Positions 1-64,000 of a stretch of DNA of 64,000 bases are shown piece by piece. Every line of letters begins with the position of its first letter. The first letter of the stretch is position 1. The stretch covers positions 1,900 through 65,899 of the forward strand of contig JAPUJT010000021.1 of assembly GCA_027296055.1 (NCBI GenBank). The letters run 5' to 3'. The notes beneath the pieces are model-generated. The model worked only from the letters and a program-made list of their open reading frames with translations. It did not search any database and was not told where the DNA came from. The position numbers were made by a program, and so were the translations under genes. Source of the stretch: Planctomycetota bacterium. GTDB lineage: Bacteria; Planctomycetota; JAPUJT01.

Positions 1-771
1 CTGGTCCTCCTCTCGAGCCTGATCTTCGAAGGGGAGACGTCGTATGACAAGCTAGCCAAGTCCCTGGAGTCGGCCATCGGAGCCGTGCTCGTCGCGGACG
101 AGATCTCTCACCAGTACAACTTCTACTCCGTCGCCTTTCCCAACGCCCTTGCCGAGGGGTTGGCACAGTACACCGACACCCTCTTCGCCGAGCACGTGGC
201 CGGCATAGATGTCTTGCCCGTGCACGTCGAGCAGTACAGGCAGATATACCTGGGGAGCATCTCGACCGAGGCGGACGCTCCCATCATGGCCGAGGAGGCC
301 ACGGAGAGCGGGGCCTACATGGGGATCGTATTCAGCAAGGGGGCGTTCGTCGTTCACATGCTGAGGCGACTCGTCGGGGACGAGGAGTTCTTCGCCGGCC
401 TGAAGAAGACCTTCACCGACCTGCGCGGGAAGAAGTCCAGCCTCGACGACTTTCGCGCCGCGTTCGAATCGGTCTCCGGCAAAGACCTGAAGTGGTTCTT
501 CGATCAGTGGTACCACCGCGCGGGCTATCCGCGCCTCCGGATCGAGCAGCGATTCCTGAGCGATTCGTCGGAGCTGGAGATCGAGATCGAGCAGATCCAG
601 GAGGGTGAACCGTATCGCCTGCCCCTCGTCATTCGACTGGGCCCAGGCAGGACCGAGGAGCTCTTTGTGGATACGAGGCGCAAGACGGCTCGATTCAAGG
701 TGGCGGACGATTCCGTCCGAGCCACGGTCGATAACGCGGCGGATCTACTCGCGGAGATCGAGGTTCGATGA
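1..771 (+). CDS. M1-family (aminopeptidase N-like) metallopeptidase, C-terminal part; 5' end outside window
   Basis: Frame 1 is open from base 1. The translation ...LVADEISHQYNFYSVAFPNALAEGLAQY... corresponds to the M1 zinc-site region (HEXXH...E). ...DLKWFFDQWYHRAGYP... is the typical M1 catalytic/C-terminal domain junction. Stop TGA at 769-771. Confidence 0.7.
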   Translation: MVLLSSLIFEGETSYDKLAKSLESAIGAVLVADEISHQYNFYSVAFPNALAEGLAQYTDTLFAEHVAGIDVLPVHVEQYRQIYLGSISTEADAPIMAEEATESGAYMGIVFSKGAFVVHMLRRLVGDEEFFAGLKKTFTDLRGKKSSLDDFRAAFESVSGKDLKWFFDQWYHRAGYPRLRIEQRFLSDSSELEIEIEQIQEGEPYRLPLVIRLGPGRTEELFVDTRRKTARFKVADDSVRATVDNAADLLAEIEVR

Positions 772-789
772 TCCTGCGAGGAGGGCCCG

Positions 790-1115
790 GTGGTTGGCGG
801 CCCACGGCCGATCCTTGTCACGGCAGTCCCGACCGGCGCTAGCGAGGAGGAGGTCCCACTTGATCAGGTCATCCTCCGCGACGGCGACGACGCATTTCAC
901 CTGTGGGTGGCGGAAGTGAAAGTCGAGCTTCGTCTATATTCGCCTGAAGGACCTTTGCGCGCAACGGAACGCGTACACGAGGGAGTTGCTCACCTGACGC
1001 CCGTCGAGTAGTTCCTGGCTTGATCCTGTGCCCGGAGCAGATCGAGGTAGATAACGACTCCGTCCGTGCCACGATCGAAAACGCCGCTGATCTGCTCGAG
1101 GAATTTCATCACGAC
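790..1115 (+). pseudogene. Decayed, frame-disrupted tandem duplicate of the last ~115 codons of the upstream peptidase gene
   Basis: Nucleotides 1053-1110 are about 80% identical to 705-762 by hand alignment of ~50 nt. Encoded peptides are DSVRATIENAADLLEEF versus DSVRATVDNAADLLAEI, with a copy offset of 348 nt. The copy is split over two frames (790-1011 and 1020-1115) and lacks an own start or stop context. Confidence 0.3.
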
Positions 1116-1242
1116 TGGTCATCTCACCGTTCCCCGATATGCAGTTTTTCCAAAACGGCAGCGTCTCTCTCTAGGGATGGAGAGATCATCCGGACCAGGC
1201 GAACATTCCAACTGACTCGCTGGGGGAGAGGGAGATGGTGCT

Positions 1243-3150
1243 ATGTCGAGGTGCGCCGCTGTCCTACTCTTGAGCTTATGTGTCTCCTGTGGTTGCAAAG
1301 CCAGTACCGGTAGTAGTAAAAGCGGGGTCGGTTGGTGGTATAGCACCCAATCGATCTCCGTCATCGCGAGCCCCAGCACGGCCGCCGACACTACCGAGGC
1401 GCCCGGAAGCAGACGCGTTCCGCTACTCGGGATCGTCGTGGCGAATCCTTTAACTGTCCCTTTCACCGTGACAGGGATCCGCGTGCACGGGGAGGGTGAC
1501 CTGGAGGCCGTCGAGACCCTCGGCCTCTACCTCGACGCGGATGAGAACAGCATCGTACTCCCGGGAGAGACGCCCCTGTGGTCCGGAGGTTTCGGCAATG
1601 CGGAAGCCGAGGCGGTGAACCTGCGAGTGGAGATCCCTGGCCAGACGGCCGTGACGATCCTCCTCTGCGGTGATCTCGATCCAGCCGCGCCGGATGGCGC
1701 GACGTTCCGTGTCTCGGTGGATGGCGCCAACGGCGACCTGATCACCGCTCCGGTCCATTCCGGGGGGGAGATCGTCGGTCTGGCGACTTCCGGTCGGAGA
1801 ACCGTGGGGAGCACGGGGACGATCGTCATTTCACCGGTGATGCCTCGCCGCGGCCCGTTCTCCTCCCCGGGAGACACGGAGGTACCGGCGGTCGCCGCCC
1901 TGGTTCGGGCCTCCAGCGTCGAGGAGGTTCGGGATCTGCAGCTCGACATCGAAGGCTGGGGAGCCATCGCGGGATGGAGCGAGTTCAGCTGGAGCCTCTG
2001 GCTGGATGGAGACGGGGATGGCGCCGTGGGCTCCCCCTCCGACCTCCCCGTCGCGACCGGCATCGGGCTTCGGCCAGGGGAACCTCCCCGCCCGGTGACT
2101 CTACCCGACCCACTAGCCGCCGGGGAATCCCTGCGCCTCGTGCTCGCCGCGGACATAGGCATGGGCGCGGTCGATAGAGGTCTGTTCGGAGGGAAGGTTT
2201 CTCTCCTCGGCGGGACGGGCGCGTCCTCCGGGGCGAGCGTGGCGCTGGGAGGTGATTCCGTCCAGAGCGCAATCCGCGTCGGCACCGTAGGGATCATCGT
2301 CGCCGCCGGCTATGGCCTCTCCATCCTCGATCCCGATTCCGACGCACCCCTCGCCGTGCTGCCGGGCTACTGGCACGCGGACGGGGGAGTGGTCCTCGAT
2401 CCGCAGGGCCGATGGGCGGCGACGGCCACAGGCTGTCCTGGCCAGGTCATCGTCGTCGACCTCCTGGGCCTGAAGGAGGGGGGACGGATCCCCCTCCCGG
2501 CGTACCCCCGATCGATGGTGGCCGCGCCGTCAGGGGACCGGGTTTTCGTGAGCCTGAGATCGCGTAGAGGAGTGGCCGAGCTGACCATCAACCCGGACCT
2601 ATCGGGCGGATCCGTGACTCGGATACTCGTTCCGGGGCAGGCGGAAGGGAAGATGAGCATTCACCCGACGGAGGACCACCTGTACCTTGCTCAGGAGACC
2701 GGGCAGATCCAGGTGATCGATGCCTCCTCGGGGAACCTCGTCCGGACGCTCAGCGGGCCACCCCCCGCATCGTTGGACATCACGGCAGATGGAAGTCACC
2801 TTCTGGTAGTCTCTGATACCGGCGGCCTGGCGGCTGTTCCGGTCGACGGCGGACCCTCACAGGATACGGGCCTTGCGGGCGGGCTGGACATCGCCGTCTC
2901 GCCGGATGGCGGCGAAGCCTACTTCCTCGGCCCGGACAGCGTGCAGGTGCTGGAAACCGCTGGCTTCTCGGTCACCGAGATCCGGACTTTCGCCACTCCC
3001 GGCAGGGCCGTGGCGGCGGGGGCACGGGCAGGCCGGGCCGTGGTACTGGACGAGGGCGGTCACCTGTTTGTCCTCGACCGCGGGTCGGAGGCGCACAGGA
3101 GCCTGTCGGGAGCGAACGTAGCTGCCTGGGCGATCGACGTGGTGAAGTGA
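1243..3150 (+). CDS. Secreted lipoprotein with C-terminal YVTN/YncE-like beta-propeller repeats; function unknown
   Basis: RBS GGGAGAGGGAG lies ~8 nt upstream of the ATG. Signal peptide with Cys-rich lipobox region MSRCAAVLLLSLCVSCGC. The C-terminal half has repeated propeller-like blades (DRVFVSL, DHLYLAQETGQIQVID, DGSHLLVVSD, DGGEAYFLG). Confidence 0.6.
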   Translation: MSRCAAVLLLSLCVSCGCKASTGSSKSGVGWWYSTQSISVIASPSTAADTTEAPGSRRVPLLGIVVANPLTVPFTVTGIRVHGEGDLEAVETLGLYLDADENSIVLPGETPLWSGGFGNAEAEAVNLRVEIPGQTAVTILLCGDLDPAAPDGATFRVSVDGANGDLITAPVHSGGEIVGLATSGRRTVGSTGTIVISPVMPRRGPFSSPGDTEVPAVAALVRASSVEEVRDLQLDIEGWGAIAGWSEFSWSLWLDGDGDGAVGSPSDLPVATGIGLRPGEPPRPVTLPDPLAAGESLRLVLAADIGMGAVDRGLFGGKVSLLGGTGASSGASVALGGDSVQSAIRVGTVGIIVAAGYGLSILDPDSDAPLAVLPGYWHADGGVVLDPQGRWAATATGCPGQVIVVDLLGLKEGGRIPLPAYPRSMVAAPSGDRVFVSLRSRRGVAELTINPDLSGGSVTRILVPGQAEGKMSIHPTEDHLYLAQETGQIQVIDASSGNLVRTLSGPPPASLDITADGSHLLVVSDTGGLAAVPVDGGPSQDTGLAGGLDIAVSPDGGEAYFLGPDSVQVLETAGFSVTEIRTFATPGRAVAAGARAGRAVVLDEGGHLFVLDRGSEAHRSLSGANVAAWAIDVVK

Positions 3151-3154
3151 GACT

Positions 3155-3171
3155 CTTTCGAACTCCGAAAG
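3155..3171 (+). terminator. Weak hairpin downstream of the lipoprotein gene
   Basis: CTTTCG-aactc-CGAAAG (6-bp stem), 5 nt after the stop, followed by a partly T-rich tract (caccgtttctcc). Confidence 0.25.
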
Positions 3172-3233
3172 CACCGTTTCTCCTCGCAATCCCGGGATGA
3201 CGCCGTCGGCCCCCCGTGTAAAATGGGGGGCCA

Positions 3234-6200
3234 ATGGCTTCCCTACCTTCGGAGAGGATCCTTATCACCGGGCCGGCCGGCAGCGGGAAGACCCATGCCG
3301 TGCTCCGGGAGGTCCTCGCCGCCTTCACCCAGTTCGATCCCGGCGGCAAGAGCGAGGGGACACTCTGTATCCTCCCCACCTACGGTCAGGTGGAGCACAT
3401 CAAGCGGCGTTTCCTCACTTTCGCCGAGACCGACGCCCTCTTCGATCCCCCCTTCCTTACTTTCACCGGTCTCTACGAGAGGTTGTTTCCAGGCCGGCGG
3501 ATTCGCCACCTCGCGTCGGCAATGGAGCGGCGCCATCTGATCGAGCAGGCGATCCGGAGGGCGAACGTCCCGGCCTTCCGGCGCGTTCAGGACACGCCGG
3601 GGTTCCGGGAACGGGCCCTGGGGGTGATCAAGGAGATCCGGGAGAACGGCCTCGGCGCGGACGAGATCCAGGATGAGATGGAGACGGAATTCCCGGGAGA
3701 TGATCCGGCTGCGCGGAGGATCCGCGGTTTCCTGCGCATCGCCCTCTTCTACCAGGAAGCAATGCAGCAAACGGGCGTTACGGATCATGAAGGGGCCCTG
3801 GTCGAGGCCCGTGATGCGATTCGCGGTGGAGACGCCCCGGCACTCGAGTTGCTCGCCGTCGAGGGATTCACCAACTTCACGCGCCTCGAGTTTCACATCC
3901 TCGAGGCGCTATCGGATCGGGCGCGCCGAGTGCTGGTGACGTTGCCGAGAGATCGGAGTCGGGGGATAGGCCTTTTCCGGACCTCTTCCGCGACGCGCGA
4001 GGCGTTCATCGAGCTGGGCTTCAGGGAGAGCGAGCTACAGGGTAACCGGCGCACCGGACAGGCGGCGCTCCATCATGTCTCTCAGGAACTCTTCAGTGAC
4101 GAGGCGCGGACGGTTCCGTCGGATGGCAAGGTCCGTCGAATCGTAGGGGCCGACCGGCGGTCGGAGGTGGACTGCATCGCCCGCGAGATTGGCCGTCTCC
4201 AGAGGGGAGAAGTCCCGAGTCTACCGGGCGATCCACCACCCCTTCGCGAGATCGGGATCATCGTCAGGAGGCTCGACCTCTATCGTGACCTGATCCCCGC
4301 TCTTTTCGACCGCCACGGGATCCCGGTAAGGCTCGTCCAGGATCCCCTTCCTTTGAGGTCGGAACCGATAGTGCGTCATGCGCTCGGTTATCTCTCTGCC
4401 ATCGCCGGTCCGTTCGATGGGCAGGAGACCCTGAGGTACCTGCTCTCGGGGCATGTAGGCCTCGGGGACGCCTCCGGTGGGAAGAGAGACGGCCTGCAAG
4501 GTGAAATCCATGAAGGGGCGAGCCAGCTGGAGGAGAGGGCTCGGCAATTCGGGATGCCGAAGACGCTTCAGAGCCTGCTCGAAGGGCGTCCCGCGGGAGG
4601 CGACGGTTGGGCGTCCTTCCTGCTCGAATGGCGGGAGCGTCTTGCCGAGCCACGAGGGCCCGAGGATATGGCGGCGCTCATCGAGGATGCACTGGCGGGT
4701 GGAATCCGCCCCGCCTTCGAATCGAGAGGCGGGTCCGCCGATGGCGATCCGGTCTTCTGGCACGATCGATTCCGCAGGGAATCGGCCGCCCTGGCCTCCC
4801 TGAGAGATGCGGTGCGCGAATCCGGGAGCCCGCTCCTCTGGGGAGGGACGAGGGCTTCGGTCTCGGCGGCCGACCTTCTCCGGACGGTGGCCGAGGCCGT
4901 CCTCGAATCCAAGGTCCCCCTCCGGGACCGCCGGCTGAACTGCGTCAACGTGATCGATGCGAGGGAGGCGCGTCACTGGGACTCGTTGCGGGTCGTCTTC
5001 GTGGCCGGCCTCCTGGAGAAAGAATTCCCGATCTACCCGAGGGAGGACATCTTCATCCGGGACAGCGAGCGCAGGCAGCTCAACGAGAATACGAAGCTCA
5101 GTCTTCGTGAGAACCTGCGTCAGCGGGATGAGGAGCGCTACCTCTTCTATGTGGCGGCGACGAGGGCGCGTGACCTGTTGTATCTGTGCAATCCGGCGCA
5201 CGATTCCAGCGGGAACGAGACGCGGGCCTCCCTGTACGTGGCCGAGATGAGTCGCCTCTTTCCGGAAGGGGGAATCGAAATCGAGGAGGCCACGTTGGCT
5301 GACCCGTGTCCGCTCCCCGACAGGGCCAGCTTGCGGGAGGATCTGGAGATGGGCATCGCCCGTTCCATCGGGTCCGCTCCCCCGCCGGAAGTTCTCGCCC
5401 TGTACGAGACGGCTCCCGATCGGTCCATCTTTTCGAACGGGAGGGCATTTGTCAGGGCGAGGGGGGCGAGCCTGGAAGCCGAGGACCTGCGTGAGGCGAT
5501 CCATCAGGCCGTTCGCCACGTCTCGGCCAGCGGCATCAACGATTTCATCCGATGCCCCCATCTCTACTTCGTGACGCGGGTCCTGAGGCTCGGTGAGCCG
5601 CCTGCCGGAATCGAGGAGCGACTCGACTATCGGGACATCGGATCCATCGCCCATCGCGCTCTTCATCGATACCACGAAGCGGGAGGGAAGAGACCGATCC
5701 ACGATGTGATCCAGGAGGCTTTGGAAGAAATCGTGGGTCAACTCGATCTGGGTCTCCGCCGCGAGGTCGCGCTCGACGAGCTCAGGAGGTCCCTGGGTTA
5801 CACGCTGGAGCGAGAGGCAAAAGACGAAGGTCCCTTCAAGCCGGCGGCCCTCGAAACGAAGCTGGAAAGCGTCGTTCTCCCCTTGCCCGACGGGGACATC
5901 CGCCTCGAGGGGAGGCTCGATCGAATTGACGAGGCCGAGATCGATGGGAGGCGCTTGCGCATCCTCGTGGACTACAAGCGCAGCAAGGGTTTCCGGAAGC
6001 GGACCCTCGAGATGCTCGAGGAGATGACCGACGTCCAGCTCCCCTTCTACCTGCTGGCCTCGCGGATCGCGGGCGGCGCCCCCGTCGTGGGCGTGGAGCT
6101 TTACCCGTTACGGGAGCGGACCCGAGGCGGGATCTACCTGAAGGATGTGGAGGCGCAAGTCGGAGGACGCGTCGAGTCGAAGCGATATTCTCTCTTCCTC

Positions 6201-6407
6201 TCAGAGGATGAGTTCGAGAGCTGGGTGGATCTCTGCAGGGATGTTGTCTCCAAGGCGATCCATCGGATCCGAGCAGGCGATCTGGGACGGGAGCCGGTCG
6301 AGCCCGCGGCGTGTACTCCCGATGGCTGCTCCGCGTACCTGATCTGCCGCCCGGACCGTCGGCGCCTCTATGCGGCGAACCGCGGTCGGGAGGGAGGGCC
6401 ACGATGA
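3234..6407 (+). CDS. addB: AddB-type helicase-nuclease subunit (PD-(D/E)XK nuclease with Fe-S Cys cluster)
   Basis: N-terminal Walker A ITGPAGSGKTHAVL. C-terminal RecB-type nuclease motif GRLDRIDE...RILVDYKRSKG. Four-Cys pattern FIRCPHLYF ... CTPDGCSAYLIC. The stop overlaps the start of the next gene (ATGA, 6404-6407). Confidence 0.75.
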   Translation: MASLPSERILITGPAGSGKTHAVLREVLAAFTQFDPGGKSEGTLCILPTYGQVEHIKRRFLTFAETDALFDPPFLTFTGLYERLFPGRRIRHLASAMERRHLIEQAIRRANVPAFRRVQDTPGFRERALGVIKEIRENGLGADEIQDEMETEFPGDDPAARRIRGFLRIALFYQEAMQQTGVTDHEGALVEARDAIRGGDAPALELLAVEGFTNFTRLEFHILEALSDRARRVLVTLPRDRSRGIGLFRTSSATREAFIELGFRESELQGNRRTGQAALHHVSQELFSDEARTVPSDGKVRRIVGADRRSEVDCIAREIGRLQRGEVPSLPGDPPPLREIGIIVRRLDLYRDLIPALFDRHGIPVRLVQDPLPLRSEPIVRHALGYLSAIAGPFDGQETLRYLLSGHVGLGDASGGKRDGLQGEIHEGASQLEERARQFGMPKTLQSLLEGRPAGGDGWASFLLEWRERLAEPRGPEDMAALIEDALAGGIRPAFESRGGSADGDPVFWHDRFRRESAALASLRDAVRESGSPLLWGGTRASVSAADLLRTVAEAVLESKVPLRDRRLNCVNVIDAREARHWDSLRVVFVAGLLEKEFPIYPREDIFIRDSERRQLNENTKLSLRENLRQRDEERYLFYVAATRARDLLYLCNPAHDSSGNETRASLYVAEMSRLFPEGGIEIEEATLADPCPLPDRASLREDLEMGIARSIGSAPPPEVLALYETAPDRSIFSNGRAFVRARGASLEAEDLREAIHQAVRHVSASGINDFIRCPHLYFVTRVLRLGEPPAGIEERLDYRDIGSIAHRALHRYHEAGGKRPIHDVIQEALEEIVGQLDLGLRREVALDELRRSLGYTLEREAKDEGPFKPAALETKLESVVLPLPDGDIRLEGRLDRIDEAEIDGRRLRILVDYKRSKGFRKRTLEMLEEMTDVQLPFYLLASRIAGGAPVVGVELYPLRERTRGGIYLKDVEAQVGGRVESKRYSLFLSEDEFESWVDLCRDVVSKAIHRIRAGDLGREPVEPAACTPDGCSAYLICRPDRRRLYAANRGREGGPR

Positions 6408-9400
6408 AAGACCCCTCGAGTCTCCTCGGGACAGGCCCCTCGAGTCCCCTGGGGGCAGGCCTGAATCCGCGACAGCGGGAGGCGGTCGAGACGACGGGTC
6501 GCGATCTGCTCGTCCGGGCCGGGGCGGGGACGGGCAAGACTCGAGTGCTGGCTCATCGCTTCCATCACCTCGTCGAGAGGGAGGAAGTCCCGATCGATCA
6601 GATCCTTGCCATCACGTTCACGGAGAAGGCAGCGGCGGAGATGCGGAGTCGGGTGGCGGCGCTGTTCCAGTCCGCCGAGATGAGGGAGCAGATAGAGTTC
6701 GCCCCGATCTCGACGATTCACGCCTTCTGCGCCCGGCTCATCCGGGAGGAGGCCATAGACGGCGGTGTTGATCCGAACTTCACCGTCGTCGAGGAGGTGG
6801 AGGCCCGCGACCTTCTCGATCAGGCCTTCGAAGAGACCAGCCGCCGGTGGATTCGTGACCGGCGTCCGGATCTGGACGCGCTCCTCGCGATCCATGCCGA
6901 CGCCGCACACCTTCAGGGCGAGATCCTGGACATTTACGACAAGGTGCGAAGCACGCCCATCTCCTTCGAAGATCTTCACCTCGCGCGGCTGGACGTAGAC
7001 GTCGATGAGCTCCTCGACCGGATCGCTGCGATCCGACTCGAGATGGAAGTCGCGACGCGGTCGCTCAAGCCCGATCGAGCGGAAATCCTGAGACCCCTTC
7101 TGACCGCGCTGACCGGGCTCGCCGCCTCGGTGAAATCGCTCCCCCCGATCGAGGCGGCCGGGAAGATCGGTGAAATTGTCCGAGGCATAAATCTCGGTCG
7201 CTTTCGGAAGCCTCCGATCAAACCGCTCCTGAAGGAGCTCCGTGACACCTGCCTGGAGAAGCTCCGGGGAGTAGTCCTGGACGAAGTGGCGGCGGAACAT
7301 TTTGGCGGCGTGAGAGATTTTCTGGTCGATCTCGATTCGGCCTACACAGCCCTCAAGCGGGTAGGCTCCCACCTGGACTTTTCGGACCTGGAGAGAGAGG
7401 CCCTGGCTCTCCTGGGACGCCATCGGGAGGAGGGCCGACGTCCTCACAGGAGCTACCGGCACATCCTCGTGGATGAGTACCAGGACACGAATCCGATCCA
7501 GGAAGCCATCATCGAAGCGATCCGCGGAGGTGCGGAGCGTTTCGCCGTGGGTGACCCGGGACAGTCGATCTACCGATTCCGGGGCGCGGAGCTGGGGGCG
7601 CTCGTGGATTACGAGAGGGAGGTCGGGGAGCGAGGCACGATTCTTCTCGACAGGACGTATCGCCCGTCGCCGGCGTTGCTCGCCTTTCAGAACGCCTTCT
7701 TCGAGAAGCTCTTCGAGGAAGGGCCGATACGGTTTGCCCCCATGGAGCCGGGCGCCGAATTCGTTCCGAGGGAGAACCCAGCGGTCGAGATCCTCACAGC
7801 GACAGGGGACGACTCCCGATCGGCCCGAGACGCGGAGGCGGCGATGATCGCGAGGCGCGTGGAGGAGATAGTCAAAGGCAAGTCCCTCCGATTCACTCGC
7901 AAGGATCCGGACCGCCCGGACTTGGTGGGCAAGCCTATCGCAGAGGGGGACATCGCCATTCTTCTCCGCTCGGCGACTCACCTGGCCGTCTACGAGCGCG
8001 CCCTCGGCGCCCGCGGAATTCGATCGTTCGCCGGGATCGGGGGCGGCTTCTACTCTTCGCTCGAAGTGATGGACCTGGAGAATCTCCTTCGGGTGATTGT
8101 CCGACCGGATGATCGCACTGCCCTGGCGGCCTTCTTCGCATCACCCTTCGTGGGGATGACCGACCAAGACCTCCTCCGGTTCCTTGCCTGTTGGACAGGC
8201 GCGCCGGCCGGGACGCCCTGGCAGGAAGCGGTCCAGGCGGAGGGCCTGCCCCCCGACCTTGTCGAAAAGGTCCGACGGGCCCATGGCGTGGTGCGGTCCC
8301 TGCGAGAGGTCGAGGGAGTGGGAGGGCTCCTCGATCTCGTCGAGAGGATGATCCGTGTGGGGCGGTACGATCTCGTGACGCTCCTGCAGCAAGGAGGCAC
8401 GCGCCGCCTGGCGAACTTGCGAAAGCTGGAGGGTATCGCCCGCCGCCTGGACAGAGACGGTGGCCACGGGGCGCGAGATTTCCTACGGATGATAGAGGAC
8501 TTGAGGGATCGGGACAGCCGTGAGGCAGAGGCCGCCGTGGGCTCGGAGGCCGAGGAGGTCGTCCGGATCATGACGGTTCACGGCGCGAAGGGTCTGGAGT
8601 TTCCAGTCGTGATTCTGGCGAACCTCGCGGCCCGGCCCCGGCTGGAGACCGCGCCGATCCGATCGGATCGGCGCGGAGGCATCGCATTCAAGATCCATGG
8701 AGACGAACCTAGGAGATCGCTCGAGCCCGGAGGTTACGCCGCTCTGGCCCAGGCGGAGAGCATCGCCGCCACCGCGGAGGAGAGGCGCCTCCTCTACGTG
8801 GCCATGACGAGGGTCCAGGAGCACCTGATTCTCTCATGCGGTATCTCTCCACGCCGGGCGTCCTGGTCCGAGTGGTTGAAAGACGTCCTTCGGATCTGTG
8901 ATATCGCCGACCCCACGGAGGCGGGACGCCATTCGCTCGGGGAGGGAACCTTCGATGTGCTCACCACGGAAGGAATCGAACAACCTGCCCTGAGGGGACT
9001 CGAAGGGACTGCCCCGAGGCGACTCGAAGGGACTGCCCCGGCGGAGAAGGTCCCCACCGAGGGGGTCCTCGAGGCCGTGCAGGCGGGCAGGGGAATCGGG
9101 CCGCTGCCCGAAGCGGACCTCGTCAAGGCGCGCGCCTCGTGGGAGAGAGTCTCGAAGCCAGGTGGCGCTCTGGACGTCGTTCCGTTCATCGCCTCGACCT
9201 CCGAACTCATCCGGTTCGACGCCTGTCCCCTCGCGTACTTCTGGTCGGGTCTCGTGGGTGTCTGGGAGGGCCACCGCTCACCGCCGGAGCAGTCTGTCCC
9301 CTTCGCGCGGCCGGGTGAGGATGAGGTCCTCGACCGCGAAGATCGCAGGCGGATGGGGACCGCTGTGCACGCGATCCTGGAGACTTGCTCTCTTGACCGT

Positions 9401-9979
9401 GGGCCCTCCGAGGAAGACGTCCGTCGGATCTTGCAGGAGGAGCTCGGTCGGGCCGCGACCGCGGAAGCGGTCGACAGGGCGAAAGCCCTGGCCAGCTCGT
9501 TCCTGGAGAGTGACTGGGGACGCAAGGCGCGGGATCTCCATCGAGAGGATTCGAGCAGGGTAATTCGCGAGAGGCCCTTCTTGCTGCGCCACGAGGGACT
9601 CCTGGTCAAAGGGACCGTAGACCTGATTCTCCTGCCGAGCGGAGAGTCCGCGGTTGTGATCGACTACAAGTCAGGCTCCGCGGCCAGGACGAACGGCTCT
9701 CGAGCCGGATACGCCCTCCAGATGCAGATCTACTCGCTCGCTCTGGATAAGATCTTGGGAGTCCCCACCGCGGCGATTCTCTTCTACCTGCAGGATGGGG
9801 TTGCTGTCGAGGTCGCGCCGGGTGAGGAGGTGGTGACCGACCTGTTCCGCCGATTCCGTGAGGCGCACGAGTCGACGGCCCCGGGCAAGGGACCGGAGCC
9901 CCACTTCCCGGCCAGGCCTTCTGTCAATCGCTGCCGTGCCTGTGAGTTTCGCGACGTCTGCCCTGCCGCCCAGATCTGA
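6404..9979 (+). CDS. addA: AddA-type UvrD/PcrA-family helicase with C-terminal PD-(D/E)XK nuclease domain
   Basis: Helicase motifs LNPRQREAVE, AGAGTGKTRVL, ILVDEYQDTNP, MTVHGAKGLEFPVVI and LLYVAMTRVQEHL. Nuclease motifs GTVDLILL...VVIDYKSGS and LQMQIYSLA. Terminal CRACEFRDVC. Start chosen at ATG 6404 (ATGA overlap with addB) rather than the longest ORF start at 6311. Confidence 0.8.
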   Translation: MKDPSSLLGTGPSSPLGAGLNPRQREAVETTGRDLLVRAGAGTGKTRVLAHRFHHLVEREEVPIDQILAITFTEKAAAEMRSRVAALFQSAEMREQIEFAPISTIHAFCARLIREEAIDGGVDPNFTVVEEVEARDLLDQAFEETSRRWIRDRRPDLDALLAIHADAAHLQGEILDIYDKVRSTPISFEDLHLARLDVDVDELLDRIAAIRLEMEVATRSLKPDRAEILRPLLTALTGLAASVKSLPPIEAAGKIGEIVRGINLGRFRKPPIKPLLKELRDTCLEKLRGVVLDEVAAEHFGGVRDFLVDLDSAYTALKRVGSHLDFSDLEREALALLGRHREEGRRPHRSYRHILVDEYQDTNPIQEAIIEAIRGGAERFAVGDPGQSIYRFRGAELGALVDYEREVGERGTILLDRTYRPSPALLAFQNAFFEKLFEEGPIRFAPMEPGAEFVPRENPAVEILTATGDDSRSARDAEAAMIARRVEEIVKGKSLRFTRKDPDRPDLVGKPIAEGDIAILLRSATHLAVYERALGARGIRSFAGIGGGFYSSLEVMDLENLLRVIVRPDDRTALAAFFASPFVGMTDQDLLRFLACWTGAPAGTPWQEAVQAEGLPPDLVEKVRRAHGVVRSLREVEGVGGLLDLVERMIRVGRYDLVTLLQQGGTRRLANLRKLEGIARRLDRDGGHGARDFLRMIEDLRDRDSREAEAAVGSEAEEVVRIMTVHGAKGLEFPVVILANLAARPRLETAPIRSDRRGGIAFKIHGDEPRRSLEPGGYAALAQAESIAATAEERRLLYVAMTRVQEHLILSCGISPRRASWSEWLKDVLRICDIADPTEAGRHSLGEGTFDVLTTEGIEQPALRGLEGTAPRRLEGTAPAEKVPTEGVLEAVQAGRGIGPLPEADLVKARASWERVSKPGGALDVVPFIASTSELIRFDACPLAYFWSGLVGVWEGHRSPPEQSVPFARPGEDEVLDREDRRRMGTAVHAILETCSLDRGPSEEDVRRILQEELGRAATAEAVDRAKALASSFLESDWGRKARDLHREDSSRVIRERPFLLRHEGLLVKGTVDLILLPSGESAVVIDYKSGSAARTNGSRAGYALQMQIYSLALDKILGVPTAAILFYLQDGVAVEVAPGEEVVTDLFRRFREAHESTAPGKGPEPHFPARPSVNRCRACEFRDVCPAAQI
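6412..6459. repeat. Tandem 2 x 24-nt in-frame duplication (unit CCCCTCGAGTCyCCTsGGGrCAGG) at the 5' end of addA
   Basis: Units at 6412-6435 and 6436-6459 differ at 3 positions and encode PSSLLGTG / PSSPLGAG. The reverse complement matches the repeat at 8988-9035. Confidence 0.85.
8988..9035. repeat. Tandem 2 x 24-nt in-frame duplication (unit CCCyGAGGsGACTCGAAGGGACTG) inside addA, inverted relative to 6412-6459
   Basis: Units at 8988-9011 and 9012-9035, plus a partial third copy (CCCCGGCGG), encode LRGLEGTAPRRLEGTAP. About 34/42 identity to the reverse complement of 6412-6459 by hand alignment. Confidence 0.85.
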
Positions 9980-10001
9980 CCACCCAGGAGATCCCTCCCC
10001 C

Positions 10002-11192
10002 TTGCCGGATAGCCGAAACCAGCTCCGCCGGATCTACGTGGCCGGCGCCCTCATGGACTACAGCCTCTACCTTTTCATGGGAGTGCTCTACTTCTTCGTC
10101 CTGGGTCTGGGCGGTGGGTCGTCCGATCTCGGGATCGTGTCCGCCGCGGGCGGCGCATGCTACGTGGTGGCGGCCATCGCGGGTGGTCGTCTCTCCGACC
10201 GGGTGCCGCGGCTTCTCCTCGCGCGGATCGGTTGCCTCAGTTTTTCCCTCCTGGTGTTCGGAATCTCCCTCTGCACCGAAATCCGTTCCGTGATCCTTAT
10301 CTTCACGCCTGTCGGTGTGAGCATGGGACTCTTCTGGCCGCCGATCCAGGCGCGCATCGCCGATCTGGCCGCGCCGGAGGGGTTGGCCGACGCCACCGGC
10401 AGATTCAATATCGCCTGGAGCCTTGGAAAGGGATTCGGTTTCTTCTCGTCCGGCGTCCTGATCGAGCTGTTCTCTTCGCTTGGCGAGGACGGTGCCCTCC
10501 GCGCCACGATGGCGGTGGCGGCCATCGCCGGGGTGCTGCCCTTCCTGCTCCTCGGGGAGTCAGACCCGTCGAAGGAACAGAATGCGCCGCAGGATCCGGA
10601 GATCGGTCGCAGGAAGAACGGGAGGCCTTACCTCCTCGCCGCCTGGATATCCAACTTCGCCGTGTTTGGAGCCGGGGCGGCGATCGTCACTCATCACCCG
10701 AAATGGATCTCCGACATGCGCATGGAAGAGTTCCACTCGAACGCATTCCTGGCCGCCGTCTTCATATCGCAGACGGGGGGTTTCATTCTCTGGAGCTTGT
10801 ATACCCGCTGGCGGTATCGGTTGATTGAATTCTGGGTGGTGCAGGTGGCGTTCGGGGTTGCCATCGCCGCCCTACCGCTCTACCCATCCTTCGGGCTGAC
10901 CCTGCTCCTAGCCCCGCTCGTGGGCCTGGGTCTCGGCCTCACATACCAGGCGAGCATCTTCTACAGTCTCGACGTCGGGGTCGAGCGGGGACGGCATTCG
11001 GGTCTGCACGAGGGCATCCTCGGCTCGGGAAATTTCCTGCTCCCCCTGCTCGGCGGCTTGGCGGCGGGGACGTGTCTTGGCAACCGGGCGCCCTACCTGG
11101 TGGCCGCGGCCGTCGTGGGGCTGGGCCTGGCGGTCCAGGTGGCTGTCTTCTGGCGCTCTTCGCGGTCGAAGGCGAAACTCGACTCACCTTGA
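10002..11192 (+). CDS. MFS transporter
   Basis: Multi-TM hydrophobic profile and an MFS motif-A-like GGRLSDRVPR. Start set at in-frame TTG 10002, with AGGAG 11 nt upstream; ATG 10053 is the alternative. The longest ORF start (9858) would overlap addA by 120 nt. Confidence 0.7.
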   Translation: MPDSRNQLRRIYVAGALMDYSLYLFMGVLYFFVLGLGGGSSDLGIVSAAGGACYVVAAIAGGRLSDRVPRLLLARIGCLSFSLLVFGISLCTEIRSVILIFTPVGVSMGLFWPPIQARIADLAAPEGLADATGRFNIAWSLGKGFGFFSSGVLIELFSSLGEDGALRATMAVAAIAGVLPFLLLGESDPSKEQNAPQDPEIGRRKNGRPYLLAAWISNFAVFGAGAAIVTHHPKWISDMRMEEFHSNAFLAAVFISQTGGFILWSLYTRWRYRLIEFWVVQVAFGVAIAALPLYPSFGLTLLLAPLVGLGLGLTYQASIFYSLDVGVERGRHSGLHEGILGSGNFLLPLLGGLAAGTCLGNRAPYLVAAAVVGLGLAVQVAVFWRSSRSKAKLDSP

Positions 11193-13379
11193 AATGCCAG
11201 ACTGGGACTGATCGAATCGGCGGTCTTCGGCGGACTTGCGGATCGTGAGCCTGCGGTCGGCGGGGATCTCGCGGATCCTCTGGACCGTCCCGTCGGGCCA
11301 TCGGATCTCGAGTAGGTCGACACGCTCCCTCTCCCCGAGGCCAAAGTGCAGGATCGGCGAGTGGCCGCTCAGATACGACTGACCGGTGAAGGCCTCGCGG
11401 GTCTGCTTGAGATCGCCGGCGACGGCGATCACGCGGGCCCCGACCCCCGCCGAGTTCTTCCGATCACCTACGAGGTCTACTTGCAGCCAGTGCCCCTTCT
11501 TCCCCTCGTAGACGAGGTAGGTCGAGCGGGCCTCATAGTTTCGCAGGTACAGGTCGAGATCACCGTCGCGATCGAAATCGGCGATCACGAGGCCGCGCGC
11601 ACAGGCGGTCTCGCCGGCCCCCGAGACGAAACCGATCTCATGGAAGGCCCCTTCGGGCGTCTGGCGGAAAAGGCGGTTTCTCTCGGCGCCTTGCAGGGGC
11701 CTCCCGTCCGTCTCGAAGACCTTTTCCCCCTTCAGGTACCTCTCCCAGTTGCAGACCGAGTCGATGAAGAACTCTAGAGATGAATCGACGCCGATCCCCG
11801 GCTCGAATCCATTCGGAGAGTAAATGTCGAGATTTCCATCGTTGTCGAAGTCCAGGAAGGACCCCGCCCAGGCCCACCCGCCGCGAGAGACATCATCTCG
11901 AACGGGAGCCTCTTCGAAACGCCCATCCCCCAGTCCCCGAAAGAGGGTGTTTCCCTGCATCATCTTGACGAAATAGGGAACAATCCTCCAACGGAAGATC
12001 CGGCCCAACCAGGGGAGGGGGAGGTCAGGGTCCTCGTAGACGAATCCGTAAGGGCTGTCTATGTTCGACGTGTAGAGATCCAGTCGTCCGTCTCGATCGT
12101 AGTCTCCGATGCTCACGCCCATGCCGTATCCTCGATCCCCCAGCCCGGCGCGAGCCGTGGCTTCACGGAACTCGCCTCCCCCCAGGTTCTCGAAGTACTG
12201 GTTCAGTCCGAAGTCGTTCGCCACGTACAGATCCGGGTCTCCATCATCGTCGAGGTCGCCGAAGGCGCCCGCCAGGCTCCAGGCCGTCGTATCGACGGAA
12301 GCGCTCTCCGAGATGTCGGTGAATGTTCCGTCCCCCTCGTTGCGATAGAGGATATTCGGGTACCCGTTCCGGGCGTTCCAGGGGGGGGTCCCTTGCACGG
12401 CGAAATAGTCCCCGCTCTGCATGACATACAGATCGAGGTCGCCGTCGCCGTCGATATCCGCCGCGGCGGCGGACGTGCCCTTGCGGGCCTTCCCCAGGCG
12501 AGCCGCATCGGTCACCTCCTCGAGACGCCCCTCATGATTGCGGAAGAGGCGCTCCCTCCCGAAGTGCGATAGCGTCAGAAGATCGGTCCAACCGTCCCCG
12601 TCGTAATCGAACGCGAGGACCCCGGTGGCAAGGAGATCCGGCAGGCCCGCCACCCCCGTCACATCCTCGAACCTCTTGCCCTTGATGTTCCGGTAGAGGA
12701 TGCTGCGGCGTCCGTCCCCGGCGAAGATATCCATCCACCCGTCCCGATCGTAGTCGATGGCGGCCGCCCCACATCCCGACCAGAGGCCGGCGACGATGCG
12801 ATTGTCGAGAACGCGATCGGGCCGCTGAACGATATTGTCGAGTCCGGCCTCGACGGTCCCGTCCCGGTAGACGGGGGGGCCGGTCGCGATCTCGGTCGAG
12901 CCGGTCCCGGTCCAGTCCACAAGCGTGGTCTGGCCCGTTCGCTGGTCGAAGCGGTACACGACCCTGTCGGTCCATAGGTAGCTGGCCCTCCGTCCGTCGC
13001 TTAGCCGTCCCTCCACTTCCGACTCGATCTCCACCTCGAGCGAATCCTCATCGAAGCGCACCGCGGTGAGGCGCGGCCGGCAGCCGATCACTTCGGTCCA
13101 GTGGCCAAGCCGTCGGCCCAGATCGCTGCGAATTCTGGCTGCGATCTCTTCGTTTCCCTCGTCCCCGGGGATGATGGATGGATTCATCTTGCGCGCCGCG
13201 GCCGCAATCAGCTCGGCGTGATCGCGGGCGGCGAGGAGGGCGGCGCTCCGACCGAAGAATTTTTCTCTCGATGCGCAGCCCGATGGGTAGAGAAGGAGGG
13301 TGTACGACAGGAGGAGGACACTCCCCAGGACGACTCGCGACATCGCTCGATTGGCCCGGAGACATGGGTGAGTGCGCAT
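11184..13379 (-). CDS. CRTAC1/ASPIC-UnbV family FG-GAP (VCBS) repeat protein, secreted
   Basis: Repeated Ca-binding FG-GAP loops: DYDRDGWMD, DYDGDGWTD, DIDGDGDLD, DLDDDGDPD, DYDRDGRLD, DFDNDGNLD, DFDRDGDLD. C-terminal ASPIC/UnbV-like block GARVIAV...QSYLSGHSPILHFGLGE. N-terminal signal MSRVVLGSVLLLS. The start is ambiguous among 13421, 13379 and 13343. Confidence 0.75.
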   Translation of the reverse strand: MRTHPCLRANRAMSRVVLGSVLLLSYTLLLYPSGCASREKFFGRSAALLAARDHAELIAAAARKMNPSIIPGDEGNEEIAARIRSDLGRRLGHWTEVIGCRPRLTAVRFDEDSLEVEIESEVEGRLSDGRRASYLWTDRVVYRFDQRTGQTTLVDWTGTGSTEIATGPPVYRDGTVEAGLDNIVQRPDRVLDNRIVAGLWSGCGAAAIDYDRDGWMDIFAGDGRRSILYRNIKGKRFEDVTGVAGLPDLLATGVLAFDYDGDGWTDLLTLSHFGRERLFRNHEGRLEEVTDAARLGKARKGTSAAAADIDGDGDLDLYVMQSGDYFAVQGTPPWNARNGYPNILYRNEGDGTFTDISESASVDTTAWSLAGAFGDLDDDGDPDLYVANDFGLNQYFENLGGGEFREATARAGLGDRGYGMGVSIGDYDRDGRLDLYTSNIDSPYGFVYEDPDLPLPWLGRIFRWRIVPYFVKMMQGNTLFRGLGDGRFEEAPVRDDVSRGGWAWAGSFLDFDNDGNLDIYSPNGFEPGIGVDSSLEFFIDSVCNWERYLKGEKVFETDGRPLQGAERNRLFRQTPEGAFHEIGFVSGAGETACARGLVIADFDRDGDLDLYLRNYEARSTYLVYEGKKGHWLQVDLVGDRKNSAGVGARVIAVAGDLKQTREAFTGQSYLSGHSPILHFGLGERERVDLLEIRWPDGTVQRIREIPADRRLTIRKSAEDRRFDQSQSGISR

Positions 13380-13520
13380 AGGTTCCCCCGGCATCCTATC
13401 CACCGAGGGCTGCGGACTCAACTACAGGGGCCGGGCCGGAGGGCTTGGCTCCTTGTGACCCGCCCCTGCCTCCGCTAGAATATGCACATCAACTGCGAGT
13501 TTGGGGGCAGGAGGTCCGCT

Positions 13521-14309
13521 ATGAAGGCCTGGTTCGTGACGATCCTGGGAGCCGTCGTGTGTGGGGGGATGATCCTCGGCGGCTGCAAGAGCAATGACGA
13601 GGAGAAGGATCGTTTGAAGTCCACGCGCCTGTTCACGATGGACAGCGTGGCAGGAGAGATCGTGGAGTTGAACCCGAGGAATGGAGGTGAGCTCAATCGC
13701 TTCCTGGCACCCGGTCCTGGTATCTCGGGGCTGGATTGCGGACTGGGGTACGACTCCGTCACCGGGATCCTCTTCTTCCATGACTCCATCATCGACCCGA
13801 CGGTCATCTGGAGGATCGACCCCGACGATCCGGATCCGACCGGGACGGCCACGACGATCCCCTCGCTCGACACCGACTACGTAGGTCTGTCGCATGACGG
13901 GACGTTTCTTATGGCCCTTCGCCCGAATGTCCCGAATGAGGGGATCGTCTGGATGAATCCGGATACGGGTACGTATATCAAGACCGTCGTCTACCCCTCC
14001 ACCGTGGACCTGGAGGATGCGCTCGCCGGAGAGGGTTCGGTCCTCTTCGCTGCGGGCTACGATCCCAGCGTGCCCGAGAACGTGATCTATCAGCTCGACC
14101 TATTGGGGAATGCAAGCTGTCCGCTCACCACGGGCATCCCCGGATTCAATCCGCGCGGGCTCGGCTACGCCAACGGGTTTCTCTTCATAGCGGACATGGG
14201 GAACTCCCAGATTCTCGTCGCGGACATGGTGGCCGGCGGGAACATCATCAACGCCTTCCCCATCCAGGGAGCCACGAGTACCTGCGGGCTCGCCGCGGGG
14301 ACCAAGTAA
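13521..14309 (+). CDS. Lipoprotein, beta-propeller-like; function unknown
   Basis: GGAGG lies 6 nt upstream of ATG 13521. Signal peptide with lipobox MKAWFVTILGAVVCGGMILGGC. The remainder is rich in beta-strand and turn repeats. Confidence 0.5.
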   Translation: MKAWFVTILGAVVCGGMILGGCKSNDEEKDRLKSTRLFTMDSVAGEIVELNPRNGGELNRFLAPGPGISGLDCGLGYDSVTGILFFHDSIIDPTVIWRIDPDDPDPTGTATTIPSLDTDYVGLSHDGTFLMALRPNVPNEGIVWMNPDTGTYIKTVVYPSTVDLEDALAGEGSVLFAAGYDPSVPENVIYQLDLLGNASCPLTTGIPGFNPRGLGYANGFLFIADMGNSQILVADMVAGGNIINAFPIQGATSTCGLAAGTK

Positions 14310-14339
14310 ACCGAACCCTTATAAAAGGAGTGTTCCCCG

Positions 14340-15965
14340 ATGAGAGGGATAGTCTCAGCTTCGTTTCCGGCGATTTTGATGCTCTGCTTGGGGCCTGTCC
14401 ATGCACAGGAGGCTGTCGCCCCCGAGGGGGAGGACACGGCGTTTCAGGTGAACGGCGTGACGGTCTCCATGGAGGAGTTCTCCAGGAAGATGCAGGAGGA
14501 GTATGGACAGACCTACCAGGAGCTCCTGATCACCCGCATCCTCGTGGAGCAGGAGGCGGAGAAGGCGGGGCTGGATCTCGCTGAGGTGGATCAACGCGTC
14601 GAGACCGAGATCCAGGGATACCTGAAGAACCCCCGGTTCCGCGGCGACATGAAGGCGCTGAGGGCCCAGTTGAAGTTTCAGGGGGTCGCGTACGAGGTGT
14701 GGAGGCACACCATCAGAACGAGGACGATCAGCCAGATGCTGATCGATTCCACGCGCGTCCCTCCCGAGGAGGATCTGAGGACGATTTTTGTCGGGGACTA
14801 CGGAAAGGATGGGGTGAAGTGGCGTATCCGGCACCTCCTCTCTGCGGTCAATCTCCAGGCGTCCAAGCTCTTCAATCGGGATGAATACCAGGCCGAGTTG
14901 CCCAGGATCGAGACCAAGGCCTTTCTCGCCGCCGAGGCGGCCCTGGGCCGCGCCAAGGCCGGAGAGGACTTCATCTCTCTGGTGATGTCGCTCTCGCAGG
15001 ATCCCGTAACGGCAACCGAGAAACTCGAGGGCGATCTCGGCACCCGGTGGCAGTACCACGGTGGCGATTTTGACGAGACGGTCAACGCCACACCCCTGGG
15101 AGGCATCGGGGGGCCCGTGAAGTCCTCACGGGGCTACCACGTGGTAAAGATCACCGGGGAAGCCCCGGCGGATTTCGAGGCGGAGCACATCCTCCTCGGC
15201 ACGCGCGCTCTTGCCGGACTGCCGCCGGAGGAGAAGAGCGCCCAGATGGACACCCTCCGGCAAAAGGGGTTGAGCATCCTCGAGGAAGCCAAGGGGGGCA
15301 AAGACTTCGCCGAGCTGGCGAGGGTCCACTCCGAGGACCCGAGAACCCAGCCAAGAGGAGGTGCGCTGGGCGTCCGAAAGATGCCGAGCCAGTTCGGGCC
15401 GGAGTTCGACCAGGCGATCACGAAGATGAAAGAGGGGGAGATACGGGGCGTGATCGAGAGTCGGGCCGGCCTTCATATCATCAAGCTGAAAAAGAAAACC
15501 GTCCTACCGACCGTGAAGCACATCCTCTTTTCGACGCAGTACCACGTCGTGCGTGAGAGAAGGATTCGACCCTTGCTGGAAGAGCAGGCGATGGGAAAGA
15601 TCCAGGCGGCGCTCAAAGCGGTGGAGGGGGGGGAGGATTTCTCCGCCGTGGTGAAGAGGGATTCGGACGATCCGTCGACGCAGAAGGCGGGGGGTGAGGT
15701 GAAGAACTATCGCCCGGAACAGTTCGGGAAAGAGTTTCACGATGCCGTGACGGAGATGGCCCCGGGCGATCCCCCGCGAGTCGTGAAGAGCCGCCGAGGG
15801 GTGCACCTCGTCGACCTCCTGGAAGTTCGGCGAACGAAGTTCGAGGATGTGCGAGACGCCCTCGTGGACAAGTGGAAGCAGCAGCGACAGGTGCGTGGCG
15901 CCGAGATCCAGACATTCCAGGATCAGCTTCGGAGCAACGCTGAAGTCGTCATTCCTTCCCGCTAG
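14340..15965 (+). CDS. Secreted peptidyl-prolyl cis-trans isomerase with three parvulin (PpiC-type) domains, SurA/PrsA-like
   Basis: AAGGAG RBS and an N-terminal signal peptide. Three parvulin signature blocks: GGPVKSSRGYHVVKI, GVIESRAGLHIIKL, RVVKSRRGVHLVDL. Confidence 0.75.
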   Translation: MRGIVSASFPAILMLCLGPVHAQEAVAPEGEDTAFQVNGVTVSMEEFSRKMQEEYGQTYQELLITRILVEQEAEKAGLDLAEVDQRVETEIQGYLKNPRFRGDMKALRAQLKFQGVAYEVWRHTIRTRTISQMLIDSTRVPPEEDLRTIFVGDYGKDGVKWRIRHLLSAVNLQASKLFNRDEYQAELPRIETKAFLAAEAALGRAKAGEDFISLVMSLSQDPVTATEKLEGDLGTRWQYHGGDFDETVNATPLGGIGGPVKSSRGYHVVKITGEAPADFEAEHILLGTRALAGLPPEEKSAQMDTLRQKGLSILEEAKGGKDFAELARVHSEDPRTQPRGGALGVRKMPSQFGPEFDQAITKMKEGEIRGVIESRAGLHIIKLKKKTVLPTVKHILFSTQYHVVRERRIRPLLEEQAMGKIQAALKAVEGGEDFSAVVKRDSDDPSTQKAGGEVKNYRPEQFGKEFHDAVTEMAPGDPPRVVKSRRGVHLVDLLEVRRTKFEDVRDALVDKWKQQRQVRGAEIQTFQDQLRSNAEVVIPSR

Positions 15966-16004
15966 TATCGGCCTCCGTCTGGGGCCCCAGAGGGGCGCCC
16001 GGTA

Positions 16005-16066
16005 GACATAAAAATGCCCAACTGCCTCCCAAGGGGGGTGGGGTGTTTGAGGAAGCAGCGGGCATT
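16005..16066 (-). terminator. Intrinsic terminator-like hairpin with U-tract (minus strand) after the 97-aa ORF
   Basis: AATGCCC (16013-19) pairs with GGGCATT (16060-66), with inner pairs CTGC/GCAG and CCTC/GAGG. On the minus strand the hairpin is followed by TTTTTATG. It lies in a locally AT-richer spacer. Confidence 0.45.
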
Positions 16067-16099
16067 AACAATTCAAGATTTTAGAAGTCTCGGTAGCTG

Positions 16100-16393
16100 T
16101 CAGTTCGAATTCCGGGAGGCAGGCGACGGTAGGTCGTCCTCCCAGATGAATTCCTCCTTCAAGCGGTCCGCATCATCCTGCGACTCCAAGAGCCTGTAGA
16201 CGACAAGAGCGGCCGCGTAGACCTCAGCCGACTGGGGCCGGCGATTGGAAAGCTGGTGAATGAATCTGGCGATGCAAGGATTCGCGCTCTCGAGACGCCC
16301 GAGGAGCTCCTGGATACGTTTCCCGCCCCTGTCGCCGCGAAGCTCGCCGAGGACGGCGTTACCGGTCGCAACGGATACCTTGGGAAGTGCCAT
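16100..16393 (-). CDS. Small hypothetical protein (97 aa), acidic C-terminus
   Basis: Isolated ORF between convergent and divergent neighbours, with GAGGGG 9 nt upstream of the ATG and its own downstream hairpin/U-tract. No family recognised. Confidence 0.4.
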   Translation of the reverse strand: MALPKVSVATGNAVLGELRGDRGGKRIQELLGRLESANPCIARFIHQLSNRRPQSAEVYAAALVVYRLLESQDDADRLKEEFIWEDDLPSPASRNSN

Positions 16394-16519
16394 GGGCTAT
16401 GCCCCTCACCAGATAGAGTTCGCTGAGTCCCGCCCCGTGCGGGAAGAACCCCTTGGTCGATTTCCTACAGGAGCAAACGTGGTACCGTTGCCGTCAAGAA
16501 CCCGCACTCACCCTGCAAA

Positions 16520-17638
16520 ATGCTCAGGACAAAGGAGTTAGGAGTGACGGAATGTTCAGGACCCTTCGGGGGCCCTCCTCCGTCCGAGTCCCGGTGCAGA
16601 GAAACCGTCTCAGAGTGGGACCCGCTTGGCGTCTCCCGACGGGAGCCGGGCGTCGGGGTCCTGGCGTTGTGTGCCGGCTTCATACTGATAGCGGGGTGTA
16701 CGACAAACCGGCCCGCAGAAGTGCGCCGAACGCAATACCTGCTGGGGACATTGGTCACGGTTACGGCCGTCGCCCCGGATCGCGCCACGGCGGCGCAAGC
16801 GGTGACGGCAGCCTTGGACGAGATTGCTCGAATCGAGGCTCTGCTCACCACCTACCACCCAGAGAGCGAGATCTCCCGGTTGAACCGATCGGAAGGAGCG
16901 TGGATCAGCGTCTCACCGGAGACCCTCGATGTCCTCGCCGAGGCGGTTCGATTCGCGGAGATGACCCGGGGAGCCTTCGATCCGACCGTGGGTCCCCTGA
17001 TCGACCTCTGGAGAGAGGCGGAGCGTCGCGGCAGGGCGCCCACGGATGAGGAGCGCGTCGCCGCTTCGAAGCGGGTCGGCTATCGAAGGATTCAGGTAGA
17101 CCGCCATGGGTCTCGCGCTCGCCTCGAGATAGGCACTCGGGTCGACCTCGGTGCGATCGGCAAGGGGTACGCCGTGGATCGGGCGGCAGAGGCGATGATG
17201 AGGGCCGGGGCTTCCGGAGGCGTCGTCGAGGCGGGCGGGGATCTCCTGCTCGTCGGAGACCTGCCTGATGATCTCAGGGACGTCTCGATCCGGGATCCGC
17301 GCCCTCCCCCGCGCGTGCACCGGATAGGATCATTCAGCGGCGGGACCGCGGTAGCGACGTCGGGCGGTTACGAGAGGAGTTTCCAGATCGGGGATCAACG
17401 ATATGGGCACGTGATCGATCCGGCAACGGGGTTGCCGACCGATTCCCTCCTCAGCGCCACCGTGATCGCGCCGTCAGCAACGATGGCCGATGCCCTGGCC
17501 ACGGCGATCCTGGTACGCGGACAGGACGAGGCGCAGAGACTGGCCAATGAGCAAGGAATCGAATACACGATCTTCCACCCGGACGGGTGGATCGAGGACT
17601 ACTACGATGGAAAGACGGAGAGGACCGACGGGAGATAG
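16520..17638 (+). CDS. apbE: FAD:protein FMN transferase (ApbE family lipoprotein)
   Basis: Lipobox FILIAGC. ApbE blocks DLGAIGKGYAVD, VATSGGYERSF, HVIDPATG and MADALATA. The start may instead be GTG 16544, 6 nt after AAGGAG. Confidence 0.8.
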   Translation: MLRTKELGVTECSGPFGGPPPSESRCRETVSEWDPLGVSRREPGVGVLALCAGFILIAGCTTNRPAEVRRTQYLLGTLVTVTAVAPDRATAAQAVTAALDEIARIEALLTTYHPESEISRLNRSEGAWISVSPETLDVLAEAVRFAEMTRGAFDPTVGPLIDLWREAERRGRAPTDEERVAASKRVGYRRIQVDRHGSRARLEIGTRVDLGAIGKGYAVDRAAEAMMRAGASGGVVEAGGDLLLVGDLPDDLRDVSIRDPRPPPRVHRIGSFSGGTAVATSGGYERSFQIGDQRYGHVIDPATGLPTDSLLSATVIAPSATMADALATAILVRGQDEAQRLANEQGIEYTIFHPDGWIEDYYDGKTERTDGR

Positions 17639-17656
17639 CCCAACCTGAAGGTCAGT

Positions 17657-18061
17657 CTATTTCGCTTCGTCCTTCTCGGTCTCTTTCGGGGCAGGCTTCT
17701 CTTCGTTGACGATGGGACCGGGGCGGTCGACCTTCTCGTGGGGCATATCTTCGGGTTCGCCCTCCGGGACGACGAACCTGGTGATCGTCGAGTCGACTTC
17801 CTTGGACTGCTCCCGGAACTCCGGAAAATGCTTCTCGTGATCGTCGCGGTTGTCGTCGAAATCCTTTTGCGCCCGAGGATCGGCGGCCCCGAAGTGCGCC
17901 GGATTCGTGCCGTCGGGCCTCTCCGCGTTGTGCTCGGTGGTCCCACGAATGAGCATCGGAGTATCGCCCATGGCCCGGCCCGCGGGTTTGTTCTCCTTCT
18001 CACCCATTATGCACCCGAAAGCGATGACAGACAGCGCCCCCAGCAGAAATTGAATCTTCAT
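17657..18061 (-). CDS. Small charged lipoprotein, unknown function
   Basis: Start ATG at 18061 with GAGGAGA RBS. Signal and lipobox MKIQFLLGALSVIAFGC. The rest is a low-complexity acidic/basic sequence. Confidence 0.45.
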   Translation of the reverse strand: MKIQFLLGALSVIAFGCIMGEKENKPAGRAMGDTPMLIRGTTEHNAERPDGTNPAHFGAADPRAQKDFDDNRDDHEKHFPEFREQSKEVDSTITRFVVPEGEPEDMPHEKVDRPGPIVNEEKPAPKETEKDEAK

Positions 18062-18225
18062 GGGATCAGTTCTCCTCAATACCCCCGTCCGCAGGCTTCG
18101 AGCGGCTGACACTTTCATTATACTGCCGTCCCGAGGCGGCAACAATGGGGCTGCACGCTTGGATCCTCGGCCAGATCCGCTAGGATGAGGGCTTCACTGC
18201 CATTCCACCACTTGGGAGGAACTCC

Positions 18226-19488
18226 ATGCCGCATCCTCAGCGCCGATCCGTCACTTCGCTGGTCTGGGCGATTTCGCTGGTCGTCTCCGTCGGCGCAGCA
18301 AGGGGAGATGAAATTCACTCCCCCGAGGACGAGGCGGCTCAGTCCATCACGGCGAGCGAGATGAAGGCTCACATCGAGTATCTGGCGGACGACGAGCGAC
18401 AGGGTCGGAAGGCGGGCAGCCCGGGGGGGCGAGCGGCGGCCGAATACATCGTGGAGCAGCTCAAGGCATACTCGATCGAGCCTGCCGTGGATGGGTCCTA
18501 CTTCCAGGAGTTCGGGAACAACATGCGCAACGTGATCGGGATCCTTCGCGGATCCGATCCGGAGGTGCGCGATGAGGTTGTGGTCGTGGGAGCCCACTAC
18601 GATCATGTCGGCGCCGGGAGCGGCCGTATGCGCGGGCGCAGGACGGGCAAGGGGGACGATTCGATCTGGAACGGGGCGGATGACAACGCGTCCGGCACCT
18701 CCGGCGTGCTCGAGATCGCCCAGGCGTTTTCCCTCCTCCCCCAGCCCCCGAGGCGGACGATGATCTTCATCTGGTTCGATGGCGAAGAGGCGGGCCTCCT
18801 CGGATCGACGTATTACCAGAAGGAGCCGATCCTCCCGCTGGACAAGACCGTGACGATGGTGAACCTGGACATGATCGGGCGAGGCACAGGCGATCGGATC
18901 GAGCTACATGGAACAACCTCGGGGGAAGGGCTTCTGGACCTCGTCGAGGAGTGCAACGCCGACATCGAGCTCTCCTACCAGGTTCATCGAGAGATGATGG
19001 CCAACAGCGATCATTACCGGTTTTACCAGAGCAAGATCCCGGTGCTGTTCTTCTTCACGGGCCTGCACGGCGACTACCACCGGCCCAGCGATCACGCGGA
19101 CAAGATCGAGGTAGAACCGATGGAGAGTATCGCCCGGCTGACCTTCCTGATCCTCCAGAGGCTTGCCAGCGACGAGGGTCGGCCGAAGTTCACGGAGGTC
19201 CCGCGCCGCCAGAGGCTCGGCGTCTGGGGGCGGTTCGACACGGATGCCGGTGGGTACCGCATCCAGAGGCTTTCGCGGAACGGGCACGCGGTACGGTCAG
19301 GTCTGAAAGTGGGTGACGTCCTCTTACAGCTCGGAGACGCGGAGATCAAAACCGGCCGATCCCTCCGCAACGCCCTCTGGAAGGTAAAGAAGGACGCTGT
19401 CGTCCCTGCGCATATTGTTCGGGAGGGAGAGAAGTTGACGATCCAGGTCCACTTCGGCCGGGTGCAGAGAAAAAGGGGCTGGTACTAA
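18226..19488 (+). CDS. M28-family aminopeptidase with C-terminal PDZ domain
   Basis: GGGAGGA RBS. M28 metal-ligand blocks VVGAHYDHVG, DDNASGTSGVLE, FIWFDGEEAGLLGS, NLDMIG, SDHYRF. PDZ-like C-terminus GLKVGDVLLQLGDAEI. Confidence 0.8.
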   Translation: MPHPQRRSVTSLVWAISLVVSVGAARGDEIHSPEDEAAQSITASEMKAHIEYLADDERQGRKAGSPGGRAAAEYIVEQLKAYSIEPAVDGSYFQEFGNNMRNVIGILRGSDPEVRDEVVVVGAHYDHVGAGSGRMRGRRTGKGDDSIWNGADDNASGTSGVLEIAQAFSLLPQPPRRTMIFIWFDGEEAGLLGSTYYQKEPILPLDKTVTMVNLDMIGRGTGDRIELHGTTSGEGLLDLVEECNADIELSYQVHREMMANSDHYRFYQSKIPVLFFFTGLHGDYHRPSDHADKIEVEPMESIARLTFLILQRLASDEGRPKFTEVPRRQRLGVWGRFDTDAGGYRIQRLSRNGHAVRSGLKVGDVLLQLGDAEIKTGRSLRNALWKVKKDAVVPAHIVREGEKLTIQVHFGRVQRKRGWY

Positions 19489-19562
19489 CGCGCGTCGCCT
19501 TTCTCGTCCACGATCTCGAGGACGCCAGCGTCCGCTACCGACTGAGCCAGTTCGGCTCGGCG

Positions 19563-20486
19563 TTGCGCCATCGGGGCCTCGAGCTGGATCTCTTCCCGAT
19601 CCCCGCGCGGGCATCCCGACGTCTGAGGCTCTTCAAGTCCCTCCGCTCCTATGCCCTCGTAGGAATTCAGAGAAAGCTCTTCGGCGCGGCCTATTTTTAT
19701 CTCTTGCGTCGCCTCGTCCGCCGTCTCGTCTACGACTTCGACGACGCCCTCTATATCCGCGATTCCCGGGACTGGAGCGGCCGCTCCTGGACCCGCAGAG
19801 GCCGGTTCGAGAGGACGGTCCGTAGCGCCGATCTCGTGATAGCGGGGAATCGTCTCCTCGTGGCTGAGGCTCGCCGATACAACCGCAGGGTTCGACTCCT
19901 CCCCACGTCGATAGACACGAATCGATACCGGCCGCTTCCTCGGAGATCTCGTTCAGGATCCGCTGTGACGATCGGATGGATCGGCAGCCGCAGCACTCTC
20001 TTTTACCTGGAAGATATCGCCGCCACTCTCGACCTGGTGCCCGCGCCGGGCTTACCTCCGGTGCGACTGAAGGTCATCGCGGACGAGTTCGTCCGCCTGC
20101 GCCGGATGGAAGTCATCCGGAAGACCTGGAGAGAGGAGGAAGAGGTAGACGACCTGAGAGGCGTGGACATCGGAATCATGCCATTACGTGATGATCTCTG
20201 GTCGCGCGGGAAATGCGGCCTGAAGCTCCTGCAGTACATGGCCATGGGGATTCCCGTTATCTGCTCTCCGGTGGGGACGAATCTGGATCTCGTAACCGAT
20301 GGTGTCGAGGGGCTGCACGCCGCTGGTGCGGAGGGCTGGGTGCAAGCCGTTCGACGGCTCGCCGCCGATCCGGTCCTCAGGAAGAGGATGGGTCAGCGCG
20401 GCAGGGAGAAGGTGGAGCGGAACTACTCTGCCACCGGAGCGGCGGAACACCTCGCCGAGATCCTCCGTTCGGTGGGAGTTTCGTGA
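19563..20486 (+). CDS. Family 1/4 (GT-B) glycosyltransferase; true start probably upstream of the first canonical start codon
   Basis: YDFDDALY block and a C-terminal GT-B region (IMPLRDD..GKCGLKLLQYMAMGIPVICSPVG..EG). 19563 is a TTG. The same frame stays open upstream and encodes a GT-like N-terminus (RVAFLVHDLEDASVRYRLSQFG) with no ATG/GTG/TTG. Confidence 0.65.
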   Translation: MRHRGLELDLFPIPARASRRLRLFKSLRSYALVGIQRKLFGAAYFYLLRRLVRRLVYDFDDALYIRDSRDWSGRSWTRRGRFERTVRSADLVIAGNRLLVAEARRYNRRVRLLPTSIDTNRYRPLPRRSRSGSAVTIGWIGSRSTLFYLEDIAATLDLVPAPGLPPVRLKVIADEFVRLRRMEVIRKTWREEEEVDDLRGVDIGIMPLRDDLWSRGKCGLKLLQYMAMGIPVICSPVGTNLDLVTDGVEGLHAAGAEGWVQAVRRLAADPVLRKRMGQRGREKVERNYSATGAAEHLAEILRSVGVS

Positions 20487-20530
20487 CGCGCACGGAACCC
20501 CCCACCCAACCCGGAGTTTGGTGCGCGTCA
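20484..20530. terminator. 10-bp perfect inverted repeat between convergent genes (possible bidirectional terminator)
   Basis: TGACGCGCAC (20484-20493) and GTGCGCGTCA (20521-20530) with a 27-nt C-rich loop. There is no U-tract. Confidence 0.3.
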
Positions 20531-20537
20531 TGAAACT

Positions 20538-21608
20538 CTAGAGCTTGGCCACCAGGGCCTCGGCCGCCCCCATCGGTTCCGCCCTCCCCGTCTTGATGGA
20601 TCGCTCCGCTTCCAGGATGTGGCCGAGGCGTTCAGGGATATCTGTTTCCGGGTTTGCCTCGACCTGCTCCCAGAATCGGCGGGCAAGAAACGGAGCAACG
20701 CCCAAGGTCTGGAGGATCTCCTTGTCTCCTTTGCCCTCCGCGCGCAGGTACTGTGCTCGCCAGAGCGACATGAGCCGCCCCGCCAGCCCGCGGATCAATA
20801 TCTGGGCGACTCCCCCGGGGTTGTCACGTCCCCTCCCCGACGCGTCGGCCATCCCATGGAGAAAGAGTGCCCGCAGCCCGCAGATCGCCTCCGGCCTCTT
20901 CCCCGCCAGGACCTGATCCACGACACGGTAGACAGGATCGGCGCGAGATGTCGGAGCGAGGCTACGAATCTGATCCTCTGATATCTGCCCCGACTCGCCA
21001 GCGAGGAGGCTCGCCTGCTCGATCGCTCCGTCGATCGATGCGAGGTCCGCGCCCCAGGCCTCGACGAGGGCATCGATCGCTGAGGGCCGGATGCGTCTTC
21101 CCCGGGCCTCGACGCGCAGCAGGATCCACCGGGCGACTTCGCTTTCTCCCGATCCCCTCTGCCAGGGTGGGGGCGTCTCGTAGAGAGGTCGGCACTGGAT
21201 GACGAAACCCATCTTCTCTATGGCCTTGAAGAGGCGCATATTGGCGGGAAGGGTCGTCCCCTCGAGGATCAGGTGGGCCCCGGTCGCCGGGTGGGCGAGA
21301 TACTCCTCGATCCGGGGGCGGTCCTCCTTCGCCAGCCCCTCGACGCCGCTGAGGTGGACCAGGCGGGGACCGCCCAGGAGGGAGGGGGTTCTCAGGTCAT
21401 CGAGGAGTGACGTGACATCGATACGAGGGCTGCCCGACGCATCCGCCGCCGTGAGGTTCATTCGTCTGTCGGTCGGCCCCAGGATCGTGTCGAGGAGATC
21501 GGCACGTACCAGACTCCTGAGGTACTCCGCCTTCCCCACGATCAGGGCGGCCGGCGCCTTCTTCTTCTCGGGCGAGAGACCCTGGTAGCCGAAGTAGTCG
21601 AGCTTCAT
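20538..21608 (-). CDS. holA: DNA polymerase III delta subunit
   Basis: Size (356 aa) and the overall HolA-like pattern: N-terminal ALIVGKAEYL clamp-loader-like region and an alpha-helical C-terminus. Assignment is by resemblance only. Confidence 0.55.
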   Translation of the reverse strand: MKLDYFGYQGLSPEKKKAPAALIVGKAEYLRSLVRADLLDTILGPTDRRMNLTAADASGSPRIDVTSLLDDLRTPSLLGGPRLVHLSGVEGLAKEDRPRIEEYLAHPATGAHLILEGTTLPANMRLFKAIEKMGFVIQCRPLYETPPPWQRGSGESEVARWILLRVEARGRRIRPSAIDALVEAWGADLASIDGAIEQASLLAGESGQISEDQIRSLAPTSRADPVYRVVDQVLAGKRPEAICGLRALFLHGMADASGRGRDNPGGVAQILIRGLAGRLMSLWRAQYLRAEGKGDKEILQTLGVAPFLARRFWEQVEANPETDIPERLGHILEAERSIKTGRAEPMGAAEALVAKL

Positions 21609-21634
21609 CGCCTTTTCCGCATGCAGAGGATCAT

Positions 21635-23188
21635 CTACATACCTTTGATCACCACCATGACCAGATAGATGTATCCGGTCACGAGAATCACTCCGATGAT
21701 GTTCAGAATCACGCCCGCTCTCGCCATCCGGCCTATCGGGACGAGCCCGCTGGAGTAGACGACGGCGTTTGGCCCGGTGCCCACGGGCAACATGAAGGCG
21801 AACGACGCAGAAATCGCCGCGGGCATCATCAGGAGGATCGGGTTGACATCGATGGAGTTCGAGAGCTTGGCAAGGATCGGCATCATCACCGATGTGACGG
21901 CCGTGTTGGACGTGATCTCCGTCATGAACGTGAGCAGCAAGCAGTCGGCGCCGATCATGACGATGGTCGGTTTATCCCCCAGAATTGTCAGTTTCTCCCC
22001 GAACCATTCGGAGAGGCCGGATTCGTCGAACCCATGGGCGATCGCCAGCCCCCCTCCGAAGAGGAGGAGGAGGCCCCATGGAATCTTGGAAGCGGACTTC
22101 CAATCAAGCAGCCTATCCTGGCTGCCTCGCTGCGTGGGCACGAGGAAGAAGATGATGGCCATGAAGATAGCCACGGTGCCGTCGCCGACAAATCTCGCCT
22201 CGGTGATCCTTTCGGGGAGCCCGAGACGGTGGAGCCAGGTGACGATTCCGGGAATGCGAAGTCCCTCCTCTCCGATCTGGATGTCGGCCCGGAAGATCCA
22301 GAGGAACGCCGTCACGGCGAACAGACAGAGGACACGTCTCTCCGGGACGGTCATCGGTCCCAGCTTTCGGATCTCCTCCTCGATCAAGTCCCCCTTGCCG
22401 GTAGAGAGTCCCTTCGGGATCGGGCAGAGGACGCGCACCAGCAGGAACCATATGATCGGAATGAACAGGGCGACCAGGGGGATGGTGTATGCCATCCACT
22501 GTGGGAATGTGATCGGAGGGGCGTTCGGGAATGCCTCGCTGAAGTGCGCCAGAAAGAGCACATTGGGGGGAGTGCCGATCGGTGTGCCGATCCCCCCCAC
22601 GTTGGCGGCGTAGGCTATGCCGAGCATCAGGGCCGTCCCGAGAGCGGCGCTCCCCGCGGGGTCATCGGGGTTCGCCTTGGAGACCTGGCTGATGATTGCC
22701 AGAGCGATCGGCAGGAGCATCAGGCAGGTCGCCGTATTCGAGATCCACATGGACAGGAGGGCCGTCGCCAGCATGAAACCGAAAACGATCATCGCCGGTT
22801 GCCGACCCGCGGAGGCGATGACCCTGAGCGCGATCCGTCTGTGAAGACCGCATTTCTGGATCGCCTGACTGATGAAGAATCCACCCATGAGGAGCATGAT
22901 CAGGTCGTGGGCGTAGGCCTTCGCCGTGTCCCCCGCGGAAGACACCCCGAGGATGGGGAACAGCACGAGAGGGATCAGTGAGGTGGCGGGGATCGGGATC
23001 GGCTGAGTGATCCACCAGATAGCGCAGAGGAGGGTGACGGCGGCTACCTTCCGCGCGGCAGGGGGGATCCCTTCATGGTCCTCCCCTCCGGGAATGACGA
23101 AGATGAGAAGGAATAGCACGAGCCCGAGCCAGAACCCGATCTTCGTGACCCAGGTCGTCTCTCCATGGAGGGACGGTTCAGTCGTCAT
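21635..23188 (-). CDS. SLC13/DASS-family Na+-coupled anion (sulfate/dicarboxylate) symporter
   Basis: Polytopic membrane protein with the two DASS hairpin signatures WISNTATCLMLLPIA and EITSNTAVTSVMMPI. Confidence 0.8.
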   Translation of the reverse strand: MTTEPSLHGETTWVTKIGFWLGLVLFLLIFVIPGGEDHEGIPPAARKVAAVTLLCAIWWITQPIPIPATSLIPLVLFPILGVSSAGDTAKAYAHDLIMLLMGGFFISQAIQKCGLHRRIALRVIASAGRQPAMIVFGFMLATALLSMWISNTATCLMLLPIALAIISQVSKANPDDPAGSAALGTALMLGIAYAANVGGIGTPIGTPPNVLFLAHFSEAFPNAPPITFPQWMAYTIPLVALFIPIIWFLLVRVLCPIPKGLSTGKGDLIEEEIRKLGPMTVPERRVLCLFAVTAFLWIFRADIQIGEEGLRIPGIVTWLHRLGLPERITEARFVGDGTVAIFMAIIFFLVPTQRGSQDRLLDWKSASKIPWGLLLLFGGGLAIAHGFDESGLSEWFGEKLTILGDKPTIVMIGADCLLLTFMTEITSNTAVTSVMMPILAKLSNSIDVNPILLMMPAAISASFAFMLPVGTGPNAVVYSSGLVPIGRMARAGVILNIIGVILVTGYIYLVMVVIKGM

Positions 23189-23924
23189 GATGGATCCCGT
23201 TCCCGAAGAAGATCCTGTCTCTCTCTACGATGAGATGGGGTTCCCCCTCCTCCCAGCCGGCCAGCGTGAAGAGGTCGCCCTTCGCGCCTTGATACTCGAT
23301 CTTGCGATGAGCTTGTTCGTGCACATGTCCGCAAATGATCACGTCGGCCCCGGCACGGAGGGCCTTCGCCAGCTCTCGATTCGATAGGGCCATAGTCGCA
23401 GTGGACTTCCTTCTCACCGACCGTAGGCTCACCGATCGGAATCCCCCGGCGAGATGCATCGCAGCCTCTGGCGGCAGGGCCCGCCAGGCCAGCCGGGCGG
23501 GCAGGCTTCGGATCACGGCCCTCGTGATCCGATAAGGGGCGTCGCGGGTGCAGAACTGGTCCCCGTGAGTCAGGCACAGGCGCCCTGCGGGGGTGGCGAT
23601 ATGGTGAACATCCCCGAGCCTCCGTATCCCCAATGGCTCCAGGACTCGAGCATCCAGGTGGAAATCACGGTTGCCGGGGACGAAGCCTACGGAAACCCCC
23701 TGACGGGCGGCCCCTTCCAGGGCGCCGAACACGCGTTGGATCGCCGGCGTCCTTGGCTGACGAGGCCCGATCCAGAAGTCGAACAGGTCCCCCAGGATGT
23801 AGATCTCCCGGAGGTGGGAGAGCCTCAGCCTGGACTCGATGAATCGAGCGAAACGATCTGCCCTCTCGGGATCGTCAGGTCTCACATGGACGTCAGAAGT
23901 TACGAGAATCATCCCGAGCGGCAT
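23178..23924 (-). CDS. lpxH: UDP-2,3-diacylglucosamine diphosphatase
   Basis: Calcineurin-like metallophosphoesterase motifs in LpxH order: SDVH, GDLFDFWIG, PGNRD, THGD, CGHVHE. The start is ambiguous (23924 or 23912). Confidence 0.7.
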   Translation of the reverse strand: MPLGMILVTSDVHVRPDDPERADRFARFIESRLRLSHLREIYILGDLFDFWIGPRQPRTPAIQRVFGALEGAARQGVSVGFVPGNRDFHLDARVLEPLGIRRLGDVHHIATPAGRLCLTHGDQFCTRDAPYRITRAVIRSLPARLAWRALPPEAAMHLAGGFRSVSLRSVRRKSTATMALSNRELAKALRAGADVIICGHVHEQAHRKIEYQGAKGDLFTLAGWEEGEPHLIVERDRIFFGNGIHHDD

Positions 23925-24175
23925 TTTAGCGACGCCGACGGTGGCCTGCAAACCAGGATTCGATTCGTTCCGGGGGGGTGAATCGTTCAAATCGAAGGAC
24001 GGGAGGGTGACAGGCGCTCATCGCCAAGGGATTCGTGGGGGTATTCCACGGTGAATTGATGCATTCAGGTTGCCGGGGATCCATGTCGCACTATACTTAG
24101 GGTGATGAGATTGGCGCCAGGCAGCCGCCTGATAAACCGTCAGGTGGGGATCGATCCAACGGGGGGAGTGGGCTG

Positions 24176-24724
24176 ATGTCGGAAAAGGAGACACACAAGA
24201 AGGCGCAGGGTCTCAGGTACATCATTTATCGGCGACCGCCTCACCCGGAATTCTTTCAGATATACTCCAGCCGCAGAATCGAAGAGAAATACTACCAGGC
24301 GTTCATCTGGGTCATCGGGCACAGTCACGTCGTCACGCTGCGAGCGGGTCGTCACGCCCTCGTGGAAGTTCTCACGGAGAAGGGGAGCGTCGTGCCCAGA
24401 AAAGGAATCGTCAAGAAGGTCTCCGTTCACGAGTCCGGTCTGGAGAAGATCCAGGTGAGCGAAGGCGGCGTGATCTCCTATACGAGCGAGTTCACCTTCT
24501 CTCAATGCTCTGCGACCACTTATCGTGAACGGCATGACGGCGCATTCACCGGATCGTTCGACCAGAGGCTTCTCCACACCTTCCCCGTTGAGTCGAAGGA
24601 CGACCTGCGGCCCTTCACCCTGGTCGACTACAAGGTCTCGCGCGGCCGCCTCGAGGTCCGCTCGGTCAACGCCTACCCGCAGGACCTGACCCTGGTTACA
24701 ACGGAATCTACCTTCGAGATATAG
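24176..24724 (+). CDS. Hypothetical protein (possibly DUF2617-like)
   Basis: GGGGGGAG RBS. 182-aa soluble protein. The N-terminal YRRPPHPEFF resembles my recollection of the DUF2617 signature; this is unverified. Confidence 0.45.
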   Translation: MSEKETHKKAQGLRYIIYRRPPHPEFFQIYSSRRIEEKYYQAFIWVIGHSHVVTLRAGRHALVEVLTEKGSVVPRKGIVKKVSVHESGLEKIQVSEGGVISYTSEFTFSQCSATTYRERHDGAFTGSFDQRLLHTFPVESKDDLRPFTLVDYKVSRGRLEVRSVNAYPQDLTLVTTESTFEI

Positions 24725-24766
24725 AAATCGGATGGGCCCGGGGGTTCCTGGCCGGATTCGGCCAGA

Positions 24767-25072
24767 TCAAGTGGCCTCTTGTGTGTGCACGGGCGTGGGA
24801 AGCTTGACCCTCTCCTCCATCAACCGTCCCGGTTTGAAGATGACGACCTTCTTCGCCGGAACCTGTACCTCCTCACCAGTTCGGGGGTTACGAGCCTTCC
24901 TGGGCGCCCGCTGCTTCACCTCGAAGACCCCGAAATTGCGGAGCTCGATCCTGCCCTGGGTGGCGATGGCCTCGATGATGGAGTCGAATGTGCTCTGAAC
25001 TACTTCCTTGGTCTCTACTTGGGTCAATCCAATCTTGTCGGCGATAGCCTTCACGATCTCCTTCTTGGTCAT
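24767..25072 (-). CDS. HU/IHF-family nucleoid-associated DNA-binding protein
   Basis: [13 protein letters not shown]...[43 protein letters not shown] is the classic HU/IHF fold signature. GGGAGGA lies 7 nt upstream of ATG 25072. Confidence 0.85.
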
Positions 25073-25145
25073 CCCCATTCCTCCCAGTTCATCCCCCCTG
25101 AAAGTGGTAGAGGGATCGTGCTGGTGACTAGGCTGATCCTCTATA

Positions 25146-25174
25146 ACCTTACATAGGGAAAAAAGATATGTCAA
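25146..25174 (-). promoter_or_regulatory. Candidate sigma70-type promoter for the HU/IHF gene
   Basis: On the minus strand: TTGACA (25174-25169), 17-nt spacer, TAAGGT (25151-25146), in an unusually AT-rich patch ~70 nt upstream of the start codon. Confidence 0.3.
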
Positions 25175-25303
25175 GCAAGATTTGTGGGTCGACCGGGCTT
25201 GGCATGCCGATCGACCACCGAACGGTCCGGCAGGAAACGCCCCCGGGCCCTCTCAGGGGGTCGAATCGGGCATCCCCCTTCGGCGGCATCCTCCGCTGTC
25301 GGG

Positions 25304-26101
25304 CTATCCTGGAAGGAAAACGTCGGAAATGTCGTAGATGCCAGGCTTTCGGCCGTGGACGAACCGGGCGGCCAGGAGGGCGCCACGGGCAAACGCCTCC
25401 CGGTTCAGGGCGACATGACGGATCTCGATGGACTCCCCCGGGCCGCTGAATATCACGCGGTGCTCGCCCGTCTCCTCACCCATGCGTAAGGAGTGCACCC
25501 CGATCTCGCCGATCTTCCGCTCATCGGTCATCCCGTGCCGGCCATAGGTGAGCGTCGGTCCAGATTCATCGCGGGCGCGGGAGATGGCGTAGGCGAGTCG
25601 GAGGGCGGTGCCGCTCGGCGAGTCCTTCTTGTATTTGTGATGCGTCTCGACGATCTCGACATCGAAGAGTTCGGGGAGATTCTTGGCGAAGGTCGCCACG
25701 GCTTTCGTGGCCAGCGCAATTCCCAGGCTCATGTTGGAGGAGTGGAGACAGGGTACCCGTTCGGACGCCCGCCGGATCACCTCCATATGGGAGGCGTCGA
25801 GACCTGTTGTCCCGATGACTATCCCCACGCCCCTCTTCGCGCACTCGGTCGCCCGGGCCGCCGCGGAGGCCGGGGCGCTGAAGTCGATCAGCACGTCAGC
25901 GTCTTGCAGTTCCGATGTCACCCTGACTCCCACCGTCTCGAACTCGTGGATCTCACCGACGTCCTGTCCGAGGTACGGGTGGCCCGGCCGCTCCAGTGCC
26001 GCCGTCAGTCGGATGTCTTTCTGCTCGGCGATCAGACGGATCACCGCGCCGCCCATGCGCCCACAGGCTCCGTTCACCATGACTCGGACCGGGTCAGCCA
26101 T
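25304..26101 (-). CDS. dapB: 4-hydroxy-tetrahydrodipicolinate reductase
   Basis: VMVNGACGRMGG NAD(P)-binding N-terminus, VIGTTGL, and EIVETHHKYKKDSPSGTAL, the DapB signature. Confidence 0.9.
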   Translation of the reverse strand: MADPVRVMVNGACGRMGGAVIRLIAEQKDIRLTAALERPGHPYLGQDVGEIHEFETVGVRVTSELQDADVLIDFSAPASAAARATECAKRGVGIVIGTTGLDASHMEVIRRASERVPCLHSSNMSLGIALATKAVATFAKNLPELFDVEIVETHHKYKKDSPSGTALRLAYAISRARDESGPTLTYGRHGMTDERKIGEIGVHSLRMGEETGEHRVIFSGPGESIEIRHVALNREAFARGALLAARFVHGRKPGIYDISDVFLPG

Positions 26102-26115
26102 ATTGACCTCCCGCC

Positions 26116-27201
26116 TCAGAGGGCATCGTAGATTCGATCTGCCTCGACATGACGAGCGACGAGATCCTGGATCAGGTCAATCTTTCCCTGATCGTTGGGA
26201 GAGATAGTCCCTCGGAAATTGCGAATTCGCGCTGCGGTGGAGTAAGTCTCATCGTCGACCAGAAGAACCGGAACCTGTGTTCGTCGCAGCAGTCTCAGGA
26301 CCTCTTCGTCGGGATGCGTGTCGCCACAGAGGACGATTCCGGCCACGCGCGATCCTTCCGCTTCTCCGAGGAGGCGGTACGAGATCGTCGTGAGGATCAG
26401 ATCGGCCCGATCGCTGGCGGTTACCAGCAGAGAATGAGGAGCAAGCTCCCGAAGGGCATGCTGAGGGCTCGAGACGCCCAGGACGACCTTCCCCACCCGG
26501 TTCTCCATCTCCTGCTCGCCGTTGAGGACCTCTCCCCCCGTGACGGCCAGCACCTCCCGGATCGACGGCGACTCGAGCATGTGTCGGTACGGAATGATGC
26601 CGAGCACCGGGATACCCCTGTCCTCGAGGGCCTGCTTTCCCACCGTCTCGAGGAGATCCTTCTCCTCGGGCCCCACTCGATTCAGCACCACCCCGAGGAC
26701 GTCGACTCCGTAGTTCCTGAACATGGCGAGGTTCAAGGTTATCTCGTCCAGCTCGGGGCCGAGGCCGCCGCTGGTGACGATGAGCACCTTCGCCCCCAGC
26801 GTGCTCGCCACATAGGCGTTCGATAGGCCGAAGATGGATCCGACGGCCGCGTGCCCCGTCCCTTCGATCACCACGAGGTCCTTTCCCTCCGCGACACGAT
26901 CGAAGGAAGCCTGCACCTGCTCGATCAGCTGATCGGTCATCTTCTTGCGGAGGAAATCCTCCACGAAGCCGGTGTGAACCGTGATCGGGTTCATGTCCGA
27001 GAGGTCGCAGTCGACGCCGCACACCTTTTCCATCAGGAGTACGTCGGGATCGCGCATGGACGGTCCCGATGGCCGCTTCCCCAGCGGCTTGATGAAGCCT
27101 ATCGCTTCTGTCGTCTGCCGAAAGCGGGCGGTGAGCCCGAGAGTGACGACGGTCTTGCCGTCTCCCGGCCTCGTCGCCGTGATGTAGATCTTCTTTGTCA
27201 T
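26116..27201 (-). CDS. P-loop ATPase with DRTGG domain (stand-alone homolog of the Pta N-terminal / BioD-like region)
   Basis: N-terminus KIYITATRPGDGKTVVTLGL (CobQ/BioD-like P-loop), central LVVIEGTGHAAVGS, and a C-terminal DRTGG-like LLVTASDRADLILT. Confidence 0.55.
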   Translation of the reverse strand: MTKKIYITATRPGDGKTVVTLGLTARFRQTTEAIGFIKPLGKRPSGPSMRDPDVLLMEKVCGVDCDLSDMNPITVHTGFVEDFLRKKMTDQLIEQVQASFDRVAEGKDLVVIEGTGHAAVGSIFGLSNAYVASTLGAKVLIVTSGGLGPELDEITLNLAMFRNYGVDVLGVVLNRVGPEEKDLLETVGKQALEDRGIPVLGIIPYRHMLESPSIREVLAVTGGEVLNGEQEMENRVGKVVLGVSSPQHALRELAPHSLLVTASDRADLILTTISYRLLGEAEGSRVAGIVLCGDTHPDEEVLRLLRRTQVPVLLVDDETYSTAARIRNFRGTISPNDQGKIDLIQDLVARHVEADRIYDAL

Positions 27202-27204
27202 CGG

Positions 27205-27699
27205 TTACGCGACGGCCTCGATGCGAACTGCGCCCGAACCGTACCCGAGAAGCCGCAGCTCCCTGGAGTCAGGCCCCGAGATATCGATGCTCACTTCGAT
27301 CCTGTCGGCCGGGAGGGCGGCCGCTATTCTCTCCGCCCACTCGATCACGGACACGCCATCCTCGCCCAGCATTTCCCAGCCTCCGAGCTGGAAGAACTCA
27401 TCCTCCCCGGAGAGACGATAGGCATCGAGGTGATAGATGGGAAGGCGCCCTCGATGCACCTTGAGATAGACGAACGTCGGACTCGTCACGGAATCGGTCC
27501 TGTTCATCCCGAGACCGCTGACTATGCCCTTCGTCAATCTCGTCTTGCCGCTGCCCAGGGTGCCGATCAAGGCCACGACATCCCCCGCCTGCAGGACAGA
27601 GCCGATCCGCCTGCCCATCTCGACGGTCTCCTCCTCGGATCGGGAGGTCCAACGAAGCGCGGCCTCTGCCTCGCGACGTTCAACGGAACTCATGGACAT
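27205..27699 (-). CDS. tsaE: tRNA t6A37 threonylcarbamoyltransferase complex ATPase TsaE
   Basis: GDVVALIGTLGSGKTRLTKGI Walker A, SPTFVYLKVH and IYHLDAYRL motifs. The start (27699 or 27693) overlaps the thiL stop. Confidence 0.8.
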   Translation of the reverse strand: MSMSSVERREAEAALRWTSRSEEETVEMGRRIGSVLQAGDVVALIGTLGSGKTRLTKGIVSGLGMNRTDSVTSPTFVYLKVHRGRLPIYHLDAYRLSGEDEFFQLGGWEMLGEDGVSVIEWAERIAAALPADRIEVSIDISGPDSRELRLLGYGSGAVRIEAVA

Positions 27700-28663
27700 A
27701 TCCCATCGGAGGGAGCTCTTCCGGGGCTCCGTTCCGGTGAATGGTGCAGCCACTTTTGACAATCGTGCCGATGCGGGTGATCGCCATCTCCTGGGGCGGC
27801 GACGCCGTGATCGTCAGTGAGGCCTCCTTCGACAGAGTGAAGAGCAGCTCGAAATCCTCCCCATCGGCCAGGGCGTGGTCCAGGGGAGACTTCCCCGTGC
27901 GGCGGGCGAGGGTCTGGGCGTCCTCGGAGATGGGCACGGCTGATCCGTCAATCTCGGCCCCCACCGCGCTCGCCTCCAGTATGTGGTGCAGGTCTCGGGC
28001 CAGGCCATCGCTGATATCGATCATCGAGTGGATCGTGCATTTGCTACGAAGCTCTGCCACTTCACGCACTCGGGGAGTGAAGTCCAGGTGCCTGCCCAGG
28101 ATCGAACCTCCGACGCGGCCGGTGACGCAGATAGCGTCCCCGATCCGCGCGCCGGATCGGAGAACCGGCTGGCCCCTTCCCAGGCAGGTGACGCTGATCG
28201 CCAGGGCCCCCTCCCAGGAGGTCGAATCGCCCCCCACTATCTGTACATCGAACTCGTCCGCCACTTCCTTCATCCCGAGGTAGAGGTCCTGCAGAGCCGC
28301 GAGGCGGGTCTCTACCGGGGCCGTCACCGTGGCGACGGCAACCGTCGGGCGGCCTCCCATGGCGGCGATGTCCGATAGACAGACGGCCATCGCCTTTCGC
28401 CCCGCAAGCCGCGGCCCAACCTCGGCGAGGTGAAAATCTACGCCATCACATATTGCATCGGTCGTCACGAGCAAGGGATCGCCGCTGTCGGAGGTGATGA
28501 CGGCGGCGTCGTCCCCCACGCCGACTTCCACGGGGGGCCTCGGGGGCGAACGATCACGGATCCATCGGACGTACTCTATCTCATCCGGCACGGCGGCGAT
28601 TCTCGCAAACTCCCTTCTCGCAAGGGATTCCTTGTACCGAGGTAATTCGGGGGTGTCAAGCAC
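27680..28663 (-). CDS. thiL: Thiamine-monophosphate kinase
   Basis: REFARI..., VGVGDDAAVI, LLVTTDAICDGVDFHL, AVCLSDIAAMGG, QIVGGDST. Start set at in-frame GTG 28663, giving a typical ~327 aa. The longest ORF (to 29014) would overlap the divergent ACSL gene. Confidence 0.8.
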   Translation of the reverse strand: MLDTPELPRYKESLARREFARIAAVPDEIEYVRWIRDRSPPRPPVEVGVGDDAAVITSDSGDPLLVTTDAICDGVDFHLAEVGPRLAGRKAMAVCLSDIAAMGGRPTVAVATVTAPVETRLAALQDLYLGMKEVADEFDVQIVGGDSTSWEGALAISVTCLGRGQPVLRSGARIGDAICVTGRVGGSILGRHLDFTPRVREVAELRSKCTIHSMIDISDGLARDLHHILEASAVGAEIDGSAVPISEDAQTLARRTGKSPLDHALADGEDFELLFTLSKEASLTITASPPQEMAITRIGTIVKSGCTIHRNGAPEELPPMGYVHEFR

Positions 28664-28708
28664 TGGCCCCTTGCCTCGCTGTGCAGCGGGACATAAGATA
28701 GGCCGGCC

Positions 28709-31700
28709 ATGAACTCCGCCTCTCCCCTGGGGGGTGCTCCCGAAAAAACGCTGATCGAAGCCTTCCTCAATCGTGTGCAGGCTTGGGGAGATCGACCGGC
28801 TCTGCACGTCAAGCGCGAAGGCCGGTTCCATCCCATGACCTTCCGTGAGATGGGAGAGCAGGTTCGCAATCTTGCGCTCGGCCTGATCTCCCGGAAGGTA
28901 GGTGTCGGCGATCGGGTGGGCATCCTCTCGGAAAACCGACCCGAATGGGCCATCGCAGATCTGGCGATCCAGGCCGCTGGCGCCCTGACCGTGCCTATCT
29001 ACGCCACGAGCCACACCAATCAGATCCAGCCGATCATGAAGGATGCCGGCTGCAAGCTGGTGATCGCTTCCGACGAGGAACAGCTCCGTAAACTGGCGGA
29101 TGCCAAGCCGGGAGCGCCGACGTTACGCACCGTCGTCGTGATGGAGGAGTTCAAGCATTCGCCTGAGGGGCTGGTGACCGTTCCTTACGCCGACGTGATC
29201 GAGGCGGGGGCCAAGGCGAAGAGCGACGGGCCGATTGCCAAGCGGACGTCCCGGCTGACCGAGGACGATCTGGCCACCATCATCTATACGTCGGGGACCA
29301 CGGGAGAGCCGAAAGGGGTGATGCTCTCTCACGGGAACATCCTCACGAATATCCGGGCGCTCGAAGAGGTGTTTCCTCTCGGCGCTGAGGACCTCGTCCT
29401 CTCCTTCCTGCCCCTCTCTCACGTCCTGGAGCGCACATGTGGCCTGCACACGATGCTCTATCAGGGGGTGGGGATCGCCTTCGCCGAATCCATGGAACAA
29501 GTGGCCGAGAACATGAGAGAGATTCACCCCACCCTCATGTTGGGTGTGCCTCGCTTCTTCGAGAAGGTCCACCAGAAGATCGAAGGCGTCCTCACGGAAG
29601 GCTTCGTCAAGACAAGGATCTTCCGGTGGGCGATGGGTGTGGGAGCTCGATACCGCGCCGCCGTCCGCGAAGGCCGCCCGGTCCCCATTCTCCTGCGCTA
29701 CCAGTTCGAAAGAGCGGATCGTTTGATCTTTCAGAAGATCCGGGAGCGGATGGGAGGCCGCATCCGCTTCTTCATCTCCGGAGGTGCCCCGCTTCCAGGG
29801 GCGGTCGCCCGGTTCTTCGAAGTGATGGGCACACCGATCCTGGAGGGATACGGTCTGACCGAAACCTCACCCGTCGTCTCCTTCAATGCTCCAGGATCGG
29901 CGAAGGAAGGCACCGTTGGCCGGGTCATCCGGGACGTCGAGGTGAAACTCGACGAGGATGGTGAGATCCTCGTGCGAGGTCCGAACGTGATGCAAGGCTA
30001 TTACCAGAATCCGGACGCCACGGCCGAAGTGATGACGGAGGATGGATTCTTCCGGACGGGTGACATCGGAGAGCTCGATGAGGAGCAGTACCTGCGTATA
30101 ACGGACAGGAAGAAGGACATCCTCGTCACATCGGGCGGCAAGAACATCCCTCCGCAGAAGATAGAGAACCTGATGCGGTCGGATAGGTTCATCCAGGAGA
30201 TAGTAATCTGCGGCGATGGCCGGAACTACCTCACCGCCCTGATCGTCCCTGCCTTCGATATGCTGGAGCGGCACGCTCGCCAGGAGAAGATCCCCTACTA
30301 CGAGGTTCAGGATCTCGTCGAGAATCCCCAGATCCATGGCCTCCTGCAGAAGCGCATCGAGGCTCTACAGGCTACACTCCCTCGATTCGAGCAGATAAAG
30401 AAGTTCACCCTCCTCAACAAGGATCTCTCCTTCGAGGACGGAGAGGTGACGCCGACGATGAAAGTTCGGCGTGGCGTGATCTACGAGAAGTATCGGGATG
30501 AGATAGAGCGAATGTACGACCCGACCGACCTTGCCGTGACGCGGGCGGAAATCCAGAAGGTGCTTCTCGAGTCGGCGGGAAGATCCCGAGGGACGATTGA
30601 CAAGGCCCGACGCCCTCGCCTGCAGCAGACGCTGGCGGGGATGTTCCAGCGATCTGTGGACGCCTATGGCCGGAAACCCGCCCTGTGGGTGCCGTCGCGG
30701 GCCGGATTCGAGCCGGTGACCTACGCCAGGCTCGGTCGCCTCGTCCGGGAGTTCGGCCTGGGGCTGATCAGCCTGGGGGTCGGCCAGAAGGAGCCGGTGG
30801 CCCTCATCTCGGATAATCGGTTCGAGTGGCTCCTCAGTGACCTGGCCATCCTCTCGATCGGGGGAGTCGACGTCCCCAGGGGTACCGATTCCGTCGCCCA
30901 GGAGATCGCCTATATCTTTAACCATGCCGAGACCAGGATCGTGCTGGTGGAGGACGAGCGCCAGCTCGAGAAGATCCTGGGAATCCGCGCTGAGTGTCCG
31001 AAGGTGAAGAAGATCATCGTCCTGGATGAAGCCTATCGAGGCGGAGTGTCGAAGGACATCCTGGCCTTCGATGACGTCCTGAAGGCGGGCCGGGCGCTGG
31101 TCGATCGACGCGATCGACGATTCGACGAGCGTATCGCCGCCATCCACCCCTCGGATCCGTCCACGATCATCTACACATCGGGGACCACAGGAAAGCCTAA
31201 GGGCGTGGTCCTCTCCCACGCCAACATGATGCACAACGTTCGAGTCCTGCCGCCGCTGATCCAGCTGGGGCCCGATGACCGATTCCTGTCGATACTCCCT
31301 TCGTGGCATTCCTTCGAGAGAATCGTGGAATACGTCGGACTCTCGAAGGGAGCCCTCCTCGCCTATTCCAAACCCGTGAGAAAGATTCTCCTTCGAGATC
31401 TCGCCATCGTGAAACCGACGTTCATGGCCGCAGTCCCCCGGGTCCTGGAGGGGATACACACGGGAGTCCTGGGGAAAGTCAGGAAGCAAGGAGCCATCAA
31501 ACGGGTGGTCTTTCGGTTCGCCCTCTGGGTAGGCGGGCGATACGACTGGGCCTGCACCGTCCTTGCCGGGATGGAGGCGGAATACACTCGTCGGTCGGCA
31601 TGGTCGAAGAAGCTGCGTCGAATCTACGCCAGGCTGGTCGAGTTGAGCCTCCGTCGAATTCACCGCAGGATGGACAAAGCGATCTTCAAGAAGATCCGGG

Positions 31701-32518
31701 ATGGGACGGGCGGCGCTCTACGCGGGATTGTGAGCGGTGGCGGGGCCCTACCGGATCACGTGGAGGACTTCTTCCGGGGGATCGGAATGGTCGTCCTGGA
31801 GGGGTACGGGCTGACGGAGACTTCCCCCGTGGTCGCCGTGCGGACGCTGGAGCGCCGTCCGCCGCATACCGTCGGCCCACCCCTGCCCGAAACCGAGATC
31901 CGGATCGTGGACGAACAGGGCCGGTCCGTCCCCCACGGAACGAAAGGGGTCGTTCACGTGAGAGGTCCGCAGGTGATGGCGGGCTATCACCGTGATCCGG
32001 AGGCGACGGAGCGCGTGATAGACAGGGACGGATGGTTCGACACCGGAGACCTGGGTCGCCTCACGCTTCAGGGAGACCTGGAGATCACCGGTCGAGCAAA
32101 GGATACGATCGTGCTGCTCTCCGGAGAGAACGTCGAGCCGGAGCCGCTCGAGGGGAAGCTGAAGCAGAGCCCGCTGATCTCCCAGGTTATGGTCGTGGGG
32201 CAGGACAAGAAGTATCTGGGAGCCCTCGTCGTTCCAGATCTCACGGGCCTGAGCGAGGGGGACGAACTGGAAGGGATGGATACAGGCGACCTGGTCCGTT
32301 CAGCCAAGGACCCGAGGCTGAAGGAGATCATCGGCAAGGAGATCGATCGGCTCATCAATGCGAAGAACGGTTTCCGTCGAATCGAGAGAGTGCAACGCTT
32401 CGCCCTGCTGGGAGATGATTTTCGCGTGGGCGAGGAGCTGACCCATACGCTGAAGATGAAGAGGATCGTGATCGCCGAGAAGTACAGGAAGTTGATCGAG
32501 TCTCTCTACGAGGGCTGA
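28709..32518 (+). CDS. Tandem double long-chain acyl-CoA synthetase (two complete AMP-binding/ANL modules in one 1269-aa ORF)
   Basis: Module 1 has IIYTSGTTGEPKGVMLSHGNI, GYGLTETSPVV, TGDIGELD...RKKD and TPTMKVRR. Module 2 has IIYTSGTTGKPKGVVLSHANM, GYGLTETSPVV, TGDLGRL...RAKD and THTLKMKR. The second module restarts with TLAGMFQRSVDAYGRKPAL, parallel to TLIEAFLNRVQAWGDRPAL. Confidence 0.8.
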   Translation: MNSASPLGGAPEKTLIEAFLNRVQAWGDRPALHVKREGRFHPMTFREMGEQVRNLALGLISRKVGVGDRVGILSENRPEWAIADLAIQAAGALTVPIYATSHTNQIQPIMKDAGCKLVIASDEEQLRKLADAKPGAPTLRTVVVMEEFKHSPEGLVTVPYADVIEAGAKAKSDGPIAKRTSRLTEDDLATIIYTSGTTGEPKGVMLSHGNILTNIRALEEVFPLGAEDLVLSFLPLSHVLERTCGLHTMLYQGVGIAFAESMEQVAENMREIHPTLMLGVPRFFEKVHQKIEGVLTEGFVKTRIFRWAMGVGARYRAAVREGRPVPILLRYQFERADRLIFQKIRERMGGRIRFFISGGAPLPGAVARFFEVMGTPILEGYGLTETSPVVSFNAPGSAKEGTVGRVIRDVEVKLDEDGEILVRGPNVMQGYYQNPDATAEVMTEDGFFRTGDIGELDEEQYLRITDRKKDILVTSGGKNIPPQKIENLMRSDRFIQEIVICGDGRNYLTALIVPAFDMLERHARQEKIPYYEVQDLVENPQIHGLLQKRIEALQATLPRFEQIKKFTLLNKDLSFEDGEVTPTMKVRRGVIYEKYRDEIERMYDPTDLAVTRAEIQKVLLESAGRSRGTIDKARRPRLQQTLAGMFQRSVDAYGRKPALWVPSRAGFEPVTYARLGRLVREFGLGLISLGVGQKEPVALISDNRFEWLLSDLAILSIGGVDVPRGTDSVAQEIAYIFNHAETRIVLVEDERQLEKILGIRAECPKVKKIIVLDEAYRGGVSKDILAFDDVLKAGRALVDRRDRRFDERIAAIHPSDPSTIIYTSGTTGKPKGVVLSHANMMHNVRVLPPLIQLGPDDRFLSILPSWHSFERIVEYVGLSKGALLAYSKPVRKILLRDLAIVKPTFMAAVPRVLEGIHTGVLGKVRKQGAIKRVVFRFALWVGGRYDWACTVLAGMEAEYTRRSAWSKKLRRIYARLVELSLRRIHRRMDKAIFKKIRDGTGGALRGIVSGGGALPDHVEDFFRGIGMVVLEGYGLTETSPVVAVRTLERRPPHTVGPPLPETEIRIVDEQGRSVPHGTKGVVHVRGPQVMAGYHRDPEATERVIDRDGWFDTGDLGRLTLQGDLEITGRAKDTIVLLSGENVEPEPLEGKLKQSPLISQVMVVGQDKKYLGALVVPDLTGLSEGDELEGMDTGDLVRSAKDPRLKEIIGKEIDRLINAKNGFRRIERVQRFALLGDDFRVGEELTHTLKMKRIVIAEKYRKLIESLYEG

Positions 32519-33573
32519 GCCGCCGTCCGCTCCGCCTCGTCGAGCTGGCGGAGACCCTCCATGAGGAGCGTCATCGTGTCCATTGTGATCTTCTGCTCGA
32601 ACTCGCCTTCGGTAGGTTGGAATCGGAAGTTCCCCGACTTCCACTTGACGAGCTCGTAGAACGCCGCCTCCCCTTCCAGGTCCCCATAGCGGGATTGAAA
32701 GATCGCCCCGTCCTTGAAGGCGATCTCCGCCACCTCACCCTTGCTCGACAGACGAAGGATGCCCGTGCGCCGGCTCACGGCCATGGCCTGAACCATCTCG
32801 GGAAGGCTGATCAGGCTGAGACGGCCGATGATCCCCTTCTCCAGCTCGTCGGCCACTGCCCTCGAGGTCCGTTTGAGACGCTGGGAGAGGAGTTTGGTGA
32901 AGTAGATGTTCAGCGAGGGAAACTTCTCGAGGATCTGATCGAACGATTCCTTCTTCATCACCAGACAGAGGACGTCTCCCGCCGTCTGGATATCAGCAGA
33001 GCACGCGTCGCCTGTGATCAAGGACATCTCTCCGAAGCAGTCCCCATCCTTGAGGGTGGCGATGACGTTCGTGTGACCCTCCTCGTCCGTCTGCAAAACT
33101 TCCACCTTGCCTTTGACTATGATGAAGAGGTTCCGCCCGGTGTCTCCCTTGTTGAGGATCCTCTCACGGGCGCCGAAGCGTTGCACTCCCAGGTGTCGGA
33201 TGATCTCCTTGAGGGACCTCTCTTGGACCGGCTTGAACATGGGGATCCCGCGGAGGAGGTCGAGAAGGTAGCGGATCTTCTCATCGCTCTTCTCCTCCTC
33301 CTGGACGCCGACGACTTCCAGGTGGAACGTGGTCCTTGCGCCGTCCCCGGTGCATCCGGGGCAGATCAGGGAAGACGGTTCGGAGAGGCTCGTGCGAGCG
33401 GACTCGGGAGGTATCGTTTTCAGAAGCTGGACGAAGGCTCCTACAGCCTCGGCGCAGATCGCGTTGGACTCCAGCGTGACCTCGGGAGGCCGGATTATCA
33501 TCCGATCACCCTTGCTGAAGAGCGGGCAATTTTCCGCTTCGTCAACGACGAAGTGGTAGAGTTCCTCGCCCAT
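32506..33573 (-). CDS. Cyclic-nucleotide-binding domain protein with C-terminal DUF4388 (PATAN-like) domain and Cys-containing N-terminal domain
   Basis: cNMP-binding block RNLFIIVKGKVEVL...DGDCFGEMSLITGDACSADI. C-terminal SLPEMVQAMAVSRRTGILRLS...EAAFYELVKWKSGNFRF (DUF4388-like). Start ATG 33573 follows AAGGGGGA. Confidence 0.7.
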   Translation of the reverse strand: MGEELYHFVVDEAENCPLFSKGDRMIIRPPEVTLESNAICAEAVGAFVQLLKTIPPESARTSLSEPSSLICPGCTGDGARTTFHLEVVGVQEEEKSDEKIRYLLDLLRGIPMFKPVQERSLKEIIRHLGVQRFGARERILNKGDTGRNLFIIVKGKVEVLQTDEEGHTNVIATLKDGDCFGEMSLITGDACSADIQTAGDVLCLVMKKESFDQILEKFPSLNIYFTKLLSQRLKRTSRAVADELEKGIIGRLSLISLPEMVQAMAVSRRTGILRLSSKGEVAEIAFKDGAIFQSRYGDLEGEAAFYELVKWKSGNFRFQPTEGEFEQKITMDTMTLLMEGLRQLDEAERTAAQPS

Positions 33574-33593
33574 GAGTTCCCCCTTGTCTTTCG

Positions 33594-34109
33594 CTAGCCT
33601 ATTCCGCGGACGAGCCGCTCCAGGGCCTTCTTCTCTCGATTCCCCGGCCCGTCGAAGGTGAGCCCGACGTTCAGGAACCTCTCCCCCTCCGCCTCGATCA
33701 GACGGACAGGTCGACACCGGTATTCAAGGCCGTTGAGTGAGTCGTCCTGCACTTCGAGAACATAGTAATGCGGGGCGGCCGGCAGGTGATCCCCATTCAG
33801 CTTGAGCTTGCCAAGGAGAAACCCGTTGGCGCTGAAATCCTTTATCACGCCGCTCCCCTCGCCCCACAGCGATCCGTCGCGAAGATAGATCCGAAATCGG
33901 GCCGTCGCTTCGGCCTCCTGGCGAGGGCTTTCCCTCCGCTGGGATTTCATATAGCCGAGCACGCGGGCCGCTTCTTCGACTCGTTCCACCGTGTCGCGCG
34001 AAAACCGCTCGCGATTGTAATGGTTCAGAATCTTGGAAACGGTGGAGCGATCCAGCCCCAGGTGATCGGCAATCTCTTTCTTGGTTGGTCCCAGTCCCGA
34101 GGACCCCAC
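33594..34109 (-). CDS. LacI-type HTH fused to a PilZ domain (putative c-di-GMP-responsive transcription factor)
   Basis: N-terminus TKKEIADHLGLDRSTVSKILNH...VERVEEAARVLGY resembles a LacI-family HTH. The C-terminal PilZ motifs RIYLR (RxxxR) and DFSANG (DxSxxG) are ~20 aa apart. Confidence 0.7.
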   Translation of the reverse strand: MGSSGLGPTKKEIADHLGLDRSTVSKILNHYNRERFSRDTVERVEEAARVLGYMKSQRRESPRQEAEATARFRIYLRDGSLWGEGSGVIKDFSANGFLLGKLKLNGDHLPAAPHYYVLEVQDDSLNGLEYRCRPVRLIEAEGERFLNVGLTFDGPGNREKKALERLVRGIG

Positions 34110-34279
34110 TCCCAGTTACCTCCATACTACCGATACGGTTGTGGCAGAGCCCCGCCTCCGCGAGATCGTGGCTCGAGCCGTCTCTCCGGGGAGCCGCCCA
34201 GCCCGTGAACAGCCCGCCCGATATGGTCGGATCGATTGCCTGTTCGCGTCTCGGGACGATTCCTTCAGAGGACCGGGAA

Positions 34280-34308
34280 AGTCTACTACAGGTATCCACC
34301 GAAGTCAA
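34280..34308 (-). promoter_or_regulatory. Candidate sigma70-type promoter for the HTH-PilZ operon
   Basis: Minus strand: TTGACT (34308-34303), 17-nt spacer, TAGACT (34285-34280). This would give a ~160-nt leader before the GTG at 34109. Confidence 0.3.
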
Positions 34309-34437
34309 GGCCCATACTAGACCTCTGGAGATCGGGCTCTACCGTGAATCGGACGGTCCTTCGCGTGAATTGGCGATATGCGGACCGCGAGGATTCGCCA
34401 GTTGCCGGCCACTCACTCGCGTGAACTAACCCTATAC

Positions 34438-35436
34438 CTAGGGATGTCTGCCGAACTTTATGTTCAGCTCCTTCTCCTTCTCGCCTCGCCGGATGAGAAT
34501 CGAGATCTCGTCGCCTTCGAAATAGTTTTGCAGGACGGAATAGAGGGAGTCGGAGTCGCCAGTCCTCTTCCCGTCTATCTTCAGGAGGATGTCCCCCTTT
34601 TTCATGCCCGCTCTCTCCGCCGGACTATCCTTGGTGACGGAGAGAATCTTCACGCCTCCGTCGCCGGGCTCCCCGCGAAAACCCATCCAACCGGGCTTGC
34701 GAGCCGCAGGACGATCGATCCGCCTCACGCGTACGCGAGGAGGCTGAGCCACCTTTGGCCTCTCCTCCACCTTCCCCGCCGGAACCGGCACGCGCTCGTC
34801 GGGATGCTCTACAAGCTTCACGGTCAGGGTGTTCGACCAGCCTCCGCGGAGGACGTCTAGCTTGAGCGTCGCGCCCGGGGCCAGATCCCCGAGAAGCTCC
34901 GCGAAGCCCTCCTCGCTGCGTAGCTTCTTTCCGTTGGCCTTGGTGAGGATATCATCCTGCTTCAGCCCCGCCTTGGCGGCTGGTGTCCCGTCCCGCACAG
35001 CGACGACACGGATGCCCGCTTTCGCCTCGCCGATCTCCACTCCGAGATAGGCCCTCTTCTTCTTCGGCTTCTCGACCTTGCGCTCGCCGAGAATGACCGA
35101 AATCTTCTTCTCCCAGCCATCCTTGTTCCGCACGATGAGGACAAGTCGGTCTCCGGCGGAAGCCTGTGTCAGGAACTGTACGAGCTCCTTCCCATTGGCG
35201 ATCTCTCGGTCATTGCAGCGGATCACGCGAAGGCCCTTTTTGAGGCCCGCGCTAGCGGCCGGGGACCCGTCCTGGATGCCGAAGAGATAGGCGCCATTGG
35301 TGCTGTCCGCCTCGTCCTCCAGCTCGACCCCGAGGTACGCGCCGTCGAGAGCGTGGCCGATCATGGCCCCGGTCGCGAGGAGCATGCCGAAAACCGCCAG
35401 GCAGGCGATCCGCCTCCAGCTGTTCGATGAAACCAT
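34438..35436 (-). CDS. Secreted or membrane-anchored protein with three PDZ domains
   Basis: AGGAGGG RBS and N-terminal hydrophobic signal. Three PDZ-like units: GSPAASAGLKKGLRVIRCND, GTPAAKAGLKQDDILTKANG, DSPAERAGMKKGDILLKIDG. Confidence 0.7.
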   Translation of the reverse strand: MVSSNSWRRIACLAVFGMLLATGAMIGHALDGAYLGVELEDEADSTNGAYLFGIQDGSPAASAGLKKGLRVIRCNDREIANGKELVQFLTQASAGDRLVLIVRNKDGWEKKISVILGERKVEKPKKKRAYLGVEIGEAKAGIRVVAVRDGTPAAKAGLKQDDILTKANGKKLRSEEGFAELLGDLAPGATLKLDVLRGGWSNTLTVKLVEHPDERVPVPAGKVEERPKVAQPPRVRVRRIDRPAARKPGWMGFRGEPGDGGVKILSVTKDSPAERAGMKKGDILLKIDGKRTGDSDSLYSVLQNYFEGDEISILIRRGEKEKELNIKFGRHP

Positions 35437-35475
35437 TCTGACTACCCTCCTGTTCTGGCCTTCCTTCCGGAGACC

Positions 35476-36903
35476 TCAGTTTCTTGTCACACACTCGCCG
35501 CCGGTCCCGCTCGCCAGTCCCTCCAGAAGGCCCTTCCAGCGAGTGGAAACGGCGTGGCTGCTTATGCCGATCGTATGTATCCGGACCTTCCGGAAACGGT
35601 TGATCTCTCGGATCGATTCGAGAATCTCGCCCTTGTTCTTGTAAGTGCCTCGACTGGGAGCCCCATCCGTTAGAAGGAAGATCGTGTCTCCCTGTCCCGC
35701 GCGGATCGCCAGGTCCAGCGCGTCGTAGATGTTCGTGCCGCCACCCGGAGCCCCGAGCCATCGGAGTGTCGCGATCCTGTTGGCTGCGGAAGGCCGCAGA
35801 AGCTGGGGGGATAGCGCCTCCGGCTCGGAACGGAATCGGATCAAATTGTATCGACACGACCTGGGTAGGGCGGCGAGCGCTCGGCCCAATTCCTCCCGGG
35901 CCCGGTCCACGCGAGCCACGCCGCCGATCTTCTGGTTCATGCTTTCCGAAAGGTCCATGACGAAGACGACACGGTCACTCCAGATCGGGATCTGGTAGTA
36001 GGTCACGCGCTCCCTGGTCGACTCTTCCCTTCCAGGCCGTGGGGTGCCCTGCCGGGGCTCCCAGGAGGGCCCGTTAGCCTCCCACCAGATCTTCCAGGCC
36101 TCCGGGTCGGCGCCCAGGTCCCGGCCGGTGATGGCCTGGAGTGCCTTCCAGAGGTCTCGAACCTCACGTCCACTGGCAAGTATCAGGCGCTCGATCAGGG
36201 GGCCCACCGCCTCCTTGGTGCCCAGCCGAGCCAGCACCTCGGTGCCTGTGCAACGGACGATCCATTCCGGATCCTCCAGGGCGCCTATCGCCTCTCGCCG
36301 CGCATCCCCGGGGGCGATCTGCTCCAGGGCCTCCAGGGCTGCGAGTCTCACGCGGGGGTCGTCGTCCATGAGGGCCGCCTGAATCTTCGGGGCCGCGTGG
36401 TGCCTCAGCATGCGAGCCAACGCGTCGGCCGCCGCGGCCCGCACCTTCCAGGACCTGTCTCCTCTCAGAGCCCGGGCGACCTCATCCGAGGCCTCTTGTG
36501 CCCGGATTCGTCCCAGGGCCCAGACGGCTGACTCTCTGACCGAGGCGTCACGGTCCCGTACCCTGTCGATCAGGCCATCCGCCGCCGTGAGGTCCTCCGC
36601 TTCACCGAAGGCCCGGGCGGCGAGGCGACGGGCAGTTGCACGCGGATGGCCGAGCCCCCTCTCGACTAGCCAGGCCCGGACTTCGAGGTTCCGTATCCGT
36701 CCCAGGCCTCTGGCGAGCATCCGTCTCACCCTCGGGTGGGGATCGTCGTGCAAAGCCATCAGTTTCCTGGCGGCTCGGACCGTTCCCTCCTTCGCAAGGA
36801 GTCGGATGCCTCTCACCCGGAGGTCAGGATCTTCCTCCAGCAAAAGCGAGTCCTGCGCCCCTCCCTGCAGGCCCACACATACCGCCACCCAGAAGATGCC
36901 CAT
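35476..36903 (-). CDS. HEAT-repeat protein with C-terminal von Willebrand factor A (VWA) domain
   Basis: Repeated PBS-lyase/HEAT-like units (D..VR..A..ALG.I...). VWA/MIDAS-like start VVFVMDLSESM, with a later TNIYDAL...IFLLTDGAPS. Confidence 0.7.
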   Translation of the reverse strand: MGIFWVAVCVGLQGGAQDSLLLEEDPDLRVRGIRLLAKEGTVRAARKLMALHDDPHPRVRRMLARGLGRIRNLEVRAWLVERGLGHPRATARRLAARAFGEAEDLTAADGLIDRVRDRDASVRESAVWALGRIRAQEASDEVARALRGDRSWKVRAAAADALARMLRHHAAPKIQAALMDDDPRVRLAALEALEQIAPGDARREAIGALEDPEWIVRCTGTEVLARLGTKEAVGPLIERLILASGREVRDLWKALQAITGRDLGADPEAWKIWWEANGPSWEPRQGTPRPGREESTRERVTYYQIPIWSDRVVFVMDLSESMNQKIGGVARVDRAREELGRALAALPRSCRYNLIRFRSEPEALSPQLLRPSAANRIATLRWLGAPGGGTNIYDALDLAIRAGQGDTIFLLTDGAPSRGTYKNKGEILESIREINRFRKVRIHTIGISSHAVSTRWKGLLEGLASGTGGECVTRN

Positions 36904-37204
36904 ATTCCCCTCCCTTCTGCGGAGCTCGGACCCAGCGGAGGCTCGGCCCGGCCACCGACAGAACGGGGGGGCATCCCGGGGAGGATATCGCCCACCGTTT
37001 CTCGTCGGGTTCCGGTTATGCCGCGAGACGTTAGCAGATTCCGCGGTTTCCCGTCAAGGGGAACCGGGTCCGCCTTCAGAAGATTCGAAATAGAAAATGA
37101 CGCCGTGAACGGTTGCAGGAACCGGATCCGCCTTCTGGATGCCCGGCGAGCCCTCGCTACAATGAAGGAAGCGCCCGGACTTGTGACGCGCAGGAGGATC
37201 TCGG

Positions 37205-39268
37205 ATGGCATGGACGGACGTTACGTGGCGCAGCCCGCTGATCGGCATCGGCGCGGTGATCCTCCTGGGGGCCTGTGGATCGTCCTCTGTCCGGGACGAT
37301 GTCGGCCGCCTTCCCCCTTACGAAGTGACGGATCGATCCCTCTTTCTGGAGATCGATCCGGAGCGGCTGGGGATTCGAGCCTGGCTGCGCGATCGACCCG
37401 CCTGGGAAAGCCCGCCCGATTTCGAGCCGTCGATCAGCATCTGGCACGATCAGAAAGAGATCACCCTCCCGCTTCGTCTGGCGGGGTCCATCGAGGCTCT
37501 GAAGCCCGGAGGAGTTGGAGAGAGTCGGATCCGGATCCGCTTTTCGGAGTTTCCGCATCCCGGCGCCGAGGGAATCGTCGTCGAACTCGTCGTGGCGCTG
37601 GCAGCCAAGAGGAACGAATTTGTCATCGAGGTGGTACCCGTCTTCGATCCGGCGGGTCGCCTCTTCGGGGCGGACTTTCCGCCGCCTCTCGCCATTCACT
37701 CCGATGAGGTGGGTTACACGGTCCTCCCGACGATGCAGGGGCTGATGATCCCGGATGACTACCCGGAATCGCTCTCCTCATCCATTGACTGGTGGCCGGA
37801 CGCCTCCCCGGATCCGGAGGAGCCATGGTGGGGCGGCGCCGTGTTCAGTCGCGCAAGCTCGATGGCATGGTTCGGGGCGGTGAAAGGGAACCAGGCCTAC
37901 CTGGCGATCATCGACACTCCGTACGACGCCGTCCTCGATCTTTCCCATCCCAGCGGAGGCCCGACGAAGTTGCGGGTCCGATGGCGGCCGTCGCGCGGTA
38001 CGCTGTCGTACACTCGGCGCGTCCGGTACGCCTTCATCGAGGGGGCGAATTACATGGATCTCGCCCGGCGATATCGGGAGCACGCGAAGTCTGCCGGTTT
38101 CCACCGGTCTCTGAAGGAGAAGATCGGCGCCAGGCCGATCGTCGAAAACCTGGCCGGGGCCGTGCTTCTGAGGGCCCAGTTCGCTCGAGCCGAGAACCCC
38201 ATGATCGTCTCTAGCGCTGTGGAGTCGGCGATCGGGAAGGGCATCGGGAGGGCGGTCCTCCGGCTCCCCTCGGGGGCGGGGGTCCTGTCGAAGTCCGTCG
38301 GCCGGTCGTGGAAGGAGTTTACCCAGGAGCTGTTCGAGAAGGGCTGGATCCTGGCCGCCCAGGCGCAACCTTTCGGGGATCTGGACCATCCGGAGTCGAG
38401 TGATCCGGAGCAGGCCGCCTGGCCCAGCCGGCATGGATCTCTGGGGATGCTGGCTCGGAGCAGGGTTGTCGTGGGGTCTCGGCCGGAGGAACGAGCCAGG
38501 AGGCCGCAGCCCGACGCTCGCCGCGCCGTCTTCACCACCTGGTACGGAGGTTACCGGCGATCTCGCGAGATGGTTTGCCCTGTACGCAAGGCTGTCTGGT
38601 TGGACGAGTCCCTCCGGGCGACCGCTCGCCGGGGGATACGCATCTCAGGGGTGCACCTGACCGACCTTTCCGAAGTTCCGCTCTTTGACTGCTATCACGC
38701 GAAGCACTCCCTGGACAAGAGAGGATGCGCGGAGGCAATTCGTGACGTGATCTCGAAGATCTCCGGGCGGGGACACGTCGTCTATGCCGACGAACCCACG
38801 GACTACCTGATGGACGTCGCCGATCTGTTCGATCGATGCAGTTATCCCAGAGTCGATGGCTCGACCGGCGACCCCCTCGGGATATCGGTGCCCCTCCTTT
38901 CGCTCGTCTATCATGACGCGGCGATTATCGCCTGGGACCTCGACACGGGAACTGACGCATCGGACGACGCGCAGTACCTGGACGCGACCCTGAACGGAGG
39001 AATGCCAGCCCTCCCCCTGGATGCCGACGGCTGGCTCGTGAGGCGACGGCCAGGAGAATCGATGCTGGCGCGCAAGGAGCGCGAGGAAAGGCTCGTGAAG
39101 AGGGCCGTGTCCCTGGCGGCGCTGCACGAGCAGCTATGGGATGAGGATCTGAACTCCCACGAATTCGTGACGCCGGATGGAATGATTCAGAGGACGGGAT
39201 TCTCGAACGGAGCGCAGATCGAAGTGAACTTCGGCAACGGAGAGATCAAGCTGAAGGGAATGAACTGA
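37205..39268 (+). CDS. Large lipoprotein of unknown function (possibly glycoside-hydrolase-like)
   Basis: Signal and lipobox IGIGAVILLGACGSS. 687 aa. No catalytic family recognised with confidence. Confidence 0.5.
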   Translation: MAWTDVTWRSPLIGIGAVILLGACGSSSVRDDVGRLPPYEVTDRSLFLEIDPERLGIRAWLRDRPAWESPPDFEPSISIWHDQKEITLPLRLAGSIEALKPGGVGESRIRIRFSEFPHPGAEGIVVELVVALAAKRNEFVIEVVPVFDPAGRLFGADFPPPLAIHSDEVGYTVLPTMQGLMIPDDYPESLSSSIDWWPDASPDPEEPWWGGAVFSRASSMAWFGAVKGNQAYLAIIDTPYDAVLDLSHPSGGPTKLRVRWRPSRGTLSYTRRVRYAFIEGANYMDLARRYREHAKSAGFHRSLKEKIGARPIVENLAGAVLLRAQFARAENPMIVSSAVESAIGKGIGRAVLRLPSGAGVLSKSVGRSWKEFTQELFEKGWILAAQAQPFGDLDHPESSDPEQAAWPSRHGSLGMLARSRVVVGSRPEERARRPQPDARRAVFTTWYGGYRRSREMVCPVRKAVWLDESLRATARRGIRISGVHLTDLSEVPLFDCYHAKHSLDKRGCAEAIRDVISKISGRGHVVYADEPTDYLMDVADLFDRCSYPRVDGSTGDPLGISVPLLSLVYHDAAIIAWDLDTGTDASDDAQYLDATLNGGMPALPLDADGWLVRRRPGESMLARKEREERLVKRAVSLAALHEQLWDEDLNSHEFVTPDGMIQRTGFSNGAQIEVNFGNGEIKLKGMN

Positions 39269-39347
39269 TCTCGGGCGCGGCTTGGGTGGCCCGGGTAGAT
39301 TGTTCAGCACCCTGGACAGGGAAACCTCGAAGGAGCATAATGGAGAC

Positions 39348-39695
39348 ATGCCCGTGTTTCTGCTAGGAGAAGGTTCCGCCAGCGTCCCCTTCAATCGCAC
39401 GTTCTTCAACGTCACCCTCGGCGACCTGTTGAAGACGGCGGGGGGAAGCGAATCTGTGCGCTTCACCCTGTATCTGACGGACGGTATGAGGCTGGCGGTG
39501 TGCAAGATCGAGGAGCTTGCCGATCCCTACATGATTGTCCGCGGATACAGCGGGGAAGACGAAGCCTGCGACACGACGCTTCATGTCGTTCCCTATGGGC
39601 TGATCTACCGGATGGAGATCGATCCAAAGGGCATGGAGGAAAGTACACGCCTCGGGTTTACCTGGACTACCGCAGAAGGCACAGAAGCCTCCTGA
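39348..39695 (+). CDS. Small hypothetical protein (115 aa)
   Basis: ATG 39348 lies downstream of AAGGAG. Its stop abuts the stop of the convergent gene (TGATCA at 39693-39698). No family recognised. Confidence 0.4.
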   Translation: MPVFLLGEGSASVPFNRTFFNVTLGDLLKTAGGSESVRFTLYLTDGMRLAVCKIEELADPYMIVRGYSGEDEACDTTLHVVPYGLIYRMEIDPKGMEESTRLGFTWTTAEGTEAS

Positions 39696-40604
39696 TCAGC
39701 TCTCCGATTCCACTCCCCCGAACTCCAGAGAAATACCGATCCCCGCGAAGGGGGTGATCAGCTCCGTCGACTCGATGTCGACGCCCAGGTCGCCGTCATC
39801 CGGAATCAGCGTTATGCCGGCCCCCACGATTCCGTAGATGTTGAGGGAGGCTCCTGGAGAGAGCTGAAAGCTGATTCCGGCCCGAAGAGAGCCTTGAAAG
39901 GCCATCTGGATCGCCTGTTCGTAGAGCGTTCCTTCCTCGGTGCTGCCGGCGGCAGGATCATCGATGTCGGCATCCACCTTCTGCATCGACCCTATGCCGA
40001 CGCCCAGGTCCCCACCGACAAAGAGCATACCGAGGGTCAGCCGGCCGTGGATGCCGACGAGGAGCTTGAGGACGTCCAGGTCATCCGCCTCGATCGTCAC
40101 TCCCGAAGGATCCTCGTGCTCGTCTCCCTCGAAGTGCTTGTAATCGAACAGGATGAAGGGCCCGAAGCTGAGCATGGGCCCCGAGCGATCGCCGAAGCGG
40201 AGGTGCCCGCGGTATTGAAGAGAGACCCCGTATCCCGGCTCGAAGATGTCGGAATACTCGACATCATCATCGAATTGTGTGTTGTCCTCCACGGCGATAC
40301 CGTCGACGAACGCTGCCGTGCCTCCGATCGTGAACTCGTGGCTCAGATGCTTCCCGAAGAGAAATGACTGTACGGGAGCCGGGGTCGGGGAGGCCGCGGC
40401 GGGTCCGAGACTCGCCGGCAAGCCGTCCTCGAAGGCGCTTCCGATGGCTTGTGCGTCCACGCTGAACCGATCGGCTCCATCTTCGTAGCCGTCCATACGG
40501 GACAAGCTCAGGATCTCATCCGCGCCAGCGGTCATGAGACACGGAGTCGCGACAAAGGCGACGAGGAGGATGGCCCGACGGCTCCATGAATTCGATCTTC
40601 TCAC
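39696..40604 (-). CDS. Secreted outer-membrane-like beta-rich protein, paralog 1
   Basis: N-terminal signal peptide and alternating beta-strand-like pattern. Clearly paralogous to the upstream gene: SRMDGYEDGADRF / SAMDGYSLNNADHPF and FGPFILFDYKHFEGDEHEDPSGVTIEADD / WGPYVRVKSILFDGDSHQEKSGNEITADD. Confidence 0.5.
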   Translation of the reverse strand: MRRSNSWSRRAILLVAFVATPCLMTAGADEILSLSRMDGYEDGADRFSVDAQAIGSAFEDGLPASLGPAAASPTPAPVQSFLFGKHLSHEFTIGGTAAFVDGIAVEDNTQFDDDVEYSDIFEPGYGVSLQYRGHLRFGDRSGPMLSFGPFILFDYKHFEGDEHEDPSGVTIEADDLDVLKLLVGIHGRLTLGMLFVGGDLGVGIGSMQKVDADIDDPAAGSTEEGTLYEQAIQMAFQGSLRAGISFQLSPGASLNIYGIVGAGITLIPDDGDLGVDIESTELITPFAGIGISLEFGGVESES

Positions 40605-40608
40605 TTTT

Positions 40609-41637
40609 TCACCTCCGATAGACCTCCGGTGGCGCGGCGGCGCGCTCGTCCTCCCGGTAAGGAGGGGCGGAAGGAGGACGCACAGCCGGCTCGCCGCCGA
40701 AATCGAGGGCCAAGCCTATCCCGAACGAGCTCCACGGTATCGCCTCAGGGTCTGTATCGCTTCCGAAGAGATCGCCCTCGTCAGGGGCGGTGGATATGCC
40801 GAATCCAAAAGCGAGGAAGGAAGAGAGTCCGAATCGTCGTCCAAGTCGCCACCTCATGCCCAGACGAAACTCCGAGTCGACCCCGAACCCCGTGGTGAAG
40901 TCATAGAGTTTTCCGGAGGTGGTAACGCTATTGAAATCGTCGTAGTAAATGGCGTCCACCTCGCTGATGAAGGCGAGCCCGATTCCGATCTGGATGGCAA
41001 GAAAGAATCGACCGAAACTCAGGTTGCCGTGGGCCCCCACGGTGATGGTCGTGATCCGCATATCATCCGCGGTGATCTCATTGCCCGACTTTTCCTGGTG
41101 GCTGTCTCCGTCGAAGAGAATGGACTTGACCCTGACGTACGGCCCCCACCCGAGCAATTTCCTGATTCCCAGGGGCCTCTGGAAATGCAGGCGGTAGGTC
41201 AGGCTGAATCCGCTGGCCGTGAGGAAGATATCCTCGTAGCCAACGTCCCTCGAGAAGCTCGTGCCTTTGTCGACGGCGACGGCATTGAATGGGTCCGCAT
41301 TGATAACGAGTTCGGCGCCGAGTTCGTGGATGATCCCCTTGAGGCCTGTCGGACGCATGGCCGGGGGGCCGGCCAGCCTCTCGGGGGCAGGGTCGTCAGT
41401 GCGCCAGGGGGGCGGAAGCTCCTCCTGGATGAGGCCTTCCCTTGAAATGAGAAGGGCTGCGCCGAACGACTCCGGGCCCGCATAGATTCTCCCGGCAGCG
41501 AAGGGATGATCGGCATTGTTGAGCGAATATCCGTCCATGGCCGAGACGCGCGAAGATCCGTTGGCAAGGGCAAGGGAGGGGAGGCCCAGCGTCAGCAGGG
41601 CTGCGATCAGACGGAAGGATCTGGCGTGGGTTCGCAT
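40609..41637 (-). CDS. Secreted outer-membrane-like beta-rich protein, paralog 2
   Basis: Signal peptide MRTHARSFRLIAALLTLGLPSLALA. Paralogous to 39696-40604, with a 4-nt spacer between the two genes. Confidence 0.5.
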   Translation of the reverse strand: MRTHARSFRLIAALLTLGLPSLALANGSSRVSAMDGYSLNNADHPFAAGRIYAGPESFGAALLISREGLIQEELPPPWRTDDPAPERLAGPPAMRPTGLKGIIHELGAELVINADPFNAVAVDKGTSFSRDVGYEDIFLTASGFSLTYRLHFQRPLGIRKLLGWGPYVRVKSILFDGDSHQEKSGNEITADDMRITTITVGAHGNLSFGRFFLAIQIGIGLAFISEVDAIYYDDFNSVTTSGKLYDFTTGFGVDSEFRLGMRWRLGRRFGLSSFLAFGFGISTAPDEGDLFGSDTDPEAIPWSSFGIGLALDFGGEPAVRPPSAPPYREDERAAAPPEVYRR

Positions 41638-41743
41638 GTCAATCCGTTCACGTGCCTCTGTTCATCCTCGAATACCACTCGACCGTGGAATCTACCGGTG
41701 ATCTGCGAGATCCTCAAGCGATTTGCCGGAGAGCGCACCCCTC

Positions 41744-43969
41744 CTACAGGATCGGTTCGATCCCTTGTATAGTGACTTCCGCGGCCCCGCCGGGGAGTTC
41801 CAGATGTACGAGGTCGCCTACCTTCTTTCCGAGGAGCCCCTGGGCAAGGGGAGCCCGATACGAGACGGCATCTTCCCCCTCGTCCCAGGGCCCCAGAATC
41901 GAGATGTGGTGTTCCACTCCCGTCCCCTCGTCGCGATACGAGCAGCGCACTCCTGGAGCGACGACCCCCTCCGGACGGGGTTGGGATTCGAGCGGCATCG
42001 CCTTCGCCATCTCCTCCTCCATGATGCGGGACTGCTCCGCAAGGCTCTGCTGCTCCTCGATCGCTGCTGACCACTCGGCGTTTTCGCTCAGATCGCCGTG
42101 GGAGGCGGCCTCTCCAAGGGCCTTCCGGTTGGCAGGAATCTTCTCCTCGACGAGGACGCGTAGCTCTTCTCTTCGCCTGGCAATCCCCTCCTCCGTGCAG
42201 AAGATGGCTTCCCCCTGCCAGAAGGAGAGTGCCTCATCCGTCTCGCGGCTGGGCGCGCGTGCCCGGACCGCTTCGGTGAACTCCCACGGGAGATCCGGGG
42301 CCGTATCCGCGAAGGTGCACCAACGCTGAACGTCCTCGGCGGTGGAGTCATCGAGAATGCGAATGATCAGGGGCTTTCGCCCTCCTACGAGCAGCCCGAC
42401 GAGCCCGCGGAGTAGCCGCGGCGGAATCTTCTCGCCCCGGGGAGGCCGAGCCAGGTCGCGCGAGAGCGGCAGGATGGAGTCGAAGAGATCGCTCGGAGAG
42501 AGACCTGTTCCCAGGGTCCCTCTAGACCAGACCCCGGTCAGATAGATGACCATCTCTCGGTTTCGAAACGGCGTATCCAGAAATCCGCGGAAGGCGCTCG
42601 TGACCTTGTCCTGAAGGCCCTCATCCAGGAGGAGCGAGATCGTCTCCTCCACCACGGATCCCGTGAAGCCTCCGGCGGCGCCAAGAATACGACCCGACCA
42701 CGCTTCGGGGAGCATCTCACGGATCCGGCGAAAGGCCGCCTGTCGCCCTTCGCGGCTGGGGATAGTGCTGAAGACCTTGGCGAGGCGCTCGTCGGAGAGG
42801 TCCGGCTCGTCGTCCATCGCATCCTTCAGGATCGAGGACGCTTCGACGGGGGGGCTCCCCCCCCATTCTTCCACCGCCAGGGCCGCCTCCAGCCGGACTC
42901 CGGGATCGTCGGACCCGACGGCGGATTGTCCCGCTTCGAGCCGGCGGCAAATCTCCTTCACGATCTCCAGGGCTGTCTCCTCCGAGATCTTTTCCCTGCG
43001 GTACTGACGGGCGCGCATGACCGACTCGGCCAGTCCTCGCGCCCAGCGCACCTCGCGGATCGCTTCCTCGTCCAGAGTGAGAGGCCTCTCACGCAGGACG
43101 AACACAGGACGGGCACGGGTTCCCTCCACCGCGAGGAAAGGCTCCCGCGTCGCCTCGTCCTTCGCCCGTTTCCACCAGGAATTCCACTTCGACTCCGGGA
43201 TCACCTGGCCGAAGAGCGCCGTCTTGATCTGGGGCGACGTTACTCGACCCCCGTGAGAGCGAGCGACGTTACGAAGGATCTGGGCGGGAGACTCGAGAGC
43301 CTGTAGGCGGACCTCTTCCGGATGAGTCATCAAGAGGGCGCGCCAGTCCTCCGCGTCCAGGGGTGAGAGTAGCTCCTGGCAAACTTCGAGCGAGAGGTTT
43401 CTCTCCGTGCCGTTCGAGAATCGAACGAGGCACATGCTGGTCTCCGGGTCCATCGTCTCGATCTTCCCGGGCCGATTCTCTCGATAATGGATCACGGCTG
43501 AGCCGGGGCGATACCCGAGGAGGGCCTGGAATTCCTCGATCTTCGGTCCGATCTGGGTGCTGGATTCGATGCCCGACATCTGGAGGAAGAGGGGAAACCA
43601 CTCCTCGTCCCCATACATACCAGCGATCGCGTTGAGCACCAGAGGCCTCAAGACTGCCACTTCCTTGCCGGTTCTCTGGGTTCGGACGACAGGCTGAATG
43701 GCCCGGATGACATCCGCGTTCCTACCCTCGGAGCTGAGCGCCTCGGCGAGCAACGTCACGAGGGTGGAAGTTCTCGCGAACTCCCCTTTCCTGACGAGGG
43801 TCTCCAGCGCCGCCACGAACGGATTCAGGTCGCCGAGCGCCTCCAGCTGATCCAGCCATACCTCCTCGAGTCGATCCAGCTCACCCGCAGCGGCCAGGCT
43901 GGTCATCGTCCGCTCGGCCTCCGCCGGGGATCCGTCGGGTTGCGGCTGCTGCGATTCCGCTTCAGTCAT
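41744..43969 (-). CDS. GreA/GreB-family transcript cleavage factor homolog with ~590-aa N-terminal extension
   Basis: The C-terminal ~150 aa, ...LGEAASHGDLSENAEWSAAIEEQQSLAEQSRIMEEEM...VSYRAPLAQGLLGKKVGDLV, match the GreA coiled-coil tip (acidic DLSEN) plus the globular domain. Start ATG 43969 overlaps the galE stop. Confidence 0.7.
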   Translation of the reverse strand: MTEAESQQPQPDGSPAEAERTMTSLAAAGELDRLEEVWLDQLEALGDLNPFVAALETLVRKGEFARTSTLVTLLAEALSSEGRNADVIRAIQPVVRTQRTGKEVAVLRPLVLNAIAGMYGDEEWFPLFLQMSGIESSTQIGPKIEEFQALLGYRPGSAVIHYRENRPGKIETMDPETSMCLVRFSNGTERNLSLEVCQELLSPLDAEDWRALLMTHPEEVRLQALESPAQILRNVARSHGGRVTSPQIKTALFGQVIPESKWNSWWKRAKDEATREPFLAVEGTRARPVFVLRERPLTLDEEAIREVRWARGLAESVMRARQYRREKISEETALEIVKEICRRLEAGQSAVGSDDPGVRLEAALAVEEWGGSPPVEASSILKDAMDDEPDLSDERLAKVFSTIPSREGRQAAFRRIREMLPEAWSGRILGAAGGFTGSVVEETISLLLDEGLQDKVTSAFRGFLDTPFRNREMVIYLTGVWSRGTLGTGLSPSDLFDSILPLSRDLARPPRGEKIPPRLLRGLVGLLVGGRKPLIIRILDDSTAEDVQRWCTFADTAPDLPWEFTEAVRARAPSRETDEALSFWQGEAIFCTEEGIARRREELRVLVEEKIPANRKALGEAASHGDLSENAEWSAAIEEQQSLAEQSRIMEEEMAKAMPLESQPRPEGVVAPGVRCSYRDEGTGVEHHISILGPWDEGEDAVSYRAPLAQGLLGKKVGDLVHLELPGGAAEVTIQGIEPIL

Positions 43970-44942
43970 CGTTGTATCCTTCCGGGTGGGCTCGTTGCCA
44001 TTCCCATGCGCTCTCCAGGATCGGGCGGAGGTCACTTCTCTCCGGTTTCCAGCCCAGCTCATGGTTGATTCGATTGAAGCTGGCCACGAGAGCGGGCGGG
44101 TCCCCCGGCCTACGATCGACGAGTCGCTCCGGGATGGGATGGCCAGTCACCTCGCGCGCCGTTTCAATAACCTGCCGGACCGATGCGCCAGAGCCTCCCC
44201 CCAGATTGAAGGTGCGGCTGCCACGATCGAGGGCCTGCAGGGCGAGAATGTGTGCGCGAGCAAGATCGGCCACGTGGACGTAGTCGCGGACGCAGGTACC
44301 GTCGTCCGTCTCATAGTCCGCCCCGAAGACGTCGATCGCTTCCGCTTGCCCGAGGGCCACCTTGAGCACCCTGGGTATCAGGTGCGTCTCCGGGTCGTGA
44401 TCCTCTCCCCTGTCCCCGGTCGCCCCCGCCGCATTGAAGTAACGCAGGCTGGCGAACCGAAAGTCGTAGGCGCGGTCATACCAATGAAGGGCGCGCTCGA
44501 AGATCAGCTTCGTCTCCCCGTAGGGATTGATCGGCTCCGTGGGAGCATCCTCGTCTATGGGGATTCGCCGGGCGTTTCCATAGACGGCGGCCGACGAGGA
44601 GAAGACGATCCTCCGGACGCCAGCGGCCCGCATCGTTTCCAGGAGGCTGAGGCCGTTCGAGACGTTGTTCCGGTAGTACGCGGCGGGATCGGATATGGAA
44701 TCACCGACGAGACAGGACGCGGCGAGATGAATCACCGCTTCCACCTCATTCTTGCGGATGGTTTCTGCCAGCAGTTCCGCGTCACCAATCTCGCCCTCGA
44801 TGAAAGGGGCCTCCTGCGGAGGGGCAGGCCGATGTCCCGCCGACAAGTTGTCGACGACGATCGGCTTGGCTCCCGCGGCCGCCAGCTCGGCTGCCACCAC
44901 GGAGCCGATGTAACCGGCGCCCCCTGTCACGAGGACCTTCAT
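43962..44942 (-). CDS. galE: UDP-glucose 4-epimerase
   Basis: MKVLVTGGAGYIGS, FSSSAAVYG, YGETKL (YxxxK), RYFNAAGA. GGAGAGGGAG RBS. Confidence 0.9.
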   Translation of the reverse strand: MKVLVTGGAGYIGSVVAAELAAAGAKPIVVDNLSAGHRPAPPQEAPFIEGEIGDAELLAETIRKNEVEAVIHLAASCLVGDSISDPAAYYRNNVSNGLSLLETMRAAGVRRIVFSSSAAVYGNARRIPIDEDAPTEPINPYGETKLIFERALHWYDRAYDFRFASLRYFNAAGATGDRGEDHDPETHLIPRVLKVALGQAEAIDVFGADYETDDGTCVRDYVHVADLARAHILALQALDRGSRTFNLGGGSGASVRQVIETAREVTGHPIPERLVDRRPGDPPALVASFNRINHELGWKPERSDLRPILESAWEWQRAHPEGYNDD

Positions 44943-45050
44943 CTCCCTCTCCACTCCCGGCACGCCCAAGGGGGAGATATTTTAGCCAGAACCGCCCGCG
45001 ACATCTTCCGCTTTCCTACGGAATCCACTCCCCGTAGGTCGGTCCTCGCC

Positions 45051-45078
45051 TTGACTTGCCCCTGCCACGGCCTATGAT
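45051..45078 (+). promoter_or_regulatory. Candidate sigma70-type promoter for the NPP-like gene
   Basis: TTGACT (45051-56), 16-nt spacer, TATGAT (45073-78), ~45 nt upstream of ATG 45123. Confidence 0.35.
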
Positions 45079-45122
45079 GACCGCCCGCCGCCCTGGCAAT
45101 CTGCCCTTCGAGGTCCGTCCCC

Positions 45123-46490
45123 ATGGGAATCCTGAAGAAGCTCATCGGCGGTAAGAAGCCATCCGCCAGGGTCGCCGTGATCGGCCTGGACGGAGCGCCC
45201 TGTTCCCTTCTCGAGACCATGGCCGCGAACGGGCGGATGCCCCATCTGGCCGAGATCCTCGCCGAGGGGACGATGCGGGCGATGGACGCTCCCCTGCCCG
45301 AGATCTCGTCCGTTTCCTGGGCGACCTTCTTCACCGGATGCAATCCAGGCCGTCATGGGATCTTCGGCTTCTCCGACCTCCGGCCATCCTCCTACGACGT
45401 CTACTTTCCCAATCTCGGTGACGTCCGTGGAGAGGCCGTCTGGGATATCGTCGGCCGCTGCGGCGGCCGTTCCGTCGTGCTGAACGTTCCGACGACCTAC
45501 CCGGCGAGGCCGCTGGATGGCGTCCTCTGCTCGGGATTCGTCGCCCTGGACCTCGAGAAGGCGACCTACCCGGATGCGGCGTACCGTTGGCTGAAAGGGA
45601 TCGGGTACCGTATCGACGCGGACATGCGCCTTGCCCGCAAGTCGCTGCCTCGGTTCCTGGAGGACTTGAAGGAGACCCTCGCCCTCCGGGAGAAGGCGTT
45701 GCTGCACTTCTTCGACGAAGAGGACTGGGACCTGTTTATCGGCGTGATCACCGCCACGGACCGGCTACAGCACTTTTTCTTCGAGGACTCCCTCTCGGAG
45801 GATTCCGAGTACCACGATGATTTCTACGAAATCTACCGTGAAACGGATCGATTTCTTGGCGAAATCCACCGCCGGGTGAAGGAGAGGAATGATACGACCC
45901 TTCTCCTGATGAGCGATCATGGTTTTACTCGACTGGAAAAGCAGGTCTACCTGAACCACTGGCTGGTCGAAAAGGGATACCTGTCGTTCGGGAAGAAGGA
46001 ACCGGAGTCCCTGGCCGATATCTCCAGCGATTCCCGGGCGTTCGCTCTCGACCCGTCGCGCATTTATATTCATGAGAAGGGGCGCTACCCGAGGGGTTCG
46101 GTGGAGCCCGGGGAGCCGGCAAGGAAGCTGCGGGAAGAGATCGCAGAGAGACTCGTCGGTCTGGAGCTGGAGGGGAGACCGGTGCTGCGACGAGTTTGGC
46201 GTCGGGAGGAGATATACTCGGGTCCGCGGGCTTCGTCGGCGCCGGATCTCGTCCTCGTCTCAGAGCCCGGCTTCGACCTGAAGGGGGCCCTGGCCAAGGG
46301 TGTCCTCGCCGACCGCGACATATTTTCCGGAATGCATACGCCCGATGACGCCGTCTTCTATCTCAGGGGGAAACCGCTCATCAAGGAAAAGCCGCGAGTG
46401 ATGGATCTCTCCCCGACCATCCTGGCGTTGATGGGGCTGGAGGTCCCGGCGGAGATGGATGGGCGGGTCCTGCTCAGCGAGATGGCCTGA
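45123..46490 (+). CDS. Alkaline-phosphatase-superfamily enzyme (type I phosphodiesterase/nucleotide pyrophosphatase-like), paralog A
   Basis: VAVIGLDGAP (metal-ligand Asp), EISSVSWATFFTGCNPGRHGIFGF (Ser/Thr nucleophile region), LLLMSDHGF (DH metal ligands). Confidence 0.75.
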   Translation: MGILKKLIGGKKPSARVAVIGLDGAPCSLLETMAANGRMPHLAEILAEGTMRAMDAPLPEISSVSWATFFTGCNPGRHGIFGFSDLRPSSYDVYFPNLGDVRGEAVWDIVGRCGGRSVVLNVPTTYPARPLDGVLCSGFVALDLEKATYPDAAYRWLKGIGYRIDADMRLARKSLPRFLEDLKETLALREKALLHFFDEEDWDLFIGVITATDRLQHFFFEDSLSEDSEYHDDFYEIYRETDRFLGEIHRRVKERNDTTLLLMSDHGFTRLEKQVYLNHWLVEKGYLSFGKKEPESLADISSDSRAFALDPSRIYIHEKGRYPRGSVEPGEPARKLREEIAERLVGLELEGRPVLRRVWRREEIYSGPRASSAPDLVLVSEPGFDLKGALAKGVLADRDIFSGMHTPDDAVFYLRGKPLIKEKPRVMDLSPTILALMGLEVPAEMDGRVLLSEMA

Positions 46491-46547
46491 CAGCAAGGAG
46501 GAGCCAGAGAATTGGTTTCCAGGAAGAAAGAGAGTGAGGTCGATCGG

Positions 46548-47381
46548 ATGAAGGAGTCGTCGACTCTTCTGAAGGCGTACGAGGACATCCAGTTCCTGAG
46601 ACGACCGGATCTCCGTCCGGTCCGTCTCCAGCTCGAGCTTCTCAAGGCGGAGATGCTGCAGAGGGAGGAGGGCGTACATTCGACGGTGGTCGTCTTCGGC
46701 AGCACGCGCATCCCCACCCCGGAGGAAGGGAAGAAGATGGTCTCCGAGGAGGAGGCTCATCTCGAGAAGGGGCCGGGCGGTCCAGAGGCGAAGAGGAGGC
46801 TCGAGATCGCCCGACGTCTTCAGGCGAAATCGGTCTACTACGAGGAGGCGCGGAGGTTCGCCGGGATCGTCTCCAGCACGTGCCAGGGCTCGGACAAGTG
46901 CGACTACGTCATCGTGACCGGAGGCGGTCCGGGCATCATGGAGGCGGCGAACCGGGGCGCTCATGAAGTCGGCGCCAAGAGCATGGGCCTGAACATCACC
47001 TTGCCTCTCGAGCAGGCGCCGAACGAGTACATCTCACCGGAGCTGTGCTTCCAGTTCCATTACTTCGCCATCCGCAAGATGCACTTCCTGATGCGAGCCA
47101 AGGCCCTCGTGATCTTTCCGGGAGGGTTCGGGACGTTCGACGAGCTGTTCGAGACCCTCACCCTGGTCCAGACGAAGAAGGTGGAGCCGGTACCCATCAT
47201 CCTCTTCGGAAAGGAGTACTGGCAGAAGGCGGTGAACTTCGAGTTTCTGGTGGACGAGGGTGTTATCTCGCCCGCGGATCTGGATCTCTTCCAGTATGTC
47301 GAGAGCGCGGAAGAGGCATGGAACGTGATCTCGCGCTTCCACAAGCTTGGCGAGACTCGCGCCATTCCGAAACGGGATTGA
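46548..47381 (+). CDS. LOG-family (TIGR00730/PpnN-like) nucleotide 5'-monophosphate nucleosidase
   Basis: VVVFGSTR, IVTGGGPGIMEAANRGA, and FPGGFGTFDELFETLTLVQTKK, the LOG PGGxGTxxE signature. Confidence 0.8.
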   Translation: MKESSTLLKAYEDIQFLRRPDLRPVRLQLELLKAEMLQREEGVHSTVVVFGSTRIPTPEEGKKMVSEEEAHLEKGPGGPEAKRRLEIARRLQAKSVYYEEARRFAGIVSSTCQGSDKCDYVIVTGGGPGIMEAANRGAHEVGAKSMGLNITLPLEQAPNEYISPELCFQFHYFAIRKMHFLMRAKALVIFPGGFGTFDELFETLTLVQTKKVEPVPIILFGKEYWQKAVNFEFLVDEGVISPADLDLFQYVESAEEAWNVISRFHKLGETRAIPKRD

Positions 47382-47570
47382 ACCGATTCGGCCGCACATT
47401 CAGTCGTCAGGTCGCCTCCGGTCGAAGTCCCGGTAGCCCTTTGGATTGGAGCGACAGCGACCGTAGAAAACGCCCCCGCCGGCGCCAGGCCGCTACAGCT
47501 CGAACTGGAGGGGATCCAATCCGTGTGGTAGGATTCCCGTAGAGCCCTCCCCCATCGCCCGGATCGAATC

Positions 47571-48110
47571 GTGAACTACCTCAAGAAGATCCTCTTGACC
47601 GGCGAAGCGGTGGTCCACCGAGCTCCGCCGCACAGGGTGATTCTCGTCCCGCGCGCTCTGCTGATCGGCGTCGCCCTCGGCTGGTTCATCGTCGAGATCG
47701 CAGGCATCTCGTGGGACCACCTGGAAGCCGAGCTGCCGGGGCTACGGTTCTTCATACCGATCGTCCTGGGGACGGTCGTCTGCTCCATCCTCGCGGAGTG
47801 GTTGTACCTGACCTCGGAGTTCATCGTCACCAACCAGAGGATCATCGTCGTCACCTCGGGTCTGATGGGACGGAAGGCCAGGGGGATACCGCTGGAGAGC
47901 ATCCGCAAGGTCGTCTTCGATCGACGAAAGCTCACCCCGTTTCTCGACCTGGGCGATCTGATCGTATGGGTCGATACGGGACGACGCTACCGATGCTCCA
48001 ACCTGGATCGTCCGATGGATTTCCGCCAGGCGGTCCTGGAGCAAATAGATCAGGTCCGGCAGAGGTTATCCGCGAAAGATCCCCGATCGCATCCGATCTC
48101 TCCCCTGTAA
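47571..48110 (+). CDS. Membrane protein with bacterial PH (bPH_2/YdbT-like) domain
   Basis: Two N-terminal TM segments are followed by ...LTSEFIVTNQRIIVVTSGLMGRKARGIPLESIRKV..., typical of bPH domains. GTG start. Confidence 0.5.
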   Translation: MNYLKKILLTGEAVVHRAPPHRVILVPRALLIGVALGWFIVEIAGISWDHLEAELPGLRFFIPIVLGTVVCSILAEWLYLTSEFIVTNQRIIVVTSGLMGRKARGIPLESIRKVVFDRRKLTPFLDLGDLIVWVDTGRRYRCSNLDRPMDFRQAVLEQIDQVRQRLSAKDPRSHPISPL

Positions 48111-48203
48111 GAACACATTCAACCGGATCGGGGGGGGCACAGAGCCCTGCGTTGCATAAGAGGTGACTGTCGCTCTTTCTGAGACAGCAGTCCTTCTTCC
48201 AGG

Positions 48204-48809
48204 CTACAGGTACCCCAGGTCGGCCAGGCGCTCCTGGACCTTCTTGGCATCGGCCTCGGTATAGGAGGACTCCTTCGCCAGGTGCCCCAGATCGATGAGC
48301 GTTTGCATCACGAGGTCGATGGACTGCTCGACCGACTGATCTGTCGTATCGAGGACCAGTTCGGCCTTGAGAGGATCCTCGAACGGCTGGTGCCAGCCCG
48401 CGATGTCATTGATCTCACCGCGTTCCGCTCTGGCATAGAGCCCCTTGGGATCGCGCTTCTTGCATTCCTCCAGGGTGCACTTGCAGTAGACTTCCACGAA
48501 ATTCTCCACCATGGCGCGCCCTCGGTCGCGATACTCGCGCAGTGGCGAGACGGCCGCGACGATTGCGTTAACACCGTTCCGCGTGAGAAGCTGCATCAGG
48601 TAGGCGAGACGTTTCGTGTTGAGGTCGCGGTCGGCCTTGGAGTACTTCAGGTCCGGGCTGACGTTTTTGCGCACCTCATCCGCGTCCAGGTTCGCTGTTC
48701 GATGTCCCATCGCAAGCAGCCTCTGCTGTACCCCTGATCCGATCGTCGATTTGCCGGAAGCCGGCACGCCCGTGATCCATATTCCGAAGCCCTTCTCCCA
48801 AGTAATCAC
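48204..48809 (-). CDS. cysC: Adenylyl-sulfate (APS) kinase
   Basis: IWITGVPASGKSTIG P-loop and LDADEVRKN...YSKADRD. GTG start follows AGGAGGAG, with a GTGA overlap onto the upstream gene's stop. Confidence 0.85.
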   Translation of the reverse strand: MITWEKGFGIWITGVPASGKSTIGSGVQQRLLAMGHRTANLDADEVRKNVSPDLKYSKADRDLNTKRLAYLMQLLTRNGVNAIVAAVSPLREYRDRGRAMVENFVEVYCKCTLEECKKRDPKGLYARAERGEINDIAGWHQPFEDPLKAELVLDTTDQSVEQSIDLVMQTLIDLGHLAKESSYTEADAKKVQERLADLGYL

Positions 48810-50221
48810 GCAATCTCCTCCTTTCGTCCTGAGCCTCCGCTCTTGTCGATCACCTTGCCCTCCAACCCGTCGGGCGGCTCCATCCCGAGAAGTCTATATA
48901 CGGTCGGGGCGACATCATATATGCGGAGCCTCTCCAGTTCCTCCCCTCCGGACACCGTTCCGTTCGCCATCACGAAGATCCCGTGCTGGGAGTGCATCGC
49001 ATCGTCCGGCCCGATCTCGGTCTCGAAGGAGTAAATCGAATCGTGACCGATGTCCTGGGAGGCCCGCCAGTGAAGGTCTCCGAAATGAACCAGCAGGTCC
49101 GGAGCGTTTGCCACGTAGTCTCCTGTGTAGACGTCCTCGGGAATGAAGGCGGTCGTGGGCAGGGGGTGGCCTCGCTCATCCGGGATCGATTCCAGGGCCT
49201 TCTTCAGGCGTTCCCGGACTTCCGAGTACTCTTCGGGGCTGACGATTCCATGCTTCTCACGGCCACGGACATTCAGGTAGACACGCGAGTAGTAACCACC
49301 GAAGCCCCAGGCGGTCGTCTTCGACCAATCGATGTCCGCCTCCTCTATTCGCACCACGCCCTGAGGCTTCGACCGAAGCGTCATGAACCCCTCCCTGATC
49401 AGGAAGTCGTTCACGCAGATCGCTCCGTCCATTTTCTTGGCGCCATGATCGGAGACGATGAAGACGGCTGTCTCCTTCCGGTCAATGAGCTCGAGGAGTC
49501 TGCCGATCCGCTCGTCCACGTAGACGTAATAGTCCGGGATGGCTCGTTCGAACGGATTGCCCTTCTCGTGCTTTCTATGTTCGGTGTCGTAGTGCTTCCA
49601 GAACGCGTGATGGATTCGATCCGTTCCCATCTCGACCATCTGGAAGTAGTCCCACGGCTTCGTCTTGAGGAAGTGCTCCGCCAGGTCGAATCTCATCCGT
49701 GTCATCTGATGGATCTGATCTAGCAGATGGGTCTTCTCCTCGGTCCGGAAGTTCCGGCAATCGATCATGTAGTCTCCCACGACATCGCGGATCTCCTCTT
49801 TCAGCTCGGGAGGATACGTGTAATCCGAGTCGGTGTCCGGGGCGAGAAACGAGGTAACCATCAATCCGTTTACCGGTTTGGGAGGATAGGTCTGCGGGAC
49901 TCCGAGCAGGACGACCCGTCTCCCCTCCCGGCTGAGGCGATCCCAGATCGTCGGCTCCGGGATCGTCCGGGAGTTGGCGATCTCCATCTCCAGGTAGGTT
50001 CCCTTCCTCCTGTTGCGAAAGCCGAAGCAGTTCAGCCGTCCGGGGTTCGCCGAGGTCGCCATCGCCATCCAGGCAGGGGTCGTGATCGGGGGGATCGTGC
50101 TCTCTAGCTCTCCCCAGGCCCCCTCTTCCATCAGGCGAGATATATTCGGAAGGCTTCCGCGGAACCGATGGAAGACCTCTCGGGGAGGAGCGCAATCCAG
50201 GCCGATGACGAGGACCTTCAT
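48806..50221 (-). CDS. Alkaline-phosphatase-superfamily enzyme (NPP-like), paralog B, embedded between sat and cysC
   Basis: MKVLVIGLDCAP, TIPPITTPAWMAMATSANPGRLNCFGF, VFIVSDHGA: the same signature set as 45123-46490. It starts 17 nt after the sat stop and has a 4-nt overlap with the cysC start. Confidence 0.75.
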   Translation of the reverse strand: MKVLVIGLDCAPPREVFHRFRGSLPNISRLMEEGAWGELESTIPPITTPAWMAMATSANPGRLNCFGFRNRRKGTYLEMEIANSRTIPEPTIWDRLSREGRRVVLLGVPQTYPPKPVNGLMVTSFLAPDTDSDYTYPPELKEEIRDVVGDYMIDCRNFRTEEKTHLLDQIHQMTRMRFDLAEHFLKTKPWDYFQMVEMGTDRIHHAFWKHYDTEHRKHEKGNPFERAIPDYYVYVDERIGRLLELIDRKETAVFIVSDHGAKKMDGAICVNDFLIREGFMTLRSKPQGVVRIEEADIDWSKTTAWGFGGYYSRVYLNVRGREKHGIVSPEEYSEVRERLKKALESIPDERGHPLPTTAFIPEDVYTGDYVANAPDLLVHFGDLHWRASQDIGHDSIYSFETEIGPDDAMHSQHGIFVMANGTVSGGEELERLRIYDVAPTVYRLLGMEPPDGLEGKVIDKSGGSGRKEEIA

Positions 50222-50238
50222 TCATCCTTCCGGATGGG

Positions 50239-51387
50239 TCAATCGACGAATGGGGAGTCGAAGCTTCTTGCGGCCGCGAAGACCTCCGGGCGGAAGATCT
50301 CGGGCGGGAGAGCCTGCCCCTCGAGGATCATCTGGCGGATCTTGGTACCGCTGAAGAAGATCTTGTCCGTGTCCGCGTGCGGGCACGTCCTATCACTCTG
50401 TAGACCGGCGCAAACCTTGCAGTGAAAGAAGTCCCCGCGGATCGTGATGATCTCCACGCCGAGGTCGGGATACTCACGGAAGATATCGATCGCCGCCTCC
50501 GGGGCGTAGAAGCCTCCGGCCCCCGCGTGGTCTCGACCTACTACGAAATGAGTGCACCCGTGGTTCTTCCGGATGATGGCATGATGCACCGCCTCCCGGG
50601 GGCCCGCGTACCTCATCTCCATGGGAAGGATCGTGAGGGCCGTCCGGTCCGGGTTGAAGTAGTTCTTCAGCAGGGCCTCGTAGGTGGCCAGGATCACCTC
50701 ATCCTTGAAATCCCCCTTCTTCTTCCTTCCGATCACCGGGTGGACCAGCAACCCATCCACCTGGGCGAGCACCATCTTCTGCATGTTTTCGTGGCCGGTG
50801 TGCGGGGCGTTGCGGGTCTGGAAGGCGCAGACGGTCTCCCATCCGCGCTGCTCGAAGAGGGCGCGCGTCTCCGCTGGCGTCAGGTTGTACTCGGGAAATG
50901 GCTCGCGGGAGTCGTCGAGCAGGTCTATCTTGCCTCCCAGCAGGACCTCGCCCATATTCTGCAGGCGTGAGACGCCAGGGTGGGCGGTGTCTTCCGTCCC
51001 GAACACCTGGCGGGCAAAGGCGGCCTTGTCCAGCGGGTGCTTCTCCTCCAGGCGCAGGACGGCGATGGCGGTCCCCTTCCGGGTAAGAAGGACGTCCTTC
51101 CCCGCCTCGAACGAGTCGGCCTGCTCGGTCGAGACATCGAGCACGATCGGAATCGTCCAGGGGGTCCCGTCCGCGAGCCGACCGGTCTCCAGGACGGCGA
51201 CGAGTTCAGATCGGACGAGGAAGCCCTCGAGGGGAGAGTAGCGGCCGAATGCGATGTTCCGAACATCGGCCAGCGATTCCGGCGTCACCTCGAGGGAGGC
51301 GATCTCTTTTCGGGCCACCTCGGGCAGTCGCTGCGAAGGGAGCCTACGCTCGGTAAGTTTTCCGCCATGCGGTATCGGTAGTGGCAT
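50239..51387 (-). CDS. sat: Sulfate adenylyltransferase (ATP sulfurylase)
   Basis: QTRNAPHTGHE, HPVIGRKKKGDF, MRYAGPREAVHHAIIRKNHGCTHFVVGRDHAG. GAGGAGG RBS before ATG 51387. Confidence 0.85.
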   Translation of the reverse strand: MPLPIPHGGKLTERRLPSQRLPEVARKEIASLEVTPESLADVRNIAFGRYSPLEGFLVRSELVAVLETGRLADGTPWTIPIVLDVSTEQADSFEAGKDVLLTRKGTAIAVLRLEEKHPLDKAAFARQVFGTEDTAHPGVSRLQNMGEVLLGGKIDLLDDSREPFPEYNLTPAETRALFEQRGWETVCAFQTRNAPHTGHENMQKMVLAQVDGLLVHPVIGRKKKGDFKDEVILATYEALLKNYFNPDRTALTILPMEMRYAGPREAVHHAIIRKNHGCTHFVVGRDHAGAGGFYAPEAAIDIFREYPDLGVEIITIRGDFFHCKVCAGLQSDRTCPHADTDKIFFSGTKIRQMILEGQALPPEIFRPEVFAAARSFDSPFVD

Positions 51388-51550
51388 CTGTTCCTCCTCG
51401 GGCCCAGATCCTAGCAAGATGGGTGTCTACAGACAACGGCGCGTCGGTGAGGAAATCGCTGTCCCTGCGCCGGCCGTCCGACTACAATCTGGGCCTCAGG
51501 CCCGATTTCAAGCGCTCAAGGGCCGTTCGATTGTCGAGGTTTCGCCAGCC

Positions 51551-52546
51551 ATGTACGACGACAAGACTCTCGTGATTACCGGTGGGACCGGCTCTTTCGG
51601 CAAGGCGATCGTCCGCTCGGTTCTCGAGCGATACAAGCCGCGCAAGCTGATCGTCTTCTCGCGCGACGAGCTGAAGCAGTACGAGATGGCCCATGTCTTC
51701 TCGGAGAGCGAGTACCCGTGCATGCGCTATTTCATCGGAGACGTGAGAGATCGGGAACGGCTCGACGAGGCGTTCCGCGGGGCCGATTACGTGATCCACG
51801 CAGCCGCCCTCAAGCAGGTCCCCGCGGCAGAATATAATCCGTTCGAGGCGATCCAGACCAACGTCCTGGGGGCTCAGAACGTGATCCGTGCTGCCATCCG
51901 GGTTGGCGTGAAGCGCGTGATCGCCCTCAGCACGGACAAGGCCGCCAATCCGATCAATCTGTATGGCGCCAGCAAGCTCTGCTCCGACAAGCTGTTCGTT
52001 GCGGGGAACGCGATGGGAGGGGCCGATGGGACGCGGTTCTCCGTCGTCCGGTACGGCAACGTCGCGGGGAGCCGGGGCTCGGTGATTCCACTCTTCCTCA
52101 AGATGAAGGCCTCGGGGACGCTGAAGATCACGGACGAACGGATGACCCGATTCTCGATCACGCTGGAGGAAGGGGTGGATTTCGTCATTGAATCGATGGA
52201 TCGAATGAGAGGGGGAGAAATCTTCGTCCCGAAGCTGCGGAGCCTTCGTGTGGTGGAGGTGGCGAAGGCGATCGCTCCCGAAGCGAAACTCGAAATGGTC
52301 GGGATCCGGGCCGGAGAAAAGCTTCACGAAACGCTCGTACCGGCGGACGAAGCGTGGCACACGGTGGAGTACGAGGACCGATTCATCATCATGCCGACGC
52401 ATCCCTGGTGGACCCGACAAGAGGAGCTCATCGCCGAGGGGGGCAAGCCTTGCGAGATCGGGTTCGCCTACACCAGCGAGACGAACCCCGATTGGCTTTC
52501 CATCGACGACATACGCGAACTCGTTCGTGGCCTCGTCGGACAGTAA
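51551..52546 (+). CDS. pseB: UDP-N-acetylglucosamine 4,6-dehydratase (inverting), PseB/FlaA1-type
   Basis: MYDDKTLVITGGTGSFGKA, the FlaA1/CapD-type SDR pattern, and YGASKL (YxxxK). Confidence 0.85.
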   Translation: MYDDKTLVITGGTGSFGKAIVRSVLERYKPRKLIVFSRDELKQYEMAHVFSESEYPCMRYFIGDVRDRERLDEAFRGADYVIHAAALKQVPAAEYNPFEAIQTNVLGAQNVIRAAIRVGVKRVIALSTDKAANPINLYGASKLCSDKLFVAGNAMGGADGTRFSVVRYGNVAGSRGSVIPLFLKMKASGTLKITDERMTRFSITLEEGVDFVIESMDRMRGGEIFVPKLRSLRVVEVAKAIAPEAKLEMVGIRAGEKLHETLVPADEAWHTVEYEDRFIIMPTHPWWTRQEELIAEGGKPCEIGFAYTSETNPDWLSIDDIRELVRGLVGQ

Positions 52547-52562
52547 GATCTCGAGGGGTGAC

Positions 52563-53693
52563 ATGATCCCCTACGGCCGCCAGTCGCTCGATGAGGACGA
52601 CATCGCCGCCGTCGTTCAGGCGCTACGATCCGACTGGCTGACCACCGGGCCGGAGATCGAGGCCTTCGAGAAGGCGTTCGTCGGCATCGCCGGGTCGAGT
52701 CACGCCGTGGCTGTCTCCAGCGGCACCGCCGCCCTCCATGCCGCCATGTTCGCGCTGGACGTCAAACCCGGCGACGAGGTGATAGTGCCGGCCTTCACCT
52801 TTGCCGCCACGGCCAACTGTGTGGTCTTCCAGGGCGCCACACCGGTCTTCTGCGACGTGGATCCCAGTTCCCTTCTCGTGTCTCCCGCAGAGGTCGAGTC
52901 GAAGATCACCTCTCGCACGCGCGCTATTCTCAGCGTCGACTATGCGGGGCAGCCCTGCGATTACGACGAACTCCGCGTCCTGGCGGACCGTAACGGTCTA
53001 GCCCTGGTCGCCGACGCGTGCCACGCCCTGGGTGCGGCCTACAAAGGCCGGCCGGCGGGCAGCCTGGCCGATCTTACCGCCTTCAGCTTTCACCCCGTCA
53101 AGCACATGACCACAGGGGAGGGTGGGATGATCACGACGAACGACCCGGATCTCGCGGCGCGCATGAGATCCTTCAGGAATCATGGAATCCAGACGGATCT
53201 GCACCAGCGGGCCAAAGCGGGGACCTGGCAGTACGAGATGACGGAGCTGGGCTACAACTACCGGCTCACGGACATCCAGTGCGCCCTGGGTCGCAGCCAG
53301 CTCCGGAAGCTACCAGGATGGGTGGATCGGCGACGAGAGATTGCCAGGAGATTCGATTCCGCATTCGAGGGGCTTGACGGGGTGACGCCGCTGCAGACGA
53401 GGCCGGAGCGCACGCATTCCTACCACCTGTATGTCATCCAGGTGGATCCGAAAGTCGTCGACCGCGGCGCCGTGTTCGGCCGGCTGCGGGCGTCGGGCGT
53501 CGGCGCGAACGTGCACTATATGCCTGTTCATCTGCACCCGTTCTATCGTGAGAGGTTCGGGACTGGTCCCGGCCTGTGTCCCACGGCGGAGGCGGCCTAC
53601 GAACTCGTCCTCTCCCTCCCCATCTTTCCCGCGCTTTCCCGCGAGCAGGAACAGGTCGTGATCGAATCGGTCCGGAGCGCCGTCGGAAAGTGA
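52563..53693 (+). CDS. pseC: DegT/DnrJ/EryC1-type PLP aminotransferase (PseC-like)
   Basis: MIPYGRQSLDEDDI..., SGTAALH, FSFHPVKHMTTGEGG (the PLP-Lys block). Confidence 0.85.
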   Translation: MIPYGRQSLDEDDIAAVVQALRSDWLTTGPEIEAFEKAFVGIAGSSHAVAVSSGTAALHAAMFALDVKPGDEVIVPAFTFAATANCVVFQGATPVFCDVDPSSLLVSPAEVESKITSRTRAILSVDYAGQPCDYDELRVLADRNGLALVADACHALGAAYKGRPAGSLADLTAFSFHPVKHMTTGEGGMITTNDPDLAARMRSFRNHGIQTDLHQRAKAGTWQYEMTELGYNYRLTDIQCALGRSQLRKLPGWVDRRREIARRFDSAFEGLDGVTPLQTRPERTHSYHLYVIQVDPKVVDRGAVFGRLRASGVGANVHYMPVHLHPFYRERFGTGPGLCPTAEAAYELVLSLPIFPALSREQEQVVIESVRSAVGK

Positions 53694-53699
53694 TCCGTG

Positions 53700-54458
53700 A
53701 TGAAGATCGAGGTGTTGGCCATCCTCCAGGCGCGTATGGGCTCGAGCCGGCTCCCTGGAAAGATGATGCGTCCGATCGTGGATGGCAAGGGCGCCCTGGA
53801 GCTGATGCTGGGACGCGTCCGGCGGGCCACGACTCTCGATCGAATCGTCGTGGCCACCACCGATAGAGATGGGGACGATATCCTGGCAGAGGTGTGCAGC
53901 CGGCTCGAGATCGACTGTTTCCGCGGAAGCGAGGAGGACGTTCTGGATCGCTTCTACCGGGTCGCCGTAGCCTACGGACCCACGGGGTCCATCGTCCGGC
54001 TCACTGGCGACTGTCCTCTGCACGACCCGGCGGTGATCGACCTGGCCGTCGGGGCCTTCCTCGAGCAGGGGGTGGACTATCTCTCCAACACGGCCCCCCC
54101 CACCTATCCGCACGGGCTGGATACAGAAGTGTTCACCTTTTCCGCCCTGGAGGAGTCTCAGCGAGAGGCCCGCCTGAGCTCGGAGCGTGAGCACGTGACA
54201 CCGTACATTCGTAGCCACCCCGAACGGTTTCAACAGGGGAACCTGGCAAACGACAAGGATCTTTCGGCCTTGCGCTGGACACTGGATGAGCCGGAGGACC
54301 TGGAGTTCATCCGCGCGGTCTATGCCTCGCTGGGAGACCGCTCCTTCGGGATGGCCGAGGTGTTGGGGCTGCTGGAGTCTCGTCCTCAGCTGAGCGAGAT
54401 CAATCGCGGATTCACGCGGACCGTGGATGATCGAAAGCCCTTGCCGGAGGAGGGTTGA
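53700..54458 (+). CDS. pseF: SpsF/FlmC-type cytidylyltransferase (putative CMP-nonulosonate synthetase)
   Basis: LAILQARMGSSRLPGKMM and a CTP_transf_3-like pattern (VATTD..DD, RGSEEDVLDRF, VRLTGDCP). Confidence 0.7.
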   Translation: MKIEVLAILQARMGSSRLPGKMMRPIVDGKGALELMLGRVRRATTLDRIVVATTDRDGDDILAEVCSRLEIDCFRGSEEDVLDRFYRVAVAYGPTGSIVRLTGDCPLHDPAVIDLAVGAFLEQGVDYLSNTAPPTYPHGLDTEVFTFSALEESQREARLSSEREHVTPYIRSHPERFQQGNLANDKDLSALRWTLDEPEDLEFIRAVYASLGDRSFGMAEVLGLLESRPQLSEINRGFTRTVDDRKPLPEEG

Positions 54459-54459
54459 G

Positions 54460-55497
54460 GTGCCCGGGAGAATTCTGGTACGCGCTGACGCTAGCACCCG
54501 GATAGGAACGGGGCATCTGATGCGCTGTCTGGCGCTGGCTCAGGGCTGGCGCGAGCAGGGAGGGGAGGCCACGTTTCTCCTCCGGGCCGGCGCGCCATCG
54601 ATCGAGGCAAGGCTGCAGTCGGAGGGCCTCGCGGTTCGCCGCCTGGCCGCCGGGGCGGCCGGCCCGGAGGATGCGGCGGAGACGGCTTCCGTGGCCCGTG
54701 AGCTCGAGGTGGCCTGGGTTGTCGTCGATGGGTACTCGTTCGACAGCGATTTCCAGGAGACGTTGAAGAAGGACGGGCAGAAGGTCCTCTGGGTGGACGA
54801 CTACGGCCACACGGGGAACTACCCGGCCGACATCATCCTCGACCAGAACATCGATTCCGACCCCGACCTCTACTCCCGGAGGGCCGCGGGCTCGAAGCTC
54901 CTCATCGGCACTCGCTATGTTCTCCTGCGGCGCGAATTCTGGCCGTTGCAGACCTGGAGGCGAGAGAACCCTGAGCGCGCCCGACGTCTCCTCGTGACCC
55001 TGGGAGCCGGGGATCACGGTGCTGTCACGGGAAAGGTCATCTCGGGAATAGGTCTTCTTGACGATCCGGATCTGGAGACGACCGTGGTCGTCGGAGGGGA
55101 GAATCCACATCGTGAGGCCATCGAGGAGGCCGGGCGATCCTCCGGGCGCGCTATCCGGGCCGCCTCCGACGTTCGGGACATGTCGGATCTCATGACCCGG
55201 TCGGACATCTGTGTCTCTGCCGGAGGGACCACCTGCTGGGAGCTGAGCTTCCTGGGACTTCCGAGCTTGATCATCGAGGTGGCGGACAACCAGAGGAGGC
55301 TGGCGCGGGGTCTGGAGAAGGCCGGCGCGGCCTCGAGTCTGGGGTGGCACGAATCCTGTTCGGCGAAGGATATCGCCAGAGGTCTGGAGGCCCTGATTCA
55401 CGATGCCGCGGGTCGAGAGAAGATGTCCCGCGTCGGACGAGAGCTGGTGGACGGTGACGGCGTCTCCCGCGTCGTTCGCGCCATGCGAGGAGACTGA
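54460..55497 (+). CDS. pseG: PseG-like UDP-sugar hydrolase (GT28/MurG-like fold)
   Basis: ILVRADASTRIGTGHLMRCLALA is the typical PseG N-terminus. C-terminus ICVSAGGTTCWEL. GTG 54460 lies 1 nt after the pseF stop. Confidence 0.7.
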   Translation: MPGRILVRADASTRIGTGHLMRCLALAQGWREQGGEATFLLRAGAPSIEARLQSEGLAVRRLAAGAAGPEDAAETASVARELEVAWVVVDGYSFDSDFQETLKKDGQKVLWVDDYGHTGNYPADIILDQNIDSDPDLYSRRAAGSKLLIGTRYVLLRREFWPLQTWRRENPERARRLLVTLGAGDHGAVTGKVISGIGLLDDPDLETTVVVGGENPHREAIEEAGRSSGRAIRAASDVRDMSDLMTRSDICVSAGGTTCWELSFLGLPSLIIEVADNQRRLARGLEKAGAASSLGWHESCSAKDIARGLEALIHDAAGREKMSRVGRELVDGDGVSRVVRAMRGD

Positions 55498-55580
55498 GGG
55501 TCCCGTCTTCGCCGCTCCGTCTGTCATGGGGTCGGGCCGCCCGCTATCATGGCGTTCGATCGAGGAGAGGAGTTGCGCTC

Positions 55581-56066
55581 ATGCTGACACTTCGCCCCTA
55601 CACGCCGGATGACCTCGAACGGCTGCTGGCCTGGCGCAACGACCCGGCCACCCGAGCGATGTCCCGCCAGGGTCATGAGGTATCCCGAGATGAGCACGCC
55701 GCCTGGATGGAGGCGACGCTTCAGGATCCGAAGCGGGTCCTCCTGGTGATCGATGAGGATGGAGTCCCCAAGGGAACCGCTCGGCTGGACGTCGAGGACG
55801 GAATGGAGGCGGAGGTGAGCATCACCGTGGCCCCGGAGGCGCGAGGCGTGGGGCTGGGGTTCAAGGCGTTGCAACTCGCCTGCGACCACGCCTTCGATCA
55901 GATGGGAGTACGGGAGATCCGGGCCGAGATCCGCGCGGAGAATACCGCTTCGATCCAGATATTCACCCGGGCCGGATTCGTCCACGAAGGGGAGTCGGAG
56001 GGCTTCGGGCGCTATCGCCTGAGACCGCCGTCCGATGGCGAGCCCGACCCTGAGGGGGAGCGGTGA
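55581..56066 (+). CDS. pseH: GNAT N-acetyltransferase (PseH-like)
   Basis: 161-aa GNAT with ...RGVGLGFKAL (acetyl-CoA-binding Q/RxxGxG/A). Its position between pseG and pseI supports the call. Confidence 0.6.
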   Translation: MLTLRPYTPDDLERLLAWRNDPATRAMSRQGHEVSRDEHAAWMEATLQDPKRVLLVIDEDGVPKGTARLDVEDGMEAEVSITVAPEARGVGLGFKALQLACDHAFDQMGVREIRAEIRAENTASIQIFTRAGFVHEGESEGFGRYRLRPPSDGEPDPEGER

Positions 56067-57118
56067 CGGCGACGCTGACGATCCCGGGACGAACGATCGG
56101 GACGGGCCATCCCGTCTATGTCGTGGCTGAGATGTCCGGGAACCATCATCAGAGCTTCGACCGGGCCGTGCAGATCGTCCGCGCGGCGAAGGAGGCCGGG
56201 GCGGATGCGATCAAGCTTCAGACCTACACTGCCGATACGCTGACCATCCAATCCGACAAGGAGTATTTCCGGATAGGCAAGGGCACGATCTGGGAGGGAA
56301 AGACCCTCTACGATCTGTATGGCGAGGCCTACACGCCTTGGGAATGGCAGCCGAAGCTGAGAGACGTGGCGAACGACCTTGGCCTCGACTGTTTTTCCAG
56401 TCCGTTCGATGCCTCTGCCGTCGAGTTCCTCGAGGAAATGGGAGCGTCTCTCTACAAGATCGCCTCCTTCGAGATCGTCGATCTCCCTCTTCTCCGGTGT
56501 GTGGGGGAAAAGCGCAAGCCCGTGATCGTTTCGACCGGGATGGCGACGCTCCCCGAGATTGAAGACGCGGTGCGCACCTTGCGGGAGGCGGGTGCCGCGG
56601 GCGTGGCCCTCCTGAAGTGCACCAGCGCCTATCCGGCCCCACCGGAAGAGATGAACCTCCAGACGATCCCACACCTGTCGCACAAGTTCGACTGCCCGGC
56701 CGGACTCTCTGACCACACGCTCGGCACGACCGTGCCGGTCGCGGCCGTCGCCCTGGGGGCCTCGATCGTGGAGAAGCACTTGACCCTGTCCCGAGAAACC
56801 CCCGGGCCGGACAGCGCCTTTTCTCTGGAGCCGGAGGAGTTCAGTGAGATGGTGAATGCGATCCGCACCGTCGAGAAGGCCCTCGGTGAAGAGCGATATC
56901 AGCCGACGGAGCGGGAGAAGGCGAGTGTAGTCTTTCGTCGCTCGCTCTTCGTTGTCAAGGACATCAAGGGCGGAGAGATTCTCAACAAGGAAAACGTGCG
57001 GTCGATCCGTCCAGGTTACGGCCTTCCCCCGAAACATCTGGATGAAGTCCTGGGCCGGCGCGCGGCGAAAGATCTCGAAGCAGGCACCCCGCTTGGCTGG
57101 GATGGGATAGCCCCATGA
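56063..57118 (+). CDS. pseI: Nonulosonic (pseudaminic/legionaminic) acid synthase, NeuB family with SAF domain
   Basis: VVAEMSGNHHQSFDRA...AGADAIKLQTY, FSSPFD, KIASFE, and a C-terminal SAF-like VKDIKGGEIL..NVRSIRPG. GTGA overlap with pseH. Confidence 0.85.
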   Translation: MTATLTIPGRTIGTGHPVYVVAEMSGNHHQSFDRAVQIVRAAKEAGADAIKLQTYTADTLTIQSDKEYFRIGKGTIWEGKTLYDLYGEAYTPWEWQPKLRDVANDLGLDCFSSPFDASAVEFLEEMGASLYKIASFEIVDLPLLRCVGEKRKPVIVSTGMATLPEIEDAVRTLREAGAAGVALLKCTSAYPAPPEEMNLQTIPHLSHKFDCPAGLSDHTLGTTVPVAAVALGASIVEKHLTLSRETPGPDSAFSLEPEEFSEMVNAIRTVEKALGEERYQPTEREKASVVFRRSLFVVKDIKGGEILNKENVRSIRPGYGLPPKHLDEVLGRRAAKDLEAGTPLGWDGIAP

Positions 57119-58950
57119 CGGAGAGGGTCTGCTTCCTCCGGGAAAAGGACCAGGTCCTCACCCTGGCGTCACAGCCCGGACGCCTACTGGAAACCTCGCG
57201 GCTCATCTCGGTGGATCTCGATGCTTCCGCCGCCCTGGAGGACCTCGACCTGGAATACGAGGAGCTCTGGGATCGGCTGGACCTGGACGAGCTCCGGGCC
57301 CTGGAGGAGAAGGCGTACGACCTGACCGATTCCTGGTACCGGAGAGGCGAACCCCGCCTTCCGGAATGGCTCGTCGAGGTTTTGCCCCTGGATCGGGTGA
57401 CGTGGTGCGGCGTGTTCAGGGATGCCCTCCTGGCGAGGAAGCTCTTCGAGCGGGTCGTGACGACGGAGGTGGGGGAAATCTGCCTCTGCACCCCTCATCG
57501 GGGCGGGTCTCCGTTCGCCTCCTCCAACGATGTGCCCGACGCCGTGTGGGCATTCCAGGCCCAGCAGACGGGCCTGGACTTGCGCCTGGTTCCTCGCCGG
57601 TCCTCCAGCAAGCACAGCCGATGGCAGCGATACGCGAGAGAGATGGATCGGCTGCTGACGGCGCCCAGGAGAATCGTCGAGGGAGTGCTCCACACGACGC
57701 AATCTCGGTCTCTCGGAGAAGGCCCGATCCTCTTCTATGCGAGTCCGGGGGAACGGAAGAGATACGCCGGGATTTGCCGGGCCCTCAAGAAGATCCTGGG
57801 GAATCGATTCCTGGCCCTCACGCGCGGTCGCAGAGGCCAGTCTGGCGAAGGGGTCTTCCGGACTCTCGAGAGCTTCACGGGAAGGATTTCGAGTCGTTCA
57901 CCCGGGGAGGAACTCCAGCTCGCAGAGCTCCCCGTGGCGGAGGAATACCCGTACCTCTTTCGCAACGAGCATCTCTTCACGTATTTCGATCACCATCGGA
58001 AGAGCCGGTGGCCGAAAACCTCCTCCCTCCTGACCCATCTCGACCGGTTCATCCGGGAGATTCAACCGGCCGCCGTGCTCGTCACGGACTCGTCCTATTA
58101 CTACCAGAACGCGATCTGCCTGGCGTCCAGGAAGCGGAACGTACCCGTCGTCGCCGTCCCCCACTCCACCACCCCCGGCGTGTTCCCCCTACGTCTGCGA
58201 GCGGACGCCGCGTTCGCCTGGACGGAGGCCTATCGGCAAACGTTCATCAGGGACGGCTTGCCTGATGACCGGGTGTTCCTGGTTGGGGTGCCTGCAGATC
58301 TGCTTCGTGGCGCCTACTCCTCGAGGGTCGACTCGCGCCGGTCTTCGGGCGACCCGGAAAGGCGGACGGTACTGGTGCTCTCTGCCGGAACCAAGCGAGG
58401 TCTTCTGCCCTTCACCGATCTGTCCACCTATCCCGCCATGGTCAAGGAGCTCGTCACCATTCCGGAGGACCTTCGAGATCGCGTCGATGTCTGCTGGAAG
58501 TGCCACCCGAACAACGATCACTTCGAATTTTATCAGGTGGTTGCGCGAAAGGCCGGCGCATCGAACGTGCGGATCGTTCGAACCGAGCCGCTCGAGGCGC
58601 TGGTGAACCAGGCGGATGTCGTGGTCCTGCCGACGACGCCGACCTCTTCCTATCTTGCCGCGCTGTTTGCCGACAAGCCGATCGTGTTCTGTAACGGCGG
58701 TCAGGTAGGAACGGAACTCTTTCAACCCGCGGACGAGCAGGGTTGCGTCGTCATAGACGATGTCTCCGGCATCTGGCCGGCGATCCGGCGGCTCCTCTTC
58801 GAGGACGAGTACCGGGAATCACTCCTCGCGCGGGCCCGCGCCTTTCGGGAGGAGTTCGCCGGAGAGTCTGACCTGCAACCGGCCGACAGGATTGCCGAGA
58901 AGATGAACCAGCGCCTCGACGAGCTAGCGCTCAGTTCCACGACGCGGTAG
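57115..58950 (+). CDS. Unknown 611-aa protein, GT-B-like two-Rossmann layout; candidate nonulosonate transferase
   Basis: ATGA overlap with the pseI stop. Two alpha/beta halves, AAVLVTDSSYYYQNAICLASRKRNVPVVAVPHS and TVLVLSAGT...ADVVVLPTTPTSSYLAALFADKPIVF. No family recognised with certainty. Confidence 0.45.
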   Translation: MTERVCFLREKDQVLTLASQPGRLLETSRLISVDLDASAALEDLDLEYEELWDRLDLDELRALEEKAYDLTDSWYRRGEPRLPEWLVEVLPLDRVTWCGVFRDALLARKLFERVVTTEVGEICLCTPHRGGSPFASSNDVPDAVWAFQAQQTGLDLRLVPRRSSSKHSRWQRYAREMDRLLTAPRRIVEGVLHTTQSRSLGEGPILFYASPGERKRYAGICRALKKILGNRFLALTRGRRGQSGEGVFRTLESFTGRISSRSPGEELQLAELPVAEEYPYLFRNEHLFTYFDHHRKSRWPKTSSLLTHLDRFIREIQPAAVLVTDSSYYYQNAICLASRKRNVPVVAVPHSTTPGVFPLRLRADAAFAWTEAYRQTFIRDGLPDDRVFLVGVPADLLRGAYSSRVDSRRSSGDPERRTVLVLSAGTKRGLLPFTDLSTYPAMVKELVTIPEDLRDRVDVCWKCHPNNDHFEFYQVVARKAGASNVRIVRTEPLEALVNQADVVVLPTTPTSSYLAALFADKPIVFCNGGQVGTELFQPADEQGCVVIDDVSGIWPAIRRLLFEDEYRESLLARARAFREEFAGESDLQPADRIAEKMNQRLDELALSSTTR

Positions 58951-58957
58951 TCGGCCC

Positions 58958-60664
58958 CTACACGGGGGACCAGCTCTCCCGGACGACCCCTTCCTGATCG
59001 TACCAGACACGATCCTTCTGGCGGCTCCGCTCGAGGACGCCTCGAAAGAGGTCCTTTCCCTCCGTGTCGAGGCGGCTCTTTCCCAGAACCGCGAGGAAGA
59101 AGCGAAGCCGGTCGGAGGTTCCGATCCAGGAGGGGACCGTCGCGTTCAGCTGGGCAAGGTTCTCGAGACGGAGCTTGAGGGGGACCTGGGCGCGAAGGCT
59201 GAGATCCTCGAGGTCGAGAAACGTGAAGCCCCACGCGGACCGGGCCCCGTGGACGAGGACGTTGCAGGACTTGAGATCAGCGTGATACAGGCCCGCCTCG
59301 TGCATGTCTCGGAGGGTTAGCGCAAACAAGCTCAGCATCGAACGCAGCGCCTCATGCCGCGCGGGCCCTTCGGCCACGCGGCAAAGCGCTCTGTCCATCT
59401 CCACCGCGTCGGGGATCGGCGCCATGATGAGAACGGAGTCGAACGGCATGCCCCGCCAAGCCCTATCGGCAACTCCGATGATCGGGGGGGCACCGAGCCC
59501 CTTGCCTCTCAGGGCCTCCGCATGCTTCCACGCGCGAACTGCCCGGGAGCCACTGATGAGGGAGTGGAGCGAATCGGCCAGACCGCCGCTCCTGTAATGC
59601 TTCACGATGATCTCGCCGTCCGGATCCGGGAGTCGGGCGACGCGGCCCTTGTGACCCTCGCGCAGGATCCGGATGCCTCCTCTCTCGAGTGATGTCTGGT
59701 ACCGATCCACGATCCTCCGCACCCTCTCTGATTCTCCCGTACGGACGGTGAGTTCGAGTGGGGATCGATCGTTGGAGGAGTGTCCGTCTCCATCGATCCG
59801 ACTGCGGCCAGGTCTCGAAAAATAGCTTCTCGGGATGAGACGCCAGGTCTTGAGGCTGAAGGGCCATGTCCGGACCGCTTTTCCGAGCGTGTGTCGGCCT
59901 TCCTCGGTCTCACCGAGGGCCAGTTGGTGCTTTCCGACACTCGCCTGCAGGTAGGCCATGCGGCGACGGGCGGCCCACCTGGGGATCCTGTCCGGGTCAT
60001 CGTAGCGGCCGATGAGGTCGACGTAGATTTTCCGGCTCTGGAGGACGTCGCGGCTCTTGCCGCCCGGGTGATGCCGGTAAATCGCCAGGGGGCTGGGGAT
60101 GTATCCGAGGGGAAACGCCCTGGCCAGGCGGAGCCAGAGATCGAGGTCCTGGTTGATGGGGAGGTCCGGATCGAATCTGCCGACGTTGTCGAAGCAATCC
60201 CTGCGGACCATCACCGTCGAGGTGCGGACGAAATTCTTCTCCCACACCTCTCGGAAGACATGGCCCGAACGGCCCTCGCGCGTGCGCAGGAATTCCCTCC
60301 CCCCTTCGAGCTTCCAGTAGGAGGAGGCAAGCCATGCGTACTCGGGCCGGCCGCGGAGGAAGGAGACCTGGACCTCCGTCTTCATGTCGATCCAGAGGTC
60401 GTCCGAATCGAGGAAGGCGATCCAACTCCCTCGGGACTCTTCAATGCCGAGGTTTCTCGCGCTGGCAGACCCGCCCTGCTCCTTCCGGATGACACGGATC
60501 CGTTTCCCGAATCGACGGAGCCGATCCGATGTGTCGTCGGTGGAGCCGTCATCGATCACGAGGATCTCTCGGTCACGGAACGTCTGACGAAGGGCGCTCT
60601 CGACAGCGTCTTCGATGAAGCTCGCCCGATTGTGTGTCGGAATGACGATGCTTACCTCGGGCAT
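58958..60664 (-). CDS. Fusion of a GT2 glycosyltransferase and an LPS-kinase (Kdo/WaaP-family) domain
   Basis: N-terminus VSIVIPTHNRASFIEDAVESALRQTF..ILVIDDGSTDDT...FLDSDDLW (GT2 DxD). C-terminus LYHADLKSCNVLVH...FTFLDLEDL (HxDLKxxN and D-L-D kinase motifs). Confidence 0.75.
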   Translation of the reverse strand: MPEVSIVIPTHNRASFIEDAVESALRQTFRDREILVIDDGSTDDTSDRLRRFGKRIRVIRKEQGGSASARNLGIEESRGSWIAFLDSDDLWIDMKTEVQVSFLRGRPEYAWLASSYWKLEGGREFLRTREGRSGHVFREVWEKNFVRTSTVMVRRDCFDNVGRFDPDLPINQDLDLWLRLARAFPLGYIPSPLAIYRHHPGGKSRDVLQSRKIYVDLIGRYDDPDRIPRWAARRRMAYLQASVGKHQLALGETEEGRHTLGKAVRTWPFSLKTWRLIPRSYFSRPGRSRIDGDGHSSNDRSPLELTVRTGESERVRRIVDRYQTSLERGGIRILREGHKGRVARLPDPDGEIIVKHYRSGGLADSLHSLISGSRAVRAWKHAEALRGKGLGAPPIIGVADRAWRGMPFDSVLIMAPIPDAVEMDRALCRVAEGPARHEALRSMLSLFALTLRDMHEAGLYHADLKSCNVLVHGARSAWGFTFLDLEDLSLRAQVPLKLRLENLAQLNATVPSWIGTSDRLRFFLAVLGKSRLDTEGKDLFRGVLERSRQKDRVWYDQEGVVRESWSPV

Positions 60665-60747
60665 GGCGGCATTATATCAGAAGGGGTTGGCTCGAAGGGA
60701 CGGGTGAGGGGTTGAACGAATTGCATCGGGGGCCTATCCTCCCTCGC

Positions 60748-61020
60748 ATGATCCGTCGACGACTCATTGTTCGGGGGCGGGTCCAGGGCGTCTTCTATCG
60801 GGCGACGGCGCGGGAGGAGGCGAGACGGCTCGGGCTTGTCGGATGGGTCCGGAACCTGTCCGATGGAGGAGTGGAGATCATGGTCGAGGGGGCCGCGGCG
60901 GCGATCGAGGCCCTGATCGACTGGTCCCGGAGGGGTCCCCCCCACGCACGAGTCGATGCCCTGGACATAGAAGAGGAGGAGCCTCTCGGAGATGGCTCCT
61001 CCTTTGAAATCCGGTACTGA
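60748..61020 (+). CDS. acyP: Acylphosphatase
   Basis: LIVRGRVQGVFYRATAREEARRLGLVGWVRNLSDGGVEIMVEG is the acylphosphatase signature (VxGxVQGVxFR, GWVxN). Confidence 0.85.
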   Translation: MIRRRLIVRGRVQGVFYRATAREEARRLGLVGWVRNLSDGGVEIMVEGAAAAIEALIDWSRRGPPHARVDALDIEEEEPLGDGSSFEIRY

Positions 61021-61031
61021 AGTCTCAGCGG

Positions 61032-62240
61032 TTACTCTGCGCGGACGCTCTCATCTAACTCTTGCCGCCAGAACTCCAGCTCCTTCTCTTCTTCCTCACT
61101 CCGGACGGCGATGCCCTCGAGTCGCCGGATGGCGTTACGTACGAGAACTTCGCGGGGGGGGTGGATGATCTTGTCCATCTGAGCGCGGAAAGCGGCGTTA
61201 TCGTCCTCGGCTGATTCGTGACGTTCGGCGGTCTCCTCGACGTCACGGAAGCGGCTCACCTTGTCGGTACCTCCAGTGCGTCCCTTCGTCTTCGGCACCT
61301 GAACGGCGTGGTTGTGTTCCAGCTTCATCGCCGGGAGGGAAAGCTTTGCCTCCGTTGCCTCGAGGGCGCTCTGGATCTCGCTCGAGATTTTCGCCTGTTC
61401 GGCTATTTCCGCCATGATCGCGGCGTGTGCCTCGGCTCCGAGCTGAGAGGCATCGGGAGAAGAGACGAGCGTGGAGCCGACCCGCAGTGTGCCCGTCGGG
61501 ACGCCCGGGTCGATCGGGACCTCCGCCTGGCAGACGGCACAGAATCGAGTGGCGTCATGATCGTGACCGACGACCCCGGATTCCACGGAGCATGTTCTGT
61601 CGAACTTGGTAGTGAAATGGAAGTGGTTCTTGGAGGGACGTCCTGTCGTCGGATCGCGTTGCGCTTCCACCCGGCAAACGGAGCAGAAGGTCGTCTTTCC
61701 GTGGACGTGATCCGGGGAGACTTCCGCCGTTTCCGTTGCCACGCGCCCTCCTGCGGGGCTCTTCATCATGCGGCGCAGGACCTCGATCTTGCACTCCTCC
61801 TCCGGGCAGTAGACGGTCCATCGGTGGTGATGGTCACCCGGGTCCCCTGCGGACTCGGGCTTGGGATCGATCCGGATGTCGATCTTGCAGACGGGACACC
61901 ACTCGGTCTCGCCGTGAAGGTGACCCCTGACGGCCCACCGCTCCACGTCATCGGTCCAGACGGCGGAACGCCCACAGGCGTCACACCATCGGTCCATGTC
62001 GTGAGAATGGTCCGTGGCAGATACACGGGCTCGACACGCCTTGCAGTAGGTGGTGAGATCGTGGGCATGTCCCTCCGGAGGCCAGGCCACGTCCGCCCCG
62101 CAACCGGAGCAGTAGTAGGTGCGACCGTCCGCATTGGGCTTCGACGGGGTCTCTTCGGAGTAGGAGGTCGCCTCCGCGCCGCCGCAAGCGGCCAGGAGGG
62201 AGGTGGCCAGACAGAACAGACCGATTCTGAAAGCTCGCAA
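61032..62240 (-). CDS. Lipoprotein with 6-8 H-x-H-x5-C-x2-C repeats and a C-terminal coiled-coil-like tail; unknown family
   Basis: In-frame TTG 62240 follows GGAGGG and gives the signal/lipobox RAFRIGLFCLATSLLAACGG. Repeats are HAHDLTTYCKAC, HSHDMDRWCDAC, HLHGETEWCPVC, HHHRWTVYCPEEEC, HVHGKTTFCSVC and HDHDATRFCAVC, plus degenerate copies. The longest ORF start is 62462. Confidence 0.6.
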   Translation of the reverse strand: MRAFRIGLFCLATSLLAACGGAEATSYSEETPSKPNADGRTYYCSGCGADVAWPPEGHAHDLTTYCKACRARVSATDHSHDMDRWCDACGRSAVWTDDVERWAVRGHLHGETEWCPVCKIDIRIDPKPESAGDPGDHHHRWTVYCPEEECKIEVLRRMMKSPAGGRVATETAEVSPDHVHGKTTFCSVCRVEAQRDPTTGRPSKNHFHFTTKFDRTCSVESGVVGHDHDATRFCAVCQAEVPIDPGVPTGTLRVGSTLVSSPDASQLGAEAHAAIMAEIAEQAKISSEIQSALEATEAKLSLPAMKLEHNHAVQVPKTKGRTGGTDKVSRFRDVEETAERHESAEDDNAAFRAQMDKIIHPPREVLVRNAIRRLEGIAVRSEEEEKELEFWRQELDESVRAE

Positions 62241-62481
62241 GATGGATCCCTCCGGATGGGAGACGGCTATCCGCCGCACCTCCAGGTGCTGCGTCGTGAG
62301 CCGGCTGCCGTGGTCACTCGGGCTCTGGAGGGGAATATTATAGCCGTTGACGGGCCGCACGGAAGTGGGCCCTTGATCAGAGGACGGGAGGGGTGATAGG
62401 CTCTCCGCCCCTCCCCTCAGGTCGGGCACAGGCGACGCGAGGGGCTCTCCACGTGCCTCCACTCACTGAGGAGCTATCCGG

Positions 62482-62943
62482 TTGGATCTCCCGAGTCTCT
62501 TCAGGTTTGTCCCCCTGGCCCTCGGCGCCATGGCGGCGGTGGCCGGCATAGCCATTCACATGCAGGCGAAGAGGAAGAGGGGTCAGGCTGTCGAGCAGGC
62601 CCTCACCCGAGGGGACCGCACCCTGCTGACGGATTCCGAGGCGCGCTTCGAGGGTCTCAAGTCGGGCCGGGCCGAGATGTCACGCGGGCGTCGCGGCAGG
62701 GGCGCGCTGATCCTGACCGACAGGATGGTGATCTACGAGGAGTTTCTACCGACCTACAAGCTGGAGATCACTTTCAAGCAGATCCGGGCCGTCGAGACAA
62801 GCGCGACGTTTCTCGGCAAGCAGAGGGGTAGCACCGTGCTCATCCTTCACTTCACCGATTCCCACGGACAGGTGGCGGACGTGGGCTTCTCCCCCATCAA
62901 TCCTGACTCGTGGGCTATGCAGATCCGCAGGCTGATCTCTTAG
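62482..62943 (+). CDS. Membrane-anchored small protein with GRAM/PH-like C-terminal domain
   Basis: TTG start and an N-terminal TM helix FVPLALGAMAAVAGIAI. ...GALILTDRMVIYEEF...ITFKQIRAVE... resembles bacterial PH/GRAM folds. Confidence 0.4.
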   Translation: MDLPSLFRFVPLALGAMAAVAGIAIHMQAKRKRGQAVEQALTRGDRTLLTDSEARFEGLKSGRAEMSRGRRGRGALILTDRMVIYEEFLPTYKLEITFKQIRAVETSATFLGKQRGSTVLILHFTDSHGQVADVGFSPINPDSWAMQIRRLIS

Positions 62944-62950
62944 GAATGTG

Positions 62951-64000
62951 TTAGCAGTCGGCGTGTCCGGCCACGGTCTTGGCCTGGAAGGAATTCTTGC
63001 CGCCTCCACGCGAGAGGATCTCCTCGATCCGTCCGCCCTCCCACGCGCCGAAGAAGGCGTCCACCACCTCCGGATCGAACTGGGTGCCGGAGTACCGACG
63101 GATCTCCTCGCAGGCGAATTCGGGTGACTGCCGGGGGCGGTAGACGCGAGTGCTCGTGATGGCGTCGAAGGTGTCTGCAACGGCCATCAGCCTTCCCTGG
63201 ACCGGGATGGACTCACCCGCCAGGCCCGCGGGATAGCCTGCTCCGTCATACCGCTCCTGGTGGCAGAGAATGTAGGGGATGATAGGTTCGAGGAAATCGA
63301 TCCCTTCCAGCATTTTGGCCCCGATCTCCGGGTGCTTCTTCATCGATTCGTACTCGGGCGTACTGAGCCGCCCGGGCTTTTTCAGGATCGAGTCGGGGAT
63401 CCCTATCTTGCCGATGTCGTGCAGGACGCCGCCCATCTCGATCTCTTCCAGGCGCCCGTCATCCCAGCCGAGGTGCGTAGCGATCTCCTGGGCGTATCGG
63501 GAGACTCTCCAGGTATGACCCAGGGTATAGGAGTCCTTCGCCTCGATCGAGTTGGAGATCACCGTCAGGATGTCCATGTATGCCCGGCGGAGGTCCTCGC
63601 TCTTGCTGAGCAATCGTCGCGCCTGCTCTATCAGGGCCAGGCTTTTCTGGTCGACCCGCGCCTCGAGATGCAGGCGGTAGGCCTCGTTCTCGCGGACGAG
63701 ATGGATCTTCTCGAAGGCACGAGCCACCGAGCTGAGGACGACCTCGCCCTCGAACGGCTTGCGAATGAAGTCGTAGGCGCCGAGCTTGAGGGCGTGTATC
63801 GCCACGTCGACGTCCGCCGCCCCGGTGACCATGATCACCTCGACCTCCGGCCGGGCAGACTTGATCTGCTTCAGCAGCTCCAGGCCGCTGATCCCTGGCA
63901 TGTGGATGTCGGCGACGAGAAGGGCAAACTCAGGATTCTCTTTCAGCTGCCGCAGGGCCACTGCGGCGTTGTTGGCGACCTGACACTCGTACCCGGACAC
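62951..64000 (-). CDS. Response regulator (REC) fused to an HD-GYP c-di-GMP phosphodiesterase domain; N-terminus outside window
   Basis: REC: LLVADIHMPGISGLELL, VIMVTG, DFIRKPF. HD-GYP: LGHTWRVSRYA, GGVLHDIGKIGIPDSILKKPGRL, KKHPEIG, HQERYDGAGYPAGL. The ORF runs off the window end. Confidence 0.85.
   Translation of the reverse strand: MSGYECQVANNAAVALRQLKENPEFALLVADIHMPGISGLELLKQIKSARPEVEVIMVTGAADVDVAIHALKLGAYDFIRKPFEGEVVLSSVARAFEKIHLVRENEAYRLHLEARVDQKSLALIEQARRLLSKSEDLRRAYMDILTVISNSIEAKDSYTLGHTWRVSRYAQEIATHLGWDDGRLEEIEMGGVLHDIGKIGIPDSILKKPGRLSTPEYESMKKHPEIGAKMLEGIDFLEPIIPYILCHQERYDGAGYPAGLAGESIPVQGRLMAVADTFDAITSTRVYRPRQSPEFACEEIRRYSGTQFDPEVVDAFFGAWEGGRIEEILSRGGGKNSFQAKTVAGHADC

Follow-up and report, generated by a model that had tools for sequence, protein, structure and literature searches.

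A triad of ATP sulfurylase, pyrophosphatase and APS kinase, AS-IPP-APSK, has been described as the sulfate-activation pathway (PMC6801973). We propose that a tightly packed minus-strand operon in a 64-kb stretch of Planctomycetota DNA (the window) is a prokaryotic counterpart of this triad, in which the pyrophosphatase is replaced by a non-homologous enzyme, NPP1 (PF01663), of the alkaline phosphatase (AP) superfamily.

The operon consists of sat, NPP1 and cysC (Table 1), with all three gene identities assigned by profile matches; the sat product also exceeds the cutoff of TIGR00339 (365.8 bits vs 322.95). The gene sat starts with the ATG at 51387, directly preceded by GAGGAGG, and is separated from NPP1 by 17 nt, while the first 4 nt of cysC are shared with the end of NPP1. 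These distances, read exactly from the sequence, agree with the earlier note on this DNA, as does the divergent spacing between sat and the pse operon. No promoter-like site was detected in this spacer by a scan for the sigma-70 consensus, which is uninformative for this phylum.

Table 1. Coordinates of the genes and the spacer discussed, in window positions.
Feature	Position	Strand	Evidence
GalE-type UDP-hexose 4-epimerase	43962..44969	-	TIGR01179 403 bits (cutoff 262)
NPP2, second cytoplasmic PF01663 paralogue	45123..46490	+	PF01663 2.6e-46
LOG/TIGR00730-family Rossmann protein, N-terminal extension	46512..47381	+	PF03641 1.1e-32; TIGR00730 97.6 bits (cutoff 96.35)
cysC, APS kinase	48204..48809	-	PF01583 3.8e-46; TIGR00455 166.9 bits (cutoff 138.7)
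NPP1, AP-superfamily enzyme	48806..50221	-	PF01663 Phosphodiest 2.2e-46
sat, homo-oligomeric-type ATP sulfurylase	50239..51387	-	PUA_2 + ATP-sulfurylase; NF003166 464.1 bits (cutoff 387)
Divergent intergenic spacer, sat/pseB, 163 bp	51388..51550	.	direct sequence reading
pseB, UDP-GlcNAc 4,6-dehydratase (inverting)	51551..52546	+	TIGR03589 500.6 bits (cutoff 407.75)
pseC aminotransferase	52563..53693	+	TIGR03588 464.4 bits (cutoff 423.5)
pseF-like CMP-sugar cytidylyltransferase	53697..54458	+	PF02348 CTP_transf_3 2.9e-28
pseG, UDP-sugar hydrolase	54427..55497	+	TIGR03590 218.2 bits (cutoff 153.55)
GNAT N-acetyltransferase, PseH-like	55581..56066	+	Acetyltransf_3 1.7e-24
pseI, pseudaminic acid synthase	56063..57118	+	TIGR03586 488.4 bits (cutoff 340.25); NeuB + SAF
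611-aa terminal gene of pse operon	57115..58950	+	weak Glyco_transf_4 + weak BFO_1060 glycosyltransferase matches
GT2 glycosyltransferase fused to Kdo/WaaP-type sugar kinase	58958..60664	-	PF00535 1.3e-31; PF06293 2.3e-13

The plus-strand operon diverging from sat contains pseB-C-F-G-H-I, followed by the gene of the 611-aa protein. It had been read as a complete gene set for CMP-activated nonulosonates, and PseB, PseC, PseG and PseI do pass the NCBIfam equivalog cutoffs. However, the GNAT protein, whose best NCBIfam match is PseH, falls below the cutoff of that family (61.2 vs 93.1 bits), and pseF has no match to the NCBIfam PseF equivalog and is assigned at the family level only; a pseF homologue with 49% identity occupies the same operon position in another locus (L176). 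The overlapping stop and start codons described for this operon do not extend to pseB and pseC, which are 16 nt apart once the start of pseC is corrected to the ATG at 52563 (MIPYGRQ).

The 611-aa protein, previously listed as unknown, is not wholly so. Its weak GT4 matches fall in the N-domain, and it has further profile matches to GT-B-fold epimerases (E 0.006), as well as the match to BFO_1060; its AF2 model (pLDDT 50) is too poor for use. It is probably a GT-B-type, perhaps pseudaminyl, transferase. The only homologue found (49% identity) is the last gene of another pse operon, where its start overlaps the end of pseI, and no sat, NPP or cysC is present on the 16-kb contig that carries it. 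The protein thus seems to belong to the pse operon in particular, as a GT-B-like transferase, and not to be the candidate for sulfuryl transfer that had been suggested.

The back-to-back arrangement of the sat operon with pse is specific to this genome or lineage. None of 160 related NPP1 loci contains pseI, pseG, pseF, pseH or the 611-aa gene, and the closest relative of NPP1 (80% identity) is accompanied by GT4 and FkbM-methyltransferase genes in place of pse. The suggested link to a sulfated nonulosonate is therefore not conserved.

The conserved unit is sat/NPP1/cysC itself. For 84 NPP1 loci the flanks extend at least 2.5 kb each way. In 50 of these (60%), sat or cysC is found no further than 2.5 kb from NPP1, and in 40 both are, always on the same strand as NPP1 and most frequently in the orders sat-NPP1-cysC and NPP1-cysC-sat. 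NPP1 loci are spread over Chloroflexota, Ktedonobacteria, Planctomycetota, Thermodesulfobacteriota, Acidobacteriota, Theionarchaea and others, with median identities to the window proteins of 51% for NPP1, 44% for CysC and 43% for Sat. A Sat-NPP1 fusion occurs on three contigs, with a continuous reading frame in L177, the one locus fetched, and a CysC-NPP1 fusion is found in two cluster members on three contigs. Further fusions are NPP1-PK barrel-Sat (PK, pyruvate kinase), NPP1-PK barrel, NTP_transferase-NPP1, NPP1-GT2 and NPP1-methyltransferase, several of the fusion proteins being singletons from metagenome assemblies. The functional tie of the NPP-like gene to PAPS is thus borne out, both by the retained co-directional synteny and by the fusions to Sat and CysC.

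For about 40% of NPP1 genes, neither sat nor cysC is found up to 5 kb away. Many such genes lie in glycan clusters, immediately follow a flippase gene (as in L174), are coupled to a GHMP kinase, or are fused to a GT2 or methyltransferase; a Verrucomicrobiota glycan cluster has the order GT2-NPP1-GHMP-NPP2-hexapeptide transferase-GT4. The PAPS module likewise recurs within or beside glycan-biosynthesis clusters, in keeping with the glycan context originally noted. At least five loci have, next to NPP1, a PHP protein with 3',5'-nucleoside bisphosphate phosphatase as its top NCBIfam match, and GalE-like SDRs are present in 25 of the 84. A paralogue accompanies NPP1 in 28 of the 84 loci; NPP2 is 38-47% identical to these paralogues and 27% identical to NPP1, and belongs to a conserved family of its own (46-51% identity across phyla). 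It is uncertain whether the LOG/TIGR00730-family gene belongs to the system.

NPP1 is cytoplasmic, with no signal peptide or transmembrane segment detected. The nearest solved folds to its AF2 model (pLDDT 95) are Xac NPP and ENPP1/3 (TM 0.58, 16% identity). It holds all the AP/NPP metal ligands and the threonine nucleophile, with T47 aligned to T90 of Xac NPP. D9, D201, H205, D258, H259 and H410 are invariant and T47 is more than 90% conserved; R69-N70-R71, R159, R313, R321 and R386 are also invariant. In NPP2 the metal ligands are kept and a serine takes the place of the nucleophilic threonine, whereas the invariant Arg/Lys residues specific to NPP1 are missing. A literature search returned no paper describing the NPP1 family and no enzymology for any member.

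Pfam scans of the 51 compositionally plausible ORFs across the 64 kb detected no Sulfotransfer_*, PAPS_reduct, sulfite-reductase or CysD/N families, and a 5'-PSB motif scan of the window returned one spurious antisense ORF and nothing else. There was no tblastn match to E. coli CysH, CysI, CysJ or CysQ, either in the window or in 170 related loci (2.28 Mb). The earlier note was therefore right that the window has no cysH/I/J or cysD/N genes and no recognisable sulfotransferase, and that the PAPS operon is not tied to assimilatory reduction. Canonical sulfotransferases are found in one of ten Pfam-annotated contexts, L177, where Sulfotransfer_3 genes, a PHP protein and CysC accompany the Sat-NPP1 fusion; no relatives of these Sulfotransfer_3 seeds were found in 2.4 Mb of loci. 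L177 shows that a sat/NPP1/cysC-type module can serve ordinary sulfotransferases, which weakens the argument from their absence.

Given these Sulfotransfer_3 genes beside the module, the best reading, to which we assign a probability of about 0.4, is that NPP1 hydrolyses a by-product in an accessory role, most likely as a pyrophosphatase pulling ATP sulfurylase, in a module that feeds glycan sulfation. The mechanism, the glycan target and the choice of PPi over PAP or PAPS as the substrate are all inferred. In this scheme, a phospho-enzyme intermediate would arise at Thr47, activated by Zn, and the polyanion would be bound by Asn70, the invariant flanking Arg69 and Arg71, and other conserved basic residues. 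Removal of inhibitory pyrophosphate produced by ATP sulfurylase would draw the very unfavourable Sat reaction forward. NPP2 may act on another by-product, for instance PAP, or modify the acceptor, and the sulfotransferase itself would be encoded outside the window. Sat and NTP-transferases both release PPi, and pyruvate kinase regenerates ATP; enzymatic PAPS synthesis employs this same set of helpers. The conservation of NPP1 above that of Sat and CysC agrees with a small, unvarying substrate. In some loci the other roles have occupants already: sulfotransferases in L177 and the PHP proteins beside NPP1 in at least five.

Several observations count against a pyrophosphatase. A housekeeping PPase is normally present in cells anyway. 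Among solved structures, the nearest folds are those of nucleotide pyrophosphatases/phosphodiesterases rather than PPi hydrolases, NPP1 in glycan clusters free of sat and cysC is more naturally explained by a tailoring enzyme, canonical sulfotransferases occur in only one of ten contexts and not in the window, and several fusions are metagenome singletons. Furthermore, the microbial PPase families recognised so far include none from the AP superfamily (PMC11210485).

NPP1 or NPP2 could instead be a structurally new kind of PAPS-dependent sulfotransferase, which we regard as doubtful. Zn-activated Thr47 (Ser in NPP2) would attack the sulfur of PAPS, PAP would leave, and the sulfo-enzyme would pass its group to a sugar hydroxyl; the acceptor here could be the Pse-containing glycan. 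EptA/MCR-1, LtaS and PIG-N, transferases of the AP superfamily, offer an analogy in their covalent group transfer. Canonical sulfotransferase matches are scarce, whereas sulfated EPS is widespread (PMC10483923). No canonical sulfotransferase was found in the window, in nine of ten contexts or, for relatives of the L177 seeds, in the 2.4 Mb of loci. The PAPS-binding polysaccharide sulfotransferases in a 2024 review all share one PAPS-binding fold, and alkaline phosphatase is never mentioned there. Glycan clusters with NPP1 and without sat or cysC (L174, Verrucomicrobiota), NPP1-GT2 and NPP1-methyltransferase fusions reminiscent of tailoring enzymes, and adjoining pAp-phosphatase-like PHP genes, which imply that PAP is made locally, point the same way. 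However, L177 places canonical sulfotransferases next to the Sat-NPP1 fusion, and both conservation above Sat/CysC and fusion to Sat, PK and NTP-transferase are unusual for acceptor-specific tailoring. The basic residues around Asn70 point to a phosphoryl substrate of high charge, not a monoanionic sulfuryl group. Two-metal AP/NPP sites are also generally very poor sulfuryl-transfer catalysts.

An unlikely role for NPP1 is that of a 3'(2'),5'-bisphosphate nucleotidase, a CysQ analogue converting PAP to AMP and so relieving product inhibition of sulfotransferases. The NPP fold binds nucleotides, a bisphosphate nucleotide could be bound by the many basic residues that are invariant, coupling and fusion tie NPP1 to Sat and CysC, and tblastn found CysQ homologues in no locus. 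PAPS genes are known to be accompanied by genes for PAP phosphatases, and one such enzyme reportedly features in sulfate assimilation by Methanothermococcus thermolithotrophicus. Nevertheless, the PHP proteins in the same operons would make such an activity redundant, and the NTP_transferase-NPP1 fusion and the glycan clusters free of PAPS genes would be left over. In addition, the aromatic residue after the threonine nucleophile of Xac NPP (LTFPNH), which stacks the adenine in NPPs, is not conserved in NPP1.

Ordinary assimilatory activation, with a PAPS reductase elsewhere, a coincidental glycan adjacency and NPP1 as a hitch-hiking phosphatase, is very unlikely. In its favour, the 64 kb are only part of a genome that could hold cysH elsewhere, adjacency to pse is not conserved, and about 40% of NPP1 genes lie away from sat/cysC. 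Against it, proximity in 60% of loci compares with a roughly estimated 0.3% for a gene placed at random in a 5-Mb genome, and hitch-hiking fits poorly with the shared strand, the translational coupling and the several independent kinds of fusion. CysH/I/J were not found in the 2.28 Mb of loci, and the module is flanked by glycan genes and, in L177, also by sulfotransferases.

NPP1 represents a large uncharacterised family encoded beside or fused to sulfate-activation genes in many bacterial and archaeal phyla. As a self-contained sulfate-activation module, sat-NPP1-cysC would supply sulfation with PAPS, surface glycans being the most likely target, and would not serve cysteine synthesis. The pse genes adjacent to it here would then be one glycan locus among the many kinds that accompany the module elsewhere.

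The gene layout described in the earlier note, in which sat, an NPP-like gene and cysC are followed divergently by a set of pseudaminic acid (pse) genes, proved to be real when the genes were identified with Pfam and NCBIfam models and the coordinates were re-read (see table). For PAPS synthesis, both Sat and CysC reach equivalog-level HMM scores. The NPP-like gene between them, here termed NPP1, had rightly been singled out as an interesting unknown. The three genes are spaced by a 17-nt gap (sat/NPP1) and a 4-nt overlap (NPP1/cysC), the ATG of sat is preceded by a strong GAGGAGG, and a 163-bp spacer separates this operon from the pse operon. The operon junctions stand as proposed except for the start of pseC, which is corrected to 52563, 16 nt after pseB. 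An Rfam scan of the window found no RNA family, and a scan of the operon region for sigma-70 promoters and terminators returned no site, the sigma-70 consensus being uninformative for this phylum.

Features of the window discussed in the text, with model scores in bits and cutoffs in parentheses
Feature	Coordinates	Strand	Family or model match
DASS gene	21635-24017	-	DASS/Na+-sulfate-symporter family
Tandem AMP-binding protein	28697-32518	+	two AMP-binding (acyl-CoA synthetase-like) modules
GreA-domain ORF	41744-44062	-	GreA N- and C-terminal domains
NPP2	45123-46490	+	PF01663, 159.3 (23)
LOG-family gene	46512-47381	+	LOG/TIGR00730 (nucleotide 5'-monophosphate nucleosidase-like)
PH-domain gene	47571-48110		bacterial PH domain
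cysC	48204-48809	-	TIGR00455, 166.9 (138.7)
NPP1	48806-50221	-	PF01663 'Phosphodiest', alkaline phosphatase superfamily (Pfam), 159.4 (23)
sat	50239-51387	-	NF003166, 464.1 (387); TIGR00339, 365.8 (322.95)
611-aa gene	57115-58950	+	
GT2-kinase fusion	58958-60664	-	GT2 glycosyltransferase and Kdo/WaaP-family sugar kinase
476-aa protein	61032-62462	-	no Pfam or NCBIfam family

Neither a sulfotransferase nor sulfate assimilation genes had been recognized in the window, and searches with family models bear this out. A Pfam scan of 51 compositionally plausible ORFs spanning the full 64 kb, with sulfotransferase matches sought at E≤0.01, found no member of the sulfotransferase, PAPS reductase, sulfite reductase or CysD/N families; thus, no cysH, cysI/J (or sir) or cysD/N is linked to sat and cysC in the window. 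The 5'-PSB motif (P-K/R-x-G-T/S-T/S) occurs in the window in an antisense ORF only. Jackhmmer searches seeded with the sulfotransferases of L177, a related locus that carries canonical members, detected no relative either here or across 2.4 Mb of other loci, and canonical sulfotransferases are absent from nine of ten annotated contexts. Tblastn searches with E. coli CysH/I/J/Q gave no match in the window and no homologue in 170 related loci (2.28 Mb), and the sat/NPP1/cysC module therefore appears to be directed at sulfation rather than assimilation.

The conserved unit is sat/NPP1/cysC. Relatives of NPP1 were collected from 160 loci (80 from GTDB species representatives and 80 from metagenomes; 48–58% identity), and neighbors were counted in the 84 loci whose flanks extend 2.5 kb or more on both sides of NPP1. 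Either sat or cysC lies within 2.5 kb in 50 of these (60%) and both do so in 40, invariably transcribed in the direction of NPP1 and in recurring orders (sat-NPP1-cysC or NPP1-cysC-sat). By our estimate, which assumes one sat and one cysC per 5-Mb genome, roughly 0.3% of random genes would be expected near either one, compared with the 60% seen. A second PF01663 paralogue of the NPP2 type is present somewhere in 28 of the 84 loci, and other neighbors include an HddA-like GHMP kinase (26/84), a GalE-like SDR (25/84), a GmhA-like SIS protein (23/84), myo-inositol-1-phosphate synthase (16/84) and a PHP-domain protein (5/84), whose best NCBIfam match is the 3',5'-nucleoside bisphosphate phosphatase model (221 bits, below the cutoff of 400). 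GT2 and GT4 glycosyltransferases and flippases are also recurrent, as is a GT9 heptosyltransferase in Ktedonobacteria. The median identity of NPP1 to the window protein (51%) exceeds that of CysC (44%) and Sat (43%).

This very large family spans bacteria and archaea under only the generic label "alkaline phosphatase family". Carriers include Chloroflexota, Ktedonobacteria, Brocadia and other Planctomycetota, Thermodesulfobacteriota, Acidobacteriota, Verrucomicrobiota, Latescibacterota, Gaiellales, Chthonomonadales, Zipacnadia and Theionarchaea. Among complete genomes, the module is present in, for instance, Ca. Brocadia pituitae (AP021856) and Ktedonobacterales CP126532. A k-mer-prefiltered search returned 7,043 matches at E≤1e-5, and an exhaustive HMMER search 6,024 50%-identity cluster representatives at E≤1e-30, thresholds looser than the latter also drawing in paralogues. 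Relatives occur in at least 576 stretches of GTDB species-representative genomes. Some members stand in glycan clusters without sat or cysC, as in L174, where NPP1 lies directly 3' of a flippase gene, and in a Verrucomicrobiota cluster of the order GT2-NPP1-GHMP-NPP2-hexapeptide transferase-GT4. In four Latescibacterota loci (L032, L039, L045 and L067; ∼4280–9988), NPP1 overlaps or trails by a few bases the gene of a ∼1900-aa protein with PorU/gingipain-like C25 peptidase and FlgD-Ig-like regions, and neither sat nor cysC is found within 10 kb. Neighbors from loci that lack sat and cysC, namely a PorU/gingipain-like protease, an N-acetyltransferase resembling AAC(3) and another protein without a PDB match, offer no unifying clue.

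A conserved cluster surrounds NPP1 in Ktedonobacteria loci such as L069 (5884–17075), L041, L072 and L082. It comprises a GT9 heptosyltransferase, a GT2, myo-inositol-1-phosphate synthase, NPP1-cysC-sat-HddA-like kinase-GmhA-like isomerase, a B3_4-domain protein and an SDR, whereas neither a HAD phosphatase nor a nucleotidyltransferase was seen there. Its product may be a sulfated heptose or inositol glycan.

Fusion proteins were sought among the 150 best-scoring representatives of the family. A Sat-NPP1 fusion of 856 aa was read on three contigs; in L177, the one such locus fetched, the frame is continuous across a short basic linker. A CysC-NPP1 fusion is represented by two cluster members on three contigs. 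Two metagenome proteins join NPP1 to a pyruvate kinase (PK) barrel, one of them with Sat in addition (P0169, NPP1-PK-Sat, 1151 aa) and one without (P0201, 786 aa); no PK gene adjoins NPP1 in 176 loci, so this arrangement is rare. Other fusions combine NPP1 with an NTP_transferase domain, a GT2 (Elusimicrobiota) or a SAM-methyltransferase (Altiarchaeales, four contigs), and a tandem NPP-NPP protein is also present. L177 (1306–18571) contains the fullest "sulfation toolkit" seen among the loci. It contains a GT2, a 309-aa Sulfotransfer_3 protein and a second GT2; the end of a 530-aa NPP2-type protein then adjoins the start of a 192-aa Sulfotransfer_3-like P-loop protein (PRSGTS motif), which is followed by the Sat-NPP1 fusion, CysC, PTPS, a sulfatase-like protein, a PHP protein and a GT4.

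NPP1 matches only alkaline phosphatase (AP) superfamily models and no known pyrophosphatase (PPase) family in Pfam and NCBIfam; besides PF01663, there are weak Pfam matches to Sulfatase and Metalloenzyme and an NCBIfam match to PafA (21.8 bits). The AlphaFold (AF2) model (pLDDT 95, pTM 0.93) indicates an NPP-type fold. Its top Foldseek matches are Xanthomonas (Xac) NPP, ENPP1/3/5/6 and PhnA (probability 1.00, TM 0.53–0.60); for Xac NPP and ENPP1/3, TM is 0.55–0.59 and E about 1e-18, and identity to the nearest solved structures amounts to 11–17%. A single-sequence PDB search gave no significant match. The metal ligands D9, D201, H205, D258, H259 and H410 are invariant across 70 family members, and T47, the counterpart of the Xac NPP nucleophile T90 in the alignment, is conserved in more than 90%. 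NPP1 thus shares with Xac NPP and ENPP1/3, its best structural matches, the same two-metal ligands and a Thr in the "T-x-P" position. In NPPs, an aromatic residue after the nucleophile Thr stacks the base of the substrate. The residue after T47, however, is T, C, V or I rather than aromatic, and "PAW" replaces "PNH". Neither a signal peptide nor a transmembrane segment was found in NPP1, which is cytoplasmic rather than secreted or an ectoenzyme, is about 90 residues longer than these NPPs, and has extra invariant Arg and Lys residues. Asn70, judged by its spacing, is likely to be the counterpart of the phosphoryl-binding Asn and is flanked by the invariant Arg69 and Arg71; K115, R159, K163, R177, R202, K209, R313, R321 and R386 are further invariant or near-invariant basic residues. 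NPP2 forms a conserved family of its own (46–51% identity across phyla, with closer relatives at 64–71%). The NPP2 protein keeps the ligands, has a Ser in the nucleophile column and lacks several of the basic residues of NPP1.

Our leading reading, at roughly 0.3–0.4, is that NPP1 works like a pyrophosphatase, a statement on function that claims no membership in a PPase family. By removing PPi, NPP1 would pull the unfavorable equilibrium of the Sat reaction forward. We infer PPi hydrolysis from the Sat, NTP_transferase and PK fusions together with the precedent of ATP sulfurylase-inorganic pyrophosphatase fusions in stramenopiles and haptophytes, which pull the same equilibrium (PMC2275785). 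Such a role would explain why NPP1 is fused to the PPi-releasing Sat and NTP-transferase and to the ATP-regenerating pyruvate kinase, why it is highly conserved with extra positive charge at its active site, and why Sulfotransfer_3 genes and a PHP protein lie beside the Sat-NPP1 fusion of L177. If removal of PAP is admitted as the alternative task, the chances are about even that NPP1 is an accessory by-product hydrolase of one kind or the other.

Ranked behind the pyrophosphatase, and rather unlikely by our estimate, is a role of NPP1 and/or NPP2 as a new class of PAPS-dependent sulfotransferase of the AP superfamily, which would work through a covalent sulfo-Thr/Ser intermediate. The group transferases EptA/MCR-1, LtaS and the GPI ethanolamine-phosphate transferases of this superfamily use a Thr/Ser nucleophile and a covalent intermediate in transfer to a glycan or lipid hydroxyl; they are membrane-anchored, take lipid donors and transfer phospho-groups. 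They would provide the mechanistic template, although NPP1 and NPP2, unlike them, are soluble. A sulfotransferase would best account for NPP1 in the glycan clusters without sat or cysC (L174, Verrucomicrobiota), and it would also explain the GT2 and methyltransferase fusions and the missing canonical sulfotransferases in the window, in nine of the ten annotated contexts and, judged by relatives of the L177 seeds, in the 2.4 Mb of loci. It is weakened by the canonical Sulfotransfer_3 proteins next to the module in L177 and by the conservation pattern of NPP1. Canonical PAPS sulfotransferases (Sulfotransfer_1/2/3), which have a fold with P-loop-like 5'-PSB and 3'-PB, would draw on the PAPS that this operon supplies, but the fold of NPP1 and NPP2 is unrelated to theirs. 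A 2024 review on polysaccharide sulfotransferases presents a single characteristic fold for PAPS binding and makes no mention of alkaline phosphatase.

Last in rank, and improbable, is a PAP 3'-phosphatase. It would suit the nucleotide-binding fold and the charge of NPP1, and as in pAp phosphatase systems, by-product removal would be encoded with PAPS synthesis. However, it would be redundant given the PHP homologues inside some NPP1 operons, a co-occurrence that argues for another role of NPP1, and it leaves the NTP-transferase fusion without explanation; nor is NPP1 homologous to the pAp phosphatases of the CysQ/IMPase, PHP-family or DHH NrnA types. A GmhB-like heptose-bisphosphate phosphatase, an idea suggested by the HddA-like and GmhA-like neighbors, was rejected as a general role because HAD phosphatases share clusters with NPP1 (L005, L174) and most loci lack heptose genes. 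The use of APS or PAPS by NPP1 as adenylyl donor to sugar-1-phosphates was likewise dismissed, since it would be energetically pointless and leave cysC unexplained.

The favored pyrophosphatase role is best viewed against the known triad of Sat, PPase and APS kinase. The AS-IPP-APSK sequence is described as the sulfate-activation pathway of the Entamoeba mitosome (PMC6801973). As in that triad, three activities are encoded or fused together with the helper between or beside the other two, and the Sat-NPP1 and CysC-NPP1 fusions mirror the ATPS-PPase fusions. Unlike in the known triad, the helper is an AP-superfamily enzyme of NPP fold with a Thr nucleophile and belongs to none of the PPase families I, II and III. 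An NPP2 paralogue, PHP proteins and glycan genes often accompany the module. A 2024 review of microbial pyrophosphatases (PMC11210485) does not list AP-superfamily enzymes, and a full-text literature search found no description of the NPP1 family or of its link to sat and cysC. This comparison leads us to regard the locus as a probable sulfate-activation triad with an AP-superfamily enzyme in the helper position.

Compared with the Campylobacter/Helicobacter Pse pathway, the adjoining operon contains PseB, PseC, PseG and PseI at equivalog level (500.6, 464.4, 218.2 and 488.4 bits; NCBIfam cutoffs 407.75, 423.5, 153.55 and 340.25), and a GNAT and a CMP-transferase make up the rest of the set. 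The GNAT matches PseH best (61.2 bits, below the cutoff of 93.1), and the cytidylyltransferase in the pseF position matches CTP_transf_3 and, weakly, KdsB models; both are assigned at family level only. The window order is B-C-F-G-H-I with the appended gene of a 611-aa GT-B-like protein. The earlier note suggested that the locus may build a sulfated nonulosonate glycan. A conserved unit of the two operons was not recovered in relatives: pseI, pseG, pseF, pseH and the 611-aa gene are found in none of the 160 NPP1 loci, a few of which carry unrelated DegT-type aminotransferases. The closest NPP1 relative, L007 (80% identity), has the same sat-NPP1-cysC operon, with genes for a GT4 and an FkbM-type methyltransferase as divergent neighbors and no pse. 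Among the loci examined, a divergent PAPS module beside pse is unique to this genome, and the back-to-back arrangement is lineage-specific. Given this lack of conservation, a sulfated nonulosonate glycan in this genome is unlikely. Full-text searches of the literature turned up no account of sulfated pseudaminic acid.

For the 611-aa protein, a search of 5.8 billion sequences gave a single homologue (49% identity). The gene of this homologue likewise closes a pseB-C-(MT)-F-G-(hexapeptide)-I operon, its start overlapping the end of pseI, on a 16-kb contig (L176) that lacks sat, NPP and cysC. The 611-aa gene is therefore part of the pse operon. The protein is most likely a GT-B-type transferase, as judged from sequence matches; its structure prediction, from a two-sequence alignment, has a pLDDT of 50. 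The protein was rejected as a hidden sulfotransferase, as it has no P-loop/PSB motif and only weak GT-B-like matches, and its sole homologue is tied to pse. The GT2-kinase fusion was discarded in the same role, its domains being standard GT2 and Kdo/WaaP kinase domains. The two are joined in one polypeptide, a hint of a phosphorylated glycan at this locus.

Several other genes of the window deserve comment. The 476-aa protein, which adjoins the glycan genes, has a lipobox-like LLAACGG and about seven H-x-H...(Y/W/F)-C-x2-C repeats that are zinc-ribbon-like (weak DZR match), and may be a metal-binding lipoprotein. The LOG/TIGR00730 protein has an N-terminal extension of ∼130 aa; its gene sits between NPP2 and cysC and is followed by that of the PH-domain protein, and it might have a role in the disposal of PAP-derived AMP. 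The tandem AMP-binding protein contains 1273 residues. In the 772-aa GreA-domain ORF, the sole family matches cover residues 621–769, and the 600-aa N-terminal part could reflect either a long extension or, the DNA being GC-rich, a wrongly joined ORF. Apart from the DASS gene, the window has no candidate for a sulfate-related transporter; the 5' end of this gene overlaps the 3' end of lpxH (UDP-2,3-diacylglucosamine diphosphatase; NF003743, 143 bits, cutoff 134). The DASS gene and its Metallophos neighbor were set aside as parts of the system, the neighbor being LpxH and both lying 25 kb from the PAPS operon.

Despite its generic labels, the NPP1 family ranks with those that most consistently accompany sulfate-activation genes, and the module is a marker of non-assimilatory, sulfation-directed PAPS synthesis in uncultured lineages. 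In granular sludge, extracellular polymeric substances (EPS) show widespread sulfation together with Pse/Leg and few canonical sulfotransferase matches (PMC10483923), and the module bears on how environmental bacteria make such sulfated glycoconjugates when canonical sulfotransferase genes are scarce. Each of the leading outcomes for NPP1 would be new, be it a fourth structural type of pyrophosphatase dedicated to PAPS synthesis, a PAP phosphatase or a class of sulfotransferase. If the last were true, NPP1 and/or NPP2 would account for the "missing" sulfotransferases in a wide range of environmental bacteria and archaea with sulfated surface glycans and EPS, and the target in this Planctomycetota genome would be a glycan containing pseudaminic acid.
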